Part shown: positions 1 through 64,000 of the stretch, piece by piece
How the letters are laid out: each line of letters starts with the position of its first letter
Position numbering within the stretch: the first letter of the stretch is position 1
Assembly (NCBI GenBank): GCA_041496545.1
Contig: JBGQET010000008.1
Span: 7,543-71,542, forward strand
Direction of reading: 5' to 3'
Source: Candidatus Binatia bacterium
Lineage (GTDB): Bacteria; Desulfobacterota; Binatia; DP-6
DNA length: 64,000 bases
Made by a program: the position numbers and the translations under genes
Notes under the pieces: generated by a model
The model's database searches: none
Told to the model about the DNA's origin: nothing
The model's input: the letters and a program-made list of their open reading frames with translations, nothing else

Positions 1-21
1 ATGCTCGACGGTCTCGGCGGC

Positions 22-786
22 TCAGTCCAGGAGCCGCCGCTCGAACACGAACGCGAGCAGGCCGTGCAGCGTCGCCTTGCCGAGCCGGAGCTTCAGGCGC
101 TCGAGGTAGTGGCGCACGGTGTGGCCGCTCAAGCCGAGGGCGGAGGCGACCTCCCGGCAGGTGCGATCCGACGCCAGGAGCCCGAGGACGTCGCGCTCTC
201 GTTGCGTCAGACGAATCGACTGCGGGTGCGGCCGCTCCAGCCGAGCGCGGCTGCCGTCCACGCAGGTGCTCTCGATCGAGAGGGTGATGCGATGGGCGAA
301 CGCCTCCAGGGCCGCCTCGTCGCGGCGGCTGAACTCCCACGGCGTCCGCCGCGCGACGGCGAGCGTGCCGACGATCCGCTCGCGCGTCGTGAGCGGGGCG
401 ATGAGCAAGCCGCGCACGCGATTGCGGCTTGCGATCTCACGTACGACGCCGCGCCGATCGCCGTGGACGTCGGGGCTGCGGAAGCTCTGCCCGGACGCCA
501 GCACCATCCCGTTCAGGCTGTGCGCGAGCGGCAGCCGCTTCTCGACGATCAAGCCGGCGGTGCCGAACACGCTCATGACCTCGAGGTCGTCCCCGCTGCG
601 CGACGGCAGCGCGACCGAAGCGAGCGGGGCGCCGCAGAGACGGGCCGCGCTCCGCGCGACGCTCGCCAGCAGCTTCTCCGGGGCGGTGGCCGCGACCACG
701 TTGCACACCGTCCCTTGCACGAGCGCGGCCTCCGCCGCGCTCAGACGGCCGGCGACGCGACCAGGTCGAGAGACGAGCCGCAGCAC
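22..786 (-). CDS. GAF-domain LuxR/FixJ-type HTH transcriptional regulator
   Basis: The C-terminus LTQRERDVLGLLASDRTCREVASALGLSGHTVRHYLERLKLRLG is a LuxR-type HTH, preceded by about 150 aa that look GAF-like. The ORF is open to 990, but its first 68 codons are Arg/Pro/Ser-rich and overlap the divergent gene. I propose the in-frame GTG at 786 as the start; this is uncertain. Confidence 0.75.
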   Translation of the reverse strand: MLRLVSRPGRVAGRLSAAEAALVQGTVCNVVAATAPEKLLASVARSAARLCGAPLASVALPSRSGDDLEVMSVFGTAGLIVEKRLPLAHSLNGMVLASGQSFRSPDVHGDRRGVVREIASRNRVRGLLIAPLTTRERIVGTLAVARRTPWEFSRRDEAALEAFAHRITLSIESTCVDGSRARLERPHPQSIRLTQRERDVLGLLASDRTCREVASALGLSGHTVRHYLERLKLRLGKATLHGLLAFVFERRLLD

Positions 787-952
787 CGAGCGAAACCTAC
801 ACCCCGGCCGTGGCGAGCGACAAGGGCTGCCACGCACTCCGGCCGTCGGGGGCGTGCGACACGGAGCGTCGAGCGCGGCCGTTGCGTTCGAGGGCCGAGA
901 CGCGATATCGACCGAGGAAGCTGGCGAGTCTCGCGAGCCTCGGGAGGTCGAC

Positions 953-2185
953 ATGTCGGCGCGATGGTTCGGTCCGGTCCTGCTCGGCACGCTGCTCGCC
1001 GCTTCGCTGGCTCCCCGCCGCGCGGCCGCCGTCTACGACGTCGTCCTGAACGCGCAGGGCGAGTTCCTCGACGCGTACTTGGTCGACGGCAAACCCTTCC
1101 CGCCGCGGGTCGTCCTCATCGACCCCGACCCGGCCGACCCCGACAGCCTCACCCTCCCGCCGCGCGTCGGCCGCCACGTGAACGGCAAGCTCTGCTTCTT
1201 CCCGTCCTCGGTCCGCCGGCACCGGCAGTTCATCATTGCCGACGACACGTATCGCGAGTCCTGCCTGGACCGCCATTCGCCGCAAGCGCGCTGCGCCGTG
1301 ACCGACCGCCGGAACCCCTTCTTCCTCGGCATGGATCCGGACGGCTGGGGGGTGTTCGGGCGCACCGGCAGGTGGCGGCAGGAGCACATCCACACGCCGT
1401 GGAACTTCTCGGCGCCGCAGCCGCAGGGCAACATCGACCCGCAGGGCTGCGTGTTCGCGCCCGACGGCCGGTTCTTCGGCAACGACGTCGGCAACGGGTC
1501 CTTCGGCGTGAACGACGGCAGCCTGCTCGTGTTCTTTCCCGGCCCCGGGCGGCGCTACGAGGGGTTCTGCTTCCTCGACAAGGCCCTCGGTGCGCCCGGC
1601 ATGCCGGTCATGGACGACGCCGGCAACCTCTACGTGCCCGAGCCGTCGCTGCTCCGCGTCTCGAAGTTCTCGCCCCCGTTTCCGACCGGCCCCGCCGACT
1701 GCGACAACCCCGCGCACCTGGTCACCACCCCGCCGACGAAGACCACGTTCCTCGCCGGCGGCTCGGCCGTGGCCGGCGGCCTCAACATCCCGGTGTCGAT
1801 GGTGCGCGTGCCCGGTACGGACCACTGGTACATCGCCGGCGTCCTCGGGCCGACGATCGTCAACGAGTACGACGCGAGCGGCGTGTTCGTCCGCAACATC
1901 GTCCCGGCCAACGTGGCGAAAAACCCGATCGGCATGGACGTCGGCTCGGACGGCACGCTCTACTACGCGGAGCTGAACCTCGATCCGAAGACGCTCGGCA
2001 CCCGCTGCGGCAGCATGGCGCAGGTGCGGTTCGTTGCCGGCGAGCCGCAGCCGCCCGAGACGCTGGGCGTGCATCTGAGCTTCCCCGACGGCGTCACCGT
2101 CGTGAAGTCGTCGCAGATCGCGGTGAAGTGGCGCCGGCTGCCGCCGTCGCCCGACGTCCCGGCTTCGGCCTGCGGCGGCGAATGA
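953..2185 (+). CDS. secreted hypothetical protein, beta-propeller-like
   Basis: ATG at 953 follows GGGAGG. The signal peptide is MSARWFGPVLLGTLLAASLAPRRAAA. Strand-rich repeats such as GSDGTLYYAE and DDAGNLYVPE are present. The upstream part of the 119..2185 ORF is low-complexity. Confidence 0.7.
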   Translation: MSARWFGPVLLGTLLAASLAPRRAAAVYDVVLNAQGEFLDAYLVDGKPFPPRVVLIDPDPADPDSLTLPPRVGRHVNGKLCFFPSSVRRHRQFIIADDTYRESCLDRHSPQARCAVTDRRNPFFLGMDPDGWGVFGRTGRWRQEHIHTPWNFSAPQPQGNIDPQGCVFAPDGRFFGNDVGNGSFGVNDGSLLVFFPGPGRRYEGFCFLDKALGAPGMPVMDDAGNLYVPEPSLLRVSKFSPPFPTGPADCDNPAHLVTTPPTKTTFLAGGSAVAGGLNIPVSMVRVPGTDHWYIAGVLGPTIVNEYDASGVFVRNIVPANVAKNPIGMDVGSDGTLYYAELNLDPKTLGTRCGSMAQVRFVAGEPQPPETLGVHLSFPDGVTVVKSSQIAVKWRRLPPSPDVPASACGGE

Positions 2186-2240
2186 GGTCGCGCCGATCAG
2201 CCGCTCCCCGCGCCGCCACATCCGACACGTGTGACGCGGC

Positions 2241-3284
2241 TCAGATCATCCGCAGCGCGCGCTCGAAGAGGCCGACCGTCATGGCGTGCAGCATGTCGCC
2301 GGTCTCCTTCGGTGCGCGACCCGCGCAGGCGCGGGCGTGCGTGCCCTCGAGGATGATGCCGAGCTTGAAGCAGGCGAGCACGACGTACCAGTCGATGGCC
2401 GAGAGGTCGCGCTCGCTCCGCGCGCGGTAGCGCGCGACCAGCTCGGTGGCGGCCGGGAAGCCCGTCCACGGCTGGACCGCCATCGCGGCGCCCGTCGGGT
2501 AGCCCTCCTCCGGCCAGGTGGAGAGGAGCCAGCCCAGATCGAGGAGCGGGTCGCCCACGGTGGTCAGCTCCCAGTCCACGATCGCGGCCAGCTCGGGGCC
2601 GGTGCGCGAGAAGAGCACGTTCCCGAGGTGGAAGTCGCCGTGGATGATCCCGGGGCGGAAGGCCGGGGGGCGGTGGTCGTCGAGCCAGTGCGCGACGCGC
2701 TCGACGCCGGGGATGTCGGGTCCCGGATACTCCGGGAGCGTCGAGTACGAGGCGAGCTGCGAGCGCCAGCGGCCGACCTGGCGTGCGAGGTAGTTCTCCG
2801 GCCGGCCGAAGTCCCCGAGGCCGACCGCTTGGTGGTCGACGGCACCGAGCGCGACGATGCCGTCGACCATGGCGAAGCCCATGCCCCGGCGGAGCGTCGG
2901 GTGGGAGCGATGGGGCTCGGGCATCCCCGAGGGCGCGTGGAAGCCGTCGATCGGCTCCATCAGGTAGAAGGCGGCGCCGAGCACGTCGGTCGAGGGCTCG
3001 GCGGCGATCAGCCCGGGGTGGGGCACGTCGCTGCCGGCGAGCGCGGCCAGCACGCGCGCTTCGCGGCGCATGGTCTCGTCGCTGTTCTCGCGCTTGTGCT
3101 CGGGCGGGCGTCTGAGTACGTACGTCCGCCCCGCGCGCTCGAAGCGCACGAGGACGTTCTGCGTGCCGCCCCCGAGCCGCTCGACGCCGGTGAGCGGCCC
3201 GCGCCCGAGGCCGCGGGCGTCCATCCATCCGGCGAGCGCGTCGAGGTCGAGGATCTCGCGCGGCAGCGCCGGCGCGTCAGCCAC
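2241..3284 (-). CDS. APH/choline-kinase-fold phosphotransferase
   Basis: Kinase-fold motifs IIHGDFHLGNVLF and VDWELTTVGDPLLDLG are present. GTG start. The gene overlaps the upstream SDR stop by 8 nt. Confidence 0.85.
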   Translation of the reverse strand: MADAPALPREILDLDALAGWMDARGLGRGPLTGVERLGGGTQNVLVRFERAGRTYVLRRPPEHKRENSDETMRREARVLAALAGSDVPHPGLIAAEPSTDVLGAAFYLMEPIDGFHAPSGMPEPHRSHPTLRRGMGFAMVDGIVALGAVDHQAVGLGDFGRPENYLARQVGRWRSQLASYSTLPEYPGPDIPGVERVAHWLDDHRPPAFRPGIIHGDFHLGNVLFSRTGPELAAIVDWELTTVGDPLLDLGWLLSTWPEEGYPTGAAMAVQPWTGFPAATELVARYRARSERDLSAIDWYVVLACFKLGIILEGTHARACAGRAPKETGDMLHAMTVGLFERALRMI

Positions 3285-4050
3285 CGCCGACGGTCCGGGT
3301 CGCGCCGCCGTCGATCTTCAGGATCGAGCCGGTGGTGTAGCTCGACGCGTCGCTGGCGAGGTAGAGCGCCGCGCCGACGATCTCGCCCGGCTCTCCGCCG
3401 CGCCGGAGCGGGATGGTGGTGCGCGCCGCCTCGGCGAACGCGTTCTGGTCCCACGCCATGGAGATGTCGGTCAGGAACGCGCCCGGCATGATGCAGTTCA
3501 CCCGGACCTTGGGCGCGAAGGCGCGCGCCAGCGCGACGGTCAGGTTGTTGAGCCCCGCTTTCGCCATCGCGTACGGGACCTCGATGGGGGTCGGCGTCAC
3601 GGCGGCGACGCTGCTCACGTTGACGATCGAGCCGCCGCGCCCGGCGGCCATCCGCTCGCCCACCACGACGGAGAGGCGAAACGGCCCCTTCAGGTTGACG
3701 GCGAGCACCTTGTCGTACAGCTCCTCGCTGATCTCGCCCAGCGAGCGGTAGAGCGGCGACATGCCGGCGTTGTTGACCAGCACGTCGACGCGCCCGAAGC
3801 GCCGCTCTACCTCGTCGGCGAGCCGCGTGCAGTCGTCCCACCGTCCGACGTGGCAGCCGACGCCGAGCGCCGTGCGGCCGGTCCGCGCCGCGATCTCCGC
3901 GGCGAGCGCGGTGCACGCGTCCGCCTTCCGACTCGCGACCACGACGTCGGCGCCGTGCTCGGCGAACGCGATCGCCATCGCGCGTCCGAGGCCGCGGCTG
4001 CCGCCGGTGACGACGGCCACCTTGCCGGTGAGGTCGAAGGCGCCGCTCAT
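3277..4050 (-). CDS. SDR-family oxidoreductase
   Basis: TGGSRGLG Rossmann motif, NNAG, and a YAMAK catalytic Y-x3-K. Confidence 0.9.
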   Translation of the reverse strand: MSGAFDLTGKVAVVTGGSRGLGRAMAIAFAEHGADVVVASRKADACTALAAEIAARTGRTALGVGCHVGRWDDCTRLADEVERRFGRVDVLVNNAGMSPLYRSLGEISEELYDKVLAVNLKGPFRLSVVVGERMAAGRGGSIVNVSSVAAVTPTPIEVPYAMAKAGLNNLTVALARAFAPKVRVNCIMPGAFLTDISMAWDQNAFAEAARTTIPLRRGGEPGEIVGAALYLASDASSYTTGSILKIDGGATRTVGGG

Positions 4051-4059
4051 GGGGACGGT

Positions 4060-4668
4060 CTAGCCGGCGGCGAGCGCGTCGGCCAGACGGCGGGCGTCCG
4101 CGCCCGGCTCCAGGCACCAGCGCCCGCCGTCGAGGCGGCCGATGCCGCGGCCGGCGAGCTCGCCCATCACGGCCTCGGCGTCGCTCACCGACACCTCGGC
4201 GGCGCGCGCCAGCGCCGGGGCGTCGAAGGCGACTGCGCCGTCCGACGCGGCCAGGCACTTCCCGAGCGCGTGCCCCGCGGCGCGCAGCCGGCCGAGCCGG
4301 CCCGCCAGCTCCTCGACGTGACGGTCGGTCTCGCCGAGCCGCTGCCCGAGCACGTCCAGCATCCGGAAGACGACCTCGAGGTCGTCCTGCATCATGAGCC
4401 CGAACGTCTCGCGCCGGACGGGGAGGAGCGCGGTGTCGGCCGTCGCCACCGCGGTCGCCGTCCGCGGCCTCGTGCCGAGCAGCGACATCTCGCCGAAGAA
4501 CTCGCCCGGCCCCAGCACCGCGATCTCGCGTTCGTGCCTCTCGCTCCCCAGCCGCAGGCTCACCCGGCCCGCCGAGATGACGAACATCTCCTCGCCCGGG
4601 TCGCCCTGGCGGAAGATCACGGCGCCCGCGGGGAGGCGGCGGCTGCGGGTGTCCGACGGCGCGCTCAT
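4060..4668 (-). CDS. cyclic-nucleotide-binding (CAP-type) domain protein
   Basis: FRQGDPGEEMFVISAGRVSL...GPGEFFGEMSLLGTRPRTATAVA is a canonical cNMP-binding core. The C-terminal ~70 aa could be a small winged-helix-like domain, but no clear Crp HTH is seen. Confidence 0.8.
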   Translation of the reverse strand: MSAPSDTRSRRLPAGAVIFRQGDPGEEMFVISAGRVSLRLGSERHEREIAVLGPGEFFGEMSLLGTRPRTATAVATADTALLPVRRETFGLMMQDDLEVVFRMLDVLGQRLGETDRHVEELAGRLGRLRAAGHALGKCLAASDGAVAFDAPALARAAEVSVSDAEAVMGELAGRGIGRLDGGRWCLEPGADARRLADALAAG

Positions 4669-4770
4669 CGTTGGCGGGACGATCCCCCAGAGCGCGTCGC
4701 GGCGTCAAGTCCGCGCGACCCCGTGCGCCGGCGCCCCCGCTACCCCCGAACTACGGCGCGGTGTCGGATC

Positions 4771-5886
4771 CTACGCGATCTGCTTGCGGAAGCCGAGGAG
4801 GCTCGCCCCCGAGAAGGCGACGACGAAGGCGAGCAGCGCCAGGTAGTCCAGGCGCACATCGGCGAACGCCGACGCCTTCAGCGTCAGCGCGCGGATACCC
4901 TCCACGAAGTAGGTCATGGGCAGCGCGTGGGCGAGGGGCTGGAGCCAGCCGGGCATGGCTTCGAGCGGGAAGACGAACCCCGAGAGCATGATCGAGAGGA
5001 TGAAGACGAAGACGTTCATGAAGTGCTGCTGGAGCTGCGTCTCGGAGAGGGCGGAGATGAGCGAGCCGAGCGCCAGCATGGCGAGAATGAAGAGGAGGGC
5101 CAGCGCGGCGACGCCGGCGAGCGAGCCGCGGAAGGGGAGCGCGAACACCAGCCGCGAGAGCACCGCCACCATGACGAAGTCGGTCGCCGTGATGATGGCG
5201 TAGGGGATCAGCTTCCCGGCGACGAACGCGACGCGCGACATGGGCGTGGCCCAGAGCTGCTCGATCGTCTGCTGCTCCTTCTCGCGCACCAGGCCGGTCG
5301 CCAGCGCCAGGCTGACGAGCATGACGACGATCCCCATGGTGCCGGGCAGGAAGAAGTCGGAGTCGCGCATCTCGGGGTTGAAGAGGATCTCCTTGTCGAT
5401 CTTGATGAGCGCTTCGCGCGGGGGCTTGCCCGTGCCGTCATCGGGCTTGATGGCGGCGAGGGCGTCGTCGTTGGTGATCTCGGTGGCGCCGAAGAGCGCG
5501 GCCTGGGCGACCGTCGGCATGGTGCCGTCGACGAGCAGCCGGAAGGTGGTGGACTGCTCCGCGTCGAGCCGGCGCGAGAAGCCCTTCGGGATGACCAGGC
5601 CGAGGTGCGCCCGCCCGTGCTGCAGCATGTCGCGGATCGCCTCCTCGGAGTCGACCTCGACGATGTTCAAATGCACCTTGTCCACCAGCCGGTCCTTCAC
5701 GTTCATGCTGAAGAAGGTGCGGTCCTGGTCCCAGACGGCGGCGGTGAGGTCGTCCACCGTCAAGCGCAGCGCGAAGCCGAACAGGAGCACGATCACGATC
5801 GGCAGGCCGACGACGTACCCCACCAGACGCGGGTCACGCCGGATGTGGACGAACTCCTTGCGCATGACGCCCCAGAGCTGGCGCAT
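4771..5886 (-). CDS. ABC-2 type transporter permease
   Basis: The start MRQLWGVMRKEFVHIRRDP is typical of ABC-2 permeases. It has a large periplasmic loop followed by 5 C-terminal TM segments. ATG at 5886; upstream ORF codons are low-complexity. Confidence 0.85.
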   Translation of the reverse strand: MRQLWGVMRKEFVHIRRDPRLVGYVVGLPIVIVLLFGFALRLTVDDLTAAVWDQDRTFFSMNVKDRLVDKVHLNIVEVDSEEAIRDMLQHGRAHLGLVIPKGFSRRLDAEQSTTFRLLVDGTMPTVAQAALFGATEITNDDALAAIKPDDGTGKPPREALIKIDKEILFNPEMRDSDFFLPGTMGIVVMLVSLALATGLVREKEQQTIEQLWATPMSRVAFVAGKLIPYAIITATDFVMVAVLSRLVFALPFRGSLAGVAALALLFILAMLALGSLISALSETQLQQHFMNVFVFILSIMLSGFVFPLEAMPGWLQPLAHALPMTYFVEGIRALTLKASAFADVRLDYLALLAFVVAFSGASLLGFRKQIA

Positions 5887-5992
5887 CGTCGGGTCGTAGT
5901 GCCCCGCACCCGGGGCGTCAAGGCCGCCGTTCGTGCGTGCGTTTGACGTCACTCGCCCGGGGGTCGTATCCCCGACCGCGGAGGACGTCCGC

Positions 5993-8011
5993 ATGCCGCC
6001 CGACCAGCCCGTGACCCCGACCCCGACCCGCGTCGAGGTCCTGGCACGCATCCCGCTCTTCAGCTGCTTCACGGCCGAGGAGCTGGCGGTGCTGGCGACG
6101 CTCTTCGTCGACGTAACGTACCACCGCCACGACACGATCTGCACCGCGGGCGAGGAGGGCGACACGTTCTTCGTCATCCTCGGCGGCGAGCTGGAGGTGT
6201 GGAGCGGCGACGCGGTGCCCCGCTGCATCAACCGGCTCGGGGAGGGCGACTACTTCGGGGAGATGTCGCTGCTGCTCGGCGGCGCGCGCGCGGCGACCGT
6301 GACCGTGGCGCGGAACGCGCGGCTGCTCGCCGTCGACAAGGGCGCCTTCGACCGCTACTTCGCCCACAACGCGAAGGTCCTCGAGTACTTCTCGCGCGTG
6401 CTCGCCAAGCGGCTCGCCGACATGGCGCGCGGCGAGGAGGTCGTCGCCGGCACGCTGGTGATCGCCGTCGGCGCGGCGCCCGGGCTCCGGGGCAAGACCC
6501 TCGTCTCCACCGCGCTCGCCGGGCTCCTCGCCGACATGACGGGACGCGAGGTCCTCCTGGCGCGGCTCCAGATGACGGGCCGCGGGCCCGAGGGCGAGGC
6601 GCCCGTGCCGTTGGCGGAGCTGGCGCGCGAGCCGGGCGACGCCGTCCGCCGCCGCCTCGCCGACCGCGGCGACGTCCCGGTGCTGTGGGTCGGCCCGTCG
6701 CGCGACGCCGACGTCGAGGGCGAGGTCGAGGCGCTCAGCACGCTCGTCACCAAGCTCGGCGACACGTTCGAGTTCGTCCTCCTCGACCTCCCCGGCGCCG
6801 CCGGCCCGCTCGCCAGCGCGGCGGCCGCGGTGGCCGATGTCGTGGTGCGGATCGTCGATACGGTGGACGCGGGCGGCGCCCAGGCCGCCGGCGGCCGCAC
6901 GCGGACGTACACGGTGATCAATCTCCACAACCCGAATTCGCCGCCCATTGCCATCAACCACTGCGAGCCCTTCGTCATCCCGTCGGACCGCGAGCTACGC
7001 GACCTCGGACCCCTCGACCAGGCGCGGCACGTGCGCGCCAACGCGACCACGGCGGCCGCCCCCGCGCTCCGCCGGCTGGCGCGCAAGATCCTCGGCACGA
7101 CCGTGGGTCTCGCGCTCGGCGGCGGCGCCGCCTTCGGCATCTGCCACATCGGCGTCTTCAAGGTCCTCGAGGACAACGACATCCCCGTCGACCTGCTGGC
7201 CGGGTGCAGCATGGGCTCGATCGTCGCGCTCGGCTACGCCGCCGGCATCCGCGCCGAGCGGATGCTCGAGCTGGCGCGCACCAACGGCACCAAGCTGAAG
7301 ACGCTCTCGGCGCTCCTCGACGTCACGCTCACCCGGCCCGGCTTTCTCTCGGGCGACCGTCTGGTCGCGATCTTCGCGCCCATGGCGGGGCCCGTCCAGA
7401 ACTTCGAGCAGCTCGTGCTGCCGTGCCGGACGGTCGCGACGGACATCGAAACGGGCGAGAAGGTGACCATCGGCTCGGGCAAGATCGCCGACGCGTTCCG
7501 CGCCAGCTCCGCCGTGCCCATGCTCTGGGCGCCGGCCGAGCTCGACGGCCGCGTCCTGGTCGACGGCGGCGTGGTCGACCCCGTGCCCGCCGACGTCGTG
7601 CACGAGATGGGCGCCGACGTCTGCATCGCGGTGAACGCCGTGCCGCGGTTGAAGAAGGACGTGCAGACGGTGCTCGCCCGGCTGTACCGTGGGGTGAAGC
7701 GCTTCGACCCGCTCACCTGGATCTCCGCCACCAGCCGCGACATGCCCAACATGTTCGACATCATCATGAACTCGATGCAGACGCTCCAGTACGAGCTCGG
7801 TAACTTCAAGGCGATCTCCGCCGACGTCCGCATCAACCCGGACCTCTCGGCGTACACGTGGATCGAGTTCTACCGCCCCCAGGAGATGATCGAGCGCGGC
7901 GCCGAGGCGGCGGAGCGGGCGCTGCCCGACATCAAGCGCGTGCTGGCGGAACGGTTGCACGCCAAGCCGAAGGTCCCCGCGGTGCCGCGGGCCGTTGCGA
8001 GCGTCAGCTAG
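5993..8011 (+). CDS. fusion protein: cNMP-binding domain, ParA/MinD-like domain and patatin-like phospholipase
   Basis: cNMP core GDYFGEMSLLLGGARAATV. The middle domain has GAAPGLRGKTLVSTALA (a degenerate deviant Walker A) and FEFVLLDLPG (Walker-B-like). Patatin motifs are GGGAAFG, GCSMG (GxSxG) and VDGG. ATG at 5993 follows GAGGA. Confidence 0.85.
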   Translation: MPPDQPVTPTPTRVEVLARIPLFSCFTAEELAVLATLFVDVTYHRHDTICTAGEEGDTFFVILGGELEVWSGDAVPRCINRLGEGDYFGEMSLLLGGARAATVTVARNARLLAVDKGAFDRYFAHNAKVLEYFSRVLAKRLADMARGEEVVAGTLVIAVGAAPGLRGKTLVSTALAGLLADMTGREVLLARLQMTGRGPEGEAPVPLAELAREPGDAVRRRLADRGDVPVLWVGPSRDADVEGEVEALSTLVTKLGDTFEFVLLDLPGAAGPLASAAAAVADVVVRIVDTVDAGGAQAAGGRTRTYTVINLHNPNSPPIAINHCEPFVIPSDRELRDLGPLDQARHVRANATTAAAPALRRLARKILGTTVGLALGGGAAFGICHIGVFKVLEDNDIPVDLLAGCSMGSIVALGYAAGIRAERMLELARTNGTKLKTLSALLDVTLTRPGFLSGDRLVAIFAPMAGPVQNFEQLVLPCRTVATDIETGEKVTIGSGKIADAFRASSAVPMLWAPAELDGRVLVDGGVVDPVPADVVHEMGADVCIAVNAVPRLKKDVQTVLARLYRGVKRFDPLTWISATSRDMPNMFDIIMNSMQTLQYELGNFKAISADVRINPDLSAYTWIEFYRPQEMIERGAEAAERALPDIKRVLAERLHAKPKVPAVPRAVASVS

Positions 8012-8016
8012 CGTCG

Positions 8017-8853
8017 CTAGCCGAGGACGGGGAAGCGGCGGCGGCGCGCCAGGTCGTCGACCAGGTTCTGGAGGACGGTCGTGACGCGCTCGTAGCCGCG
8101 GCGGACGGCGTCGCGGTTGCGGGCGAGCTGGGGGTCGTGCGGGAAGCGGATCGGCTCGCCGACCTTGTAGGTCAGCTTGGCGGGCAGGGGCAGGTACGGG
8201 AGGAAGCCGCCGAGCCAGATGCCCCACGGGAGGCCGACGGTGAGCGGGACCGTCTTCACGCGCGTGAGCCACGCGATGCCCGTCCAGCGCGCGAGCGCGC
8301 GGCTCGAGAAGAGCGTGAAGTAGACCTCGTGGCCGCCGACGTTTCCGATCGGCACGACGGGGACGCCGGTGCGCATGGCGATCTTGACGAAGCCGGCGTG
8401 GTCGAAGAAGTCGATCTTGTTGCGGTCGCGGAAGGGGCGCAGGCAGTCGAGCTCGCCGCCCGGGTAGACGAGGACCGTGGCGCCGGCGGCGAGCGCGCGC
8501 TCGGCGTTCTCCGGGCGCGCGGGGAGCGCACCGATCTTCATGAGCAGGTTGTTCACGATCGGGATCTTGAACACGATATCGTGCACCATCGCGTACGCGG
8601 CGCGCTGGGTGCCGACGTTCTCCGCCCACCAGCCGAGGATCATCCAGACGTCGGGCATGACCGGCCCGCCGTTGTGGTTGCCGACCGCCATGAACGGCCC
8701 CTCGACCGGGAGGTGCTCCACGCCTTCGGCTTCCATGCGGAAGTACCAGCGCCGGGCGGCGTTCAAAAGCGGGGCCACCGCTTCGATGAACTCGGGGTCG
8801 CGGTTGGCGAGGTCGGTGGGGTCGAGGCGCGAGAAGACGAGCTCGCCGAGCAT
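8017..8853 (-). CDS. 1-acyl-sn-glycerol-3-phosphate (lysophospholipid) acyltransferase family protein
   Basis: VGNHNGGPVMPD (HX4D-type box) and VYPGGE motifs. An alternative ATG at 9027 would add 58 Arg/Pro/Ala-rich residues. Confidence 0.85.
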   Translation of the reverse strand: MLGELVFSRLDPTDLANRDPEFIEAVAPLLNAARRWYFRMEAEGVEHLPVEGPFMAVGNHNGGPVMPDVWMILGWWAENVGTQRAAYAMVHDIVFKIPIVNNLLMKIGALPARPENAERALAAGATVLVYPGGELDCLRPFRDRNKIDFFDHAGFVKIAMRTGVPVVPIGNVGGHEVYFTLFSSRALARWTGIAWLTRVKTVPLTVGLPWGIWLGGFLPYLPLPAKLTYKVGEPIRFPHDPQLARNRDAVRRGYERVTTVLQNLVDDLARRRRFPVLG

Positions 8854-9132
8854 CTCGAGCCACGAGCGCCGGGGTCGCGGCGTGTCCGCCGGGCGTACGG
8901 GTCGCGGCACGGACGCCCGCGCGGCGCGTGCCGTGCGGCGAGCGGCTGGCGCGCGTCGCGCCGGCGCGGCGGGGTAGGGCCAGGCGGCGGTACCCTCGCT
9001 CGAGACGTCCCGGCTCGGCCCTTCCATAGGCCGGCGCACCCTAGTCCGCTCCTCGGAACCTGACAATAGATCCCGTCGCGCGACGGCGCGCGTCTTGCGG
9101 CCGCGACGCCGCCCATAGTAACCGCGCGGACG

Positions 9133-10167
9133 ATGGCGAACGCACCCGCACCCCGGGCCGAGGCCCCCCCGGCGATCGTCGCCGAGGGCCTCACCAAGCG
9201 CTTCGGCAAGCGCGTCGCCGTGGACCACGTCGATCTCACCATCCGTGCCGGCGACATCTTCGGCCTCCTCGGGCCGAACGGCTCGGGCAAGACGACGATC
9301 ATCCGGATGCTCTGCGGCGTGCTCGCGCCGAGCGACGGACGGGCGACCGTCGCGGGCTACGACGTCGGTCGCGAGCCGGAGCAGGTGAAGCGGGTCATCG
9401 GCTACGTTTCGCAGAAGTTCAGCCTCTACCCCGACCTCACCGTGAAGGAGAACCTCGACTTCTACGGCGACGCGTACCGGGTGCCGCCGCGCGTGGCCGT
9501 CGAGCGCAAGCGCGAGCTGCTCGGACTCACCGCTCTCGAGGGTCGCGAGGGCCAGATGTCGGGCAGCCTCTCGGGCGGCTTGAAGCAGCGCCTCGCCATC
9601 GCGTGCGCGCTCATCCATCGCCCCCGCATCCTCTTCCTCGACGAGCCGACGGCCGGCGTGGACCCGGTCGCCCGCCGCCTCCTGTGGGACCTCCTCTTCC
9701 AGCTCGCGCGCGAGGGCACGACGCTCTTCGTGACGACCCACTACATGGACGAAGCGGAGCGCTGCGCCCGCGTCGCCTACGTCTACTACGGCAAGCTCCT
9801 CGTGAACGGCGACCCGAACGAGATGAAGCAGGAGGAGATCCGGGCGACGAACCGCCGCCTCGAGATCATGTGCCAGCCGCTCATGCCCGCGCTGGCGCTG
9901 CTGCGCGACGCGCCGTACGTCGACGACGTGAGCGTGTTCGGGCAGGCACTGCACATCCGCCTGCGCGACGTGCCGGAGATGCCCGCCGGGCCCGAGCCGT
10001 TCGGCTTCTTCGCCGCCGCGGCATCGCGCGCCGAGGTCATGGAGGTCCTGCGCGGCCGCCTGCTCGAGGGCGGCATCGAGGTCCTCGGCATCCGCTCCGT
10101 CCCGCCCAGCCTCGAGGACATCTTCGTCAGCTTCACGCGCGCCATGGACAAGGGGCAGTTCCTCTGA
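9133..10167 (+). CDS. ABC transporter ATP-binding protein (ABC-2 subfamily, with C-terminal extension)
   Basis: Walker A GPNGSGKTT, signature LSGGLKQR, Walker B ILFLDEP, and an H-loop TTHYMDEA. Confidence 0.92.
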   Translation: MANAPAPRAEAPPAIVAEGLTKRFGKRVAVDHVDLTIRAGDIFGLLGPNGSGKTTIIRMLCGVLAPSDGRATVAGYDVGREPEQVKRVIGYVSQKFSLYPDLTVKENLDFYGDAYRVPPRVAVERKRELLGLTALEGREGQMSGSLSGGLKQRLAIACALIHRPRILFLDEPTAGVDPVARRLLWDLLFQLAREGTTLFVTTHYMDEAERCARVAYVYYGKLLVNGDPNEMKQEEIRATNRRLEIMCQPLMPALALLRDAPYVDDVSVFGQALHIRLRDVPEMPAGPEPFGFFAAAASRAEVMEVLRGRLLEGGIEVLGIRSVPPSLEDIFVSFTRAMDKGQFL

Positions 10168-10171
10168 CCGT

Positions 10172-10663
10172 TTGACTGCCGGCGGGCCAAGCGCACTATG
10201 GGTCGCCGCGCATGGTAGGGACGGTGGGCGAAAGACGTCACGGTTGAGAGCGCGCCGGATCCTGGTCGCGTCCCTCATCCTGGCGGCGCTCTTCGCGGTC
10301 GCACGGGCCGGCAAGCCGCGCGGGCCGGACGTCCATCGGCTCGACGGGAGCTGCGACGCCTGTCACACGGCCGACGCCGCGACCCTGCATCAGGACCCGG
10401 CCCGGGCGGCGACCCTCCTGGTCGAGGACCTCGAGGCCCGGTGCAACGGCTGTCACGGCGACGAGGGCCCGTCGCACAAGACGGGGATGTCACCCGGCAA
10501 GACGACGCCGGATGCCCTGCCGCTCTCCGGAGAGGGCAAGGTCACGTGCGCCACGTGCCACTTCATGCACGGCGAGAGCGACGCCTTCGACAACTTCTGC
10601 CGTCTCGACAACCGGCGGGGCGGGCTCTGCCTCACCTGCCACGAGCTGTCCGAGCTGCAATGA
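10172..10663 (+). CDS. membrane-anchored tetraheme c-type cytochrome
   Basis: Four CxxCH motifs (CDACH, CNGCH, CATCH, CLTCH) lie in about 110 aa after a hydrophobic anchor ILVASLILAALFAVA. The ORF opens at TTG 10172. The true start may be further downstream, for example the in-frame TTG encoding the L of RLRARR. Confidence 0.75.
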   Translation: MTAGGPSALWVAAHGRDGGRKTSRLRARRILVASLILAALFAVARAGKPRGPDVHRLDGSCDACHTADAATLHQDPARAATLLVEDLEARCNGCHGDEGPSHKTGMSPGKTTPDALPLSGEGKVTCATCHFMHGESDAFDNFCRLDNRRGGLCLTCHELSELQ

Positions 10664-10686
10664 GCGACCCGCGAGGAGGATGACCG

Positions 10687-11289
10687 ATGGCATGGTTCGG
10701 CTTGCTGCACCACCACCAAGGCCACCGCTCGCGCCAGTTGCGCTGGATCGTTCCCATTGTCGGCACGCTGTTCGCGGGCGGGGTCGCCGTGCTCGTCGTT
10801 CAGTACATGCTGAGCGACCAGGCCGTCGAGACCGAGTTCTTTCGCGCCCACAAGACGATCCACCACACCGGCGAGCTGCTCGAGCGCGGTTTCTCGTTCG
10901 GTCTCGTGATGCTCGCGCTGATGGGGGTCATGGTCGGGGTGTGGGCCCTGCGCGTCACGCACCGCATCGTGCGGCCCGTCCACACGCTCCACCGGGCCCT
11001 CGAGGCGCTCCTCGCCGGTGACCTCGGCGTTCGCGTCGAGCTCCACCGGCAGGACGAGTTCCAGGAAGTCGGCGAAGCGCTCAACCGCCTGGCGGACGAG
11101 TTCGCCGCGACGCTGGGCACGGTGCATGGGCTGACCGACCGCATCGAGTCGCTCGCCGCCGAGGTCGCGCGCGAAGCGCACGACGCGTCGGCGGAGGCAC
11201 GCCTCCACGCGCTCGCGCAGGAGCTCGATCGGACCATGGAGTTCTTCCGGCTCGAGCCGCGGCGGCTGATCACGGAACGGACGGGCTGA
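10687..11289 (+). CDS. HAMP-domain membrane protein without a recognisable output domain
   Basis: GAGGAGGA lies upstream of the ATG. Two TM segments are followed by a HAMP-like stretch (RIVRPVHTLHRALEALLAGDLGVRVELHRQDEFQEVGEALNRLADEF) and a short coiled coil. The N-terminus is His-rich (HHHQGH). Confidence 0.7.
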   Translation: MAWFGLLHHHQGHRSRQLRWIVPIVGTLFAGGVAVLVVQYMLSDQAVETEFFRAHKTIHHTGELLERGFSFGLVMLALMGVMVGVWALRVTHRIVRPVHTLHRALEALLAGDLGVRVELHRQDEFQEVGEALNRLADEFAATLGTVHGLTDRIESLAAEVAREAHDASAEARLHALAQELDRTMEFFRLEPRRLITERTG

Positions 11290-11290
11290 G

Positions 11291-11989
11291 ATGCGGCGCG
11301 TCCTCGGCTGGCTCGTGCTGCTGCGAGCCGTGGCATGGGCGGGGCCGACGGGGTTGAACATCATCCCCACCACCGACCTCGTGCCCTGGCGTCAACTGAG
11401 TCTCGCGCTCCAGAACGGCAACACCGCCATCGAGGGGCACGGCTCGGTGGTCTCCAGGCCCACCTTCGTGCCGCAGATCCAGTTCGGCTTGCCGAAGAAC
11501 GTCGAGGCGGGGCTCGACGTCGTGCCGGAGAACCCGCCGCACGACTACCGGCCGGTGATGAACCTCAAGTGGACCTTCCTCCCCGAGGGGTATCGCTCGC
11601 CGGCCGTCGCCGTCGGCGCTTCGCAGCTCGGCGTCGGCTTCCAGCCGACGTTCTTCCTGGTGGGCAGCCGCACGCTCAACTTCGAGAAGATCCAGTATCA
11701 GAGGTTTCGCGCCCACCATCGGAACATCAAGCTGCGGGGCATCCGTGCCCACGCCGGCATGCTGCGCACGGCGAACGCGTGGCGCGCCATCCTGGGCACC
11801 GACATCGAGGTGTCGGATCACTTCGTCATCTACGCCGACTGGACCTCGGGCCGGCACGATTCCGTCAGCCTGGGCGGCGTCGTGGTCATCAACCGCGAGA
11901 ACAGCATCACCGCGTCCCTGCTGCGGGCCAACAACGAGGATCGCGTGGGCGGGGTGCTCCTGACCCTCACCCACACCTTCGCGTGGTGA
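11291..11989 (+). CDS. putative outer-membrane beta-barrel protein
   Basis: Signal peptide MRRVLGWLVLLRAVAWA, alternating amphipathic strands, and a C-terminal aromatic signature ...LTLTHTFAW. The start lies 1 nt after the HAMP gene stop. Confidence 0.6.
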   Translation: MRRVLGWLVLLRAVAWAGPTGLNIIPTTDLVPWRQLSLALQNGNTAIEGHGSVVSRPTFVPQIQFGLPKNVEAGLDVVPENPPHDYRPVMNLKWTFLPEGYRSPAVAVGASQLGVGFQPTFFLVGSRTLNFEKIQYQRFRAHHRNIKLRGIRAHAGMLRTANAWRAILGTDIEVSDHFVIYADWTSGRHDSVSLGGVVVINRENSITASLLRANNEDRVGGVLLTLTHTFAW

Positions 11990-11997
11990 GGCACGAA

Positions 11998-12029
11998 ACG
12001 CCCCGCAAGGCAGATCCTGCCGGGGGCGT
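11998..12029 (+). terminator. GC-rich stem-loop between the barrel gene and motA-like gene (possible attenuator, no T-tract)
   Basis: ACGCCCC (11998-12004) pairs with GGGGCGT (12023-12029). An inner stem GGCAG/CTGCC surrounds an ATC loop. Confidence 0.4.
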
Positions 12030-12088
12030 CGCGCCCGTTCGCCTGGATATTCGCGCCGCGCCCCCGGCACCGTGCGTGCTTTCGGGGC

Positions 12089-12901
12089 ATGCGGATACGC
12101 CGGCTTCTGCGGACGCTCGCCAAGACCGGCTCCGCGGGCGTCGGGCTCGCGGTGGCGGCGGGCGTGGCGGTGCTGGCGCTCGCCACCGGGTTCCTCGACC
12201 CGCTCTCGCTCCTCATCACGGTCGGGGGTGCGCTCGGCGTCGCGCGGGCGACCTTCTCGCGCGAACGGATCGCGAGCACGCGGCGGCACCTCGCCGCGGC
12301 GCTCGAGGAGGAGCCGAGCGCCGAGGACCTGATCGTCAGCATCAAGCGGCTGGCGCGCATCCACCGCACCGACGGCGAGCTCGCCCTCGAGCGGGCCGCC
12401 GCCGCGGAGCGCGACCCCTTCGTCCGCCGCGCTATCGCGCTCGCGCTCGAGTGCCGCGACGAGGAGGAGCTGGCCGACGTCCTGGTCGCGGAAGCGCGCC
12501 GCTGCGCGGCCGAGGGCGAAGCCGCGCGTCACGTGCTGGTCACGCTCGGCAAGCTGTTCCCCGCCTTCGGGCTGATCGGCACGCTGATCGGCCTCGTGCT
12601 GCTGCTGCGGCACCTCGGCCAGGCGAGCTTCACGGCGATCGGCCCGGGGCTCGGCATCGCGGTGCTGACGACGCTCTACGGCGCGGTCTTCGCCAACGTC
12701 GTCGTGCTGCCGCTCGCCACCAAGCTGCACGCCCACCTGGGGCGGACCCTGCTCCGCATGCACATGATCATCGACGGGGTGCTCCTCGTGTACCGCCAGG
12801 AGTTCCCGACCCGGATCGAGCGGCTGCTGCGCGGGTACGTGGGCGCACCCGCCGCCGAGGGACGACGCCGTGTCGTCGGGCTTACCGAGCGCGCGGCCTG
12901 A
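12089..12901 (+). CDS. motA: MotA/PomA-family proton-channel stator protein
   Basis: Four-TM layout with a long cytoplasmic loop (DGELALERAA...FVRRAIALAL). TM3 is FPAFGLIGTLIG and TM4 is LTTLYGAVFANVVVLPLA, with the conserved prolines present. Confidence 0.85.
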   Translation: MRIRRLLRTLAKTGSAGVGLAVAAGVAVLALATGFLDPLSLLITVGGALGVARATFSRERIASTRRHLAAALEEEPSAEDLIVSIKRLARIHRTDGELALERAAAAERDPFVRRAIALALECRDEEELADVLVAEARRCAAEGEAARHVLVTLGKLFPAFGLIGTLIGLVLLLRHLGQASFTAIGPGLGIAVLTTLYGAVFANVVVLPLATKLHAHLGRTLLRMHMIIDGVLLVYRQEFPTRIERLLRGYVGAPAAEGRRRVVGLTERAA

Positions 12902-13583
12902 CCGCCTCCGGGCGCTCGGCTTCGAGCCGGCGCCGCCGGACGAGGATCAGACGGCGTGGCTGGTGACCTTCAGCGACCTGGTCCTCCAGCTCTTCGCCTT
13001 CGTACTGGTTTCCGTCGTGCTCGCCGGCGCCGCGTCGCCCCCGCCCGCGGCCGCGCTCGCGCCCGAGCCGCCGCCGGCGCCGGTCGAGGAGCGCACCATC
13101 GAGCCGGAGCGCGACACGGCCGCGTCGCGTCTCGCCGAGGTCGCTCGCGGCGTCCGGGAGGCGCTCGCGACCGACGCCGTGCAGGTGGCCGTCCGCGACT
13201 CGGACGTGATCGTGACGCTGAGCGACACCATCACCTTCCCGTCGGGAAGCGGCCAGCTCCTCCCGGCGGCGGTGCCGATCCTCCGCCGGATCGGCGCGCT
13301 CGCCCGGGCGATGCCCGACTTCGACGTCGAGGTGGGCGGGCACACGGACGACCGGCCGATCCACACCGGCGAGTTCGCCTCCAACCTGGAGCTGTCGCTC
13401 GCGCGCGCCGCGCGCGTCGTCCACGAGCTCGCCGCCGCGGCCCCCGAGCTGGGCGAGCGCGCGATCGCCGCCGGCTACGGTGAGCACCGCCCGGTCGCGC
13501 CCAACGGCGACGAGGAGGGCCGGGCGAGGAACCGGCGCGTCGAGATCCGCCTGCTGCCGCATGCATCTGTGCCACGCACCTAA
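12870..13583 (+). CDS. motB: MotB/OmpA-family stator protein
   Basis: GTG start after GAGGGA, overlapping motA by 32 nt. The plug/TM region WLVTFSDLVLQLFAFVLV carries the conserved Asp. C-terminal OmpA-like motifs are GHTDDRPI...NLELSLARA...NRRVEI. Confidence 0.85.
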   Translation: MSSGLPSARPDRLRALGFEPAPPDEDQTAWLVTFSDLVLQLFAFVLVSVVLAGAASPPPAAALAPEPPPAPVEERTIEPERDTAASRLAEVARGVREALATDAVQVAVRDSDVIVTLSDTITFPSGSGQLLPAAVPILRRIGALARAMPDFDVEVGGHTDDRPIHTGEFASNLELSLARAARVVHELAAAAPELGERAIAAGYGEHRPVAPNGDEEGRARNRRVEIRLLPHASVPRT

Positions 13584-13620
13584 CACTTCTCCTTGACCGA
13601 GACCCGCCGGCTGGGTACGG

Positions 13621-14607
13621 ATGCGCATGCGCGCGCGCACCCCGTTCGTCCTCGGCTTGTGCTTCGTGATGGCGACCGCCGCGGGCGCCAAGATCCACCT
13701 GAAGAAGCCGAAGAACGGCTTCCAGATGCGGGTCGGCGCGTACAGCGTGGCGCCCGGGCAGGATCTCGAAGTCTGCGAGTACCGCCGCCTGCCGAACAAG
13801 AAGGCCATGGACGTGTCGGGCTTCGAGCTGCGCATGCCCGAGGGCGCGCACCATTTCGTCGTCTGGGCCTACGGCGGGAAGCTCCACGACGACTCCGACT
13901 TCCCGCGGGGTGTCGTCCCGAGCGTCGCCTGCTCGGGCCTCGCGCCGGACGAGATCATCCCCCAGATTCTGATCCCCATCCAGACACCGAACGCGCGCTT
14001 CTCGTTCCCGAAGGGCATCGCGCTCGCGATCGAGCCGCGCGAGCAGGTGTGGCTCAACCCGCACATGAAGAACCGCAGCGCGGAGCCCATCACGCCGGAC
14101 ATCCGCTTCAACTTTTACGCCGCCAAGAAGGGCACGGTGCGCCACCACGCGCAGGGCCTCATCGTCGGTAACATCACCGACATCCACATCCCCGCGGGCG
14201 GCGACAAGACGATCACGGCGGAGTGGACCTCGCCCCTCGACCTGACGCTCATCCACCTCGCCACCCACCAGCACCGGCTCGGGACGTACGCCAACATCGA
14301 GATCGTCGCGCCCGACGGCGTGACGCGCGACAAGGTGTACGAGAACGACGACTGGCAGCACCCGCATCCGTTCTGGCCGACGCCGCCGATCCGTCTCGTG
14401 AAGGGTCAGAAGATGCGGATCACCTGCACGTGGCACAACACCGACGACCACGAGGTCGACTTCGGCGTGAAGACCACGGACGAGATGTGCTTCATCCTCG
14501 GCTTCTACTACCGGGACGGGGACGCCACGACGCCGGTCGCCGACCATCAGTGCACCTCGGCGCGCAAGGGGCTTCTCTGCCCGTTCGCGCCGGCGGTGGC
14601 GAACTAG
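13621..14607 (+). CDS. secreted copper type II monooxygenase-like protein (PHM/DBH fold)
   Basis: A signal peptide is present. Candidate Cu ligands are HH (res 77-78, AHHFVVW), H148 (NPHMK), HxH (res 216/218, THQHRLG) and Met289 (TDEMCFILGFYY). Their spacing is close to PHM H107/H108/H172/H242/H244/M314. Confidence 0.75.
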   Translation: MRMRARTPFVLGLCFVMATAAGAKIHLKKPKNGFQMRVGAYSVAPGQDLEVCEYRRLPNKKAMDVSGFELRMPEGAHHFVVWAYGGKLHDDSDFPRGVVPSVACSGLAPDEIIPQILIPIQTPNARFSFPKGIALAIEPREQVWLNPHMKNRSAEPITPDIRFNFYAAKKGTVRHHAQGLIVGNITDIHIPAGGDKTITAEWTSPLDLTLIHLATHQHRLGTYANIEIVAPDGVTRDKVYENDDWQHPHPFWPTPPIRLVKGQKMRITCTWHNTDDHEVDFGVKTTDEMCFILGFYYRDGDATTPVADHQCTSARKGLLCPFAPAVAN

Positions 14608-14736
14608 GCCTCGTCCGAGTCGTCGATTCCCAGGCATGCGCGGGTGGGCGGGGGGTGCCGGCTCACGCCCCCGTGGCAGGCCCGCGTCCAGGCGACCGCT
14701 TGAAACCGGGAGCCCACGGGGCGCATCTCGACGGAC

Positions 14737-15437
14737 ATGAAGGCAGTCGCGGTCACCCCCGGGAAGCGTGAGGTCGGGCTGATCGAGCAGGAGCCACCCC
14801 GCCTCGGCGGCCCGCGCGACGTCGCGCTCCGCATGCTGGAGGTCGGCGTCTGCGGCACGGAGCCCGGGAAGGTGCGCCGGGCGGCCACCGCGCGGTCGTG
14901 CTGGGCGCCGGCCCCGTCGGGCTCCTCGGCGCGATGGCGCTGGTCGCCGCGGGCTTCGAGACCTCCGTCTACTCGCGCGAAGCGGCGCCCAACTCGAAGT
15001 CCACGCTGCTCGGCTCGATCGGCGTGCGCTACTTCTCGGCCGAGGACACCCCGATCGAGAAGCTGGCCGCTGCGGTCGGCAACATCGACGTGGTCTACGA
15101 GGCGACGGGCGCGTCGTCCGCCGCCTTCCAGCTCATGAAGGTGCTCGGCACCAACGGCGTCTTCATCTTCACCGGCGTCCCGGGGCGGAAGGCGCCCATC
15201 GAGGTCGAGGCGGACGTCATCATGCGGAACCTCGTGCTCCAGAACCAGGTGGTGTTCGGCACCGTGAACGCCGGCCACGAGGCGTTCGAGGCCGCGATCC
15301 GCGACCTGACGCTCTTCCGGACGCGCTGGCCCGAGGCGGTCCGCTCGCTCATCACCGGTCGCTACCCCGTCGAGGCGTACCGCGACCTCCTCGTCGGGCC
15401 GGCGCGGGGGATCAAGAACGTCCTCGCCTTCGCATAA
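14737..15437 (+). pseudogene. glucose/threonine-dehydrogenase-like MDR (zinc ADH) gene with an internal out-of-frame deletion
   Basis: The N-terminal fragment MKAVAVTPGK...RMLEVGVCGTE (frame of 14737) joins within about 30 nt to ..RAVVLGAGPVGLLGAMALV... (frame of 14898, offset 2 nt). About 120 residues of the catalytic domain are absent. Confidence 0.7.
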
Positions 15438-15489
15438 CGCCGCGGAGTGGCTGGAGGCCGACGGCCTCGGCGGCTTCGCCTCCGGGACC

Positions 15490-17301
15490 GTGAACGGCAT
15501 CCGGACGCGCCGCTACCACGCGCTCCTGAACGTCGCGACGGTGCCGCCCGGCGGCCGGATGGTGCTGGTGAACGGCCTCGAAGCCTGGATCGAGACGCCG
15601 GCCGGCTCCTTCGCGCTCTCCTCCCAGCGCTACGCGCCCGACGTCGTCCACCCCGACGGCGCCGAGCGCATCGCGGCGTTCGCACCCGATCCGTGGCCGC
15701 AGTGGACGTTCGCGCTGCCGGACGGGACCCGCATAGAGCACGCCGTGTTCGTCCGGCCGGAGCGGGCCGCCACCTATATATACTGGCGGCTCCGCGCCGG
15801 GCCGGGGGGCACGCTCGCGGTGCGGCCGCTCCTCTCCGGGCGCGACCACCACGCGCTCCACCACGAGAACCAGGCGTTCCGCTTCGAAGCCGATGTCGCG
15901 GGCGACCAGGTGACATGGCGCCCGTACCCCGGCGTGCCCGCCGTCGTCGCGCGCACGAACGGCGCCTACGGCCACCAGCCGGACTGGTACCGCGGCTTCC
16001 TCTATGCGGAGGAGCGCGCGCGCGGCCTGGACGACGTCGAGGACCTCGCCGCGCCCGGCGTCTTCCGCTTCGACCTGACGCGCGGGGAGGCGGTCCTCGT
16101 CCTCGCCGCCGAGGGCCACGAGCCGGCCGACGACCTCGCCGCCGCGCGCAGCGCCGAGCGACGCCGCCGCGGGCGCTTCCCGTCGCGGCTCCATCGGGCG
16201 GCGGACGCGTATCTGGTCCGCCGGAGCTCGGGCCGCACGATCATCGCCGGCTATCCGTGGTTCACCGACTGGGGCCGCGACACCTTTATCGCGCTGCGCG
16301 GCCTCTGCCTCGCGACCGGTCGCTTCGCCGACGCCCGCGCCATCCTGCTCGAGTGGGCGGGTCTCGTCTCGGACGGCATGCTGCCGAACCGCTTCCCCGA
16401 CGGCGACGCGCCGCCGGAGTACAACGCGGTGGACGCCGCGCTCTGGTACGTCGTCGCGGTCCACGAGCTGCTCTCGGCCGAGGACGTCGACGCGTGCGAC
16501 CGCCGCACGCTCCTCGCGGCCGTCGAGGCCATCCTCGCGGGCTACGCACGCGGGACGCGCTACGGCATCCACGTCGACGACGACGGCCTGCTCGCTGCCG
16601 GCGTCCCCGGCGTCCAGCTCACCTGGATGGACGCCAAGGTGGGCGACTGGGTGGTGACGCCGCGGATCGGGAAGCCGGTCGAGGTGCAGGCCCTCTGGCT
16701 CGCCGCGCTGCGCATCGGCAGCGCGGTCTCCGAGCGCTGGGCCGCGCTCTACGCGCGCGGCCGCGCCGCCTTCGAGGCGCGCTTCTGGGACGAGGGCCGC
16801 GGCTGGCTCGCCGACGTCGTCGACCCCGACCATCGTCCGGGCGCCGACTTCACCTTCCGCCCGAACCAGATCCTCGCCGTCGGCGGTCTGCCGTTCGCGG
16901 CCCTCGAGGGCGCGCGGGCGCGGCGGGTCGTGGACGCCGTCGAAGCGCGGCTGGTGACGCCGCTCGGCCTCCGCTCGCTCGCGCCCGACGAGCCCGGCTA
17001 CGTGCCGCACTACCGCGGCGGCGTCCGCGAGCGCGACGGCGCGTACCACCAGGGGACGGTGTGGCCGTGGCTCATGGGCCCCTTCGTCGAGGCGTGGGTG
17101 CGGGTGCGCGGCGGGACGGCGGCGGCGAAGCGCGAAGCGCGCCTCCGCTTCCTCGACCCGTTGCTCGCGCACACGGACGACGCCGGCCTCGGCCACCTGC
17201 CCGAGGTCGCGGACGGCGACCCGCCGCACACCCCGGGTGGCTGCCCGTTCCAGGCGTGGTCCGTGGGTGAAGCGCTCCGCCTGACACACCTCCTCGGCTG
17301 A
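15490..17301 (+). CDS. glycogen debranching enzyme (amylo-alpha-1,6-glucosidase, GDE_C family)
   Basis: Motifs RRYHALL, GYPWFTDWGRDTFIAL, QLTWMDAKV, and RGGVRERDGAYHQGTVWPWL. GTG 15490 is the first canonical start. Conserved residues EWLEADGLGGFASGT are encoded in frame just upstream (15445-15489) without any ATG, GTG or TTG. Confidence 0.85.
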   Translation: MNGIRTRRYHALLNVATVPPGGRMVLVNGLEAWIETPAGSFALSSQRYAPDVVHPDGAERIAAFAPDPWPQWTFALPDGTRIEHAVFVRPERAATYIYWRLRAGPGGTLAVRPLLSGRDHHALHHENQAFRFEADVAGDQVTWRPYPGVPAVVARTNGAYGHQPDWYRGFLYAEERARGLDDVEDLAAPGVFRFDLTRGEAVLVLAAEGHEPADDLAAARSAERRRRGRFPSRLHRAADAYLVRRSSGRTIIAGYPWFTDWGRDTFIALRGLCLATGRFADARAILLEWAGLVSDGMLPNRFPDGDAPPEYNAVDAALWYVVAVHELLSAEDVDACDRRTLLAAVEAILAGYARGTRYGIHVDDDGLLAAGVPGVQLTWMDAKVGDWVVTPRIGKPVEVQALWLAALRIGSAVSERWAALYARGRAAFEARFWDEGRGWLADVVDPDHRPGADFTFRPNQILAVGGLPFAALEGARARRVVDAVEARLVTPLGLRSLAPDEPGYVPHYRGGVRERDGAYHQGTVWPWLMGPFVEAWVRVRGGTAAAKREARLRFLDPLLAHTDDAGLGHLPEVADGDPPHTPGGCPFQAWSVGEALRLTHLLG

Positions 17302-17319
17302 CGGCATCCAGGAGACACC

Positions 17320-17787
17320 ATGCCCATCGGCACCCCGCCGCCGACCTCGGAGATCACGCCGCAGGCACACTACCTCCGCCGGCGGGAGTTCATCCGGGAC
17401 GCGGCCCTCTTCACGGCGACGACCACCGCGGTCGGCGGCAGCCTCCTCTGGCTCATGCGGGGCGGGCGGGCCGATCCGCGCCGCGACGCGGTGCCGGAGG
17501 GGAAGCGGCTTCCGGCGACGCCGAACGCCCGCTACGCCACCGACGAGGCGGTCACGCCGTTCCGCGACGCCACCACGTACGACAACTTCTACGAGTTCGG
17601 GACGGACAAGGCGGACCCCGCCGAGAACGCGCACACGCTGCGTCCGCGGCCGTGGACGGTGAGCATCGAGGGAGAGGTAGAGCGGCCGCGCGTGGTCGAC
17701 GTCGACGCGCTCCTCGCCTCGGTCACGCTCGAGGAGCGCGTCTACCGCATGCGCTGCGTCGAGGCCTGGTCGATGGTCATCCCGTGG
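17320..17787 (+). pseudogene. msrP: 3'-truncated msrP (yedY) protein-methionine-sulfoxide reductase catalytic subunit
   Basis: Tat signal RRREFIRDAALF. YDNFYEFGTDKADP...EERVYRMRCVEAWSMVIPW matches E. coli MsrP up to the VPW position. It then runs into unrelated Arg-rich sequence, with the ORF stop at 17871. About 190 C-terminal residues and msrQ are absent. Confidence 0.8.
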
Positions 17788-18162
17788 GAACGAAGAATAT
17801 CCCGAACACGCAGACGACCGCGTCGAACGATCCCGCGACGCCTTCGAGGGTCTCGAGGTCGCCGACTCTGAACTCGACGTTGGCCAGTCTCTTGCGTTCG
17901 GCATTGCTTCGCGCCCGGGCCAGGAGGTTCTCGGCGAGGTCGATCCCGAGCACGCGACCGCTCGCTCCGACGCTTCGGCGGCGGGCAAAGCGGACGCCCC
18001 GGATCCGCAGCAGACGTCGAGAACGCGCCCCCCGACCGGAAGGGACAGGCGATCGACCGTGCGACGACCGAATCGAGTCCAGAACGAAAGGGCAGGTGCG
18101 TCGAAGCAGTCCGCCGCTGCGTTGTAGGTGGCGGCGGCGCGGCTCTGGGGGGTATCGACCAC
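17786..18162 (-). pseudogene. class I SAM-dependent methyltransferase remnant (frameshifted and 3'-truncated)
   Basis: Motif I is GGRVLDVCCGSGASALPAAEA. A 1-nt frame change is then needed to read VGASGRVLGIDLAENLLARARSNAERKRLANVEFRVGDLETLEGVAGSFDAVVCVFGIFFVP. Homology ends at the junction with msrP. Confidence 0.7.
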
Positions 18163-18190
18163 TGCCCTCTGAATGCCGACTACGTACTCA

Positions 18191-18457
18191 CTACGCAACG
18201 AGCCGGTGACCGGCCGACACGAGCGCCTGGCAGGCGGCTCGCAGTTGCGGCGTTTTGACGAGAATGTAATCGGTGTCGAAGGTGGCGACGGCGAAGAGGC
18301 CGATCCCCGCTGCGACGAGCGGTGACGCGAAGGAGGCGAGGACGCCGACCTGGGCGAGGGGAAGCTCGTCGCGGAACCGAGACAGGCTGTCGAGCATGGG
18401 ACCGGTCGCAATTGCGCGGGGAAGACGACGCGCCCAAGACAGATGCACGTCGAGCAC
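18191..18457 (-). CDS. ACT-like domain fragment (possibly 5'-truncated)
   Basis: GVLASFASPLVAAGIGLFAVATFDTDYILVKTPQLRAACQALVSAGH resembles the C-terminal ACT_7-type fold. There is no room for the usual N-terminal half before the next gene. Confidence 0.45.
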   Translation of the reverse strand: MLDVHLSWARRLPRAIATGPMLDSLSRFRDELPLAQVGVLASFASPLVAAGIGLFAVATFDTDYILVKTPQLRAACQALVSAGHRLVA

Positions 18458-18513
18458 CCATGCGCGGTATCCTTGGCGCGGGCGCTTACACCTGCGGTAG
18501 AGGTTCGGGCACC

Positions 18514-20316
18514 ATGCTCTTACGCCTCCGCCGGCTCCTCATCCGTGGGCTGAGCCATCCGCGGCTGCCTCTCGTCCTCGCCCTTCTCGCCGTGACCCTG
18601 GCCCTCCCGTCTCTCACGGTGGGCTGGCAGTTGGACGACCTCTCGCAGCGCGAGATCCTGCTCGGCCGGACCGAGGTCTCGCCGTGGGACATGTACTCGG
18701 TCCTGCGTGCGACGTCGCTGCGGCCGTACGTCGACTCGGGTGCCTTACCCTGGTGGACGTCGGAGCACTTTCGCCTCGCCTTCCTCCGCTTGCTGACCGT
18801 GGCCACCCACCGGCTGGACTATGCGCTGTGGCCGGATTCGGCGGCCCTCATGCACGCCCAGAGCCTGCTCTGGTTCGGTCTTCTGGTGGCCGCGGCGACC
18901 GTCCTCTACCGGCGGATGCTGGGCACCGGTTGGGTGGCCGGGCTCGCGGCCCTCGCCTATGCCGTGGACGACGCCCACGCCTGGCCCGCGGCATGGATCG
19001 CCAGCCGCAGCACCCTGCTGGCGACGTTCTTCGGTCTCCTCTGCCTCCTGGCCCACGACCGCTGGCGACGCGACGGCTGGCGCCCGGGCGCCTGGATGGG
19101 TCCCTTGGCACTGGCGCTCGCCCTCGCCTCCGGCGAATTCGCCGCCGCGACGCTGGCCTACCTCACAGGTCACGCTCTGTTCCTCGACCCGGCGCCCTGG
19201 CGGAGGCGGTTCGCCGGCTTCGCGCCCTACGCCGCGGTGACCGCCCTCTGGGCCTGCGTCTACAAGGTCGGCGGATTCGGGGTCAGCGGCTCGGGGCTCT
19301 ACATCGATCCCGGGGCGGGCCCGGCGCGGTTCGTCGCGGCGCTGGCGCGTCGGGCTCCCTTCGCGCTCCTCGGCCAGTGGACGGCGATGCCTGCCGACGC
19401 CGGGAGCTTCCTCGCGCCGCTCTTCCCGCCGGCCCTGGTGCTGTTCAGCTTCGGGTTCGTCGTTGTGATCATGCTTCTGCTCGTGCCGCTCGTGCGCCGG
19501 GACTCCGTGGCCCGCTTCTTCGCCGCCGGCATGCTCCTCTCGACCGTGCCCATCTCCAGCACGTTTCCGCAGAACCGGCAGCTGCTCTTCGTGGGCTTCG
19601 GCGCGATGGGGCTCCTTGCCCAGCTCGTTCAGGGTGCCTTCGCCGGGGCGCCGTGGGTGCCGGCGTCGCGGGGATGGCGGTACGCGGCCCGCGGGGTCGC
19701 CGGGTTGCTGCTGCCGGGGCACCTCGCGCTGGCGCCGCTGTCGTTCCCGCTCCAGGTCTCGATGGTGAAGACCCTCGGGTCTCCGACCGAAACGGCCGTG
19801 GCGAGCGTGCCCACGGATCCCGCCCTCGCCGACCAGGACCTCATCGTGGTGAACTCCCCTGACTACCTCTACCTGGTCAGCCCCATCCTGAACCTGCACC
19901 GGCTGGCCGGTCAGCCAGTTCCGCGGCACCTGCGGGCGCTGGCGACCGGTCCCTCACCCGTCGAGGTCACCCGCCGCGACGCGCAGAGCCTGGACGTACG
20001 TCTGGACCGAGGCCTCTTCACCGGCGTCCTGACGCTTCTCTACCGCGACGACGGGCATCCGCTCCGGCCCGGCGACACGATCAGCCTCACCGGCTTGATC
20101 ATCACGATCCTGGAGACCGGGCAGGACGGTTCCCCCACCCATATCCTGTACCGCTTCGACCGGCCGCTGGAGGACCCGACCCTGCGCTGGCTGCGCTGGC
20201 AGGACGGCGTCTACGTCCCCTTCACACCTCCCGCGGTGGGCGCGACCGTCCACCTCGCGCCGGCGGCCGGACCGTTCGATTTCGAGCGGCCGGGAGGAGG
20301 GAGCAGACGCGGCTGA
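18514..20316 (+). CDS. polytopic membrane protein with C-terminal soluble domain (function unknown, possibly GT-C-like)
   Basis: ATG at 18514. About 11 hydrophobic segments, with a DD in the first external loop (GWQLDDLSQRE) and a C-terminal ~170-aa non-membrane domain. Confidence 0.75.
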   Translation: MLLRLRRLLIRGLSHPRLPLVLALLAVTLALPSLTVGWQLDDLSQREILLGRTEVSPWDMYSVLRATSLRPYVDSGALPWWTSEHFRLAFLRLLTVATHRLDYALWPDSAALMHAQSLLWFGLLVAAATVLYRRMLGTGWVAGLAALAYAVDDAHAWPAAWIASRSTLLATFFGLLCLLAHDRWRRDGWRPGAWMGPLALALALASGEFAAATLAYLTGHALFLDPAPWRRRFAGFAPYAAVTALWACVYKVGGFGVSGSGLYIDPGAGPARFVAALARRAPFALLGQWTAMPADAGSFLAPLFPPALVLFSFGFVVVIMLLLVPLVRRDSVARFFAAGMLLSTVPISSTFPQNRQLLFVGFGAMGLLAQLVQGAFAGAPWVPASRGWRYAARGVAGLLLPGHLALAPLSFPLQVSMVKTLGSPTETAVASVPTDPALADQDLIVVNSPDYLYLVSPILNLHRLAGQPVPRHLRALATGPSPVEVTRRDAQSLDVRLDRGLFTGVLTLLYRDDGHPLRPGDTISLTGLIITILETGQDGSPTHILYRFDRPLEDPTLRWLRWQDGVYVPFTPPAVGATVHLAPAAGPFDFERPGGGSRRG

Positions 20317-20327
20317 CGAGACGCTCA

Positions 20328-20855
20328 GACGGCATCCGCGCCTTCTACTTCCGCGACCCGGACGGCCACCCGCTCGAGCTGATCTGGTTCCCGCCCGGCA
20401 AGGGCGACCCGCGCTGGCAGAAGCCGACCGACGACGTCTTCCTCGGCATCGACCACACCGCGATCGCGGTGGGCGACACGGCGAAGAGCCTCGCCTTCTA
20501 CCGCGACCGGCTCGGGCTCCGCGTCGCCGGCGAGAGCGAGAACTACGGGTCCGAGCAGGAGCGCTTGAACGCCGTCTTCGGCGCCCACCTGCACATCACG
20601 GGGCTGCGCGCCGCGGCGGGTCCCGGGATCGGGTTCCTCGAGTACCTCGCGCCGCGCGACGGCCGGCCGTTCCCCGCCGACGAGCGTGCGAACGACCTCG
20701 TCCACTGGCAGACTCGTCTGGTGACCCGTGACGCGGCGGTCGAGAAGCTCGGACAGGGACGCGCCGTCGCGGTGCCCGGCAAGGAGCTGGGCTTCGCGCG
20801 CGGGCTCGTGGTCCGCGACCCCGACGGCCACGCCCTCGAGATCGTGGAGCCATGA
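20328..20855 (+). pseudogene. 5'-truncated two-domain VOC (glyoxalase/dioxygenase) family gene
   Basis: In-frame codons DGIRAFYFRDPDGHPLELIWFP...GIDHTAIAV start right after the upstream gene's stop (20314-16), with no start codon until GTG 20469. The second VOC domain is intact, and its stop overlaps the GH63 start as ATGA. Confidence 0.65.
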
Positions 20856-23506
20856 CGACGGAACGCCGCGCGCCCGACGACGCCGAGACCGTCCGCCTCG
20901 CCGAGGACGCCGCCCGCACGCGCAACTGGAAGCGCTGGGGGCCCTACCTCTCCGAGCGGCAGTGGGGCACGGTCCGCGAGGACTACTCCGCGGACGGCAC
21001 CTGCTGGGAGTACCTCTCCCACGACCACGCGCGCAGTCGTGCCTACCGCTGGGGCGAGGACGGGCTCCTCGGCATCACCGACCGCGAGGGGCGTCTCTGC
21101 TTCGCGCTCGCGCTCTGGAACGAGAAGGACCCGATCCTGAAGGAGCGGCTCTTCGGTCTCACCGGGCCCCAGGGCAACCACGGCGAGGACGTGAAGGAGT
21201 GCTACTTCTACCTGGACGCAACGCCGACGCACTCGTACCTGAAGGGGCTCTACAAGTATCCGCAGCGGGAGTACCCGTACGCGCGGCTGGTCGAGGAGAA
21301 CGGCCGACGCGGCAAGGGCGACTCCGAGTTCGAGCTCGTGGACACCGGCGTGTTCGACGACGGCCGCTACTTCGACGTCACCGCCGAGTACGCGAAGGCG
21401 TCGCCCGACGACGTCCTCGTGCGTGTCACGGTCGCCAACCGCGGCCCGGAGGCGGCGCCGCTCCACGTCCTGCCGACGCTCTGGTTCCGCAACACCTGGT
21501 CGTGGGGCCGGACGGGGGAGGGCTACTGGCCGCGGCCGCGCCTGGCGCGCGCGGGCGACGCGGCGCTGGTCGCCGAGCACGCCTCGCTCGGTCGCTACCG
21601 GGTGGTCGCCGACGGAGCGCCCGAGCTGCTCTTCACCGACAACGAGACGAACGCCGCGCGGCTCTTCGGAGCGCCGAACGCCGGCGCGTGGGTGAAGGAT
21701 GCCTTCCACGAGCGCGTCGTCCACGGCCGCACCGAGGCGGTGAACCCGGCCGGCGAGGGCACCAAGGCCGCGTTCCACTACCGGGTCGAGATCCCCGCCG
21801 GCGCCGCGCTGACGTTCCGGCTGCGCCTCACCGCCGAAGCGGCCCCCGGCGGGCCGCCCGCGGGGCGCGAAGCCGACCGCGTCTTCGCCGACCGCTTGCG
21901 CGAGGCGAACGCCTTCTACGCGCGCCACATCCCGGCGACGCTCGGCGAGGGCGAGCAGGCCGTCGTGCGACAGGCGTACGCGGGGCTCCTCTGGTCGAAG
22001 CAGTTCTACCACTACGTCGTGAAGGACTGGCTCGCCGGCGACCCGGCGCAGCCGCCGCCGCCGGCCGGCCGGGCGACGGGGCGGAACGCCGACTGGCGGC
22101 ACCTCTACAACCGCGACGTCATCTCGAAGCCCGACAAGTGGGAGTACCCCTGGTACGCGCTCTGGGATCTCGCCTTCCACATGATCCCCTTCGCCGAGGT
22201 GGACCCCGACTTCGCCAAGCAGCAGCTCGTCCTCTTCACGCGCGAGTGGTACATGCACCCGAACGGGCAGCTCCCGGCGTACGAGTTCGCGTTCGGCGAC
22301 GTGAACCCGCCGGTGCACGCTTGGGCCGCGTGGCGCGTCTACAAGATGACGGGCCCGCGCGGCGGGCGCGACCGCGTCTTCCTCTCCCGCATCTTCCAGA
22401 AGCTCTGCCTCAACTTCACCTGGTGGGTGAACCGCAAGGACGCGGAGGGGAACAACCTCTTCGGCGGCGGCTTCCTCGGTCTCGACAACATCGGCGTCTT
22501 CGACCGCTCGCGCCCGCTGCCCGGGGGCGCCGCGCTCGAGCAAGCCGACGGCACCGGATGGATGGCCTTCTACTGCATCACGATGCTCGAGATGGCGCTC
22601 GAGCTGGCCCGCTACAACCCGGCCTGCGAGGACATGGCGTCCAAGTTCTTCGAGCACTTCGTCGCCATCGTCGACGCCATGAACGGCTTCGGGGGGACGG
22701 GACTCTGGTGCCCGGAGGACGGCTTCTACTACGACCAGCTGCTGAGCAACGGGCGCTCGATCCCGCTCCGCGTGCGCTCGCTGGTCGGCCTCTTGCCGCT
22801 GCTCGCCTGCACCGTGCTCGACGAAGACGTGCTCGACCGCTTCCCGAGCTTCGCCAAGCGCGTCCGGTGGCTGCTCGAGAACCGCCCGGACCTGGCGCGC
22901 GCGATCTCGTGGACGGGGACCGACCGCGGTCGCCGCCTCCTGGCGCTCCCCTCGCGCGAGCGGCTCGAGCGCGTGCTCCGCTACATGCTCGACGAGAACG
23001 AGTTCCTCTCGCCGCACGGCCTCCGCTCGCTGTCGCAGGTCCACCGCGAGCACCCGTTCGTACTCCGGCTCGACGGCCAGGAGTTCGACGTCCACTACAC
23101 GCCCGCCGAGTCCGACACCGGGCTCTTCGGCGGCAACTCGAACTGGCGCGGCCCGGTCTGGTTCCCGGTGAACTACCTGCTGGTCGAGGCGCTCGAGCGC
23201 TACCACCATTTCTACGGCGACTCCTTTCGCGTCGAGTGCCCGACCGGCTCGGGGACGATGCTGACGCTCGCCGAGGTGGCGCGCGAGCTGTCGCGCCGCC
23301 TCGCGGGGCTCTTCGTCCCGGGGCCGGACGGCAACCGCCCGTGCCACGGACGCGACCCGCGCTTCGCCACCGACCCGCACTGGCGCGACCTGCTGCTCTT
23401 CCACGAGTACTTCTGCGGCGACAGCGGGCGCGGCCTCGGCGCCAGCCACCAGACGGGATGGACGGCGCTCGCCATCCGCTGCTTCGAGAACCTGGCAGCC
23501 GGGTAG
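20852..23506 (+). CDS. GH63-like glucosidase (MGH1-like glycoside hydrolase)
   Basis: [44 protein letters not shown] and [17 protein letters not shown] are hallmarks of bacterial GH63-like enzymes of about 880 aa. Confidence 0.85.
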
Positions 23507-23589
23507 GCACGATGGCGCCGCAAGCTGAGCGCCGCCGACTGCAAGGAGAAGGGCGGCACCGTCGCCCCCGAGAAGAAGTAGCGGCTCGA

Positions 23590-23618
23590 GCGGCGGGTCC
23601 CTCCACGGGACCCGCCGC
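23590..23618. terminator. bidirectional stem-loop between convergent genes
   Basis: Perfect 12-bp stem GCGGCGGGTCCC / GGGACCCGCCGC with a 5-nt loop TCCAC. Confidence 0.6.
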
Positions 23619-23619
23619 T

Positions 23620-24252
23620 TCACCGCTTCGCGAGCAGCGCCTGCACGACGGGCGCCAGCGCCGCGCCGAGCGCGCCGTGCGCCGCTTCGTCGAGGTGGAC
23701 GCCGTCCACGGCGCTCGCCGCGATCACCCCGCCCGCGTCGAAGCACTCGCACCCTTTCTCGGTCGCCACGGCACGCTGGCGGGCCGCGAATTCGCGCGAC
23801 CACGCCACGCCGTCGCCGAACTTCGTCTCGGCGTCGTCGTGCGACCCGAGCGGCGGCGGCGCGACGAGCAGGATCGCCGGCGGCGTGCCGCCGCCCTCGA
23901 GCGGCGTGCGGCGGATCGCGTCTACCAGCGCGGCGGTGCCGAGCGCCGACTCGCGCGCCGTCAGGCCCTGGAGCCGCTGCAGGTCGTTCACGCCGAGCAT
24001 CACGGCGACGACGTCGAGCGGGGCGTGCGACTCGAGCAGCATGGGCAGCACGGCGAGGCCGTTGCGGCCGGGCAGGACGGGGTTGTCGAAGGCCGTCGTG
24101 CGGCCGTTCAGGTGCTCCTCGACCACGCGCGTCGAGGGCCCGAGCAGCCCCTCCAGCACGCCCGCCCAGCGTCGCGCGAAGGGCCAGCGGTTCCGCGTCC
24201 CGGGGACGATGCCCCAGGAGAGCGAGTCGCCGTAGACGAGGACGGTGTGCAT
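23620..24252 (-). CDS. SGNH/GDSL hydrolase (arylesterase-like)
   Basis: Block I VLVYGDSLSWG, block III MLGVNDL, and block V DGVHLDEAAH. Confidence 0.85.
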   Translation of the reverse strand: MHTVLVYGDSLSWGIVPGTRNRWPFARRWAGVLEGLLGPSTRVVEEHLNGRTTAFDNPVLPGRNGLAVLPMLLESHAPLDVVAVMLGVNDLQRLQGLTARESALGTAALVDAIRRTPLEGGGTPPAILLVAPPPLGSHDDAETKFGDGVAWSREFAARQRAVATEKGCECFDAGGVIAASAVDGVHLDEAAHGALGAALAPVVQALLAKR

Positions 24253-24344
24253 GGGCGCGTCGTCTATCACACGCGCGACGCGGGAGCGGCGGGGCCGACT
24301 CGCCGACCGTGGAGCGGTCGCACGACGCGCTCCGCCCCGCGCGC

Positions 24345-24386
24345 GCCGCCTGATCGGCGCCGCCCGATCGGCGCCGCCTGATCGGA
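24345..24386. repeat. three tandem copies of a 14-bp unit GCCGCC(T/C)GATCGG(C/A)
   Basis: Copies at 24345-58, 24359-72 and 24373-86, directly abutting a TTGACA hexamer (24387-92) upstream of the LolA-like gene. Confidence 0.8.
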
Positions 24387-24423
24387 TTGACAGGCGACGC
24401 GGCGGCGTGGTGAGCATGGCGCC

Positions 24424-25212
24424 ATGCGTACGCCGATCGCGCTCCTCGTCACCCTCCTCGCCGCCGGCACCGCCGCCGCGCTCACCGGCCGCGAGGTGAT
24501 GGACGCCGCGCAGCACAAGCACGGCTTCTCGCGCTGGAAGGACCGCATCAGCGAGATCACGATGGAGAGCTACACGAAGGACACCGTGGTCAGGACGCGC
24601 GACGCGACGGTGACCGAGCAGACGGACCCGCGCGGCGAGCACCGGACGTTCATGGAGTTCACGGGGCCCGCCGACGTGAGCGGCACGCTCTTCCTCCACC
24701 TCTCGCCGCGGGGCGCGACCGACCAGCAGTGGCTCTGGACGCCGGTCACGCGGCGCGCCCGCCGCCTGCCGGACGCCTCGCGCGACGAGAACTTCATGGG
24801 CACCGATCTGAGCTACCGCGACCTCGAGCTGATCGTCCGCATCCAGCAGTGGACCGACGACGAAGCGACCGCCACGCTCGACGCCGACGAGACGGTCGAC
24901 GGCCATCCGAGCCGCGTCGTCACGCTGGTGCCGAAGAACAAGGAGTTCCCGTACTCGCGCTACCGCCTCTGGTTCGGCGCCGACGACTCGTTCCTCTGGC
25001 GGGTCGAGATCACCGACCTCGAGGGCCGGCCCTTCAAGCGCGTCGCGCTCCGCCGCTACGAGCGGATCCAGGACTACGCCACCGCGCGCGAAGCCGAGGT
25101 CGCCAACCTCCAGTACGGCACCCACACGATCTACACGCTCGGCAAGGTGACGTACGACACCGACGTGTCGCCCGACCTGTTCAGCGTGGCGAGCGTCCAG
25201 AAGGGGCGGTAG
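24424..25212 (+). CDS. LolA-like outer-membrane lipoprotein-sorting family protein
   Basis: A signal peptide is present. RTFMEFTGPADVSGTLFL...WLWTPVTRRARRL...FMGTDLSYRDLE is typical of the LolA_like family usually paired with large FtsX-type permeases. Confidence 0.75.
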   Translation: MRTPIALLVTLLAAGTAAALTGREVMDAAQHKHGFSRWKDRISEITMESYTKDTVVRTRDATVTEQTDPRGEHRTFMEFTGPADVSGTLFLHLSPRGATDQQWLWTPVTRRARRLPDASRDENFMGTDLSYRDLELIVRIQQWTDDEATATLDADETVDGHPSRVVTLVPKNKEFPYSRYRLWFGADDSFLWRVEITDLEGRPFKRVALRRYERIQDYATAREAEVANLQYGTHTIYTLGKVTYDTDVSPDLFSVASVQKGR

Positions 25213-25217
25213 TCGCT

Positions 25218-27779
25218 TCAGCCATCGCGGAGCGCTTCCAGAATGGGGAGGCGCGCGATGCGTCGCGCCGGCAGGAGGCCCGCGACGACGCTCACGCCCA
25301 CCGCTGCCAGGGCCACCGCGGGCAGACTTCCCGCGGCGACGTGCAGGTCGATCTCCCAGCCGAGCTGGTAGGTGAAGTTGACGCGCACCCAGACCACGGC
25401 GAGGACCACGCCGACCAGCACGCCGCCCGCGAGACCGAGGAGGCCGACGCCCGCCGACTCGAGGACGACGCTCCGCGCGACCTGCCCGCGCGTCGCGCCG
25501 GCGGCGCGCAGGAGCGCCAGCTCGCGGCGGCGGTCGAGCGCGGCGGCGAGGAGCGCTTCGGCGAGGCCGAGCGCCGCGACGACGAGCGGGAGGATCTCCA
25601 GCGCCTTGGTGAGCCGGAACGCCCGCCGCACGGCGTCCTGGTGATAGTCGTACAGCTCGCGCTGGGTGAGGACCTTGAGGCCCTCGGCCGCACCCACGCC
25701 GTCCGCGATCGCGCGCCGCACCCGCTCGACCGACGCGTCGGGCGCGAGCGTCAGGTGGAAGCGGGTGACGCCGCGATCGTGCCACCGGCGCTGGTACGCG
25801 TCGCGCGTCAGGATGACGCTGCCGCGCGGCGACACGTAGTCCACCACGACGCCCGCGACGCGCGGCGCCCACGCGCCGGCGGGCGTGTCGAGGTGGAGCG
25901 TCGCGCCGACGCTCACCGCGAAGTGGCGCGCGAAGTTCTGCGACACCAGGACGCCCGACCCGTCGCGCACCGCCGCGAGCGCCGCGCCCGGGTCGCCGGC
26001 GGCGAAGGCGAAGTCCTCGCGCCGCTCGGGGGCGAAGGCGCCGGCGTCGAGCGAGTCGACGCTGATGCGCGCGCCGGCGTAGGCGTGCTCGGCGAGCCGC
26101 ACGCGCTCCACGCGCGCCACGCCGGGCAGCGCGGCGAGCGCGTCGCCGAGCCGCTCGTCGACCGGCGCCTCGACCCAGCCCGTCGTCGCCGTGGAAGCGA
26201 CGACGAGGTCGGCGCGCACCTGGCGGCGGATGAAGTCGAGCACCGAGGTCTCGAAGCTCCGCGCCAGCGTCGCGGCCATGATCATGAGCCCGAGCGCGAG
26301 GGCGAGCACGCCGGCGGCGAGCGCGAGGGGATCCGGGATCGCCGCCAGGCGGTCGACCGCGAGCCGGCCCGCGAAGCCGAGGCCCGGGCGCGCCGGCGCC
26401 AGGACCAGCCGCGCGAGCGCACCCGCGCCGCGCATGACGAAGCAGACGAGCGCGCCGTCGAGCGCGAGCGCCGCCACGTTCCCGGCGACCGGTGACTGGA
26501 AGCGCGTCTCCGCCCACAGCGCGGCCGCCGCGAGCGCCGTTCCCGCGACCCCGAGCACGAGGATCGACCGGCGGCGGGCGACGGGCGCCGGCTCGACGCG
26601 CACCGCCGCGAGCGGCCCGACGCGAGCCGCGGCGCGCGCCGGGAGCCAGCCGGCGACGAGCGTTGCGCCGAGACCGGCGGCGAGCCCGAGCGCGATCGTG
26701 TCCGCGCCGAGCGCGATCGGGCCGCGGAACATGGTCATCGAGTAGATGAGCGCGGCGGACTCGGCGACGCTGCCGATCAAGAGGCGGGCGAGCAGCACGC
26801 CGAGCGGGAGGCCGAGCGTGCTGCCGACCAGCCCGACCATCGCCGCCTCGGCGAGGAAGAGCCGCGCCACGTCGCGCCGCCGCCCGCCGACGCAGCGCAG
26901 GAGCCCGATCTCGCGCCGGCGCGCGGCCACCGCCGTGGCGGCGGCGCTGGCGACGAGGAAGATGCCGGCGAGGAGTGCCAAGCCCGAGATGCCGGAGAGG
27001 AGCGTCGCGAAGGAGGCGAGGTAGCGCTCGATCTGCTCCCCGCGGCGGGCGGACGGCACGGCCTCGAGCCCCGGGTCGAGCACGGCGTTCACGCGACCGA
27101 TCGCCTCGTCCACCGAGACGCCGGGGCCGAGCGTCACGTCCACCTGGTCGATCGTGCCCTCGCGCCCGAGCACGGCTTCGGCCCCCATCACGTCCATCAC
27201 GAGGAGGTTGCCGCCGAAGGCGCGCCCGACCCCGGCCGGCGGCAGGAGCCCGCGGACGGTGAAGGTCTCGATGCCGGCGGGCGTGCGGAGCCGGATGTGC
27301 GCGCCGCGTCCGACCCCGGCGCGCGCGGCGAAGGCGTCGGTCAGGATGACGCTCCGCGGATCGACGAGGAAGCCGAGCGCGTCGTCCACCACCGGGCCGC
27401 TCGTCTCGACCAGGTGGAGCGTGCGGATGGCGTGGGCGTCGGTCACGTCGGCCGCGAACACGGCGAGGGCCTCGCCGCCGACGGGCGGGTCGACGGCGAA
27501 GAAGCTCGTGGTGATGACGGGCACCGCGTGGTCGACGCCGGGCACGGCGGCGACGCGCTCCGCGACCGCCTCGGGGAACGGCCCCGCGCCGCGCACCTGC
27601 ACCGCCGCCGCGCCGGCGAGGTCCTCCATCGCGCTGGTGAAGGAGGCGAGCGTGCTCGCGTTGACGACGCGGATGGCGACGATGAACGCGACCCCCGAGG
27701 CGACCGCGGCGACGGTCAGGGTCGCGCGCACCCCGCGCGCGACGAGCTGGCGGCGACCGAGGAGGAGGACGGCACCCAC
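25218..27779 (-). CDS. ABC transporter permease with two FtsX domains (MacB/YbbP-like)
   Basis: 853 aa with two repeats of TM, large periplasmic domain and 3 TM. It contains RRREIGLLRCVGGRRRDV and RRRELALLRAAGATRGQV FtsX signatures. Confidence 0.85.
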   Translation of the reverse strand: MGAVLLLGRRQLVARGVRATLTVAAVASGVAFIVAIRVVNASTLASFTSAMEDLAGAAAVQVRGAGPFPEAVAERVAAVPGVDHAVPVITTSFFAVDPPVGGEALAVFAADVTDAHAIRTLHLVETSGPVVDDALGFLVDPRSVILTDAFAARAGVGRGAHIRLRTPAGIETFTVRGLLPPAGVGRAFGGNLLVMDVMGAEAVLGREGTIDQVDVTLGPGVSVDEAIGRVNAVLDPGLEAVPSARRGEQIERYLASFATLLSGISGLALLAGIFLVASAAATAVAARRREIGLLRCVGGRRRDVARLFLAEAAMVGLVGSTLGLPLGVLLARLLIGSVAESAALIYSMTMFRGPIALGADTIALGLAAGLGATLVAGWLPARAAARVGPLAAVRVEPAPVARRRSILVLGVAGTALAAAALWAETRFQSPVAGNVAALALDGALVCFVMRGAGALARLVLAPARPGLGFAGRLAVDRLAAIPDPLALAAGVLALALGLMIMAATLARSFETSVLDFIRRQVRADLVVASTATTGWVEAPVDERLGDALAALPGVARVERVRLAEHAYAGARISVDSLDAGAFAPERREDFAFAAGDPGAALAAVRDGSGVLVSQNFARHFAVSVGATLHLDTPAGAWAPRVAGVVVDYVSPRGSVILTRDAYQRRWHDRGVTRFHLTLAPDASVERVRRAIADGVGAAEGLKVLTQRELYDYHQDAVRRAFRLTKALEILPLVVAALGLAEALLAAALDRRRELALLRAAGATRGQVARSVVLESAGVGLLGLAGGVLVGVVLAVVWVRVNFTYQLGWEIDLHVAAGSLPAVALAAVGVSVVAGLLPARRIARLPILEALRDG

Positions 27780-27830
27780 GGGGGCACGACTATCGCGTGT
27801 GCCCCGGCGCGCGCCAGCGCGCTCAGCGCG

Positions 27831-28349
27831 TCACGGCGCCCCGGGTGGCGGCCCGTGCTCGCCGAGGAGCTGCTCCATCTCGGCGTGCAGCGACTGCATG
27901 CGCTTTCGGATGTCGGCCGCCTTCGTGAGCTGCTCGGGGGTGAGCACGCCGCGGATCTCGAGCGCCACGGCGACCCCCTCCTGCATCAGGTCCTGCCGGA
28001 GCTGGAGGACGCGCTTGGTGGATGGGGCGAGGTCGGCCGCGGCGAGCGGGCCGTTGGCGAGCAGCTTGCCGAGCGTCTCCTCGTTGGCCGTGCGGAGCTG
28101 CCCGGAGAGCTCGTGGAAGCGCTGACGATGCGCCGCCATGATACCCTGCACCTTGGACTGCTGCTCGGCCGACAGGCCGACGCTCCGGATGACGAGCGGC
28201 AGCATGAACATGCCGCCGCCGGGGTCCATCCCCATCTCACCGCCCATCATGCCGCCGCCGCGCATGTGCGGGTGCTCGGCCCGCGCGCCGGCCGCGCAGA
28301 GCGTCAGGGCGAGCGCGCCGGCGACGGGCAGGAACGAACTCGGTCTCAT
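27831..28349 (-). CDS. periplasmic Spy/CpxP/ZraP-like protein with Met/Gly/His-rich N-terminal tract
   Basis: A signal peptide is followed by EHPHMRGGGMMGGEMGMDPGGGMFM. Two LTxxQ-type motifs are present (LSAEQQ, LTPEQL). Confidence 0.7.
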   Translation of the reverse strand: MRPSSFLPVAGALALTLCAAGARAEHPHMRGGGMMGGEMGMDPGGGMFMLPLVIRSVGLSAEQQSKVQGIMAAHRQRFHELSGQLRTANEETLGKLLANGPLAAADLAPSTKRVLQLRQDLMQEGVAVALEIRGVLTPEQLTKAADIRKRMQSLHAEMEQLLGEHGPPPGAP

Positions 28350-28374
28350 CGCAAGGCCTCCTCTCGATTCGTCG

Positions 28375-28845
28375 TCACTGGCACCGCGGGTCCCACCCGC
28401 CGCGCTCGGTCTCGCACGGCGACTCGCCGCTCAGTGCCGCTTCCAGATAGACCCCGTCGGAGTCCGGAGCCGGCGCGCTCTCGGCCTCGGGCGCGAACAG
28501 CACGCGGGACATCAGATAGAGTCCCTGCGGGTCGCTGGTGTCCTCGGCGAGCGCCGCCGGACGGCGGGACGGATCGCCCGGCACGCCGCGCCACACGAGC
28601 GCCAGCACGAGGCCCACGGCGAGCGCGGCGGCGATTGACCACGGGCGGAGCGTCGCCTCCCGTCCCGCCGCGCGCGCGGGCAGCGGGCCCTCCTCGAGGA
28701 CGCGCGCCGCGAGGGCCGAGGCGCGCGTCATGTCCTCGTACCGCGCCGCGCAGCGCGGGCACGCGCCGAGGTGGGCGCGCTCGGCGGCGCTGCCCTCTCC
28801 CTCGGAGAGCAGGAACAGGGTTCGCTCGCGCAGACAGCCGTTCAT
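28375..28845 (-). CDS. zf-HC2 anti-sigma factor
   Basis: HLGACPRC (H-x3-C-x2-C), a single TM segment WSIAAALAVGLVLALVW, and a start that overlaps the sigma gene stop as ATGA. Confidence 0.75.
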   Translation of the reverse strand: MNGCLRERTLFLLSEGEGSAAERAHLGACPRCAARYEDMTRASALAARVLEEGPLPARAAGREATLRPWSIAAALAVGLVLALVWRGVPGDPSRRPAALAEDTSDPQGLYLMSRVLFAPEAESAPAPDSDGVYLEAALSGESPCETERGGWDPRCQ

Positions 28846-29402
28846 CGAAGCGCTCCGAGCGCCTTGCGGAAGGCGCGGTTGGCCCGGAAGAGATGCAGCT
28901 TCACGGAGCCGGTGGTGATGCCGAGCAGGTCGGCGACCTCCTGCGTGGACCAGCCCTCGACGTGGCGGAGGGCGAAGACCTCGCGCTGCCGCAGCGAGAG
29001 GCGATGGTAGGCGGCGACGAGACCTGCGCGCTGCTGGCGGGAGACGGCGTCCTCTTCCGGGGTCGCGTCGGGGCTCGGGAAGTCGGCTTCGCGGAAGTCG
29101 TCGACCGCCGCCGACCACCACCACCGCCGCCAGAGCGAGCGTCGCCGCCGGTGGCAGGCGTTGACCGCGACGCGCGTCAGCCAGGCCCCCCAGGAGTCGG
29201 GGTGCTCCGGGGTGCGCCATCGCTCGAGCAGCTTGAGGAGGACCTCCTGCGTCACGTCCTCGGCTTCGTCGGCGTCGCCCAGCAGGAGGCGACAGAGGCG
29301 CCGGACGCGCGCGCGGTGGGTTCGGTAGAGGTCGTCGTAGCCCGCCGGCGCGGCCGCGGCGTCTCGATCGCCTCTGCGGTGCTGCTCGGTCGCCAGAGCC
29401 AC
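28842..29402 (-). CDS. ECF (sigma-70 group IV) RNA polymerase sigma factor
   Basis: Region 2 is EDVTQEVLLKLL...WLTRVAVNACHRRRR. Region 4 is LSLRQREVFALRHVEGWSTQEVADLLGITTGSVKLHLFRA. GTG start at 29402. Confidence 0.88.
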   Translation of the reverse strand: MALATEQHRRGDRDAAAAPAGYDDLYRTHRARVRRLCRLLLGDADEAEDVTQEVLLKLLERWRTPEHPDSWGAWLTRVAVNACHRRRRSLWRRWWWSAAVDDFREADFPSPDATPEEDAVSRQQRAGLVAAYHRLSLRQREVFALRHVEGWSTQEVADLLGITTGSVKLHLFRANRAFRKALGALR

Positions 29403-29449
29403 GTACCCTCGCGCAGGTGGACGCACCGGAAGCTCGACGCCGCCGAGTA

Positions 29450-29881
29450 TCACACGCCGTGTCCGCGAAGCCCATGGGCCGCCACGCGCGCCGTCGCGTC
29501 CTCGACCGGCGGCCGCGGGCCGCGGCGCCGGAGGCGGATCGTGACCGGGCGGGCGCACTCGCGCCGGAACGGGAAGCGCCCGGGCGGCTCCTGCCCGGGC
29601 GCGCGCGCGAGGCGGCCGCGGATGGCGCCCGCGTCCAGGTCGAGGGCGTCGCAGATGCTCTCGAAGGCGAACGGCCACCCGGTGTCGCGGGAGGCGAACC
29701 AGTCCTCGGCGTCCGCCACCGCCCGCGCCCGACGGGTGCCCCGGGCGCGCCGGCGATGCACCGTCGCCAGGGCGTGCTCCAGGACCGCGAGCATCAAGCG
29801 CTTCTCCGCCTGCCAGCCCGGGCGGCGGAAGAATTGCGCCGGCAGCATGGCGGCTGGCTCGAGCTCGGTGGGCTCTCTCAT
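29450..29881 (-). CDS. hypothetical protein upstream of the ECF sigma gene
   Basis: ATG at 29881 is preceded by GGGGAGG. The region KRLMLAVLEHAL...WPFAFESICDALDLDAGAIRGRL looks like a real conserved core. I cannot assign a family. Confidence 0.5.
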   Translation of the reverse strand: MREPTELEPAAMLPAQFFRRPGWQAEKRLMLAVLEHALATVHRRRARGTRRARAVADAEDWFASRDTGWPFAFESICDALDLDAGAIRGRLARAPGQEPPGRFPFRRECARPVTIRLRRRGPRPPVEDATARVAAHGLRGHGV

Positions 29882-30019
29882 CCACGCCTCCCCGGGTACT
29901 AGAGTCCCGGGCTTGGCGTCCGGTTGACAGCCCTCCGGGGGCGCACCTGCGGGGTGCGTTTCCCTTGACGCCTCGTCGCGCGCGTGGGCATGGTCCCGCG
30001 CACGCAAGGGGAGGCTCCC

Positions 30020-31228
30020 ATGCGGGTCGGCGCGCATTCCAACCGTCTGGCGATCTTGATTGCGGCGCTCCTCGCCCCGACAGCGGGGACCGCCCACGCC
30101 GCCGGCGACATCAACTCCACCACCGACGTCTCCGCGTACGCCGTGGGGTGCTTCGAAAAGCTCCGCATCAGCGAGGCGACTCTGAAGGCGGCGAACGGTG
30201 ACGCGGCCGACCTCGACTGCAAGCACGCCAGCGCCTTCAAGCTGAAGACGACGTGGACGAAGAATGCCAACGATCCGGCACCCGCGGACTGCGATCCCAC
30301 CTGCGACCTCGACGTGTGGGCGGCGAACAACCCGAACCCGAACACGCCCTGGCCGGGCACGACCGCCACGCCCCGCACCGCCGCCCCACCACTCTGCGAC
30401 TACCCGGCGTGGCTCGAAGCCCGCCTGCTACGGCAACACCTACGTCCGTCGCTTCGACATGAAGAGCACGAGTAAGGAGAACGTCCAGGCCGTCTTCCTC
30501 TGCCGTCACAAGACCGTCTTCGGGGACAACGGCGACACGACCTTCGACGACATCGCGATGATCGTGCACAACAACACGAACGGGGCCACCTGCTGGTTCC
30601 AGGCGCCGCAGGGCGCGGGCGTCAAGATGGACGGACGCCACGTTCCGTATCCGACCAAGGCGGGCTCGACCTGCGTGCAACCGCCGCCGGGCGACGACAA
30701 GTGCTGGGAGAAGGGGACCTGCGCATGCTGGGACACGCCGGCGACGACGGCCGCCCTGGCCTGCATGTCCTGCCACGACAGCGGGCCCTTGCAGTCCAGC
30801 ATCTGGGGGAAGCAGTGGAAGGCCTCCGGCTGGATGCCGTCGGAACAGTTCACGGGCTTCGCTGAGGCGAGCGAGGTGTACGACACGGCGGCCGAGTTCG
30901 ACGTGAGCTACAAGAAGCACGTCCAGGACCTCGTCGACTGCTGCGCCGATCCCACCAAGAGCAAGTGCTATCGTCGGTCCTGCTCGAGGTGAAGGTGTCG
31001 AAGGCCGCGAGCAAGCTCGTGGGCCAGCTCCTCGTCTGCGAGCTGAAGCAGGCCGCCGGGCGCTTCCCGACCACGGACGGCGAGGCCGCGTGCGAGCGGG
31101 TGGCGGTGGACAAGTTCGAGGTGACCCGGACCGACGGCTGCGACGGCTGCACCGACCTCACCGACGTGGAGTCGGCGGAGCTCGTGCTCCTCGACGACGT
31201 GAACTCCTCCGTCTACTGCGCGGAGTGA
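30020..31228 (+). pseudogene. Cys-rich secreted protein with a CxxCH motif, interrupted by two compensating frameshifts
   Basis: AAGGGGAGG lies upstream of the ATG, and the signal peptide is MRVGAHSNRLAILIAALLAPTAGTAHA. Protein-like sequence moves from the frame of 29984 to the frame of 30264 near 30415-30425, then back to the first frame near 30965-30970. CMSCH lies in the middle segment. Confidence 0.55.
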
Positions 31229-31299
31229 CGACGCCCCGCTAGCCTGCGGCCCCGCGCGCTTCGACCCGGGCGCGGAGTGCGCTATACAGCGGGTGAGGT

Positions 31300-34200
31300 A
31301 TGCGGCGAGGGGGTGGGGCGGGCCCGTGGAGCGCCGGCGGACGGGCCCTCGCCGTCGTCCTCCTTGCCGCCGCACCCGCCGTCGCCGCCGCACCCGCCGT
31401 CGCCGCCGAGCCTGCCGGCCCGACGCTCGCCCGCGCGACGCTGCCCGCGCGCGGACGCCAGGAGACCACCCTCGGCGTCACCGCCTTCGGCCGCTACGCG
31501 ATCACGGTGACGAGCCCGCAGGGCACGGCCCTCCAGCTCGTCGACCGCGTCGCGGGCCCGGGCGAGGTGCGCGGCGCCGCCGGCAAGACGGACGGGCGGG
31601 TGGATGCCTTCCTCGAGCAGGGCGAGTACAAGATCGTCACCTGGGCGCACGACAAGGGCTCGGGCGACGCCGCCCTCAAGGTGCGCGCCTTCACCGAGCG
31701 CAGCACGCCCCAGCCGTGGGTGCTGGTCGAGACGAAGCCCGTCGAGACCACGCTCGACGACTTCGAGCAGCGCTCGTGGTGGCTCGACGTCCGCCAGCGC
31801 CGCCAGGTCGTCCTCGAGGCGGTCGGCCGGAACCTCGCCGACCTGCGCTTGTGGACGAACGGGAGCTGGCTGGTCGACGCCGAGCCGACGCGCGAAGTGG
31901 TGACCCCGGTGCCCGGCCGGCCGGTCGCCGTCTGCCGGCTCGTCACCGACCTCGACCCGGGCGTCTACCTGCTGACCGCCTACGGCGGCGCTTCGCAGCC
32001 GCAAGCCGAGGAGAGCGGCGAGCATCCGCTCCACCTCCGCTTCGGCATCCCGTGGCTCGGCGCGGTCGGCCGCCGGCGCTTCGTCACGGGCCCCTTCGGC
32101 GTCGACCGCTGGCGCGTCCCTGGCGACGCGACGTACTTCCGCCTGGAGCTACCCGAAGCGCGCCCCGCCACGCTCCGCGTCGGGATCGACGCGACCAGGC
32201 CGCTCGACGCCGGCGGCTCCGCCGCGACGATCGGCAAGAACGCCCTCGTCCCCGCCGTCGAGCTGACGTTGCCCGCCGGCGCCGACCGATTCGTCAGCAT
32301 CGTCGCGGCGGCGGGACAACCCTACGTCCTCCAGCAGTTCGACCGCGGCAGGTCGTACCCCTGCGGCGGGCAGTACTGGACGCTGCCCCGCACGGGCAAG
32401 TACTGGGTCTCCAGCGTCCACGCCGGCGACCCGAGCGACTCGGTCGACGCGACCGGCGTCCTGACGCGGACGAGGTTCCAACCCCGTCCCGGCGCGCCGC
32501 TCACCGAACCGGCGCTCCGCACCCGCGTGGTCCAGCTCGGGCCCGGGGTGCCGTGGGTCCGCCGCGCCAACCTGCTCGACCCGCTGACCGTCTTCCTGCG
32601 CGTGCGGACGACGGGCAAGTACGTCGTCGCGGCCCGCGGCGTCGAGGCGCGCTTCCGCATCGAGCCGTTCCTCGTCTCCATTCCGTTGCACTACGAGTCG
32701 CCGCCGCTGCGGCCGGCGCCATCCACCTGGGACCTGAACGCGGGCTACTACGTGCTGCGCGCAGAGCCGGTGCAGAAGGGCATCGTCGACCTCGCGCTCC
32801 ACCTCGAGGGCGAGGGGACCGACGACGCGCTCCTCGCCACCCTGCGCGCGGCGGGGGGCGGCACGCCGCTCCAGCCGGTGGCGCAGTTCCAGCGCGTCAA
32901 GGTGGAGCCCGAGACGCTCTACACCTTCTATCTCAACCAGCAGCCGCAGGTGCAGGCGGGACTCGTGCTCCGCGCCCTGCCGCTCGACCTGCGCGAGCCG
33001 CTGCCGGTGACGCAGCGCCCGGGCGAGTCGCTCGCGCTCCGCTTTCGCCAGCGCGAGGAGGGGACGCTCAGCGCGGAATCGGAGGACGGCTCGCAGCTCG
33101 AGGTCGCGGTCGACGGCGGTCCGGCGCAACCGGCGCAGCGGGTCGGGCCCGGCCTCCACCGCCTCCTAGTGCACGCGCCCGCGGACCGCATGGTGAGCTA
33201 CGCGCTCGCGGTCGCGCCCGCCCGCCTCGCGGCCGCGACGCCGCTGCCGCCGCTCCCCGACCCGTCGCGCGCGACGCCGCCCGAGCTGCCGCTGCTGACC
33301 GACAAGAGCCCGCGCTTCTTCGACCTCGTGCGGAACGCCGACACGACCTTCCTGGTGCACGCCGACGCGCCCGCGCTCTACCGGCTCGAGTCGACGGGGT
33401 TGCTCGCCACCGAGGGCCGGCTCCGCACGCGCACCGTCACGGCCTTCGACCGCGCGGCGACGAACGGCGTGGGGCGGAACTTCTTCATCCAGCAGTACCT
33501 GCATGCCGGCGACTACCAGATCACGGTCGCGACCCAGGGCGCGTCGCGCGGCCACCTCGGGCTCACGCTCGCGCGCACCGAGCCGCTCGACGGCGGCGCG
33601 CTCTCCGAGGGTGGGCCGGCGCGCCGCGCGCTCGGCGCGGGCGAGGCGATCGTCTACCGCTTCACGATCCCCGAGGCGGGCGACTACCGCGTGCGGTCGA
33701 TCGGCGCCGGCACGACCTTCCGCGGCCGGCTGGAGGACGCCGGCGGCTGGCCGATCGAGAAGCCGAACGTGCCCGCCGACCTCACCCGGCGCTTCGCGCC
33801 GGGGACGTACCGGCTCGTCTCGCTCCCAGAGCCGGTGGCCACCCGCCGCGTGACGCTCTTCGAGCGCGTGCGCCCGCCGCTCGCCTTCGAGGGCCACGGC
33901 CCGCACGCGCTGCCGCTCGCGGTCGCGGTGTCGCACGTGTGGACGGAGCCGGCGGCGGGCGAAGCGCGCGTCCCCGACGGCTGGCTCTTCGCGCTCCCGG
34001 CGCCCGCCGCAGTGCGCGTCGACCTGGGCGGCGAGATGCAGGGCACGGTGCTCCGGCTCGACGGCGACGGCGCGCCGGCGGCGGCGGCGACGGTGCCGCC
34101 GAGCCGCGGGTGGAGCGGGAAGCTCGACGCCGGCCGCTACCGCCTGGACGCGGTGAGCGCGCGTCCGAACAACCGCGCGCCGTACCAGGTCGCGGTGTGG

Positions 34201-36582
34201 CCCGAGGAGCTGGTGGCGGGGCTGGATCGCGAGCTGAGCGCGCCGGTGAGCATTCCCGTCTCCGTCGGCCGCGAAGGCCTGGTCGCGCTCAGCTCCTTCG
34301 GCGCGGCGGACGTTCGCGCGCGGCTCTACGACGCCGAGGAACGTCTGGTGGCGGCGAACGACGACGGCGCCGACGACTGGAACTTCCAGCTCCAGACGCG
34401 GCTCCGGCCCGGCGTGTACCGGCTCCACGTGGACCCGGTCGGCGCGGAGTCGGCGACGACCGTCGTCTCGATGCGCGCCCCGGAGGAGTCCGCACGCCCC
34501 GCGCTCCAGCTCCCGGTGCAGCAGGACGTCGCGCTCGCCGACACCGTGCAGCTCTTCCCGCTCGAGCCCGCGGCCGGCGCCGAGCTGCTGGTGGTGTCGG
34601 CGGCGGCGCCGGAGAGCGTCGGCGCCGCGCTCGAGAGCGCGGGCGCCGACGGCGAGTTCCGCACCGTCGGCTCGGCCGTCGGACGCGTCGCGCGGCTCGC
34701 CGTGCCGCTCGGCGCCGGGGCGCGCTACCGCCTGCGTCTGTGGTCCGTCGACGGCCGCGACACCAAGTTGAAGCTCGCCGCCGCCGCCGTCACGCCGCCG
34801 CGCGCGACGGAGCGCCAGCTCGCGGACGGGCTCGCGCTCACCCCGGTCGCCAAGCTCGTGCCGCCGGCGGGCGTGGCCGCGGTGCAGCTCGATCGTCCCG
34901 GCGTCTTCCGTCTGGAAGCCGGCGGCGTGCGCGCGTCAGCGACGCCCGGGGTGGTGTGCGCGGAGCCGTCGGGGGGCGTGGTCGCGGCCGGCGGCACGGT
35001 CCTCTGGCTGGTCGGCGACCTCGCCAAGGCGGCGGCCGCGCGACGGGTGGCGGCGGCGCGCGTGCTGCTCGCCGGTGACGGCGCGACCCGCGTGCAGCTC
35101 CCGGTGGACGCCGAGCGGCCGGCGGTCTGCGACCTCGCGAAGCCTGCCGGCGGCCCGCTCCTCGCGCTCGCGACCTCGCTCGGCGAGCAGCCGTCGCTCA
35201 GCGTGATCGAGCGCGCGGAGGCGGGCGCGCCGCGGCCGGCGGTCGCCGGCATGGCGGTCGGTACGCGCGCGGCGGCGGCGGTGGCGCTCGGGGCGAAGGA
35301 GCCGGCGGTCGCGGTGTGGGCGACGCCCGAGCCCGGGCGGCGCGCGCAGGTGACGCTCGAGCAGTGGAGCTTCCCGCCGCCGCCGCCGGCGCCGGCGCCC
35401 GCCGCGGCGTGGGACGACGCGCTCGCCGGCACGCTGGCGCGCGCCTTCGACCTGCCCGCGGGGCCGAAGCGCGTCCGGCTCGCGCTCGAGGGACGGACGG
35501 TCGCCGCGCTCGCCGAGGGCGAGCGCGTGACGAGCGTCCACTGGAACGGCGACGAGCCGTTCGAGGAGACGCTGGAGACGACCGCCACGCGCCTCGTCAT
35601 CCTGCACGCCCGCGCCGCCGAGGACCGCGTCCACGTCGAGTGGCTGCCGCTCGGCGCGAAGGACGCAGCGCCGCCGCTCGCGCCGGGCGCGCCGTGGGAG
35701 CGTGCCGAGCTGCGCGCCGGCACGACGCGCCTCGCCGTCGCGCCGGGGCAGGGCGCGCCGGGGCGGCCGTGGGCGCTCCACGTCCGCGGCCCCGGCACGG
35801 CGCCGGTGCTGCTGCGCGCCGACGGCGGCGTCGCCCGCGGTCGCGACCTGCCGCTCCCCGACTCGGGCGGCGTGCTGCTCGTCGGACACGCCCCCGGGCT
35901 CGTCCTCGCCTGGGTCGACCGCCCCGGCGAGGAAGCGGGCGACGTGTGGGGTCGCATGACGCTCCCGGCGGAGACCGCCGTCGCGCCGCCCGCGGTCGTG
36001 CCGCTCGGCGGCGCGGTGCAGGTGCTCGGCGTGAAGCCCGCGGTGCCGGTCATGCTCCACTTCCGCACCGCGACGCCGGTGGTCACCTGGCTCCGCCGCG
36101 GCGGGGGCGCGCCGGAGGTGGACGTGCACCCGGCCGGCGCGGTGCTCGACGCGTACCTCGGCGCGGAGCCCGCGCGGCTCGGGCTGCGCGCCGTCGGCGG
36201 CGGCGCGCTCTGGGGGACGGCCGAGGTCACCGTCTCGCCCGTGACGCCGATCGGCGAGGGCCTGGGGCCCGAGCGCTTGCTGCCGGCCGGTACGACCGCG
36301 CTCTTCTCGTTCACCGTGCCGCACGACGGGCCGATCGGGGTCGGCGTGCGCGCCACGCCGGACGTGGTCGAGCTTGCGCTGCTCGACGAGCACGGCATGC
36401 GGCTCGGCGCCGGCGTGGTGCAGATGCGCGAGGTGAAAGCCGGCGTCTACCTGCTCGCGCTGCGCGTCCCGCCCGAGGCGGGACCGGTGACCGCGCGGCC
36501 GGCGCTGGCGGGTGTCCAGCTCCCGAGCACCGGGCCGCCGGAGGACGTGGTGCGCCAGTACATGACCGGGGCGGCTCCGTGA
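31300..36582 (+). CDS. 1760-aa secreted repeat protein (PPC/pre-peptidase-C-terminal-like beta-sandwich modules)
   Basis: GGGTGAGG lies upstream of the ATG and a signal peptide is present. G-x-Y-x-hydrophobic strand motifs recur (GEYKIVTW, GVYLLTAY, GDYQITVA, GDYRVRSI, GTYRLVSL, GRYRLDAV, GVYRLHVD, GVYLLALR). One clear module reads LYDAEERLVAANDDGADDWNFQLQTRLRPGVYRLHVDP. Confidence 0.8.
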   Translation: MRRGGGAGPWSAGGRALAVVLLAAAPAVAAAPAVAAEPAGPTLARATLPARGRQETTLGVTAFGRYAITVTSPQGTALQLVDRVAGPGEVRGAAGKTDGRVDAFLEQGEYKIVTWAHDKGSGDAALKVRAFTERSTPQPWVLVETKPVETTLDDFEQRSWWLDVRQRRQVVLEAVGRNLADLRLWTNGSWLVDAEPTREVVTPVPGRPVAVCRLVTDLDPGVYLLTAYGGASQPQAEESGEHPLHLRFGIPWLGAVGRRRFVTGPFGVDRWRVPGDATYFRLELPEARPATLRVGIDATRPLDAGGSAATIGKNALVPAVELTLPAGADRFVSIVAAAGQPYVLQQFDRGRSYPCGGQYWTLPRTGKYWVSSVHAGDPSDSVDATGVLTRTRFQPRPGAPLTEPALRTRVVQLGPGVPWVRRANLLDPLTVFLRVRTTGKYVVAARGVEARFRIEPFLVSIPLHYESPPLRPAPSTWDLNAGYYVLRAEPVQKGIVDLALHLEGEGTDDALLATLRAAGGGTPLQPVAQFQRVKVEPETLYTFYLNQQPQVQAGLVLRALPLDLREPLPVTQRPGESLALRFRQREEGTLSAESEDGSQLEVAVDGGPAQPAQRVGPGLHRLLVHAPADRMVSYALAVAPARLAAATPLPPLPDPSRATPPELPLLTDKSPRFFDLVRNADTTFLVHADAPALYRLESTGLLATEGRLRTRTVTAFDRAATNGVGRNFFIQQYLHAGDYQITVATQGASRGHLGLTLARTEPLDGGALSEGGPARRALGAGEAIVYRFTIPEAGDYRVRSIGAGTTFRGRLEDAGGWPIEKPNVPADLTRRFAPGTYRLVSLPEPVATRRVTLFERVRPPLAFEGHGPHALPLAVAVSHVWTEPAAGEARVPDGWLFALPAPAAVRVDLGGEMQGTVLRLDGDGAPAAAATVPPSRGWSGKLDAGRYRLDAVSARPNNRAPYQVAVWPEELVAGLDRELSAPVSIPVSVGREGLVALSSFGAADVRARLYDAEERLVAANDDGADDWNFQLQTRLRPGVYRLHVDPVGAESATTVVSMRAPEESARPALQLPVQQDVALADTVQLFPLEPAAGAELLVVSAAAPESVGAALESAGADGEFRTVGSAVGRVARLAVPLGAGARYRLRLWSVDGRDTKLKLAAAAVTPPRATERQLADGLALTPVAKLVPPAGVAAVQLDRPGVFRLEAGGVRASATPGVVCAEPSGGVVAAGGTVLWLVGDLAKAAAARRVAAARVLLAGDGATRVQLPVDAERPAVCDLAKPAGGPLLALATSLGEQPSLSVIERAEAGAPRPAVAGMAVGTRAAAAVALGAKEPAVAVWATPEPGRRAQVTLEQWSFPPPPPAPAPAAAWDDALAGTLARAFDLPAGPKRVRLALEGRTVAALAEGERVTSVHWNGDEPFEETLETTATRLVILHARAAEDRVHVEWLPLGAKDAAPPLAPGAPWERAELRAGTTRLAVAPGQGAPGRPWALHVRGPGTAPVLLRADGGVARGRDLPLPDSGGVLLVGHAPGLVLAWVDRPGEEAGDVWGRMTLPAETAVAPPAVVPLGGAVQVLGVKPAVPVMLHFRTATPVVTWLRRGGGAPEVDVHPAGAVLDAYLGAEPARLGLRAVGGGALWGTAEVTVSPVTPIGEGLGPERLLPAGTTALFSFTVPHDGPIGVGVRATPDVVELALLDEHGMRLGAGVVQMREVKAGVYLLALRVPPEAGPVTARPALAGVQLPSTGPPEDVVRQYMTGAAP
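31366..31409 (+). repeat. 18-bp tandem duplication (2.4 copies) inside the signal-peptide coding region
   Basis: GCCGCCGCACCCGCCGTC occurs at 31366-83 and 31384-401, with a partial third copy at 31402-09. It encodes [15 protein letters not shown]. Confidence 0.85.
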
Positions 36583-39500
36583 GGCGCCGGGCGCTTCTCA
36601 TCGCCGCGCTCACAGCCGCGCTCGCAGAGCGAGCGGCGGCGGCGCCGCCCGTCCGGCCGGCGGAAGCGAAGGGCACCGTCGTCGTCCCCGATCGGTTCCT
36701 CCGGCGCTGGGATCCGGTGACGGTCTTCTTCGAGCGCGACGCCGGGCCCGCGAAGGGCGGCCCGGAGGACCACCCCGAGCGGCTGGTGAAGGTGACGCCG
36801 GCGCACCCCGGTGCGTTCACCTGGCTCGACGCGCGCACGCTCCAGTTTCGCCCGGCGGAGCCCTGGCCGCCGCTCGCGCGCTTCACGTGGGTCGCGCGCG
36901 ACACGACGGCGCGCCTCACCACGCTCATGGCGGCGCCGCGGACGGCGCTCCCGGCCGACGCCGCCGTCGGCCTCGACCCGGTCGAGACCGTGTCCCTCAC
37001 CTTCGCCGAGCCGCTCGACCCGCAGGCCCTCGCGCGCATGGTCACCATCGAGCTCCGACCCCTGCCCGGAATCGGCGGCGAGCGGGCGCGCTGGATGACG
37101 TGGAACGACTTCCAGGTGAAGGAGATGGAGCGCCACGCGCGCGCCGACCCCGCGACCTACGTCCTCGAGCTCGCCTCGCCGGTCCCGCTCGGCACGCGCG
37201 CCATCGTCCACCTGCGCCTCTCGCTCGACGACGACGCGAGGGAGTCGTTCGCCGAGATCGCGTTCTCCACCGCCGAGCCCTTCCGCGTCGTCGAGGTCGG
37301 GTGTCGCGGCGACGAGGAGGGCGCGTGGGGGACGCCGCGCGGCCCGCGGCGGACGTATCCGGTGACGCCGGAGGGCACGCGCTACACGCCGGAGCAGCCG
37401 CTGCGCTGCCGCGAGAACGACCGCACGATCGCGATCGAGTTCTCCGCCCCGCCGCGCGACGTCGACCCCGTCGAGGGGCGGAATCTCGTGCGGCTCACGC
37501 CGTCCGTCGAGCACCTGGACTTCGCGGTCGAGGGGAAGACGCTCACCGTCTCGGGCGACTTCGACGCCGAGCGGCTCTACCGCGTGACGCTCGCCCCGAC
37601 GCCGCTCAAGGACCGGCAGGGCCGCGCGCTCGAGATGCGCGCGGAGAGCGAGCTGTCGGTCTACTTCCCCGGCCTGCCGCGCCGCCTCGCGTGGGTCTCC
37701 GGCGACGGCGTGGTGGAGCGTCTCGGCCCGCAGACGGTCCCGCTCACGGGCCGCGGCACGGAGCGGCTCGACCTCCGCATCCACCGCGTCGAGCCGCTCG
37801 ACCGCGCCTTCTGGCCCTTCCCGCGCCAGTCGCTCTCGCTCGACGAAGCGGGCCGGCCGCCCGGCCCGGGCGAGGAGCCCGACCCGCACACCGACCTCCA
37901 GCCCGCGTCCGTCTTCGAGCTGCAGCGACAGATCGGCGCGCTCGGCTCGCCGCTCGTCTCGACGCTGGTCACGCTGCCGTTCAAGCGCGACGGCAAGGGC
38001 GCGACCTTCGGCCTCGACCTCGGCGCCCACCTTGCGCGCATCGCGGGGGTGGAGCGGCCGGGGACGTACCTGGTCGGGCTCCGTCGCCTCGACGGCTCGA
38101 GCGAGCGCTCGTGGATGCGCGTGCAGGCGACCGACCTCGCCCTCACCGCGGCCGAGGAGCCCGACGCCGTGCACTTCGTCGTCACCTCGCTGGCGAACGG
38201 CCGTCCCGTCCCCAAGGCGACGGTGCGGCTGGAGGGCATCCTCGACCAGCCCTCCGACTCGACGAAGCGCGCCTGGACCACGCTCGCGGAGGGGAAGACG
38301 AACGACGACGGCGGTTTCCGCTGGCCGGCGCCGGGCTGGCGCTCGGGCGACCCGTACCGCGAGATCCAGCGCATCGTCGTCAGCGCCGGCGACGACCTGC
38401 TCGTCCTCGACCCGGGGCGCGCACCCGACGCCTACGCCGACAACCACTGGAACGCGACCCACGAGCGCTGGCTCGCGTGGGCCTTCCAGCCGCTCGACGC
38501 CCGCCTCGCCGGACCCGAGAAGCTCTGCCACATCTTCACCGAGCGGCCCGTGTACCGCCCGGAGGAGACGGTCCACATCAAGGGCTACCTCCGCCAGCGC
38601 GCGCAGGGCCACTTGACGCCCCTCCAGTACTCCGGCGCGGTGGTGGTGGAGGGACCGGGCGACCAGCGCTGGCGCCGCCCCGTGACGGCGACGCCCGCGG
38701 GCAGCTTCTACGTCGCGTTCAGCGAGACCAACCTGCCGACCGGCGACTACACGGCGCACTTCGAGGACGCAGACGCCAACGCGTACGGCGAGGTCGCCTT
38801 CCGGGTCGACGCCTACCGCATCCCGACCTTCGAGGTGGACCTGCACGCGCCCGACAAGGTGCCGCTCGACCACGAGTTCGGGGTGGCGCTCACCTCCACC
38901 TACTACGCCGGCGGCAAGGTCGCGGGCCGTCCGGTGGAGTGGCGCGTCACGCAGTTCCCCTACACGTGGACGCCGAAGCGACGCGAGGGCTTCCAGTACT
39001 CCTCGGACGGTCGCTTCTCGGGCAACGCCAGGTTCGAGTCGTCGCCCAGGCTCGAGAAGGAGGACACCACCGACGAGAACGGCGCCGCCTCGCTGACCCT
39101 GAACCCCGCGCTCGAGCCGACGGCGCAGCCGCGCACCTACGTCGTCGAGGCGACCGTCACGGGGCCCGACGACCAGACCGTCACCAACACCCGGCGCGTG
39201 ATCGCGCTGCCGCCGTTCGTGCTCGGCTTGAAGGTCCCGCGCTACCTCGAGCACGCCAAGGAGGTCGCGCCCGAGCTGGTGGTCGTCGGCCCCGACGGCG
39301 AGCCGCTCGCCGGCACCGAGGTGAAGGTCCGGCTGCTCAACCGCCAGTGGCACTCGCACCTCCGCGCCAGCGACTTCTCCGACGGCGTGGCCCGCTACGT
39401 GACCGACGTGGTCGACGAGAAGGTCTCCGAGACGACGGTCACGAGCGGTGCTGCGCCGGCGACGGTGCGCTTGCCGATCGACCACGCCGGTGTCTACGTC

Positions 39501-42416
39501 GTCGAGCTGGAGGCGCACGACCGGCTCGGGCGCGCGCAGGTGGTCGCCGTCGACCTCTACGCCGGCGGCGCCGAGCCCGTCACCTGGGCGAAGCCGGTGA
39601 CGCGCGTCTTCGAGGTGGCGAGCGACAAGGACGCGTACGACCCCGGCGAGACCGCGAACCTGGTGCTGAAGAGCCCCTTCCAGGAGGGCCGCGCGCTGGT
39701 CGTGACCGAGGCCCCGGAGGGCAACGACTACCGCTGGCTCGAGGTGAAGGGCGGCACGGCGACGTTCAAGGTCCCCATCCGCGGCGCCTACGTGCCGCAG
39801 CTTCCCGTCCACTTCGTCCTGATGCGCGGCCGGGTGGCGAGCGCGCCCGCGGCGGCGACCGACCGCACCGACCTCACCAAGCCCTCCACCGTCGCCGCCA
39901 CGGCGTGGGTGAAGGTGAACCCGGTCGACAACCGCGTCGAGGTGACGCTCGAGAACCCGGCGCGCGCACGGCCGGGCGAGACCGTGCCGGTGACCGTCCG
40001 CTTGAAGGACCCGCACGGCAAGCCGCTCCCGGGCGAGGTGACGCTCTGGCTCGTCGACCAGGCCGTGCTCGCGCTCGGCAAGGAGCAGCGCCTCGACCCG
40101 CTGCCGGACTTCATCACGCTCGTCGTCTCGCGCCTCGCGGTGCGCGACACGCGGAACCTGCCCTTCGGGCGGCTGCCGTTCGTCGAGAGCCCGGGGGGCG
40201 CGGGCGGCGAAGGGGAGGGCGGCGGGATCTTCGACAAGGTGACCGTGCGGCGGAGCTTCAAGCCGGTGCCGTACTTCAACCCGGCGATCGAGGTGGGGCC
40301 CGACGGCTGGACGACGGTGCAGGTGGCGCTGCCCGACAACCTCACCAACTTCAAGCTGCGCGCCAAGGCGGCGAGCGGACCCGAGCGCTTCGGCTGGGCG
40401 GTGGGCGACCTCGCCGTGCGCTTGCCGGTCATCGTGCAGCCGGCGCTGCCGCGCTTCGTGCGTCCGGGCGACAGCTTCACCGCCGCCGGCATCGGCCGCG
40501 TCGTCGAGGGCGAGGGGGGGCCGGGGAAGGCGCAGGTCCGGGTCGACGGCGGCGTGGTCGCCGCGCCCGCGACGCGCGAGCTGGCGTGGGTGGCGGAGCG
40601 TCCGGAGCGGATCGAGTTCCCGGTCGAGGTGGTGACCCCGGCGTACACCCCGGAGGGCGCGCTCGCGCGCACGGAGATCACGATCGGCGTCGCCGTGACG
40701 CGCGCCTCGGACGGCGCCGGCGACGCCTTCGAGGTGAAGCTGCCGATCCGCGACGACCGCCGCCGCGTGACGGCGCGGCAGCTCGACGAGGTCGTGGCGG
40801 GGAAGCCGCTCGCGATTCCCGCCCTGCCCGAGCCGGCGCGTCCGGGGACGGTGCGGCGCGCGCTCGTCGTCTCGGACCAGCCGGCGCTGCTCAAAATGGC
40901 GGCCGGCCTCGACGTCCTCCTCGCCTACCCGTACGGCTGCACCGAGCAGCGGCTGTCGCGCGCCGAGGCCGTGCTCGCGCTCCGCAAGCTGCGCGGGCTC
41001 CTCGGCGAGACGGGCGGCGAGGAGGAGAGCGCGCGGCCGGTGCGCGAGGTGCTCGAGTGGCTGCCCGGCGTCGTCGACCCGCACGGGCTCGCCGCCTTCT
41101 GGCCGGGTTCGCGCGGCTACGTCTCGCTCACGGCGTGGGTCGTGCGCTTCCTGGTCGAAGCGCGGGCGGGCGGCTTCCCGGTGGACGCGAAGCTGTTCGA
41201 CGGCTTCACGGGCGCCCTCGAGCAAGCGCTCCGCTCCGACTACAGCCAGTTCATCGACGGCGAGTCGTTCAACGAGCGCGCCTGGGCGCTCGCCGCGCTC
41301 GCGTCCGCGGGCAAGTTCAACCCCGGCTACGCCGCCGAGCTGGCGCGCCGCGCGCAGTACCTCGACCTCGAGGGTGTGTCCGAGGTGACGCTCGCGCTGG
41401 CGCGGCAGGGCGACACCGCGTCGTCCACTGTCGAAGCGCTGGTGCAGCGGCTCTGGGACGGCCTCGTCGTCCGTCTCTACCAGGGCCACGAGCAGTACGG
41501 CGGGCTCCAGAAGCGGGCGGATCGGAACGGCCTCATCCTGCCCAGCGAGACGCGCACGATCGCGGAGGTCACCCGGGCCGTCGCGCACGTGAAGCCCGAG
41601 GAGCCGCGGCTCGCGGTCCTGGTCGCGGCGCTGGTCACGCTCGGCCGCGGCGACGGCTGGGGCTCGACGAACGCCGACGCGGCGGCGCTCGGCGCGCTCG
41701 CCGAGCGGCTCACGCCGCCGCTCGCGGGGAGCGCGCCGCGCACGCTGCGCGTGCGCTTCGGCGCGGACACGCGGACGGTCGCGCTCGGACCCGAGACGCC
41801 GCTCGTGCGGCTGGTCGCCACCGACGCCGCGGCGGGCGAGGTCGCGCTCGACGCGGGCGGCGCGCCGGGGACGGTCGCGGTGCGCGCCGAGACGTCGTGG
41901 ATCCCCGAGGCCGACGGCAGCCGCGTCGCCGCCGACGCCCACGGCTTCGTGGTGTCGCGCGAGTGGCTCCGCGTCCGCCGCAAGACCGACGCGCCGCCGG
42001 AGCGCGTACCGCTGGCGGCGCCTGGTACGACGCTCACCCTCGCCGTCGGCGATGTCGTCGAGGAGCACGTGCAGGTCGTGAACCCCGAGGACCGCCACTA
42101 CGTCGCCGTGGTGATGCCGCTCGCGGCGGGCCTCGAGCCGCTCAACCCGAAGCTCGCGACGGCGTCGGCCGACGCCATCCCGGCCGGCACGCTCACCCTC
42201 GAGCCGACCTACGCCACCTACCTCGACGACCGCGTCGCCTTCTACTACGACACGCTCGCCAAGGGCACGTACGACTTCTTCGTGCGCACGCGGGCCAGCA
42301 CGCCGGGCAAGTTCATCCAGCCCGCCGCGCAGGCGGAGACGATGTACGACGCGGGTGTCCGCGGGGGCTCCGCCGGCGCGCGCGTCGAGGTGGCGCCCGC
42401 CGCCGAGCGGCGATGA
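36579..42416 (+). CDS. yfhM: bacterial alpha-2-macroglobulin with thioester (YfhM/ECAM class)
   Basis: The GTG start overlaps the upstream stop as GTGA. About 1945 aa with a signal peptide and no lipobox Cys. The thioester motif YPYGCTEQ has CTEQ at 40938-40949. A pbpC gene lies immediately downstream. Confidence 0.92.
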   Translation: MRRRALLIAALTAALAERAAAAPPVRPAEAKGTVVVPDRFLRRWDPVTVFFERDAGPAKGGPEDHPERLVKVTPAHPGAFTWLDARTLQFRPAEPWPPLARFTWVARDTTARLTTLMAAPRTALPADAAVGLDPVETVSLTFAEPLDPQALARMVTIELRPLPGIGGERARWMTWNDFQVKEMERHARADPATYVLELASPVPLGTRAIVHLRLSLDDDARESFAEIAFSTAEPFRVVEVGCRGDEEGAWGTPRGPRRTYPVTPEGTRYTPEQPLRCRENDRTIAIEFSAPPRDVDPVEGRNLVRLTPSVEHLDFAVEGKTLTVSGDFDAERLYRVTLAPTPLKDRQGRALEMRAESELSVYFPGLPRRLAWVSGDGVVERLGPQTVPLTGRGTERLDLRIHRVEPLDRAFWPFPRQSLSLDEAGRPPGPGEEPDPHTDLQPASVFELQRQIGALGSPLVSTLVTLPFKRDGKGATFGLDLGAHLARIAGVERPGTYLVGLRRLDGSSERSWMRVQATDLALTAAEEPDAVHFVVTSLANGRPVPKATVRLEGILDQPSDSTKRAWTTLAEGKTNDDGGFRWPAPGWRSGDPYREIQRIVVSAGDDLLVLDPGRAPDAYADNHWNATHERWLAWAFQPLDARLAGPEKLCHIFTERPVYRPEETVHIKGYLRQRAQGHLTPLQYSGAVVVEGPGDQRWRRPVTATPAGSFYVAFSETNLPTGDYTAHFEDADANAYGEVAFRVDAYRIPTFEVDLHAPDKVPLDHEFGVALTSTYYAGGKVAGRPVEWRVTQFPYTWTPKRREGFQYSSDGRFSGNARFESSPRLEKEDTTDENGAASLTLNPALEPTAQPRTYVVEATVTGPDDQTVTNTRRVIALPPFVLGLKVPRYLEHAKEVAPELVVVGPDGEPLAGTEVKVRLLNRQWHSHLRASDFSDGVARYVTDVVDEKVSETTVTSGAAPATVRLPIDHAGVYVVELEAHDRLGRAQVVAVDLYAGGAEPVTWAKPVTRVFEVASDKDAYDPGETANLVLKSPFQEGRALVVTEAPEGNDYRWLEVKGGTATFKVPIRGAYVPQLPVHFVLMRGRVASAPAAATDRTDLTKPSTVAATAWVKVNPVDNRVEVTLENPARARPGETVPVTVRLKDPHGKPLPGEVTLWLVDQAVLALGKEQRLDPLPDFITLVVSRLAVRDTRNLPFGRLPFVESPGGAGGEGEGGGIFDKVTVRRSFKPVPYFNPAIEVGPDGWTTVQVALPDNLTNFKLRAKAASGPERFGWAVGDLAVRLPVIVQPALPRFVRPGDSFTAAGIGRVVEGEGGPGKAQVRVDGGVVAAPATRELAWVAERPERIEFPVEVVTPAYTPEGALARTEITIGVAVTRASDGAGDAFEVKLPIRDDRRRVTARQLDEVVAGKPLAIPALPEPARPGTVRRALVVSDQPALLKMAAGLDVLLAYPYGCTEQRLSRAEAVLALRKLRGLLGETGGEEESARPVREVLEWLPGVVDPHGLAAFWPGSRGYVSLTAWVVRFLVEARAGGFPVDAKLFDGFTGALEQALRSDYSQFIDGESFNERAWALAALASAGKFNPGYAAELARRAQYLDLEGVSEVTLALARQGDTASSTVEALVQRLWDGLVVRLYQGHEQYGGLQKRADRNGLILPSETRTIAEVTRAVAHVKPEEPRLAVLVAALVTLGRGDGWGSTNADAAALGALAERLTPPLAGSAPRTLRVRFGADTRTVALGPETPLVRLVATDAAAGEVALDAGGAPGTVAVRAETSWIPEADGSRVAADAHGFVVSREWLRVRRKTDAPPERVPLAAPGTTLTLAVGDVVEEHVQVVNPEDRHYVAVVMPLAAGLEPLNPKLATASADAIPAGTLTLEPTYATYLDDRVAFYYDTLAKGTYDFFVRTRASTPGKFIQPAAQAETMYDAGVRGGSAGARVEVAPAAERR

Positions 42417-44791
42417 GCCGCGGGCGCGTCGCGGCGGTTCTGGTCGCGCTCGTGCTGGGGGCGGTGGTCGCGACGCGCGCCCGGCTGGTGGCGCCGTCGC
42501 CGACGCTGCTCGCGCGCGACGCGCGCGGGCGCTTCCTCGCCGAGATCGACGACGGGAGCGGCGCCGAGGCCGGCTACTGGCCGCTGGCGGCGCTGCCGGC
42601 GCGCGTCGTGGCGGCCACGCTCGCGGTCGAGGACCGCCGCTTCTGGCGCCATCCCGGCGTCGACCCGCTCGCCGTGGCGCGGAGCCTGCGGGCGAACTGG
42701 CGTGCCGGGCGGCGCACCTCGGGCGCGTCCACGCTGGCGATGCAGGTCGCGCGCATCCAGGCCCCGGGCCCGCGCACGTACCTCCGCAAGGCCGTGGAAG
42801 CGCTCACCGCGTGCCTGCTCACCGCGCGCTACGGGCGCGAAGCCGTGCTCGCGCACTACCTCCGCATCGCGCCCTACGCGAACCGCATCCGCGGCATCGG
42901 CTTCGCGGCGCGGCGCTACTTCGACAAGCCGGTCGACGACCTGAGCTGGGCCGAGACGGCCTTCCTGACGGCGATCCCGCAGGCGCCGGCGCTGATGAAC
43001 CCCTACCGCCCGCGCGGGCGCGCGCGCGCCGCGGAGCGCGGGCGGCGCATTCTCGACGCGCTCCTCGCCCGCGGCGCGTTCGGCGCCGGGGAGCACGCCG
43101 CCGCCGCGCGCGAGATCGCGGCGCTCGCCGTGCCGCCGCTCGCGCACCGGCCGCCCGAAGCGCTGCACGCCGTGCTGCGCCTCACGCGGCTCGTCCGCGA
43201 CCCGGCGACGCGCCCGCCGTTCCCGCCCCGCGGCATCCTCGAGACGACGCTCGACCTCGACGTCCAGGCGGCGGTCGCGGCGCGCGTCGCCGGCGCCGTG
43301 CGCGCGCTCGCCTCGCGCGGCGCGGGCAACGCCGCCGCGATCGTCGTCGAGCGCGGCACCAACCGCGTGCTCGCCTGGGTGGGCTCGGCGGGCTACTCCG
43401 ACGCGCGTCACGCGGGCGCGTACGACTACGCGCGGGTGCCGCGCTCGCCCGGCAGCACGCTCAAGCCGTTTCTCTACGCGCTGGCGCTCGAGCGTGGCGT
43501 GATCACGCCGGCCACCGTGCTGGACGACATCCTGCGCGCGCCCGGCGACATCGTGAACGCGGACGAAGCGTTCCTCGGTCCCCTGCTGCCGCGCGTCGCG
43601 CTGGCCAACTCGCGCAACGTCCCCGCCGCCAACCTCCTCGATCGCCTCGGGCTCGCGGAAGGCTACGCGTTCCTCCGCGACCTCGGCCTCCACGACGGCG
43701 CGGTCGCCGCCGAGCACTGGGGGCTCGGGCTCGCGATCGGCGCGCTGCCGACGACGCTCGAGCGCTTGGTGCGCGCGTACACGGTGCTCGCGGGCGACGG
43801 CCGCGCGTCCGACCTGGTGTGGTACACGGGCGAACCGCTCGCGCCGCCGCGCCGCTTGCTCGCCGAGGACACGGCGCGGCAGGTGACCCTCTTCCTCGCC
43901 GACCCGATGGCGCGCCTGCCGACCTTCCCGCGCATGGGCGCCAGCGAGTACCCCTTCCCGGTCGCCGTCAAGACCGGGACCTCGTCCCGCTACCGCGACG
44001 CGCTCACGGTGGCGTACACGACGCGCTACGCGGTCGGCGTCTGGCTCGGCGACCCCGACTACCGGCCGATGAGCCGCTTGACGGCTTTCGCCTCCGCCGC
44101 CGGGCTGGCGCAGGAGATCGTCGCCTGGCTGCACCGCGACCAGAGCGGCGGGCTCGACGACCTCCAGTTCCCGCCGCCGCGCGGCTTCCGCCCCGTGCGC
44201 GTCTGCGGCGTGACCGGCAAGCGTGCGACGCATGCCTGCGGACAGGTCTACGTCGAGTGGTTCCGCCCCGGCGTGGAGCCGGCGGAGGAATGCGACGCGC
44301 ACGTCGAGCTCGCCGTCGACAAGCGCGACGGCCTCCTCGCCTCGACGTACACGCCTCCCGGCGCCGTCGAGGTGCGGACCTTCACGACGCTGCCCGCGCG
44401 CTACGCCGCGTGGGCGGCGGCGGCCGGGCTCCGGCGTCCGCCGGCGGCGGTGAGCCCGCTCGGCGCGCCGCCGGGCGCGCGCGCCGCCCGCGGGCCGCCG
44501 GCCCCGCTCGCGCGCGGCGGCGCGCCGCGGCTCCGCATCCTCGCGCCGCGCGGCGGGACGCGGCTCGTGCGCGACCCGGAGAGCCCACCCGCGCTCGGCA
44601 CGCTCGCGCTCCGCGTCCTCGTCGATCCGCCGGCGGCACAGGTCGTGTGGTACGTCGACGACGCGCCCTTCGAGGTCGTCGACTACCCGTACACCACCCG
44701 CTGGGCACTCCGGCCGGGCGACCATACGTTCCAGGCGCGGCTGCCGTGGACCAACGTCGCGTCGACCGCGGTGCGCGTGCGCGTGCAGTGA
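42413..44791 (+). CDS. pbpC: penicillin-binding protein 1C (bifunctional glycosyltransferase/transpeptidase)
   Basis: The ATG overlaps the A2M stop as ATGA. The GT51 motif is EDRRFWRHPGVD. Transpeptidase motifs are STLK, SRN and KTG. A C-terminal PBP1C-type domain is present. Confidence 0.92.
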   Translation: MSRGRVAAVLVALVLGAVVATRARLVAPSPTLLARDARGRFLAEIDDGSGAEAGYWPLAALPARVVAATLAVEDRRFWRHPGVDPLAVARSLRANWRAGRRTSGASTLAMQVARIQAPGPRTYLRKAVEALTACLLTARYGREAVLAHYLRIAPYANRIRGIGFAARRYFDKPVDDLSWAETAFLTAIPQAPALMNPYRPRGRARAAERGRRILDALLARGAFGAGEHAAAAREIAALAVPPLAHRPPEALHAVLRLTRLVRDPATRPPFPPRGILETTLDLDVQAAVAARVAGAVRALASRGAGNAAAIVVERGTNRVLAWVGSAGYSDARHAGAYDYARVPRSPGSTLKPFLYALALERGVITPATVLDDILRAPGDIVNADEAFLGPLLPRVALANSRNVPAANLLDRLGLAEGYAFLRDLGLHDGAVAAEHWGLGLAIGALPTTLERLVRAYTVLAGDGRASDLVWYTGEPLAPPRRLLAEDTARQVTLFLADPMARLPTFPRMGASEYPFPVAVKTGTSSRYRDALTVAYTTRYAVGVWLGDPDYRPMSRLTAFASAAGLAQEIVAWLHRDQSGGLDDLQFPPPRGFRPVRVCGVTGKRATHACGQVYVEWFRPGVEPAEECDAHVELAVDKRDGLLASTYTPPGAVEVRTFTTLPARYAAWAAAAGLRRPPAAVSPLGAPPGARAARGPPAPLARGGAPRLRILAPRGGTRLVRDPESPPALGTLALRVLVDPPAAQVVWYVDDAPFEVVDYPYTTRWALRPGDHTFQARLPWTNVASTAVRVRVQ

Positions 44792-44865
44792 GGCACAGGA
44801 CACGTCGCCGCTTGGCGCGACAGGCCTCGACTGCGCGAGGGCGTCCGTGCGTTGACATAGCGTCG

Positions 44866-44938
44866 TCACCCGGGGTCCTCCTGCTGGGGGAAATTCGTAA
44901 GGGGGACGAATGTTCTTGCCCCAAGGGACCCCGGGTGA
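44866..44938. other. nested stem-loop element in a lower-GC intergenic patch
   Basis: CACCCGGGGTCC (44867-78) pairs perfectly with GGACCCCGGGTG (44926-37), and T44866 pairs with A44938. The stem encloses an inner hairpin ATTCGT/ACGAAT (44893-98 / 44906-11). There is no flanking T-tract. Confidence 0.35.
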
Positions 44939-45394
44939 ACGAACGTGGTTCACACCTAGGCGACGGTGAAGTGATAGCCGATGTTGCCCGAGTAGCCGAC
45001 CGCATGCTCAACGATGACCTGCAGCAGATGATTCAACCCCAGAGGAAAGTCGACTTCCGCGTGAACCGTACCAGAGAACCAGTCGTTCAGAATGTCTACG
45101 CGGTTCGCGTCAGGGCAGGCGCCACAGGTGTCCACGACGACCGTGCAGCTTCACCTTCGACGCCGACAGCCCGTCGTCGATCCGATCCTGCATCTACGCC
45201 GCGCGGCCGCCACTGGGGGGACCATCCGGGCGCGGCGCGAGGTGCCGGCACGAGCGGCAGCGACGTGCCTGCCTACTAGGCAGCGAATTCCCCATCGGGC
45301 CGCGTCCCGCGGCACGCCCGACCCCGCCTCGTGCGGTGCGGCCGCGGCCTTTTCGCCGGGGGCGTGGCACCCGGGTTGCTGATGAGGGGCGGAG

Positions 45395-46654
45395 ATGCTC
45401 GGACTCGTCCTCACCGCCGGCGGTGCGCGGGGCGCCTACCAAGCGGGCGTTCTCAAGCGGATCGGCGAGCTGGCCCTGCTGCGCGACGCGCCGCTCCCGT
45501 TCCAGGTCGTGACCGGCGCGTCGGCCGGGGCGATCAACGGGGCGCTCGTCGCCTCGCGGAGCGCGAGCTTCCGTGAGGCGACGCGGTCCGCCGCCCAGCT
45601 GTGGTCGGGCGTCAGGATGGAGCAGGTGTTCCGCACCGACGCGTGGTCGCTCGGGATGGGCGCCCTCGGCATGGTGCGGGACATGACGCTCGCCGGGTTC
45701 CTCGGGCACACGGTGACCCAGTCGCTCTTCGACGCCTCGCCGCTCTACGAGCTCGTGAGCCGTCACTTCGACGCGGGTGGGATCGCCGAGGCGATCGAGC
45801 GCGGGCACCTCTACGCGCTCGCGATCACGGCGACGAGCTACCACTCCGGGCGTTCGTATACCTTCGTGCAGGGACGTCCGGGGCACCCGGTGTGGACGAA
45901 GAGCCGCCGCGTGGTCCTGCCGGTGGAGCTCGGGCCCGACCACGTGTGTGCGTCGGCGGCGATTCCGATCGTGTTCCCGCCGGTCCGGGTGGCCTCGATC
46001 GCGGGCGACCTCTACTTCGGCGACGGCGGGCTGCGCCAGGTGACGCCCTTCAGCCCCGCGATCCGCCTGGGTGCGAGCCGCGTGCTCGCGGTCGGCATCC
46101 GCTCCCAGCGGGCCTCCGACGCCCTCTCACGGGAGGAGCTCGGCACTGCGGAGGAGGCAGGTCTCCAGGGCCCGAGCATCGTGCGTCCGCCGCTCGCGCA
46201 GATCTGCGGCGTGTTCCTGAACGCCATCTTCCTCGACCACCTGGACAGCGACCTCGATCACCTCCGGCGCATGAACGAGCTGATCCGCTCGTACGGGACT
46301 GCGGTCGGGGACGGCGACCCGCGGTCGCCGGCCGTGAGCGAGCCGATGCGCCTCGTCACCCCGCTCGTCATCACGCCGTCGGAAGACCTGGCGCTCGTGG
46401 CGCAACGCTTCGCGCATCGGATGCCGCGCCTCGTCCGCTACCTGATGGACGGCCTCGGCACGCCCGACGCGCAGAGCGCGGACCTGATGAGCTACCTGCT
46501 CTTCGACGGCACGTACACGCGAGCGCTCGTCGACATCGGCTACCGCGATGCCGACGAGCGGGCGGAGGAGATCGAGGCTTTCCTGGCAGCGGCGGCGGCC
46601 GAAGGCGCGACCTCGCGGAGCACGCGCTGGGTGAAGGCGAGCCGCCCGCCGTAG
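45395..46654 (+). CDS. patatin-like phospholipase
   Basis: GGARGAY (oxyanion Gly-rich motif), GASAG (GxSxG), and FGDGGL (the catalytic Asp motif). Confidence 0.88.
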   Translation: MLGLVLTAGGARGAYQAGVLKRIGELALLRDAPLPFQVVTGASAGAINGALVASRSASFREATRSAAQLWSGVRMEQVFRTDAWSLGMGALGMVRDMTLAGFLGHTVTQSLFDASPLYELVSRHFDAGGIAEAIERGHLYALAITATSYHSGRSYTFVQGRPGHPVWTKSRRVVLPVELGPDHVCASAAIPIVFPPVRVASIAGDLYFGDGGLRQVTPFSPAIRLGASRVLAVGIRSQRASDALSREELGTAEEAGLQGPSIVRPPLAQICGVFLNAIFLDHLDSDLDHLRRMNELIRSYGTAVGDGDPRSPAVSEPMRLVTPLVITPSEDLALVAQRFAHRMPRLVRYLMDGLGTPDAQSADLMSYLLFDGTYTRALVDIGYRDADERAEEIEAFLAAAAAEGATSRSTRWVKASRPP

Positions 46655-46952
46655 GCCTACGTCCGCGTCACCTGCGGCACGTGCGCCCCGGGAACGACGT
46701 ACGCGTCGGCCGACAGCGGCAAGTTCTTCATCATGTCGAGTGGGCCGTCGAATCGGGCGGCTTCGAAGCCAGCGGCGACATGACCCCCAACCCCCTTCCG
46801 ACGACGACGGCGTGCGTGCGCTTCGAGCAGCCCGGGACGACCGAGCTCGACTGGAGCGACGCGACCTTCTCGATCGTGCCACAGGGTCGGACGCCGGTGG
46901 AGGTGGTGAGTGAGGCGTTGACGCCGCGTCCGCCGCGGCGCTAAGCCGCGGC

Positions 46953-47753
46953 ATGGCCTACACGCTCATCACCGCCGAGCGCCGCGACGCGGTCGCGCTC
47001 ATCACCCTCAACCGTCCCGAGCGCTTGAACGCCTGGATGCCGGCGATGGCCGTCGAGCAGGCGGCGGCGATCGAGGAGGCGAACGCCGACCCGGCGGTCG
47101 GCGCCATCGTCATGACCGGCGCGGGGCGCGGCTTCTGCGCCGGCGCCGACATGGAGGCGACCTTCAAGTCGCGCATCGAGGGCGTCGACCCGGGCGAGAA
47201 CACCGCCGGCGGCTCGGGCGGCATGCCCGCGAGCCTCGACTGGGTGGGGCTCCTGCGGCGCTCGAAGCCGCTGGTCGCGGCGGTGAACGGCGCCGCGGTC
47301 GGCATCGGCATGACGATGATCCTGCCCTTCGACGTCATCCTCGCTTCGGAGAAGGCGCGCTTCGGGATGCTCTTCATCAAGGTGGGGCTCGTCCCCGAGC
47401 TGGCGAGCACGCACTTCCTGGTGCAGCGGATCGGTTTCGGGCACGCCAGCGAGATGTGTCTCTCGGGAAAGCTCTACGGCGCCGCGGAAGCGCACGCGTG
47501 GGGTCTCGCCGACCGCGTCTTCCCGCCCGACGACCTCGTGCCGCAAGCGCTCGCGCTGGCCGCCGAGATGGCGCAGAACCCCGACCCGCAGCTCCGCATG
47601 ATCAAGGAGCTGCTGTCGCGCAACGGGACGTCGACGGATCTGGGCGCCGTGCAGCGGCTGGAGACCGAGATGCTGGTACGCTGCTGGGCGTCGGCGGAGC
47701 ACCGCGAGGCGGTCGCCGCCTTCCTCGAAAAGCGCGCGCCGCGTTTTCGCTGA
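46953..47753 (+). CDS. enoyl-CoA hydratase/isomerase (crotonase) family protein
   Basis: ITLNRPERLNAW, TGAGRGFCAGADM and AAVNGAAVGIGMTM are present. Confidence 0.92.
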   Translation: MAYTLITAERRDAVALITLNRPERLNAWMPAMAVEQAAAIEEANADPAVGAIVMTGAGRGFCAGADMEATFKSRIEGVDPGENTAGGSGGMPASLDWVGLLRRSKPLVAAVNGAAVGIGMTMILPFDVILASEKARFGMLFIKVGLVPELASTHFLVQRIGFGHASEMCLSGKLYGAAEAHAWGLADRVFPPDDLVPQALALAAEMAQNPDPQLRMIKELLSRNGTSTDLGAVQRLETEMLVRCWASAEHREAVAAFLEKRAPRFR

Positions 47754-47980
47754 GGCGCGCGTGGGCCGCCGGCGAGGGCCGACGTCGCGAGCCGTTTGGG
47801 CGTGGTCGCCTAAACCCCGCATGCTTTCGTGCGTAGGGTAAAAGACCTCCCGAGCTCGGCGCGCGGCTCTACCGGGCTCCAATGCGTCCGCCCACCTTGC
47901 TAGGCGCGCTTGACGATTGGGCGCAGTCAGCTAAGTCGGCTCGTTTTCCATTGTCCAAACCGAAGGCGCGACGGGTTCAC

Positions 47981-48027
47981 TTGACAGCCGGCAAGCGTTG
48001 GGTAAGATTTAGTCTTACCGAGTAAGA
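47981..48027 (+). promoter_or_regulatory. sigma-70-like promoter with overlapping inverted-repeat operator of the TA operon
   Basis: TTGACA (47981-86), a 16-nt spacer, then TAAGAT (48003-08). A perfect inverted repeat GGTAAGA / TCTTACC lies at 48001-07 and 48013-19, with a third half-site GTAAGA at 48022-27. The antitoxin ATG is at 48031. Confidence 0.5.
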
Positions 48028-48030
48028 ACC

Positions 48031-48366
48031 ATGCCACGCGAAACCAAAACCGTAACGATCTCCCTCCCGCCCGACATGGCCAAGGAGGTCGAGCACGTCC
48101 GAAAGGCCGAACACCGCACGAGCTCCGAGCTTTGGCGCGAGGCGATGCGCGACTACCTGCGCGCGCGGACTCTCCCTGCCTACGTTCCTACCCGCGCCGA
48201 GCTCCGTGCTATAGAGCGGGGTCGCGCCGCCATTCGACGCGGCGACTACTACACCCTCGATGAGTTCCGTACCCACCTCTTGGGAGCTCCGCGTCCACAA
48301 GCCAGCTCGAAAAAGTCTGGCCTACGCGCCACGTCCCGAACGCGAAAGACTCGTCGCCGCTCTTGA
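48031..48366 (+). CDS. ribbon-helix-helix (CopG/RelB-like) antitoxin
   Basis: KTVTISLPPDMAKEVEHVRKAEHRTSSELWREAMRDYL is RHH-like. The ORF runs 107 nt past the toxin start, giving a K/R/S-rich tail. Confidence 0.75.
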   Translation: MPRETKTVTISLPPDMAKEVEHVRKAEHRTSSELWREAMRDYLRARTLPAYVPTRAELRAIERGRAAIRRGDYYTLDEFRTHLLGAPRPQASSKKSGLRATSRTRKTRRRS

Positions 48367-48541
48367 GGCGATGACCGTGGACCCCTTCGCCGGGGACGTC
48401 CAACCCTCGAAGGGCCACCCCGTCGCCTTCCGTCGTCGCGTGGGTAACTGGCGCATCTTCTTCGAGGCCGACCGCGCCCACCGCGTAGTCGAAATCACTG
48501 ACATCGTGCGGCGTACCTCAACCACCTACCGCAAACGTTAG
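48260..48541 (+). CDS. RelE/ParE-family type II toxin
   Basis: WELRVHKPARKSLAYAPRPERERLVAALEAMTVDPFAGDV...FRRRVGNWRIFFEADRAHRVVEITDIVRR matches the RelE/ParE pattern. Confidence 0.8.
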   Translation: MSSVPTSWELRVHKPARKSLAYAPRPERERLVAALEAMTVDPFAGDVQPSKGHPVAFRRRVGNWRIFFEADRAHRVVEITDIVRRTSTTYRKR

Positions 48542-48580
48542 GGGGCGCAAACCCGCATCCTTCCGCTCCTTTGAAATCAA

Positions 48581-48961
48581 ATGCTGCGGGTTGAGAATCG
48601 GGAGGTCATCCGCTCGTGGTTGGTCGCCAATGAAGGGCTACCCAACGGCACGCCCTTCTCTCGAGACCACTTCGAGCAGTTGCTTTCGAGCATCAAGCAG
48701 CAGATACGCAAGCTCTCAGACCAGGAGCTCGAAGTGAATGTTGAAGCGAAGGCGCGCAGCGACCCGGAGGGCTCTCGGCGCCTGCTGACGTGGCGATGGA
48801 CGAGGTGTGTCATCTCCCTCAAAGATTTCGGCCCATGGCGAACCGTTGGAGACGCGCTGCCACTTGCGGCATGCAGAGACTCCGCCGTGGAAGCCGCTCG
48901 TTTCATCTCACGTTTTCCCGAGCTGCCTCCCGAGCTAACGGCTCCCGATGCCTGGAGTTGA
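48581..48961 (+). CDS. hypothetical protein in the low-GC islet
   Basis: A 126-aa ORF with balanced composition. The antisense alternative (48577..49005) is Ser-rich and looks less protein-like. No family recognised. Confidence 0.4.
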   Translation: MLRVENREVIRSWLVANEGLPNGTPFSRDHFEQLLSSIKQQIRKLSDQELEVNVEAKARSDPEGSRRLLTWRWTRCVISLKDFGPWRTVGDALPLAACRDSAVEAARFISRFPELPPELTAPDAWS

Positions 48962-49050
48962 CCCGTTCTCGTAGACACCAACCCCCTTTCGGGGAAAGAC
49001 CTCAATCGCGACCCTGGCCCCGGGCGTCGCGTCGGTCCCCGGCGACTTCG

Positions 49051-50043
49051 CTAGCGTTCGTCGAGCAGGACGCGGCGGGCGCTTCGTTCCGTGAGGTCGG
49101 CGATGAAGTCGCCGTGGTACGCCGGGCGCGCCTCGGTGAAGACCACGACCACCATCTCCCGCCCCGAGGCGACGTGACGCACGATGCCGGCGTCGGCGTA
49201 GATCGGGCCCCAGGTGCCGCTCTTGGCGTAGACTTCGAGGCCGCCGACGCGGGTCGCGCCGCCCGCCAGACGGTGCACGAGGTGCCGCTGCTCGTGCGGG
49301 TCGCGCCGCATGCGGCGGCGGACGGTCGCGGAATCCTCGGGCGTGAGCGCGCGGTCCGTCGCCAGCAGCGCCAGCAGCTTGGCGGTGCCGATCGCGGTCA
49401 TCGCCTGGCGGTTCGGGAGCTCGCCGCTGCGCGAGGGGAGGCCGCCCGGGATCGAATGGTCGCGGAGGAACTGCTCGTCGCGCCCGGCGAGGTCGCCGGT
49501 GCCGTCGTAGGTGGGAGCGACGCAGTGGAGGTCGGTGATGCCGAGCGTCTGGAGCCAGCGCAGCACGCCGAGCCGGCGCTCGCGGAAGGCGGCGTAGGCG
49601 TCGGGCGGCAGCACCGGGCCGGACTCGGTGCCGGTCAGGCGAGCGAAGACCCGCTGCGTCGCCTGGTTGCTGCTCTCGCGGATCATGTGCGTGAGCTGGT
49701 CGTCGAGGGCGTCGTCGATGCGCAGCCGGCCCTCCTCCTGGAACGCATAGGCCGCCATCAGGTACACGAACTTGACGACGCTCGCCGGGTAGATCGGCGC
49801 CTCGCCGTGATGGTCGGCGAGGCGCGGCGGCTCGCCGCGGGCGAGGTCGAGGACGGCGACGCGGATCGCCGTCTGGCGAAGGTTGGAATCGGCGGCGACG
49901 GCGCGCTCGATCGCCGCGTCGAGGAACGTCTGCAGCTCCGGCGACGGCCGGATCGTCGCCAGCCAATCGCGGGCGCCGGCGGGTGGCGGCGCCGCGCCGG
50001 CGGTGGCGCAGAGCAGGGGGATCAGCAGGACGAGGGGCCACAT
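49051..50043 (-). CDS. class-A beta-lactamase-fold serine hydrolase, secreted
   Basis: Signal peptide MWPLVLLIPLLCATAGA, with SVVK (SxxK), SSN (SxN) and KSG (KTG-like). An alternative TTG start lies at 50073. Confidence 0.8.
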   Translation of the reverse strand: MWPLVLLIPLLCATAGAAPPPAGARDWLATIRPSPELQTFLDAAIERAVAADSNLRQTAIRVAVLDLARGEPPRLADHHGEAPIYPASVVKFVYLMAAYAFQEEGRLRIDDALDDQLTHMIRESSNQATQRVFARLTGTESGPVLPPDAYAAFRERRLGVLRWLQTLGITDLHCVAPTYDGTGDLAGRDEQFLRDHSIPGGLPSRSGELPNRQAMTAIGTAKLLALLATDRALTPEDSATVRRRMRRDPHEQRHLVHRLAGGATRVGGLEVYAKSGTWGPIYADAGIVRHVASGREMVVVVFTEARPAYHGDFIADLTERSARRVLLDER

Positions 50044-50138
50044 CCGCGCACGATAGCGGTTTCCGCGCGGCAATTCTCCTGCCCCCCGATTTAGGCTAAA
50101 GGAGTCGCGCCTCGGTGGGAGGCGAAGGAGGACACCCG

Positions 50139-53100
50139 GTGCGGCACAGGTGGATGGTGGTGGTGACCTGCGCGCTCGTCGCGCTGGCTGGCGTCGCGCG
50201 GCCGGCGCGGGCGCTGCGTGCGCTCGACCTGACGCCGCAGCAGGAGAAGCAACTGCGCGCGAACTTCCTGCTCTGCCTCGCGAAGCTGAAGGGCCCCTAC
50301 ACCGAGAACTACTGCGTCTGTCGCAACGGCGAGAAGCTCTCGGTGACCGGGCCGGACGGCAACGTGCGGAGCCCCTGCGGCACCAATGAGCTCTTCTGCG
50401 CGGCCTACCGCGCGCCCTGGGCCGACGCGCTCGCGCACGAGCGGATGTACATCGCGAACATCTTCTCCCGCGACCTCTACGAGTGGGACAAGTTCTCCGA
50501 TCACCACGACCTGGTGCGGGGCTACATCCTCGAGAAGTACTTCGTCGAGACCAACCCGACGCACAAGCTGGCGGAGCTGCGCGCGTACGGCGGGCTCTCG
50601 GGCTCGGAGTACGAGACGGGCGCCTCGGCGACCTTCTTCGAGCGCTACCTGGCGTCGCCCGAGTTCGACGACGCCAGGCACTTCCTCCTCGCCTACGAGA
50701 TCCAGAAGCGCTTCTTCGTGCGCCAGGACCTCGGCCAGATCCAGAAGGTCCGCGCCATGGCGGTGCGGGTGCAGAACGCCAACGCCAAGTTCAAGCCGCT
50801 GCGCGACGCCGTCCACAACCAGATCTCCGCCAGCCTCCTGCCGCAGCTCACCGCCTTCCGGAACGGGCTCTCGGCGGGCGAGACGCGCTCCGAGGTCGAC
50901 GACATCATCAGCGAGGTCACGAAGCTCACGCAGCTCGACGAGGGCGCGCTCCAGACCCAGGTCACCGCGCTCCAGGACGCGGCGCTGCGTGCCAAGGTCG
51001 GGGCGCTGGTGCCGGCCGCCAACGCCGACCCGGTCGACGCCGTCGTGTCGCTCGCGAACCTGATGGTGACGGCGCGCCAGACCGTCGCCGGGCGCAAGGC
51101 GTCGCCCGGCGACGCGCGCAAGCTGGTCGACCTGGACATCACCGCCGCCGCGGTCCTCCAGCGTCGCGGCAACGCGCTCCTCGACTCCAACCCCGCGCTG
51201 ACCGCGAAGCAGTACGTGCGGCTCCTGACCGCGCTCACCGACGGCGCCTACGGCGCGGGGCTCCTGACGCCGCGCGAGCGCGAGTCGGCCGGCGCGACGC
51301 TCCGCGACCTGGCCGACACCGCGAAGCGGCCGCGCGCCGAGCTCACGGCGCGGCTCAAGGCGGCCGAGCGCGTCGTCGAGTGGGCGCAGGCCAACGCGCT
51401 CATCGGCTTCGCCGAGGTGTGGGCGCCGTGGAACCTGCTCCTGCCGCAGGTCGCCTCGATCGGCGACGACATCCTGCGCGGCTCGCCGCTCCTCCTCTAC
51501 GCCCGGGTCGCACGCCGGCTGGACGACTTCGCCGCCGGCAAGGCCCGCATCCGGCACGATCTCTTCGGCGCGGAGCTGGACACCGACGTGCGCGCGCTCA
51601 ACCCCGGGCTCGCGGTCGGCAGGCTCCGCGTCGCGCCCAAGGAAGGCGCGTTCTCCCGCGACGACGTCGTCGCGCTGCCCGACACGCCCGCCGACCTCGA
51701 GCCCACGGCCGGCATCTTGACGCAGGGCGAGGGCAACGTGCTCTCGCACGTGCAGCTGCTGGCGCGCGCGCTCGGCATCCCGAACGTCGTGGTCGGTCCG
51801 GGGGCCTACGTCAAGGTGAAGCCGCACGACGGCGAGCAGGTCTTCTACATCGTCACCCCGGGCGGGCGCGTGATCCTGAAGGACGTGGCGGCGATGACCG
51901 CCGAGGAGCGCGCCGTCTACGAGGAGTACACGCGCAACCAGAAGCGCAGCGCCGACGGGAGCCTCGAGGGCGGGGCGAGCAAGCTCCACATCGACAAAGC
52001 CCGCATCGACGTGGCCGGCAAGGCGCCGCGCGACCTGGTGACCGTCCGCCGGGCCGACTCGGGCCGGACGTGCGGGCCGAAGGCCGCCTTCCTCGGCGAG
52101 CTGAAGCACCTCTTTCCCGACCACGTCGCGCGCGGCGTCGTGGTGCCGTTCGGCGCCTACTACGACCACTACCAGCACGCCCCGGTCGCCGTCCCCCTGA
52201 AGTACAAGGCGCTCGGCCTGGCCAAGCCCGACGAGCTGCTGCCCGTCTTCGTCGAGCGCACCTACCACGAGTTCTTCGACGTCATGATCCCGGCCAAGAA
52301 GAGCGAGAAGGAGCTGTCGGGCTGGATCACGACGCGCCTGGAGGTGATCCGCGACTCGATCCAGCAAGCGCCGCTCGCGCCCGAGCTGAAACGGGGCATC
52401 CGCGACGAGCTCGACAAGGTCGGGCTCCTCACCGGCCCCAACAAGACCGACACCGTCGGCTGCTTCGTGCGCAGCGACACCAACGTCGAGGACCTCGACA
52501 ACTTCAACGGCGCCGGCTTGAACCTGACGGTCTTCAACCGCAAGTCGCTCGACGACATCTACGAGAGCCTGAAGGAGGTGTGGGCGTCGCCGTTCGAGTT
52601 CCGGTCGTTCTCGTGGCGTCAGACGCTGATCGACGAGCCGCTCTGGGTGCTGCCCTCGGTCGTGATCCTCGAGTCGGTCCCGAACGAGAAGTCCGGCGTC
52701 CTCGTCACCGCGGACATCGACACGGGCGACCTCCACAAGATGGTGGTGGCGACCTCGGAAGGCGTCGGCGGGGCGGTGGACGGCACCTCGGCGGAGACGC
52801 TCCTCTGGTCGCCCGACAAGGTCGAGCTGCTGACGCTCTTCAAGTCGCCGTGGCGGCGCACGCTCCTCCCCGGCGGCGGCAGCGAGATCGTCGCCGCGTC
52901 GGGCAAGGACCACGTGCTCGAGCCCGACGAGCTGAAGCAGATCATCGACGCGGGCAAGAAGATCGGGGAGAGCCTCGAGCCGTCGCGCGACCCGGCCGGG
53001 CGCCCGCGGCCGTGGGACATCGAGTTCGGCTTCCGCGGCGGCAAGCTCTGGCTCTTCCAGTGCCGTCCGTTCTGCGGCAACGACGCCTTGAAGAACGTCC

Positions 53101-53174
53101 CCGCGCTCGCCGCGCTCGAGGTCCAGAGTGGGGACGCCAAGGAAGAGGTTTCACTCGACGAGGTGATCCGGTGA
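50139..53174 (+). CDS. signal-peptide-bearing PEP-utilising-type phosphotransferase (Cys-rich N-domain, swivel phosphohistidine domain, PPDK_N ATP-grasp domain)
   Basis: GAAGGAGGA lies 7 nt upstream of GTG 50139 (the ORF opens at 50115). The signal peptide is RHRWMVVVTCALVALAGVARPARA, and the next ~60 aa contain 6 Cys. The swivel motif is TQGEGNVLSHVQLLARALGIPNVVVG. PPDK_N motifs are CGPKAAFLGEL, VRSDTNVEDLDNFNGAGLNLTV, EVWASPF and EKSGVLVTAD. Confidence 0.85.
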   Translation: MRHRWMVVVTCALVALAGVARPARALRALDLTPQQEKQLRANFLLCLAKLKGPYTENYCVCRNGEKLSVTGPDGNVRSPCGTNELFCAAYRAPWADALAHERMYIANIFSRDLYEWDKFSDHHDLVRGYILEKYFVETNPTHKLAELRAYGGLSGSEYETGASATFFERYLASPEFDDARHFLLAYEIQKRFFVRQDLGQIQKVRAMAVRVQNANAKFKPLRDAVHNQISASLLPQLTAFRNGLSAGETRSEVDDIISEVTKLTQLDEGALQTQVTALQDAALRAKVGALVPAANADPVDAVVSLANLMVTARQTVAGRKASPGDARKLVDLDITAAAVLQRRGNALLDSNPALTAKQYVRLLTALTDGAYGAGLLTPRERESAGATLRDLADTAKRPRAELTARLKAAERVVEWAQANALIGFAEVWAPWNLLLPQVASIGDDILRGSPLLLYARVARRLDDFAAGKARIRHDLFGAELDTDVRALNPGLAVGRLRVAPKEGAFSRDDVVALPDTPADLEPTAGILTQGEGNVLSHVQLLARALGIPNVVVGPGAYVKVKPHDGEQVFYIVTPGGRVILKDVAAMTAEERAVYEEYTRNQKRSADGSLEGGASKLHIDKARIDVAGKAPRDLVTVRRADSGRTCGPKAAFLGELKHLFPDHVARGVVVPFGAYYDHYQHAPVAVPLKYKALGLAKPDELLPVFVERTYHEFFDVMIPAKKSEKELSGWITTRLEVIRDSIQQAPLAPELKRGIRDELDKVGLLTGPNKTDTVGCFVRSDTNVEDLDNFNGAGLNLTVFNRKSLDDIYESLKEVWASPFEFRSFSWRQTLIDEPLWVLPSVVILESVPNEKSGVLVTADIDTGDLHKMVVATSEGVGGAVDGTSAETLLWSPDKVELLTLFKSPWRRTLLPGGGSEIVAASGKDHVLEPDELKQIIDAGKKIGESLEPSRDPAGRPRPWDIEFGFRGGKLWLFQCRPFCGNDALKNVPALAALEVQSGDAKEEVSLDEVIR

Positions 53175-54805
53175 AGGCTCTGCTGGCGGTCCTCGCCCTG
53201 GCGCTCGCCGTTTCACCGGCGCGCGCCGCGCTCGACGCGACCGACACCACGTGGGACGGCAGCGAGCCGCCGAAGGGCGTCTACTTCTACTGGTACGAGC
53301 CGTCCTTCTACACCGGCTTCGCGCCGCGGACGCAGGAGCCCGAGCGCCTCCACATCCAGCTCTCCCGCGGCCAGCAGGTGCGCGTCACGCTCGTCCTCGG
53401 CGAGCGGCAGCTCGACGCCTACCTCGACGACCTGGTCGCGCGCCGCCAGGTCTACCAGGAGCTGATCGACGGCAAGATCATCGAGCTGACGACCAACAAG
53501 GAGTACGAGCGCTTCACGGCCAAGCTCGACGAGGTGGGCGTCGCGGAAGCGGCGAAGAGCCGCGCGACCCTCGGCCCCGACGCCTACCGGCTGAAGAGCC
53601 TCGATGTCATGACGAAGCTCAACCCCGAGCGCGTCTTCCGCATCGGCATCTCGCTCGATCGCCTGCTCGCGAGCTGGCACGCGCGGCTCGCCGGACTCGG
53701 CCCCGACGACCTCGGCTCGGCCGCCAAGAAGCTCGACGCCGCCAACGCGCTCGTCCCCGGCCGCGTGAACCTCTACGAGCTGGGCCCGGAGCTGGACGCC
53801 TCGCTCGCCAAGGCGGTCGAGCTGGCGCACGCCGGGAAGCCCGACGCGCCCGCCTTCCGCGACCAGGCCACGGCCTTCCTCGAGCGCGCCACGGGCGGGC
53901 GCTACCGCTTGCACGACAAGGCGGTCGAGGCGGTCGAGTTCACCACCATCTATCCCGCGGGCACGGTCGACGCGACGACGACCTACAAGGGCGAGAAGCT
54001 CCCCGACTTCGGCGTCACCGGCGTCTGGTCGCTCACCCGGCGGACGCACGGGCAGGGCATCCTCGGCATGGTGGACTACCTCTCTCCCAACCCCGGCTAC
54101 GGCTTCATCAGCATGCTGCCGTACCAGTACGCCGGCGGCATCACCTACAACGCCTTCCACAACGCCGGCGTGCGCTGCGGCCTCGGCGAGACGCCCTTTC
54201 TCCCCAGCGCGTGGCGCCGCGTGATGAGCGAGCGCGACCCGAAGAAGGCCTATCAGAACCTGTGGATCATCAGCCGCGGCCCCACCTCGCACGGCTGCAC
54301 GCGGCTCGCCTCGGGGCACATGAGCGAGCTGCGCCAGATCGTGCCCACGGACTCCGAGGTGCTGGAGCACGTGGCGACGTTCCGCAACCTGCCGGGATGC
54401 TACGACGCCTTCGACATCGACGGCGACGGCAAAGCGGAGGTGATGGGCGTGCAGTACTACCTCGCCTTCAAGAGCCACGAGCACACGCCGGTGAAGTCGT
54501 ACGCGTCGAACCACCGCGAGCCGTTCTACCGCTGGCTCTACGGCACCAACGTCAACTACGGCGAGGTCGGCCACGTGACGCTGAAGGAGGTCCCGGTCTG
54601 CCGTTTCGTCGGCAAGAAGGCGGAGGAGGCCGAGGTGCTGCGCGACATGCCGCTCTACGAGGCGAAGTTCGCCCCCGAGCCGATCCAGTTCTACCGCACG
54701 AAGCCGGCGCCGTTCGACAGCGACCGCGGCTTCGAGTTCAACCGCGAGCTGCGCAAGGTCGGCCACGGCCACACCCTCGACCGCGCGAGGCTCTTCCTCA
54801 AATGA
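53171..54805 (+). CDS. secreted protein with divergent L,D-transpeptidase-like catalytic motif (paralog 1)
   Basis: The GTG start overlaps the upstream stop as GTGA, and a signal peptide is present. The motif is SRGPTSHGCTRL, with the Cys codon at 54296-98. The N-terminal block is YEPSFYTGFAPRT. Confidence 0.75.
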   Translation: MKALLAVLALALAVSPARAALDATDTTWDGSEPPKGVYFYWYEPSFYTGFAPRTQEPERLHIQLSRGQQVRVTLVLGERQLDAYLDDLVARRQVYQELIDGKIIELTTNKEYERFTAKLDEVGVAEAAKSRATLGPDAYRLKSLDVMTKLNPERVFRIGISLDRLLASWHARLAGLGPDDLGSAAKKLDAANALVPGRVNLYELGPELDASLAKAVELAHAGKPDAPAFRDQATAFLERATGGRYRLHDKAVEAVEFTTIYPAGTVDATTTYKGEKLPDFGVTGVWSLTRRTHGQGILGMVDYLSPNPGYGFISMLPYQYAGGITYNAFHNAGVRCGLGETPFLPSAWRRVMSERDPKKAYQNLWIISRGPTSHGCTRLASGHMSELRQIVPTDSEVLEHVATFRNLPGCYDAFDIDGDGKAEVMGVQYYLAFKSHEHTPVKSYASNHREPFYRWLYGTNVNYGEVGHVTLKEVPVCRFVGKKAEEAEVLRDMPLYEAKFAPEPIQFYRTKPAPFDSDRGFEFNRELRKVGHGHTLDRARLFLK

Positions 54806-56367
54806 CGGCGCGCGCGCTGGTTCTCGCCCTGCTTGCCGCCGTCGCGACGGCGCGCGCCGGCGGCCCCACGCTCGAGGGTCCGCCGCAATACGGCATCTAC
54901 TACGACCGGCCCGAGCCGTCCTTCTACACCGGCTTCGCGCCGCGCACCCTCGACCCGCACCGCATCCACGTCCACCTCGGTCGCGGCGACCAGTTCCGCC
55001 TCACCGTCGTGCTCGCCGACGACGTGCTGCGCGAGTACACGCGCGACCTCCACGAGCGGGCGCGGACGTATCGCGCCCTGGTGGACGGCGGCCGTCTCGT
55101 CCTGACCCAGAACGAGGGCCTCGCCGAGTTCGAGCGGAGGCTCGGCGAGATCGGGCTCGACCGCCTCGTCGCCGAGGAGGCGAAGCTCGCGCCCGCGGCA
55201 CTCCGCGAGCGCAACTTGGCACTCCTCGAGCGCTTGAACCCCGGGCTCGTGTTCCACCTCCGCATGCCGCTCGACGACGTGATCCGCCGCTGGCAGGGGC
55301 GGGTGCTGCCCGACGACGCCCGCGCCATGAGCGCCGAGCGCCGCGTCGAGCTGCTGAACGCCATGCTGCCGACGCGCCTCTTCGTCGCCGAGGTCGCGCC
55401 CGAGGAAGCGCGTGAGCTGGACGCGCTCGTGAAGCAGGCGTCGGCGGGCGCCGACCCGCGCGCGCTTCGCCCGGCGTTCGTCCGCCTCCTCGACCACGTC
55501 GGCCGGGGCTTCTATCCCGCCGCCGGCGACGCGCTCGTCTTCGACGAGTTCACGGCGATCTACCCGGTCGGCACGTGGAACGACTACACCGTCGTCCACG
55601 GCCGCCAGATCCCGGCCTATCCCACCCCCGGCCGGCACGCCTTCACCACGCACCAGCGCACCAAGACGCCCGACCACGTGCCGACCGACACCGAGTACAG
55701 CTACTTCCCGTGGCTGCCGTACATCCACATCGGCACCCGCATGCACGACGCCGTCCACACGCTCTGGTGGACGATGCCGACGGCCGAGACGTCCTTCCTG
55801 CCCGCGGCGTGGCGCGCCGACCCGCACCGCTACCTCTGGCTCTTGTCGCGTGGTCCCATGTCGCACGGTTGCACGCACCTGAACGCCGGCCACATCTCCG
55901 AGCTGCGCCAGGTGCTGCCCGCCGAGACCGAGCAGCTCTTCGAGGTGGACGTCTTCCTGAACACCTCGCCGCTCTACGACGTCTTCGACATCGACGGCGA
56001 CGGCACCCCGGAGGTGATGGGCGTCCGCTACTTCATCGCCTACGCCCTCGACAAGGCGAACCGGCCCGACCACCTGCGCGCCCCCAACGAGCGCCACGCC
56101 TACTACGACTGGCTCTACGGCGGGGAGCTCGAGTACGACGGACAGGACCGCGGCGTCTTCCGGAGGATCCGCGACTGCCGCTTCGTCGACCGCAAGGCCG
56201 TGGACGGCGCGGAGTACGAGCGCATCGCGCTGCACGAAGCGGCGTACGAGCCGGAGAAGATCCAGTTCTACCGGCTGGTAGACGTCGATTTCGCACGCGA
56301 GCTGCGCAAAGTGAGCGTGCGGCACCCGTTCCGGGGCGTCGGCGGGACGGCGATGAGCGCGCGATGA
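54802..56367 (+). CDS. secreted protein with divergent L,D-transpeptidase-like catalytic motif (paralog 2)
   Basis: The ATG overlaps the upstream stop as ATGA, and a signal peptide is present. The motif is SRGPMSHGCTHL, with the Cys codon at 55870-72. It shares the blocks PEPSFYTGFAPRT, FDIDGDG..EVMGV.Y and IQFYR with paralog 1. Confidence 0.75.
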   Translation: MTARALVLALLAAVATARAGGPTLEGPPQYGIYYDRPEPSFYTGFAPRTLDPHRIHVHLGRGDQFRLTVVLADDVLREYTRDLHERARTYRALVDGGRLVLTQNEGLAEFERRLGEIGLDRLVAEEAKLAPAALRERNLALLERLNPGLVFHLRMPLDDVIRRWQGRVLPDDARAMSAERRVELLNAMLPTRLFVAEVAPEEARELDALVKQASAGADPRALRPAFVRLLDHVGRGFYPAAGDALVFDEFTAIYPVGTWNDYTVVHGRQIPAYPTPGRHAFTTHQRTKTPDHVPTDTEYSYFPWLPYIHIGTRMHDAVHTLWWTMPTAETSFLPAAWRADPHRYLWLLSRGPMSHGCTHLNAGHISELRQVLPAETEQLFEVDVFLNTSPLYDVFDIDGDGTPEVMGVRYFIAYALDKANRPDHLRAPNERHAYYDWLYGGELEYDGQDRGVFRRIRDCRFVDRKAVDGAEYERIALHEAAYEPEKIQFYRLVDVDFARELRKVSVRHPFRGVGGTAMSAR

Positions 56368-56373
56368 ACCGGT

Positions 56374-57477
56374 CTACGAGCAGGTCAGGTACGGCGAGCC
56401 CGCGTCGGGATGGTGCGTCCAGACGCACGTCACGGTCGCGCTGGCATGGGTCGCCCGGACGGTGAAGTCGGTAGTCGTTCCCAACGTGCTGCACAGCGTG
56501 CCGTCGGAGGGCGTGAAGTCGGGCAGCGCGTTGCAGGGGCCCGAGAAGTAGCTCTGGTGCGCGGCGAAGTAGATCGCCTGCGCCCGCGCGGCCGCGGTGA
56601 CGTCCGATGCGACGCGCGCGTTGTACGGAGGCTGGTCATGCACCGTCCCACCGCCGAGCCGGCTCAGATCGATGTGGGCGAACAGGTTCGTGTGGATGCG
56701 CTGCCAGACCAGGGCCCCGATGATCATGGGGGGAGCGAGCACCGCCCCGAGAGCGATCACGAACAGGAGCGTCAGGACGGGCACGTACACCGACCGCCGG
56801 AGCCCCGGAGCGGTCAGAGCGCGATTCGTCACGGCGCCGGGTGCGTTGTCCCGCATCAGGTGCTCGATGTCGTCGCTCATCAGGGTCGGTACGGTCAGGG
56901 TGACCAACGACCCGAGCAGCCACGATCGACGCCGCAGCCCGAGTGCCAAGTGGCGGCCTTCGGCCCCGACCCGCGCGCGCCACTCGATGTCGCTCCACGG
57001 GACGGTGCTTCCGTACAGCCAGGGCCCGTTCTTCGTCAGCGCGGGGCGATCCGAGAAGAACATCGCGGCCAGCGCGAAGTACGTTCCCATCCGCACCCAC
57101 GGGATTGCGGGCATCGCGCTCACCAGCTCGAAGACGCCCACGAAGGCCGCGACGCACCCGAAGCCGAGCGAACGGCGATCGATTCCGAGGTCGAGGAGGA
57201 CCTCCTTCGGGCGGCGCACGAGCAGCGTGGCCACGACCCCCAGACAGGAGACGATCACCCCGCATCCGAGCCACCGCGCGACCCACGGCGTCATCACGGT
57301 CGGGAAGAACGCACCGACGACGGACACGAGGGACACCACGAGCGCGCCCCGAACGAGCGGGTTCGAACCCTGGCGCGGCCCAAGCTGCGAGGCGGCGTAG
57401 CGCACGACCACCACCGCGGCCACCACGGCGCCCAGGACCGGCAGGAAGATCCACAGGAACGGGGTATACGCGCCCAT
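56374..57477 (-). CDS. polytopic membrane protein with Cys-containing C-terminal ectodomain
   Basis: About 7 hydrophobic segments. The C-terminal ~100 aa (ARVASDVTAAARAQAIYFAAHQSYFSGPCNALPDF...VTCVWTHH...LTCS) are loosely pilin-like and contain 4 Cys. Confidence 0.6.
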   Translation of the reverse strand: MGAYTPFLWIFLPVLGAVVAAVVVVRYAASQLGPRQGSNPLVRGALVVSLVSVVGAFFPTVMTPWVARWLGCGVIVSCLGVVATLLVRRPKEVLLDLGIDRRSLGFGCVAAFVGVFELVSAMPAIPWVRMGTYFALAAMFFSDRPALTKNGPWLYGSTVPWSDIEWRARVGAEGRHLALGLRRRSWLLGSLVTLTVPTLMSDDIEHLMRDNAPGAVTNRALTAPGLRRSVYVPVLTLLFVIALGAVLAPPMIIGALVWQRIHTNLFAHIDLSRLGGGTVHDQPPYNARVASDVTAAARAQAIYFAAHQSYFSGPCNALPDFTPSDGTLCSTLGTTTDFTVRATHASATVTCVWTHHPDAGSPYLTCS

Positions 57478-57556
57478 GTCGGCGAATCAGTGTCGCAGGC
57501 ACCCGCTCGGGTCTCAAGCCGACGAACGGGCGGCGTCCCAGTTGGCCGGCGGTCGT

Positions 57557-60500
57557 CTACGACGCGGCGCCGCCGCCGCGCTCGTTCTGCTCGCGCAGCC
57601 GTCGCGACAGCGTCTGGCAGATCGCGATCGCGATGCCGGGATGCTCGTCCATCACCTGGAGGAGGTCGTTCCGCTCGAGGCGAAGGACGCGGACGCGGCT
57701 CTCCGCCATGACCGTCGCGGCGCGCGTCGCGCCGTCGAAGAGCGCCATCTCCCCGAAGAACTCGCGCGGGCCGAGGCGGGCGAGGAAGCGGTCCTCGCGC
57801 GTGACGCGGACGGTGCCGGAGAGGATCACGTACATGCCGTCGTCGAGGTCGCCCTCGCGGACGATCGTGGTGCCGGCGGCGTGGGCTTCCTCCCGGACGA
57901 CGGCGGCGAGCTCCGTCAGCTCGCGCGTGGTCAAGCGGGCGAAGAGGTCGAGGCTGCGGAGCTGGAGCACGATCTCCACCCGGTCGAGCATGCGGGCGTC
58001 ATCATCACTCAGATCGCCGCCGCGGGCCAGCGCGTGCGCCGGCGTCGGGTCGAAGGCGAGCTGACCGGGCACGACTTCGACGGGACCGCCGGCGCGGCCG
58101 AGCGTCTCGGCGTCGAGCGTGGCGGCGAGGAAGGTGAGCGCCAGCGGGTCCTGGTCGGCCAGCGTGTCGTGGAGCGCCGACTCCGCCGGCGGCAGCGCGC
58201 GCGGGGCGCGCTCCTCGAGGAGCGGCAGCACGCGGGCCGACTCCTCGGGCGGGAGCAGCGCTTCGAGCGCTTCGACGAGCACCGCGCGGCCGCGTCCCGG
58301 GGCGCAGCGCGCGAGCAGGCGGCCGAGGACCGCGATCCGCTCCTCGTGCCGGAGCGTCGCGAGCAGGAGGAGCGCGGTGTGGACGCCCTCGTCGACGCGC
58401 TCCCCGAGCCGCTGCAGCACCAACGCGGACACGCGCCCGGCGCCGAGCGCGTGGAGCTGCGTGCGCGCGCGCGCGGCGGCTTCGAGCTCGCGGTCGAGGA
58501 CTTCGCGCAGCGCCGCGACGTCCAGCGGCAGGTCGGCGAGGACGGGCAGGACGGCGTCGCGCGTCGCGCGCTTGCCCGAGCGGAGCGCCTCGAGCAGCGC
58601 CGGCATGGCGGCGGCGCCGAGGAGGTGCACGGCTTCGCGAGCGGCCGCGGCTTCGGCGTCGTCGTCGGCGGCCAGCCGCGACACGACCCAGGCGGCGTGC
58701 GGCTCGAGACGCGTGTGCCCGACGAAGCGGAGCACCGCGGCGCGCACGCGCGGGTCGGCGTCGGACGCGTGCGCGCAGACGAGGTTGCCCACCGACGCGA
58801 GCCGCGGGCCTGCCTGCGCGGCGACGGCCGCGAGCGCGTCGGCGGCGCGCGCGCGCTCGCGCGGCGACGCGAGCAGCGTCGTGAGGAGCGCGACCCGCGC
58901 CTCCCAGCGGCCGGCGCCGTCCGGGCCGAGGAGCGAGGCGCGCAGCTCCTCGAGCGCCACCTCGCGGGCGGCGGCGTCCTCGCTGGCGAGCCCGCCGGCC
59001 AGGAGCGCGTCGAGCTCGGTGCCGCGACGGAGCCCCGCGGCGGCCGCCAGGCGGACGGCCTCCGCGGGGTCGTCGAGCCAGCGGGGCAGCATGTCGGCCG
59101 CGGCGTCGGGGCGGAGCCGCGCCACCGCCTGCACCAGGTGCGCCCGCTCGCGCGGCGTGAGCGCGCCCGGCTGGGCGAGCAGCGCTTCGAGGTCGCGCGC
59201 GGAGTCGGGCGCCGGCAGGCCGACGCCGCCCCGCTCGAGCACCCGGTGCACGGCTTCGACGAGGAGCGCGCGGTTCTCCACCGGCGCGCGCCGGGTGGCA
59301 CGCGCCAGCGCCTCGACGGCGCGCGCCGGCGGTCCCTCGACGACCAGCGCGCAGGCGGCGCGGCAGCGCTGCGGGTCGGGGTCGGCGAGCGACGCTTCGA
59401 GGACGCGGAGCGTGCCGGAATCGATCATCTCCCCGAAGGCCGGCGCGTCGCCGCCGTGCCCGCGGCCGGCGCGTGCGACCTCGACCAGCAGCGTGGGGTA
59501 GATGCGCCAGAGGGCGGCTGTGACGACGAGCCAGAGCGCGGCGATCGGCAGCCCGGCGTACCCCACCCACGCGGGCGTGCCGAGGGCGAGCGCGGCGAGG
59601 ATGATCAGGTTGCCGAGCGCGCCTCCCGCGCGCCGCACCGTGCCCTCGACCAGCGTGGTGACCGCCGGACGCACGCGCTCGCGGAAGAGCGTCACCAGCA
59701 CCTTCTGCGCCGGGTCGTACACGGCGTGGTCCTGGAGCGTCACGCCGGCCACCGCCGCGACGCCGGCCGGGAGCCCGAGCCGTACGCTCAAGCCGAGGAA
59801 GCCGAGGAGGTAGACGACGGGCGAGAGGGTGGCGGCGAGCGGCACGCCGATGGTGCGGAACAGGCGCGCCGTGCCGGCGAGCTGGAGCCCGAGCACGCCG
59901 ACGTTGATCCAGCCGCGGAAGCGGGCGTAGAGGTCGAGCAAGCGCTGCTCGCCGTTCGCGCCCTTGGTCGCCAGGTCGGCGACGTACGAGAACTGGAAGT
60001 AGAGCATCGGGCCGAGCGTGCCGGCGAGGAGCGCGCCCGCGACCAGGAGGCGGAAGAGGCCGCCCTCGCGCCAGAGGGCGCTGAGGACGGGCAGCGCGTC
60101 GTGCCGGGGCGCGCGGGCCCCGGTCGCGCGCCCGACGCGCATCGGGGCGCGTCCGCGGAGCGCCGCGGCGAGCCCGCCGGCGAGCGCGAAGGCGAGGGCG
60201 GCGACGGGCAGCAGCGACGCGATGCCGAGCGCGCGGCCGAGCGGGCCCGAGGCGAAGCTGCCGCCGATCATGCCGAGCGTCCCGCCCGCCATCATGGGCG
60301 CGTAGAGCCGCTTGCCCTGGCGGCCGTGCAGCAACCCGCCGAGCGCGATCCAGAGCGCGACCAGCGCGATCGACTCGATCTGCTTGGCGGCGATCACGAG
60401 CAGCACGAACGCGGGGCGGACGTCGCCCACGACGAGCAGCCAGAGCGGCACGAGCGTCGCGGCGAGGAGGAAGAACGTCCGCACGAGGAGGCGTAGGTGC

Positions 60501-60742
60501 TCGGCGCGCGCGGCCAGCCGCCCCACCCGCGAGGTCGTCCAGGCGAGGAGCAGCGAGTTCACGAGGAACACGAGCGGCAGGTAGCCGACGCCGACGCGCT
60601 TCAGGAAGAACGTCTCCGAGACGTTGGTGAGCGAGACGGCCGCCCAGCCGAGGAGGAAGAAGGTGGCGGCGCCCCAGGCGAAGACGCGTCCCTCGCCGGG
60701 CTCGAGCCCGATGGCTCGCGCGAGGCGGCGGAGCGCGGTCAT
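57557..60742 (-). CDS. fusion protein: TLC (ATP/ADP translocase-like) transporter, HEAT repeats and a cNMP-binding domain
   Basis: The ATG at 60742 overlaps the upstream stop as ATGA. About 12 TM segments begin with EGRVFAWGAATFFLLGWAAVSLTNVSETFFLKRVG. HEAT-like repeats follow (DPDPQRCRAAC.., DADPRVRAAVLRFVG..). The C-terminal cNMP core is GPREFFGEMALFDGATRAATV. Confidence 0.85.
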   Translation of the reverse strand: MTALRRLARAIGLEPGEGRVFAWGAATFFLLGWAAVSLTNVSETFFLKRVGVGYLPLVFLVNSLLLAWTTSRVGRLAARAEHLRLLVRTFFLLAATLVPLWLLVVGDVRPAFVLLVIAAKQIESIALVALWIALGGLLHGRQGKRLYAPMMAGGTLGMIGGSFASGPLGRALGIASLLPVAALAFALAGGLAAALRGRAPMRVGRATGARAPRHDALPVLSALWREGGLFRLLVAGALLAGTLGPMLYFQFSYVADLATKGANGEQRLLDLYARFRGWINVGVLGLQLAGTARLFRTIGVPLAATLSPVVYLLGFLGLSVRLGLPAGVAAVAGVTLQDHAVYDPAQKVLVTLFRERVRPAVTTLVEGTVRRAGGALGNLIILAALALGTPAWVGYAGLPIAALWLVVTAALWRIYPTLLVEVARAGRGHGGDAPAFGEMIDSGTLRVLEASLADPDPQRCRAACALVVEGPPARAVEALARATRRAPVENRALLVEAVHRVLERGGVGLPAPDSARDLEALLAQPGALTPRERAHLVQAVARLRPDAAADMLPRWLDDPAEAVRLAAAAGLRRGTELDALLAGGLASEDAAAREVALEELRASLLGPDGAGRWEARVALLTTLLASPRERARAADALAAVAAQAGPRLASVGNLVCAHASDADPRVRAAVLRFVGHTRLEPHAAWVVSRLAADDDAEAAAAREAVHLLGAAAMPALLEALRSGKRATRDAVLPVLADLPLDVAALREVLDRELEAAARARTQLHALGAGRVSALVLQRLGERVDEGVHTALLLLATLRHEERIAVLGRLLARCAPGRGRAVLVEALEALLPPEESARVLPLLEERAPRALPPAESALHDTLADQDPLALTFLAATLDAETLGRAGGPVEVVPGQLAFDPTPAHALARGGDLSDDDARMLDRVEIVLQLRSLDLFARLTTRELTELAAVVREEAHAAGTTIVREGDLDDGMYVILSGTVRVTREDRFLARLGPREFFGEMALFDGATRAATVMAESRVRVLRLERNDLLQVMDEHPGIAIAICQTLSRRLREQNERGGGAAS

Positions 60743-62145
60743 GCCGCGACGCGCTCGGGGGCGGGCGCCGTGAGGCGGGTGTGCTCGCGCACGACGACGG
60801 CCGCGCACGTCAACCAGAGCGCCACGAGCGCCACGTTGAACAGGAAGAAGGAGCGGGTCGAGAGGGCGAAGACCTGGACGCCGACCAGCACGGTGGCCGC
60901 CGCCAGCCCGTCGCCGACGCGCACGAAGAGGGTTTCGATCGCGGGCTTCGCCTTGTACTTCATCTCGGCGGTGGTCGGCAGCCAGAGCACGTGCCGCGCC
61001 GTGTTGTTGATCGAGTAGGAGGTGGAGTTCTCCGCGGTCTTCATCACCTGGACGACGAGCAGGACCGGCAGGAACGCCATCGCCGCGTAGCTGACGAGCG
61101 AGATCGTCGGCAGCAGGAGCAGGATCAGGCCGAAGCCCCCGTACTTGAGGAGCCGCGAGGCGAGCAACGCCTGGAGGACGAGGGCGCAGGCGTTCACCCA
61201 GAAGAAGAAGTTGCCGTAGAAGGCGGTCGTCCCGGTCTGCACGTACGAGCGCACGAGGTGGGGCTCGGTGAGGCCGCGCGCCGCGAGCTGGTGCTCGAGC
61301 GCCTCCTGCACGACCTGGAAGAGGAGGTTCTCGCCGTTGGTGCTCACCCAGTTGGTGAGCAGCGCGACCGCCGCCACGGCGAGCAGGTAACGGTGGCGGC
61401 GGACGAGCGCCAGGGCGCCGGCCCCGGCGCCGCGCGCGGCCGACTTGGCGGCGGTCGCCCGCGCCGCGCCGTGTCCCGCCCCGGTCCGCCCGCGCGCGTC
61501 GGCGACGGCGGTCAGGGCGATGGAGAGCGCGAGCGGCACGTTCGCCGCGAGGAGGAGGGAGCCGCTGTCGATCATCCCGGAGCCGACGATCGTCTCGGTC
61601 AGGTACGAGCCCGCGGTCGCGCCGGCGGTCGCGCCGATGGCGATGAGCGGCAGCAGGCGCTGCCCGCCCTCGTCGCTGTAGAGGTCGGCGGCGAAGGCCC
61701 AGAACTGCGACACGACGAAGACGCCGAACATCCCCACCCAGACGTAGAACGCCACCGCCGCGCCGGGCACGTCCTCGGCGAGGAAGCCGGGGCGGAGGCA
61801 CCAAAAGACGAGCAGGTTCGCCATGCAGAACAGCGTGGCGCGCGTGATCAGCCGCCGCCGGGGCCAGCGGGCCGCCAGCCGGGCGTAGAGCGACACGGCC
61901 GGCACGAGGAGCAGGCCCTGGGCGAAGCTGGTGTACGCCTTCACCTCCATCTTCGACAGACCGTGCACCGGCGACACCGCGATCCAGCCGTCGCGCAGCG
62001 GCTTCACGAAGTAGTAGGCGCAGAGGATGAGGAAGACGTTCGCGAACATGACCAGACCGGTCGGGCCCTCGCCCGGGCGGACGTCGGTGAAGAGACAGAG
62101 CGCGCGCTCGAGCGGCGAGCGGCGGGGGGGCGCCGCGGGGTTCAT
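60739..62145 (-). CDS. TLC-family (Npt1-like ADP/ATP carrier) transporter
   Basis: FANVFLILCAYYFVKPLRD, FVVSQFWAFAADLYS, and NFFFWVNACALVLQ are typical of TLC nucleotide transporters, with about 12 TM segments. Confidence 0.88.
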   Translation of the reverse strand: MNPAAPPRRSPLERALCLFTDVRPGEGPTGLVMFANVFLILCAYYFVKPLRDGWIAVSPVHGLSKMEVKAYTSFAQGLLLVPAVSLYARLAARWPRRRLITRATLFCMANLLVFWCLRPGFLAEDVPGAAVAFYVWVGMFGVFVVSQFWAFAADLYSDEGGQRLLPLIAIGATAGATAGSYLTETIVGSGMIDSGSLLLAANVPLALSIALTAVADARGRTGAGHGAARATAAKSAARGAGAGALALVRRHRYLLAVAAVALLTNWVSTNGENLLFQVVQEALEHQLAARGLTEPHLVRSYVQTGTTAFYGNFFFWVNACALVLQALLASRLLKYGGFGLILLLLPTISLVSYAAMAFLPVLLVVQVMKTAENSTSYSINNTARHVLWLPTTAEMKYKAKPAIETLFVRVGDGLAAATVLVGVQVFALSTRSFFLFNVALVALWLTCAAVVVREHTRLTAPAPERVAA

Positions 62146-62234
62146 CGAGGGCGCCGACCGTACACGAAAGGCGCCGCGAAGTCAGATCCCGGCTTCTATT
62201 GTGATGGACCCGGGCGAGGCCTACGATTCCTTCC

Positions 62235-63587
62235 ATGCCCGACCTCCCGCCCGGCCCACGCACCCCCGCCGTCATCCAGGCCTGGCACTGGCTCAGCCGC
62301 CCGATCCAGCTCATGGAAGAGTGCGCGGCGCGCTACGGCGACACCTTCACGCTGCACTTCCCGTTCATGGGCCGGCGCGGGGACCGTCCGCCGCTCGTCT
62401 TCTTCAGCGACCCGGAGGCCGTGCGCGAGATCTTCACCGGCGACGGCGAGGACATGCGCTCGGGCGAGGCCAACGTCGCGCTCGGGCCGATCGTGGGCGA
62501 CCGTTCGCTGCTCCTCCTCGACGGCGCGCGCCACCTGCGCGAGCGCCGCCTCATGATGCCGCCCTTCCACGGCGAGCGCATGCAGGCCTACGGCGAGGTT
62601 ATGCGCGAGGTGGCCGACCGCGCGATCGACCGCTGGCCCGTCGGGCGGCCGTTCAAGATCCACCCCTCGATGCAGGAGATCACGCTCGACGTGATCCTCC
62701 GCACCGTCTTCGGGCTCGACGAAGGCGCCGCCATGGATCGCCTGCGCGACCGCATCACGCGCCTTCTCGCCGTCGGCACCGAGCGCCCGTGGGCCTTGCT
62801 GTTCCAGGTCGACCTCGGCCCGCTGACGCCGTGGGGACAGCTCGTCCGCCTGATGCGGGAGATCGACGAGATGCTGTTCGCCGAGATCGCGCGCCGCCGC
62901 GCCGCCGGCACCGAGGGCCGCATCGACGTCCTCTCCATGCTCGTCGCCGCGCGGGACGAGTCGGGCGCGCCGATGACGGACCAGGAGCTGCGCGACGAGA
63001 TGCTGACGCTCCTCCTCGCCGGGCACGAGACCAGTGCCACCACGCTCTGCTGGGTGGTGAACCGCATCGTGCGCGAGCCGGCCGTCGTCGCGCGCCTGCA
63101 CGCGGAGCTGGGACGCGTGATGAACGGCGGCCCGCTCGGCCCCGAGCGGGTGGCGGAGCTCGAGTACCTGGACGCCACCATCAAGGAGACGCTGCGTCTG
63201 AACCCCATCATCCCGGCCGTGGTGCGCCGCCTCCAGCGCCCGATGCGGATCGGCAAGGTCGACCTGCCCACAGGCGTCGTTGTCACGCCGTGCATCTACC
63301 TGACGCACCGCCGCCCCGACGTCTGGCCCGACCCGTTGCGCTTCGACCCGGACCGCTTCGTCGGCGCGCGCGTCAGCCCCTACGCCTACTACCCGTTCGG
63401 CGGCGGCATCCGGCGCTGCCTGGGTATGGCCTTCTCGCTCTACGAGATGAAGATCGTCCTCGCCGAGGTGCTGTCCCGGGTCGAGCTGCGCGCCGCGCCG
63501 GGGACCTCCGTGCGCCTGGTCCGGCGTGGCCTCACCTTCGCGCCCTCGGGCGGCATGCCGGTGGTCGCCGAGCGCCGCGCCGCGTAG
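62235..63587 (+). CDS. cytochrome P450
   Basis: LLAGHETSA (I-helix), ETLR (ExxR), and the heme-binding loop FGGGIRRCLG. Confidence 0.93.
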   Translation: MPDLPPGPRTPAVIQAWHWLSRPIQLMEECAARYGDTFTLHFPFMGRRGDRPPLVFFSDPEAVREIFTGDGEDMRSGEANVALGPIVGDRSLLLLDGARHLRERRLMMPPFHGERMQAYGEVMREVADRAIDRWPVGRPFKIHPSMQEITLDVILRTVFGLDEGAAMDRLRDRITRLLAVGTERPWALLFQVDLGPLTPWGQLVRLMREIDEMLFAEIARRRAAGTEGRIDVLSMLVAARDESGAPMTDQELRDEMLTLLLAGHETSATTLCWVVNRIVREPAVVARLHAELGRVMNGGPLGPERVAELEYLDATIKETLRLNPIIPAVVRRLQRPMRIGKVDLPTGVVVTPCIYLTHRRPDVWPDPLRFDPDRFVGARVSPYAYYPFGGGIRRCLGMAFSLYEMKIVLAEVLSRVELRAAPGTSVRLVRRGLTFAPSGGMPVVAERRAA

Positions 63588-63606
63588 CGCGGCGTTCCGT
63601 CGTCCA

Positions 63607-64000
63607 TCAGCGGTCCGCACTCCCGTCTGCCGCGTCCCACCAGCGCGACAGCCGCCCGTGCGGCGGCGCCGGGGCGCCCGCGTAGTGCGAGACGTCGTTG
63701 AAGAGCATGAGACGTGCGTGCGCGGGGCCCCTGAACTCGAGGATGTTGAGGCAGCACGGCAGCTGGTCGAGGCGGTCGCGGTAGCCGCGCGCGTCGAAGC
63801 CGAGCAGGCTGCTCACCAGCAGCCGGATCGTCGCCTTGTGGGAGACGACGAGCACGCGGGCGCCGGCGTGCCGGCGGACGATGTCGTGGAGCACGGGGAG
63901 CGCGCGCGCCATGACGCCGATGCCCGTCTCGCCTCCCTCCGGCGCGCAGGTGAGCGGGTCGGCTTCCCAGGCGGCGTACTCCGCGGCGTAGCGCTCTTCC
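63607..64000 (-). CDS. histidine phosphatase (phosphoglycerate-mutase-like) family protein, 5' end outside the window
   Basis: ..PEGGETGIGVMARALPVLHDIV...VLVVSHKATIRLLVSSLLG. The reading frame stays open to the window edge. Confidence 0.8.
   Translation of the reverse strand, partial: EERYAAEYAAWEADPLTCAPEGGETGIGVMARALPVLHDIVRRHAGARVLVVSHKATIRLLVSSLLGFDARGYRDRLDQLPCCLNILEFRGPAHARLMLFNDVSHYAGAPAPPHGRLSRWWDAADGSADR

Follow-up and report, generated by a model that had tools for sequence, protein, structure and literature searches.

The gene neighbourhoods of bacterial alpha-2-macroglobulins (A2Ms) were reportedly first surveyed by Budd et al. in 2004. Bacterial A2Ms are described as being of two types, the first a lipoprotein that carries a thioester and is encoded together with pbpC, and the second a thioester-less protein encoded in the six-gene mag operon (PMC5764988, PMC3735191). 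Type I includes the yfhM(ECAM)-pbpC pair of E. coli and Sa-A2M of Salmonella, type II the magABCDEF operon of P. aeruginosa and the yfaS-type genes of E. coli. For MagD, which has no lipobox, both stability and membrane localisation depend on operon partners, chiefly MagB, and the Mag accessory proteins bind the A2M with 1:1 stoichiometry (PMC5764988). Here, we describe a locus from a Candidatus Binatia bacterium, contained in a stretch of 64,000 nucleotides that was analysed as a whole (the window), in which the genes for a thioester A2M and a peptidoglycan synthase are preceded by a gene for a giant all-beta protein.

The locus resembles both known types and differs from each. With type I, the window A2M shares the CxEQ thioester and the MG, bait-region, A2M and bMG10 domains, and in type I, as in the window, pbpC is the next gene downstream, the codons at the junction overlapping or nearly so. 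However, the window protein is about 290 residues longer than YfhM and has no lipobox, another conserved arm, about 490 residues long, stands where ECAM has its bMG1/bMG2 anchor domains, and a gene for a giant protein, always found upstream of window-type A2Ms, is upstream of none of 80 ECAM-type genes. The likeness to type II lies in an A2M devoid of a lipid anchor and in accessory proteins encoded in its operon, yet MagD has lost the thioester whereas the window A2M keeps its CTEQ, the mag operon is without pbpC whereas the window operon has it, and in place of five small Mag partners, one of which has a transmembrane helix, there is a single giant soluble partner. A set of five small Mag/Yfa genes does not accompany the A2M gene, whose only conserved neighbours are those for the giant protein and PBP1C. 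As the giant has no hit in Pfam, it matches none of the Pfam families, among which those of the Mag/Yfa partners are expected to be.

The features of the locus are collected in the table. Both junctions consist of start and stop codons that share four nucleotides, just as the preliminary description had read them, and the overlap between giant and A2M genes recurs in at least 13 other genome loci or lineages. The open reading frame for the giant has a GC3 of 0.96 in a window of 72% GC, and we therefore take it to be coding. A promoter and terminator scan and an Rfam search of positions 30000-45500 found no elements. The third gene encodes a protein with Transgly (3e-43), Transpeptidase and BiPBP_C domains, the motifs EDRRF, STLK, SRN and KTGT and a hydrophobic N-terminus; it scores 439 bits against the TIGR02073 equivalog, the cut-off being 494, which makes it a diverged member of the PBP1C group.

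Table. Features of the three-gene locus (positions in the window)
Feature	Position	Strand	Basis
Gene for the giant protein, 1,760 aa, all-beta, about 16 beta-sandwich modules	31300..36582	+	Open reading frame and translation
Predicted Sec signal peptide of the giant, about residues 1-36, cleavage site approximate	31300..31407	+	Read from sequence
Stretch of PPC-like beta-sandwich modules related to one another, about residues 386-1055	32455..34464	+	hhalign
GHGPH motif in a long loop, invariant across the family	33892..33906	+	Conservation
NDDGADDW loop, residues 1020-1027, in the best-preserved PPC-like module	34357..34380	+	Motif position, conservation
C-terminal PPC-like module (residues 1641-1740) and conserved C-terminal helix GPPEDVVRQYM	36220..36564	+	hhalign, model
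GTGA overlap (GTG, A2M start; TGA, giant stop)	36579..36582	+	Sequence
Long-form thioester alpha-2-macroglobulin, 1,945 aa, not a lipoprotein	36579..42416	+	Pfam, profile
N-terminal arm of the A2M, residues 25-516, in place of bMG1 and bMG2	36651..38126	+	Pfam, conservation
Thioester motif CTEQ (in YPYGCTEQ)	40938..40949	+	Translation
ATGA overlap (pbpC start, A2M stop)	42413..42416	+	Sequence
PBP1C-type bifunctional peptidoglycan synthase, 792 aa, N-terminal membrane anchor	42413..44791	+	Pfam, motifs

The identity of the second protein is established by its Pfam domains, namely bMG10 (4.5e-28), A2M_BRD (6.5e-20), MG2 (4.7e-15), A2M (2.2e-11) and bMG6 (1.1e-6). It is only distantly related to the solved bacterial structures: its identity to E. 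coli YfhM is 23% over 949 residues, the single sequence finds nothing in the PDB with phmmer even at E = 10, and a profile built from 15 long-form A2Ms recovers YfhM (6.6e-26) and Sa-A2M and no other PDB relatives. Closer relatives number at least 120, with 57-72% identity and lengths of 1,762-2,146 residues (nearly all 1,888-2,146). The intact CTEQ noted in the preliminary description is present, and the same motif is kept in 51 of 56 partner A2Ms, the other five having TTEA or NAEA instead. The N-terminus, VRRRALLIAALTAALAERAAAAPP, contains no cysteine within the first 45 residues, which bears out the earlier reading of a plain signal peptide free of a lipobox, and a lipobox-like motif occurs in just one of the 56 full-length partner A2Ms listed. 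Where the anchor domains would be, the window protein has no match to bMG1 or bMG2 (PF17970, PF21142), although YfhM scores 3e-48 and 2.5e-51 with the same models; in ECAM these domains span residues 59-163 and 169-287 and bMG3 begins at residue 289, as against 517 here. The arm that occupies this space opens with an invariant VVPDxFLRRWDPVT, and the first 100 mature residues are rich in invariant positions. The partner A2Ms are a distinct clade of about 1,930 residues, with no lipid anchor and with a conserved N-terminal arm of their own.

The giant proteins, in turn, are a new family of about 1,750 residues, with predicted signal peptides for Sec export and composed solely of beta-sandwich modules. 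No curated profile in Pfam, NCBIfam or PADLOC matches the window protein, whether for adhesins, S-layer proteins, anti-phage defence or any other family, Pfam likewise has no match for longer variants (2,070-2,278 residues), and a PDB search with a profile of 20 giants yields nothing at E <= 1. The family itself is large and conserved in length, comprising 1,227 representative clusters at 50% identity, with 602 full-length homologs of 43-65% identity to the window protein. Its members come from Binatia, Acidobacteriota, Nitrospirota, Elusimicrobiota, Myxococcota and Proteobacteria, and one cultured organism that has the gene is Paramagnetospirillum magnetotacticum MS-1 (CCC_01498). The N-terminus of the window protein runs from MRR through a hydrophobic ALAVVLLAAAPAVAAAPAVAA to EPAG, and the homologs have typical Sec signal peptides, with a lipobox-like cysteine in few of them. 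The description of the giant as secreted therefore stands as far as a Sec-type signal peptide is concerned, its final location being something that we infer. It is devoid of any membrane anchor and so cannot, on its own, stand in for the lipid anchor that its A2M lacks.

Evidence on the role of the giant comes from its genomic company. Relatives were found in 218 species genomes and 80 loci were fetched; in all 65 loci that extend at least 1.5 kb beyond the stop codon of the giant, an A2M gene follows on the same strand, an adjacency that spans at least eight phyla. Of 50 loci, 43 have pbpC after the A2M gene, and a further one has it directly upstream of the giant. Approached from the other side, three of three long-form A2Ms are preceded, with a four-nucleotide overlap, by an open reading frame of 2,032-2,278 residues that has no Pfam domains. 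By contrast, no giant homolog is found in 80 loci of ECAM/YfhM-type A2Ms; pbpC is present in nearly all of these, and for 59 of them the upstream sequence covers 5.5 kb or more. Upstream of E. coli yfhM itself lies the divergent sseA. A crude pattern search detects a lipobox in 50 of these 80 loci, so that the contrast with ECAM drawn in the preliminary description holds for both the giant and the anchor. The idea that homologs of the giant might lie apart from A2M and pbpC in other genomes is not borne out by these counts, and the proposal that the familiar pair has gained a third component is supported by the synteny, by the recurrent overlaps and by the reverse check. One clade of thioester A2Ms has the giant as its obligate companion in the genome, and PBP1C usually follows the two.

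A fourth conserved gene was sought and rejected, the best other cluster reaching 12 of 80 loci and belonging to generic families; the clusters that recur in the flanks are sigma-54 activators, ABC ATPases, Ser/Thr kinases and GGDEF-EAL proteins. Some trios contain inserts, which are selfish elements. Among the top 150 representatives there was no fusion of giant and A2M of the Rosetta-stone kind.

Repetitive beta-sandwich architecture is common among adhesins, and the giant shares it while having no catalytic or known functional domain, which could suggest a surface protein or adhesin that has nothing in common with A2M and pbpC beyond a transcript. We regard this as very improbable, given adjacency in 65 of 65 loci from at least eight phyla, the repeated four-nucleotide overlaps and the complete absence of the giant from the 80 ECAM-type loci; the uniform length of the family and the high pTM of its models also stand against it, as does the failure to find any adhesin, S-layer or secretion-sorting domain.

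Divergence tells a compatible story. The distances for the giant and the A2M are correlated (r = 0.95), and the correlation persists when PBP1C is controlled for (partial r = 0.73), whereas that between giant and PBP1C vanishes when the A2M is controlled for (partial r = 0.02). As the genes belong to one operon and no significance figure is attached to these values, we take them as weak evidence that the giant and the A2M diverge in step, over and above what both have in common with PBP1C. The association also outlives the thioester, which is lost in five of the 56 partners. A motif of the giant that changes along with the thioester was looked for and none was found, GHGPH being kept in the thioester-less lineages; the persistence of the association and the constancy of the giant together imply that its role is not tied to thioester chemistry.

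The modules of the giant carry a recurrent G-x-Y-x-L-x-V strand, which the preliminary description had picked out and which proves far more frequent than chance: there are 16 instances of the pattern G-x-[YFH]-x-[LVIF]-x-[LVIATS], whereas 500 shuffles gave 1.2 +/- 1.0 and never more than 5. Eight of these strands (residues 439, 482, 618, 737, 794, 835, 945 and 1038) lie in the PPC-like run, where hhalign relates modules D4-D8 to the module at residues 963-1055 with probabilities of 54, 14, 90, 94 and 69%, and the C-terminal module D16 aligns with D7 (85%) and D9 (51%). The earlier view of the protein as a series of PPC-like modules thus stands for residues of about 386-1055 and 1641-1740, which are interrelated by profile-profile comparison, but not for residues of about 1056-1640, where the same comparison detects no relation to the module at 963-1055. 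The PPC model itself (PF04151) matches five of 20 homologs, with a best value of 2.5e-7 that falls within the NDDxxDDW module, and does not match the window protein at E <= 0.01. The acidic loop of this module, likewise singled out beforehand, turned out to be more conserved than any other motif in the family, with D1021, D1022, D1026, W1027, N1028 and F1029 invariant. Around GHGPH, residues G865, H866, G867 and P868 are invariant and H869, H879, W881 and E883 conserved. At the other end of the protein, TGPPxDVVRxYL is conserved among the homologs, its helix occupying residues 1748-1757 of an AF2 model, and in most of them it is followed by a variable, disordered acidic tail that the window protein does not have, nor do its nearest relatives.

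The two AF2 models are all-beta and confident (pLDDT 90.6 and 91.1; pTM 0.77 and 0.84), and because the pTM values are high the protein may be read as a compact body rather than as beads on a string. Foldseek searches of the PDB with both models return matches to single domains only, at query-normalised TM-scores of no more than 0.17, so the overall architecture of the giant is found in no solved structure. The domains matched are the collagen-binding domains of ColG and the CUB domains of neuropilin, cubilin, PCPE-1, C1r/C1s and enteropeptidase, together with carbohydrate-binding beta-sandwiches of botulinum HA70 and HA3, the discoidin domains b1/b2 of neuropilin, BcsB and a PNGase. With PPC, collagen-binding and CUB modules several of those in the giant share the G-x-Y-x-L-x-V strand and an acidic NDDxxDDW loop. 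Elsewhere, however, such modules are one or a few appendages of an enzyme or receptor, whereas here about 16 of them make up the entire protein, apparently packed compactly and with no catalytic domain attached. The possibility that the giant is a paralogue of A2M was considered and rejected: hhalign probabilities for its 16 modules against A2M and PBP1C alignments all remain below 13%, and Foldseek TM-scores against ECAM and C5 do not exceed 0.09.

The same data bear on the suggestion that the giant is a bait, decoy or sensor whose cleavage by invading proteases triggers or recruits the A2M. It is presumably made alongside a protease trap, and most homologs end in a disordered acidic tail. 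Even so, a protein that keeps 43-65% identity over 1,750 residues across phyla and is confidently folded throughout is unlike a sacrificial substrate; moreover, the tail is missing from the window giant and its nearest relatives, and the A2Ms have a bait region of their own (Pfam A2M_BRD). We consider this role highly unlikely.

The carbohydrate-binding folds raise another alternative, in which the giant is a scaffold for glycan or peptidoglycan, with CBM-like modules that tether the A2M, and perhaps the activity of PBP1C, to the sacculus, the A2M not being its main ligand. The nearby gene for a peptidoglycan synthase fits such a role, and an OmpA-like, peptidoglycan-binding domain is inserted in one member of the family, although this is a single case that scores 28.1 bits against a cut-off of 27.2. 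Models for CBM, LysM, SPOR and OmpA, however, match neither the window giant nor the 20 homologs scanned, the correlation of its distances with those of PBP1C disappears once the A2M is controlled for, and pbpC is absent from seven of 50 loci whereas the A2M is absent from none. A glycan scaffold is, in our judgement, unlikely but not negligible.

A further domain fusion points in a different direction. In one sub-branch of the giants, 34 of the 120 matches listed carry an N-terminal LprI domain (PF07007; 25.7-39.4 bits against a gathering score of 22), and the trio is intact at the two such loci that were looked at; the window giant and most of the family have no such domain. It is shared with the LprI/DUF1311 proteins, including M. 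tuberculosis LprI, Salmonella ScwA and orphan immunity proteins of type VI secretion systems (T6SSs), whose known members act in the peptidoglycan-hydrolase biology of the cell envelope (PMC7933661, PMC9796082), but in the giants it accounts for only about 100 of 1,850 residues. In M. tuberculosis LprI it is the MliC domain that suffices for resistance, and ScwA confers no resistance to lysozyme (PMC7933661), while proteins with LprI domains are predicted to give immunity against lysozyme-like T6SS effectors (PMC9796082). In the giants the domain is a putative lysozyme inhibitor. From this fusion and the predicted immunity function one could conclude that the giant acts in parallel with the A2M, as an inhibitor or trap for invaders other than proteases, such as lysozymes and type VI peptidoglycan-hydrolase effectors, and not as its subunit; this agrees with the published model in which A2M and PBP1C protect against proteases and lysozyme (PMC5764988). 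We hold such a parallel inhibitor to be distinctly unlikely, since most of the family, the window giant included, is devoid of a domain whose inhibitory activity is itself only putative, and since it leaves unexplained both the strict adjacency to one A2M clade and the residual correlation specific to the A2M.

The reading that we favour, with a probability of roughly 0.55, is that of a three-gene operon for envelope defence in which the giant is an accessory subunit of the A2M within a periplasmic anti-hydrolase complex, the mechanism proposed here being an interpretation. As the start and stop codons overlap, the giant is presumably produced together with the A2M. It would bind the A2M in the periplasm, where it would keep stable, or hold in place, a protease trap that has no lipid anchor such as that of ECAM, much as operon partners stabilise and localise the lipobox-less MagD; the Mag system offers what seems to be the best functional analogy for the trio. 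The CUB and collagen-binding/PPC-like modules recovered by Foldseek from the models, being protein-recognition modules, may be counted in favour of an accessory subunit. Against it stand the missing membrane anchor of the giant, the failure to find a giant-A2M fusion among the top 150 representatives, the confinement of the LprI domain to a sub-branch and the survival of the association where the thioester is lost. The giant may also serve as a platform for extra modules directed against invading wall-degrading enzymes, as in the LprI sub-branch and the one OmpA-like member, and PBP1C, anchored in the inner membrane, would then mend the wall. A bolder form of this proposal, possible but much more tentative, is that giant and long-form A2M build a periplasmic cage, heteromeric and about 400 kDa in size, in which the giant extends the trap to peptidoglycan hydrolases from competitors or hosts and PBP1C is recruited for local repair of the wall. 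Such an assembly, if real, would parallel in bacteria the multi-subunit thioester-protein complexes of animals.

No description of the trio or of the giant was found in the full-text literature searched, a scope outside which Budd et al. 2004 falls. The synteny of giant and A2M across many phyla suggests that the bacterial "periplasmic immune" system has a third form with three parts, one that is widespread in environmental diderm bacteria and that pairs a thioester A2M devoid of a lipid anchor with an obligate partner of about 1,750 residues. The family of this partner is large, new and amenable to confident modelling; its fusion to LprI would tie a protease trap to defence against wall-degrading enzymes, and the giant itself is a concrete candidate partner with which to study how a soluble bacterial A2M is positioned and regulated.

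At a G+C content of 72%, the window contains many spurious open reading frames (ORFs) as a consequence of its composition, and third-position G+C (GC3) singles out three successive genes on the + strand, the first of which encodes the 1,760-aa protein referred to here as the giant. The second encodes an alpha-2-macroglobulin (A2M; Pfam bMG10, A2M_BRD, MG2, A2M and bMG6) with an intact thioester motif, YPYGCTEQ (CTEQ at 40938-49), and the third a PBP1C-type synthase with Transgly, Transpeptidase and BiPBP_C domains (Pfam), intact catalytic motifs and a hydrophobic N-terminal anchor, scoring 439 bits against TIGR02073, under the cut-off of 494. These ORFs, junctions, domains and motifs bear out the coordinates and sequence statements of the preliminary description, all of which proved correct when ORFs, GTGA, ATGA and CTEQ were rechecked. 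The trio is flanked by unrelated housekeeping genes (MacB-type permease, LTXXQ protein, patatin-like phospholipase and enoyl-CoA hydratase), and a scan of 30000-45500 detected no promoter, terminator or Rfam element around it. The MacB/FtsX-type ABC permease (853 aa) and the LTXXQ (Spy/CpxP-like) periplasmic protein lie on the opposite strand, ~3 kb upstream (25218-28349, -); a MacB-type gene also lies ~9 kb from the trio in locus L083, and both occurrences are probably coincidence.

Features of the three-gene locus, with coordinates counted within the window
Feature	Coordinates	Strand	Support
Giant ORF, 1,760 aa	31300-36582	+	GC3 0.96
A2M ORF, 1,945 aa	36579-42416	+	Third-position G+C, Pfam
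PBP1C-type ORF, 792 aa	42413-44791	+	Third-position G+C, Pfam, TIGR02073
Giant/A2M junction, GTGA	36579-82	+	
A2M/pbpC junction, ATGA	42413-16	+	

The proposal that the giant is a third component of the A2M-PBP1C system was tested by the synteny of its homologs, using a one-genome-per-species scan that returned 218 loci encoding a giant relative. Of these, 80 were retrieved, and their hosts belong to Binatia, Thermoanaerobaculia and other Acidobacteriota, Nitrospirota, Elusimicrobiota, Myxococcota and alpha-, beta- and gamma-proteobacteria, the closest giant relatives in the scan being from Binatia, at 59%. The proposal survived: a same-strand A2M follows the giant in 65/65 loci with at least 1.5 kb beyond the giant's stop, and pbpC follows the A2M in 43/50, with one locus carrying pbpC directly upstream of the giant gene. 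Giant gene and A2M overlap by 4 nt in at least 13 lineages and mostly lie less than 180 nt apart; rare larger gaps within the trio hold selfish elements, including a toxin-antitoxin pair and a REP-type transposase. Translations inspected by eye place an RHH antitoxin with a MazF/PemK-like toxin (L007, 15211-15806) and a REP-associated Y1 transposase-like ORF (L022, 11102-11650) between giant gene and A2M, and a four-helix-bundle ORF (L013, 21424-22083) and an AAA/ABC-type ATPase (L018, 20956-22350) between A2M and pbpC. No fourth conserved gene was found beside the trio in the 80 loci. Approached from the A2M, three of three long-form relatives (the ~1,930-aa clade that partners the giant) on large contigs have an upstream ORF of 2,032-2,278 aa without Pfam domains that shares 4 nt with the A2M gene, and PBP1C downstream. 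As a negative control, metagenomes were scanned with E. coli YfhM (ECAM) as lead, giving 80 ECAM-type loci (29-100% identical to YfhM), nearly all with pbpC and most with a lipobox; none encodes a giant homolog, 59 of them having at least 5.5 kb of upstream sequence, and in E. coli itself the divergent sseA lies upstream of yfhM. By these counts the giant keeps to its A2M more strictly than the A2M does to pbpC in the classical pair, and the link is confined to a single A2M clade. That the giant is an unrelated adhesin is most improbable. Two contigs carrying the trio are binned as Candidatus Paceibacteria (L058, JBLHLW010000043.1) and Enterobacteriaceae (L065, CAYWGD010000117.1), labels that, given the system's other hosts, look like binning or labelling errors.

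Pairwise distances, compared over 41 operons without a significance test, correlate most highly for giant and A2M (r = 0.95). The partial correlation is 0.73 for giant-A2M with PBP1C controlled, 0.02 for giant-PBP1C with A2M controlled and 0.62 for A2M-PBP1C; as soft evidence, this fits the A2M as hub of the trio.

Searches of Pfam, NCBIfam and PADLOC turned up no family for the giant, and a 20-sequence profile drew no PDB hit at E <= 1. The protein is not an orphan, having 602 homologs, and the 120 listed, all annotated hypothetical, nearly all span 97-99% of the query (1,740-1,850 aa, 43-65% identity). An exhaustive search with residues 36-1100 gave 1,227 clusters of uniform length at the 50% level, 672 of which pass E <= 1e-30, with no giant-A2M fusion among the top 150 representatives. 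The N-terminus reads as a Sec-type signal peptide, clearer in homologs, only a few of which have a lipobox-like Cys. A recurrent G-x-Y-x-L-x-V strand, remarked on from the outset, occurs 16 times, vs 1.2 +/- 1.0 in shuffles. Profile-profile comparison of 16 modules with approximate boundaries relates the NDDGADDW-bearing module (residues 963-1055), which Pfam PPC matches in 5/20 homologs, to modules at ~386-962 and 1641-1740 (probability 51-94%), and found no sequence relation to other modules for ~1056-1640; the earlier description of many PPC-like modules therefore stands for ~386-1055 and 1641-1740 only. AlphaFold2 models from 61-sequence alignments are all-beta for residues 36-1100 (pLDDT 90.6, pTM 0.77) and 1050-1760 (pLDDT 91.1, pTM 0.84), the high pTM suggesting domains in fixed packing, not a flexible string. 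Foldseek against the PDB returned only single-domain-type matches, with query-normalised TM-scores of at most 0.17: CUB domains (neuropilin, cubilin, PCPE-1, C1r/C1s, enteropeptidase), ColG collagen-binding domains, botulinum HA70 and SIDT1 extracellular domains. TM-scores to ECAM and C5 are at most 0.09 and hhalign relates no module to A2M (nor to PBP1C), so the giant is not a recognisable A2M paralogue. A family-wide invariant cluster, GHGPH-(9)-H-x-W-x-E (residues 865-883, window 33892-33948), lies in a long loop and might be a metal or interaction site. Most members (C-termini of P0003-P0120) end in a conserved TGPPxDVVRxYL helix and an acidic (E/D/G/P-rich) tail of 30-70 aa; the window giant and its nearest relatives end directly after the helix (window 36532-36579).

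The partner A2M is itself distinct, with 23% identity to YfhM over 949 residues and relatives at 57-72% identity, nearly all of 1,888-2,146 aa. Unlike ECAM it lacks bMG1 and bMG2, and bMG3 starts at residue 517 rather than 289; the mature N-terminus of the long form (VVPDxFLRRWDPVTxFF onward) is among its most conserved stretches. Only the long-form profile found the solved YfhM and Sa-A2M structures. A phmmer search of the PDB with the single window A2M (36579-42413) gave no match even at E = 10, for which filtering of composition or bias is the probable reason, the gene being 76% G+C; BLASTP to YfhM reached 4e-18, and a profile of 15 A2Ms 6.6e-26. The absence of a lipobox noted in the window extends to the family, a lipobox-like motif appearing in 1/56 full-length partner A2Ms listed. 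CTEQ is kept in 51/56; the other five (L040, L047, L055, L065, L073) carry YPYGTTEA or YPHGNAEA, have an intact giant gene with all invariant motifs, and may represent a thioester-less branch with an origin separate from that of the MagD type.

A giant-family sub-branch bears an N-terminal LprI/DUF1311 domain above the Pfam threshold (34/120 hits to a Magnetospirillum-type member; 4/80 genome loci), with the trio retained in 2/2 loci examined; the conserved cysteines of the LprI domain are in keeping with a place outside the cytoplasm. LprI domains are linked to peptidoglycan-hydrolase biology through M. tuberculosis LprI and Salmonella ScwA, which controls MltD levels, with inhibitor activity of the domain itself unproven (PMC7933661), and LprI-domain proteins are predicted immunity proteins for lysozyme-like T6SS effectors (PMC9796082). 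The fusions fit the published rationale for A2M plus PBP1C, protection against proteases and lysozyme after outer-membrane breach (PMC5764988). We consider it unlikely that the giant is an independent hydrolase trap. One giant (P0458; L086, 10001-16039) combines LprI with an OmpA-like peptidoglycan-binding insertion (residues 1163-1238; 28.1 bits, barely over the cut-off of 27.2). A sacculus-binding scaffold is a doubtful reading of the giant, and a bait or sensor, also suggested in the preliminary description, a very unlikely one.

The three genes form a conserved module, the first encoding a new large all-beta exported protein genomically tied to a non-lipidated thioester A2M. We favour the giant as an accessory subunit of the A2M (probability roughly 0.55); the two proteins would be made together and would meet in the periplasm. 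In function, the nearest precedent is the P. aeruginosa Mag system, whose lipobox-less A2M, MagD, forms 1:1 complexes with proteins from its operon and depends on MagB to be stable and localised (PMC5764988); the mechanism is a proposal from this precedent, synteny, sequence and predicted structure. Two types of bacterial A2M system are recognised (PMC5764988, PMC3735191), and a full-text literature search found no published description of the giant-A2M-pbpC trio, nor does any curated model in Pfam, NCBIfam or PADLOC cover the giant family. The locus is a variant of a known A2M system, and its extra component is a new protein family.

Follow-up and report, generated by a model that had tools for sequence, protein, structure and literature searches.

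A conserved bacterial gene cluster joining an apparently exported dikinase-like protein, a new protein family and nucleotide transporters

How an ATP-using enzyme could work outside the cytoplasm is the question raised by a locus within a 64,000-nucleotide stretch of the genome of a Candidatus Binatia bacterium (the window), where the gene of a dikinase-like protein with a signal peptide (G1) is chained to two paralogous genes (G2 and G3) and faces a divergent beta-lactamase-fold gene (BLA). We confirmed this arrangement (Table 1). Both 4-nt start/stop overlaps described in the initial annotation, GTGA at 53171-74 and ATGA at 54802-05, were found in the sequence and couple translation of G2 and G3 to that of G1, and the coordinates and strands bore out the divergence of BLA. 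The spacer between BLA and G1, previously put at ~95 nt, is instead ~41-71 nt, varying with the start codons chosen. For BLA, the candidate starts are TTG at 50073 or ATG at 50043, while for G1 the GTG with AGGAG 10 nt upstream is likelier than the ATG at 50154, which would give 1006 aa.

Table 1 Coordinates of the cluster and adjoining genes in the window
Feature	Coordinates	Strand	Description
BLA	49051-50073	-	Class-A beta-lactamase/PBP-fold serine enzyme, apparently exported, transcribed divergently from G1
G1	50115-53174	+	Apparently exported dikinase-like enzyme, 1019 aa from GTG start
G2	53171-54805	+	Apparently exported member of a new family, GTGA overlap with G1
G3	54802-56367	+	G2 paralog, ATGA overlap with G2
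Membrane protein, 367 aa	56374-57477	-	Between G3 and NTT genes
NTT-HEAT-cNBD fusion	57557-60742	-	TLC-like membrane domain, HEAT-type repeat region, C-terminal cyclic-nucleotide-binding domain
NTT468	60739-62145	-	Single-domain NTT/TLC-family nucleotide transporter

Relatives of G1 were present in at least 584 species genomes from several phyla, and conservation of G1 within Binatia was 63-72%. A G2/G3 gene accompanied G1 in all 37 loci of the close G1 subfamily that had at least 4 kb of flanking sequence, a tight co-conservation. Such co-conservation across many genomes indicates that the genes are grouped beyond chance. We found no published description of this gene cluster and, as had been supposed, no known pathway that matches it.

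The order of domains in G1 is a signal peptide, a mini-domain with four cysteines, a helical domain of ~400 aa, a swivel phosphohistidine domain and a C-terminal PPDK_N ATP-grasp domain. The last two, already recognized in the initial annotation, were supported by profile matches to PPDK_N at aa 723-975 (E 1e-22, Pfam) and to PEP-utilizers at aa 513-551 (E 3e-4, slightly under the Pfam cut-off), and by intact motifs. The motif GNVLSHVQLLARALGIPNVV aligned with the motif bearing the catalytic His of PEP synthase 8a8e, and the swivel His is His545 (1019-aa numbering; codon 51747-51749). GPKAAFLGE, VRSDTNVED, EKSGVLVTAD, WDIEFGF and LFQCRP were conserved, the S-H swivel motif was invariant among 30 homologs, as were the motifs with Lys, Arg, Glu and Gln, and the catalytic motifs were retained in a 32%-identical subfamily, from which we infer that G1 is an active dikinase. 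Foldseek with the G1 model matched the ATP-grasp of rifampin phosphotransferase, HpeI and PEP synthase at ~1e-10, and the NCBIfam RPH and PigC/RedH models matched at 1e-10 to 1e-12. No relatives of the ~400 aa helical region were detectable, and confidence in the model was moderate (pLDDT 72) and lowest at conserved aa ~30-250, leaving the substrate pocket unreadable. The domain order had been regarded as the reverse of that in PEP synthase, PPDK and rifampin phosphotransferase, but it has a precedent: the same order of His domain and then ATP-grasp occurs in glucan, water dikinase, whose fourth domain holds the catalytic His and whose C-terminal domain binds ATP (PMC13553574). G1 and the plant enzyme have in common the succession of an N-terminal substrate-binding part, a His domain and a C-terminal ATP domain.

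The sequence suggests that G1 leaves the cytoplasm. A Sec-type signal peptide was kept in every homolog inspected across subfamilies, including those that were 31-35% identical; its h-region spans only ~13 residues, and no further hydrophobic segment was found in G1. The signal peptide therefore stood as first described, but of the six cysteines said to follow it only four are conserved. C54 and C82, the third-last and last of the set, were jointly lost in two homologs (P0031 and P0094), which is the pattern expected of a disulfide pair. A short signal peptide of the cleavable type, a covarying Cys pair and the lack of other hydrophobic segments are all consistent with the location outside the cytoplasm that had been suggested. 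Signal peptides were also present on G2, G3, BLA, a second beta-lactamase-like protein and the 5'-nucleotidase described below.

G2 and G3 are paralogs with 38% identity over their full length (E 7e-103) and the common blocks PSFYTGFAPRT and SRGP(T/M)SHGCT(R/H)L, which together with their signal peptides upholds their reading as secreted paralogs. Invariant residues in G2 were H330, R369, S373-H-G-C376, E386 and R388, and a Ca-binding-type DxDxDG loop (FDIDGDG, aa 414-420 of G2) was invariant in both proteins. The codons given earlier for the candidate catalytic Cys, 54296-98 in G2 and 55870-72 in G3 (Cys357), were correctly placed, and the remark that the His-to-Cys spacing is long also held: it is 46 residues in G2 and 38 in G3, whereas in E. 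coli LdtB the two residues, His98 and Cys114 in the aligned fragment, lie 16 apart. The label 'L,D-transpeptidase-like' held for the active-site motif only, with the resemblance to YkuD confined to ~27 residues around SHGC. YkuD was the sole recurrent Pfam match of the family (10/43 and 7/21 members, best E 0.021), always on ~25-33 residues at the catalytic-Cys motif and with scores of 13-16 bits, below the cut-off of 23.4. Likewise, hhalign against E. coli LdtB/E/D/DpaA paired 27 residues, SHGCTRL and the next helix, with the Ldt motif at a probability of 14.5% (pairwise E 0.0019). A confident AF2 model (pLDDT 85, pTM 0.88) found no L,D-transpeptidase by Foldseek among PDB chains and no match at E < 0.28 (best E 0.28). 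The family profile recovered only 315 proteins among 1.84 billion and so fails to reach the YkuD family. G2 and G3 form a closed new family of apparent cysteine enzymes.

Genes of the NTT/TLC family of nucleotide transporters are conserved neighbors of G1, a context that goes beyond the initial annotation. The two in the window are joined by an ATGA overlap. NTT468 matched TIGR00769, the NTP/NDP exchange transporter (2.4e-5), and Pfam TLC at 0.005 (16.1 bits, cut-off 21), and was placed in the TLC family because it is homologous to relatives passing the Pfam cut-off, such as the NaphS2 protein L047:3212-4540 (BLASTP 3e-21, full length), which matches Pfam TLC at 1.4e-21 (77 bits). The fusion protein has ~10-12 hydrophobic segments, an N-terminal 514 aa matching the NaphS2 TLC protein (E 3e-5) and a cNMP_binding domain (3.3e-22), and its orthologs adjoin G1 loci in ~15 Binatia/Myxococcota genomes. 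Of the 34 G1 loci flanked by at least 7 kb on each side, 26 had a TLC-like gene within 10 kb (Pfam TLC E-values of G1-neighbor transporters: 1.4e-21, 2e-16, 8e-10), and a reciprocal test recovered a G1-family gene in 12 of 16 long metagenome loci chosen by NTT. The other eight loci, for example that of the cultured Microbaculum sp. FT89 (L056), had no nearby NTT, such that the transporter is there either encoded elsewhere or dispensable. Gene order varied by lineage or phylum: in Binatia and Myxococcota a pair made up of an NTT and an NTT-HEAT-cNBD gene lies up- or downstream of G1, Desulfobacterota follow G1-NTT-G2like-NTT/HEAT/cNBD, and gammaproteobacterial loci of a distant subfamily have G1like-BLA2-NTT(s)-BLA.

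BLA matched Pfam Beta-lactamase2 above the cut-off (5.4e-15), and its SxxK (S88, K91), SSN (124-126) and KSG (274-276) motifs were invariant in 15 orthologs, while its family profile matched the class-A enzymes LRA-5, Tll2115 and BlaB weakly (best PDB E 0.0046). It is a non-universal part of the cluster, present in 24 of the 37 close-subfamily loci, and in five Desulfobacterota loci a 5'-nucleotidase with a signal peptide takes its place at the same position divergent from G1. A fusion of SDF and SBP_bac_3, an amino-acid/dicarboxylate transporter, recurred in nine loci. The 367-aa membrane protein, with no match in Pfam or NCBIfam or by tblastn of 160 related loci, is probably outside the module.

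How ATP gets into the periplasm has yet to be explained (PMC7432876), and the adjoining NTT/TLC transporters are a possible answer to the paradox of an ATP-dependent enzyme where no ATP is expected. The NTT-HEAT-cNBD architecture has been described but is uncharacterised, the function of both transporter types in free-living bacteria is unknown (PMC5381601), and characterised NTTs are all importers (PMC5381601; bioRxiv 10.64898/2026.03.31.715626). We see about an even chance that the locus forms an extracytoplasmic, ATP-fuelled phosphotransfer module, in which G1 acts as an 'X, water dikinase', laid out like glucan, water dikinase, on transported ATP. To our knowledge, nucleotide export by an NTT has never been demonstrated; it is thermodynamically plausible for an antiporter. 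G1 would leave via Sec, lose its signal peptide and form two disulfides in the N-terminal mini-domain, and the transporter pair would supply periplasmic ATP by antiport out of the cytoplasm, powered by the fall in ATP concentration from there to the periplasm, with the cytoplasmic cyclic-nucleotide-binding domain of the fusion gating the supply. The C-terminal ATP-grasp would then take ATP and pyrophosphorylate the swivel His, the gamma-phosphate would leave as Pi, and the phosphohistidine would pass the beta-phosphate to a substrate bound by the helical domain, yielding AMP, Pi and phosphorylated substrate. In Desulfobacterota, the exported 5'-nucleotidase may clear the AMP. Classical NTTs swap ATP for ADP, whereas G1 would yield AMP and Pi, which counts against the model, as do the eight loci with no NTT nearby, the absence of peptidoglycan-binding domains from all components and the lack of a detectable YkuD fold in G2/G3.

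G2/G3, with their invariant Cys and its His, Arg and Glu partners, would act on the substrate of G1. The chemistry we prefer follows the logic of succinyl-CoA synthetase, from ATP-grasp to phosphohistidine, acyl phosphate and thioester: by phosphorylation, G1 would activate a carboxylate or hydroxyl group on a polymer or peptide of the envelope. The Cys enzyme would then take up the activated group in a covalent intermediate and pass it on. The BLA-type enzyme may trim the same substrate, probably a peptide containing D-amino acids; that this peptide belongs to the envelope or to peptidoglycan is no more than conjecture. If the model is true, ligation or remodelling could occur outside the cytoplasm without pre-stored bond energy, and the cluster suggests that some bacteria deliberately supply the periplasm with ATP for cell-envelope chemistry.

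The locus could instead be, as first suggested, a new peptidoglycan-modifying system, with G2/G3 as true but divergent YkuD-fold L,D-transpeptidases, G1 phosphorylating peptidoglycan or its stem peptide and BLA a DD-carboxypeptidase making the tetrapeptide donor. The recurrent YkuD match and the hhalign pairing point this way, as do the invariant His, Ser, Gly and Cys common to both families, a compatible secondary-structure order around the motif (a His-bearing strand, an SxGC-bearing strand, a helix and a further strand), the intact PBP motifs of BLA (SxxK, SxN, KSG) and the SDF-SBP_bac_3 fusion. We nevertheless consider it unlikely, given the short, low-probability alignment, the Foldseek result with a confident model, a family HMM unconnected to YkuD, the deviant His-Cys spacing, the absence of LysM, PG_binding, SPOR or any other peptidoglycan-binding domain from all cluster components, and the Desulfobacterota loci without BLA. 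Quite improbable is a role in periplasmic detoxification or resistance, by which G1 would be the periplasmic counterpart of cytoplasmic rifampin phosphotransferase, phosphorylating an envelope-targeting antibiotic or toxin with ATP given by the NTT, and G2/G3 and the beta-lactamase-fold enzymes would also inactivate the compound or serve as decoys. Rifampin phosphotransferases are the nearest structural relatives of the G1 ATP-grasp, with the NCBIfam matches to agree, and most loci have one or two beta-lactamase-fold genes, but G1 lacks the RPH substrate-binding domain and BLA is very distant from real beta-lactamases. Moreover, the module sits on chromosomes, with no sign of mobile elements around it, and has spread widely by vertical descent among free-living lineages of soil, sediment and the sea, and the conservation of G1 in Binatia is more like that of housekeeping envelope physiology.

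The transport data are also compatible with the reverse direction, since the association of NTT with G1 is silent on it: the NTTs would bring nucleotides in by the canonical import mode of all characterised members, and G1 would serve energy or nucleotide scavenging by using phosphorylated compounds or nucleotides from the periplasm or from outside the cell. The dikinase reaction of PPDK is reversible, and G1 might even form ATP in the same manner (X-P + AMP + Pi -> ATP). We hold this to be highly doubtful, as no plausible abundant high-energy phosphoryl donor is known outside the cell, the 5'-nucleotidase encoded nearby would break down the AMP that the reaction needs, and the obligatory G2/G3 partners and BLA are left unexplained. 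The overall architecture shared with glucan, water dikinase, which phosphorylates starch, would fit phosphorylation by G1 of a periplasmic glucan, exopolysaccharide or glycan strand, with G2/G3 as accessory binding or processing proteins. The chance of this is very slim: no CBM, other carbohydrate-binding or glycoside-hydrolase domain was detected in G1, G2, G3 or the constant neighbors, and the partners of G1 are enzymes with Cys or Ser nucleophiles, which are typical of peptide and ester chemistry.

The open reading frames of G1, the dikinase-like gene with a signal peptide, and of G2 and G3, the paralogous Cys-motif genes overlapping downstream, agreed with the initial annotation, and the GTGA and ATGA start/stop overlaps that chain them were confirmed. 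The stop of the plain transporter gene NTT468 likewise overlaps the start of the fusion gene NTT-HEAT-cNBD by ATGA (60739-60742, minus strand), such that both transporter genes appear to be translationally coupled, as in G1-G2-G3. The window has a G+C content of ~72% and is most closely related to metagenome-assembled genomes that carry the label Candidatus Binatia. Most analyses of G1 were numbered from an alternative ATG at 50154 (1006 aa).

Coordinates of the genes discussed, in the window or, where a handle beginning with L is given, in G1-family loci from other genomes
Feature	Position	Strand	Description
G1	50115-53174	+	GTG start most likely, AGGAG 10 nt upstream; 1019 aa
G2	53171-54805	+	544 aa
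G3	54802-56367	+	521 aa
BLA	49051-50043 or 50073	-	beta-lactamase fold; divergent from G1
NTT468	60739-62145	-	plain NTT/TLC-type membrane protein
NTT-HEAT-cNBD	57557-60742	-	1061 aa; TLC-like membrane domain, repeat region, cyclic-nucleotide-binding domain
5'-nucleotidase	L046, L048, L049, L057, L062; e.g. L049:8187-9821	-	Metallophos + 5_nucleotid_C, exported
SDF-SBP_bac_3 fusion	L014, L022, L028, L032, L034, L056, L061, L069, L078; e.g. L032:805-3018		sodium:dicarboxylate-symporter-family transporter fused to SBP_bac_3
Distant G1 subfamily	L067-L080; second copies L041:2-2554, L064:2170-5004		31-35% identity to G1
Alpha-2-macroglobulin	35316-42416	+	bMG3, MG2, bMG6, A2M_BRD, A2M and bMG10 domains
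PBP1C-like protein	~42.5-44.0 kb (stretch 35316-44800)	+	Transgly + Transpeptidase
Patatin-like phospholipase	45395-46654	+	
Enoyl-CoA hydratase	46953-47753	+	
RHH (CopG-type) antitoxin	48031-48366	+	small ORF
ParE-like toxin	48260-48541	+	
Membrane protein	56374-57477	-	367 aa, multi-pass, seven Cys

G1 was assigned to the His-swivel/ATP-grasp superfamily on tests of its ATP-grasp (Lys, Arg, Glu and Gln ligands) and phosphohistidine domains. Pfam PPDK_N (PF01326) matched aa 723-975 (1e-22, 81 bits vs. a cut-off of 27), while the PEP-utilizers swivel domain (PF00391) at aa 513-551 scored just under its cut-off in G1 itself (E = 3.3e-4, 20.6 vs. 23.1 bits) and is a recorded match in several orthologs. 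A profile of 30 homologs matched PEP synthase 8a8e at 2.6e-18 and aligned GEGNVLSHVQLLARALGIPNVV of G1 with the catalytic-His motif of that enzyme. The GPK, VRS..ED, DIEF and Q.RP nucleotide/Mg-ligand motifs and the S-H motif were invariant in 30 sequences and were also kept in a second, 32%-identical subfamily. NCBIfam models for PEP synthase, rifampin phosphotransferase (RPH) and PigC/RedH matched in the ATP-grasp part only (5e-25 to 1e-10), with scores of at most 88 for the PEP synthase models compared to cut-offs of ~600 or more, and a Foldseek search with the AF2 model of G1 (pLDDT 72, weakest in the conserved N-terminal region) returned the ATP-grasp domains of RPH, HpeI and PEP synthase at ~1e-10 and nothing else. 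G1 shares the swivel-His motif GG/GN-x-x-S/T-H...ARxLGIP with these dikinases, which are cytoplasmic and carry the ATP-grasp domain first and the swivel domain last or centrally. Its N-terminal ~460 residues form a small Cys-containing beta unit followed by helices, and had no match in Pfam, NCBIfam, a PDB sequence search or Foldseek.

The order of domains in G1 had been noted as the reverse of that in PEP synthase, PPDK and RPH, which stands. It has a precedent in potato glucan, water dikinase (GWD), where the catalytic His lies in domain four and the ATP-binding domain at the C-terminus (PMC13553574). GWD1 and PWD of plant plastids resemble G1 in having a substrate-binding N-terminal part, a phosphohistidine domain and a C-terminal PPDK_N-type domain, and neither they nor G1 have the C-terminal PEP/pyruvate TIM barrel of PEP synthase and PPDK (Pfam PEP-utilizers_C was unmatched in G1). 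By analogy, G1 would be expected to perform the GWD reaction, ATP + X + H2O -> AMP + Pi + X-P (PMC13553574). Unlike the plastid-located GWD, G1 is bacterial, has a signal peptide and disulfide-type Cys residues, and is partnered by Cys- and Ser-enzymes and NTT transporters.

We infer with considerable strength that G1 is exported from the cytoplasm. The proposed N-terminal signal peptide held up in all homologs inspected, each of which has a positive n-region, a short hydrophobic core and an AxA-type site preceding the conserved mature sequence, and these signals extend to the 31-35% identical subfamily. The core comprises ~13 residues in the window protein, which is too short for a membrane anchor, and other hydrophobic segments are absent. 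The segment first described as containing six Cys has only four that are conserved (C54, C56, C75 and C82 in the 1006-aa numbering), of which C54 and C82 were lost together in two homologs that retained C56 and C75, the pattern expected of disulfide partners. A cytoplasmic or membrane-anchored G1 is therefore unlikely given the core length and AxA site, the conserved signal peptide, the Cys covariation and the lack of another transmembrane segment. A Tat signal was rejected because the sequence has no twin-arginine motif. Signal peptides also occur in G2, G3, BLA (the beta-lactamase-fold gene divergent from G1) and further neighbours.

G2 and G3 are paralogous over their full length (38% identity, E = 7e-103) and belong to a family of 520-630-aa proteins whose sizeable N-terminal region is made up of beta and helical parts. 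Residues H330, R369, S373, G375, C376, E386 and R388 (G2 numbering) are among those invariant across subfamilies, and both proteins have an invariant DxDxDG loop. The invariant Cys, His, Arg and Glu residues suggest that catalysis is covalent and that the substrate is anionic and perhaps phosphorylated. A CX5R phosphatase motif of the PTP type is absent at the Cys, where the sequence is C-T-R-L-A-S-G-H.

The initial description of G2 and G3 as L,D-transpeptidase-like was borne out for the catalytic motif and not for the family. YkuD L,D-transpeptidases (E. coli LdtA-E and DpaA) are likewise exported, and like G2/G3 they carry an invariant His upstream of an S-x-G-C that lies on a strand leading into a helix; the four residues H330, S373, G375 and C376 of the His ... 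(S/T)-x-G-C motif are invariant both in G2/G3 and in our reference alignment of E. coli LdtB, LdtE, LdtD and DpaA. The local likeness covers ~27 residues, the His-Cys spacing is 38-46 in G2/G3 vs. 16 in LdtB, and G2/G3 differ from YkuD enzymes in the extra invariant Arg, His and Glu, the DxDxDG loop and the large N-terminal region. YkuD was the sole recurrent Pfam signal, always sub-threshold and always over ~25-33 residues at the Cys motif (G2: E = 0.16, 13 bits; G3 unmatched; best of 64 family members: E = 0.021; cut-off 23.4 bits), and comparison of the G2/G3 profile with the E. coli alignment in hhalign aligned 27 residues at 14.5% probability. Searching the PDB and BFVD with the G2 model (pLDDT 85, pTM 0.88) in Foldseek gave nothing better than E = 0.28. 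A G2/G3 HMM run against 1.84 billion representative proteins had only 315 matches, mostly fragments of the same family, such that the profile falls short of the very large YkuD family. Membership in YkuD proper was thus unsupported by Pfam, hhalign, Foldseek and exhaustive profile searching, and G2/G3 appear to constitute a new and closed family whose catalytic motif resembles that of YkuD enzymes.

Screening a single genome for each species gave at least 584 genomes with a G1 relative, among them members of Binatia, Myxococcota, Desulfobacterota (including the cultured delta proteobacterium NaphS2), Methylococcaceae and other Gammaproteobacteria, Hyphomicrobiales (including the cultured Microbaculum sp. 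FT89), Holophagae and Bacteriovoracaceae. The co-conservation of G1 with G2/G3 was upheld, as every one of the 37 close-subfamily loci flanked by 4 kb or more on each side had one to three copies of a G2/G3-family gene, including a third G2/G3 subfamily; this strict co-occurrence, together with translational coupling, ties G2/G3 to G1. BLA was present in 24 of the same 37 loci. The distant G1 subfamily is without G2/G3, is followed by a second beta-lactamase-fold gene (430-aa protein) and also has NTT genes, and its Cys pattern differs (RWFCNDG...YAC..GGG.QHGEW). Both subfamilies coexist in some genomes.

Two other kinds of exported neighbour recur beside G1. BLA is by fold profile (PF13354, 5.4e-15) and motifs (invariant S88-x-x-K91, S124-S-N126 and K274-S-G276) a predicted class A beta-lactamase/PBP-like protein; a close relationship to a solved enzyme was rejected, as phmmer returned nothing and the profile gave weak class-A matches only. 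In five Desulfobacterota loci, the divergent position is instead taken by an exported 5'-nucleotidase, which would fit the clearance of AMP formed outside the cytoplasm. A fusion of an SDF transporter to a periplasmic SBP_bac_3 domain adjoins G1 in nine loci from several phyla, among them L034 and L056, two well-flanked loci without NTT, and may serve to take up something that the module (G1-G2-G3 and their conserved neighbours) produces.

Clustering all ORFs of 80 G1 loci identified an NTT468-type membrane protein in 34 of them. NTT468 has multiple hydrophobic segments and is sub-threshold when taken alone (Pfam TLC, PF03219, 16.1 bits vs. a cut-off of 21; TIGR00769, 2.4e-5); it aligns over its full length with its NaphS2 counterpart beside G1 (E = 3e-21), which scores 77 bits on Pfam TLC, and other transporters neighbouring G1 match TLC at 2e-16 and 8e-10. 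NTT468 can be placed in the NTT/TLC family through this homology to relatives that pass the cut-off. NTT-HEAT-cNBD combines a TLC-like membrane domain (E = 3e-5) with a cyclic-nucleotide-binding domain (3e-22), an architecture that is widespread in free-living bacteria and uncharacterised (Major, Embley and Williams 2017, PMC5381601). With the cluster HMM, a TLC-like gene was detected within 10 kb of G1 in 26 of 34 G1 loci flanked by 7 kb or more on each side, and eight of these loci had none nearby. Reciprocally, of 16 metagenome loci that span 12 kb or more and were chosen solely for an NTT468 homolog, 12 contained a G1-family gene and 10 contained BLA. The association between G1 and NTT is therefore strong and reciprocal. 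Arrangements were lineage-specific: Binatia and Myxococcota have the NTT pair either upstream of G1 or downstream of it, Desulfobacterota have the order G1-NTT-G2like-NTT/HEAT/cNBD, and gammaproteobacterial loci with a distant-subfamily gene have G1like-BLA2-NTT(s)-BLA. This variety speaks for selection, and against inherited synteny, as the basis of the association.

Textbooks treat the periplasm as devoid of ATP, with energy for the envelope assumed to arrive as pre-activated bonds or via inner-membrane machines. The initial annotation had left as a paradox the presence of an ATP-dependent enzyme where ATP is unexpected; the neighbouring NTT genes, which it had missed, offer an answer. The most economical model is that the module is a periplasmic 'X, water dikinase' in which NTT carriers would supply ATP to the periplasm under cytoplasmic control by the cNBD, G1 would consume it as a dikinase, and AMP would be cleared by the 5'-nucleotidase in some lineages. 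In succinyl-CoA synthetase, ATP-grasp chemistry leads to a phospho-His on a mobile element, a phosphorylated carboxylate and, by thiol attack, a thioester. The module could follow a similar logic from His~P to a phosphorylated carboxylate or hydroxyl, attack by the G2/G3 thiol and transfer, although the analogy is mechanistic and homology is limited to the ATP-grasp fold, and succinyl-CoA synthetase is cytoplasmic with CoA as the thiol, which in the proposed module would be an enzyme Cys. We tentatively extend this to a dedicated periplasmic ATP economy in many free-living Gram-negatives (Binatia, Myxococcota, Desulfobacterota, methanotrophic and other Proteobacteria, and Holophagae), a reading we consider possible rather than probable, in which cyclic-nucleotide-gated NTT carriers export ATP, the Sec-exported dikinase activates an envelope substrate and G2/G3 process the phosphorylated product, extracytoplasmic ligation or cross-linking that draws on this energy being one example. 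A peptide substrate, such as the peptidoglycan stem, is weakly indicated by BLA, which is PBP-like and retains its SxxK, SxN and KSG motifs, by the YkuD-like motif of G2/G3 and by the fusion of the amino-acid-type transporter; no component of the module had a peptidoglycan-binding domain.

Other explanations would account for parts of these data. A true, divergent L,D-transpeptidase system would explain the His...SxGC motif of G2 and G3, and is unlikely given the failure of fold and profile searches to connect them with YkuD. That the module phosphorylates antibiotics in the periplasm is suggested by the RPH match and is decidedly improbable, as G1 is without the rifampin-binding domain of RPH, just as it is without the PEP-binding domain of PEP synthase. 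Even less probable is reverse or scavenging operation with the NTTs importing. The NTTs that have been characterised do take up host ATP, in intracellular bacteria and in plastids (PMC5381601), and our preferred model carries a nucleotide mismatch, in that G1 would yield AMP whereas classical NTTs exchange ADP; unlike the characterised carriers, those in the window belong to free-living bacteria and are linked by gene context to an exported enzyme that depends on ATP, which suggests outward supply of ATP. Least probable of all is a glycan dikinase, which the architecture shared with GWD would favor and against which stands the absence of the starch-binding modules CBM45 and CBM20 from G1 by Pfam. 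A known anti-phage defence system was also rejected, as PADLOC gave generic cNBD matches only and no defence-system match.

The component superfamilies (dikinase, NTT and beta-lactamase fold) are known, while their assembly, its predicted location and the G2/G3 family appear to be new. Within a literature search of incomplete coverage, we found no work on an exported PPDK_N/swivel-His enzyme, on a link of such an enzyme to NTT carriers or on the G2/G3 family, and nothing relevant on periplasmic ATP supply by NTT. The locus joins two questions, as both the route of ATP into the periplasm (PMC7432876) and the role of NTTs in free-living bacteria (PMC5381601) are stated as not known, and a 2026 preprint describes a mitochondrial carrier as the only known ATP exporter and NTTs as importers (bioRxiv 10.64898/2026.03.31.715626). 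An ATP-requiring enzyme that is exported by every sequence criterion and lies beside NTT carriers in several phyla makes both directly testable, and the cultured hosts NaphS2 and Microbaculum sp. FT89 would allow partial tests. If the periplasmic ATP model is true, it would give a first function to the NTT and NTT-HEAT-cNBD proteins of free-living bacteria and overturn the rule of ATP-independent periplasmic chemistry; should peptidoglycan or some other envelope polymer prove to be the substrate, the module would represent a new form of envelope remodelling that requires energy, and a pathway of possible relevance to antibiotics. Beyond this, the locus defines a new family of exported Cys-enzymes, for which no structural relatives were detected, as well as a new branch of GWD-like dikinases in bacteria.

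Several further genes surround the module. Between G3 and the NTT genes lies a 367-aa membrane protein that had no family match and no counterpart in 160 related loci; it was rejected as a module member because it is not conserved elsewhere. Immediately to the left of BLA, the RHH antitoxin ORF overlaps the ParE-like ORF (Pfam ParE_toxin 8.8e-4, under the cut-off), and this putative type II toxin-antitoxin pair marks the left boundary of the conserved block. The patatin-like phospholipase and enoyl-CoA hydratase genes farther upstream appear unrelated to the module. The alpha-2-macroglobulin gene and the PBP1C-like gene that follows it form the known A2M-PbpC periplasmic pair and lie ~4 kb upstream of the module.
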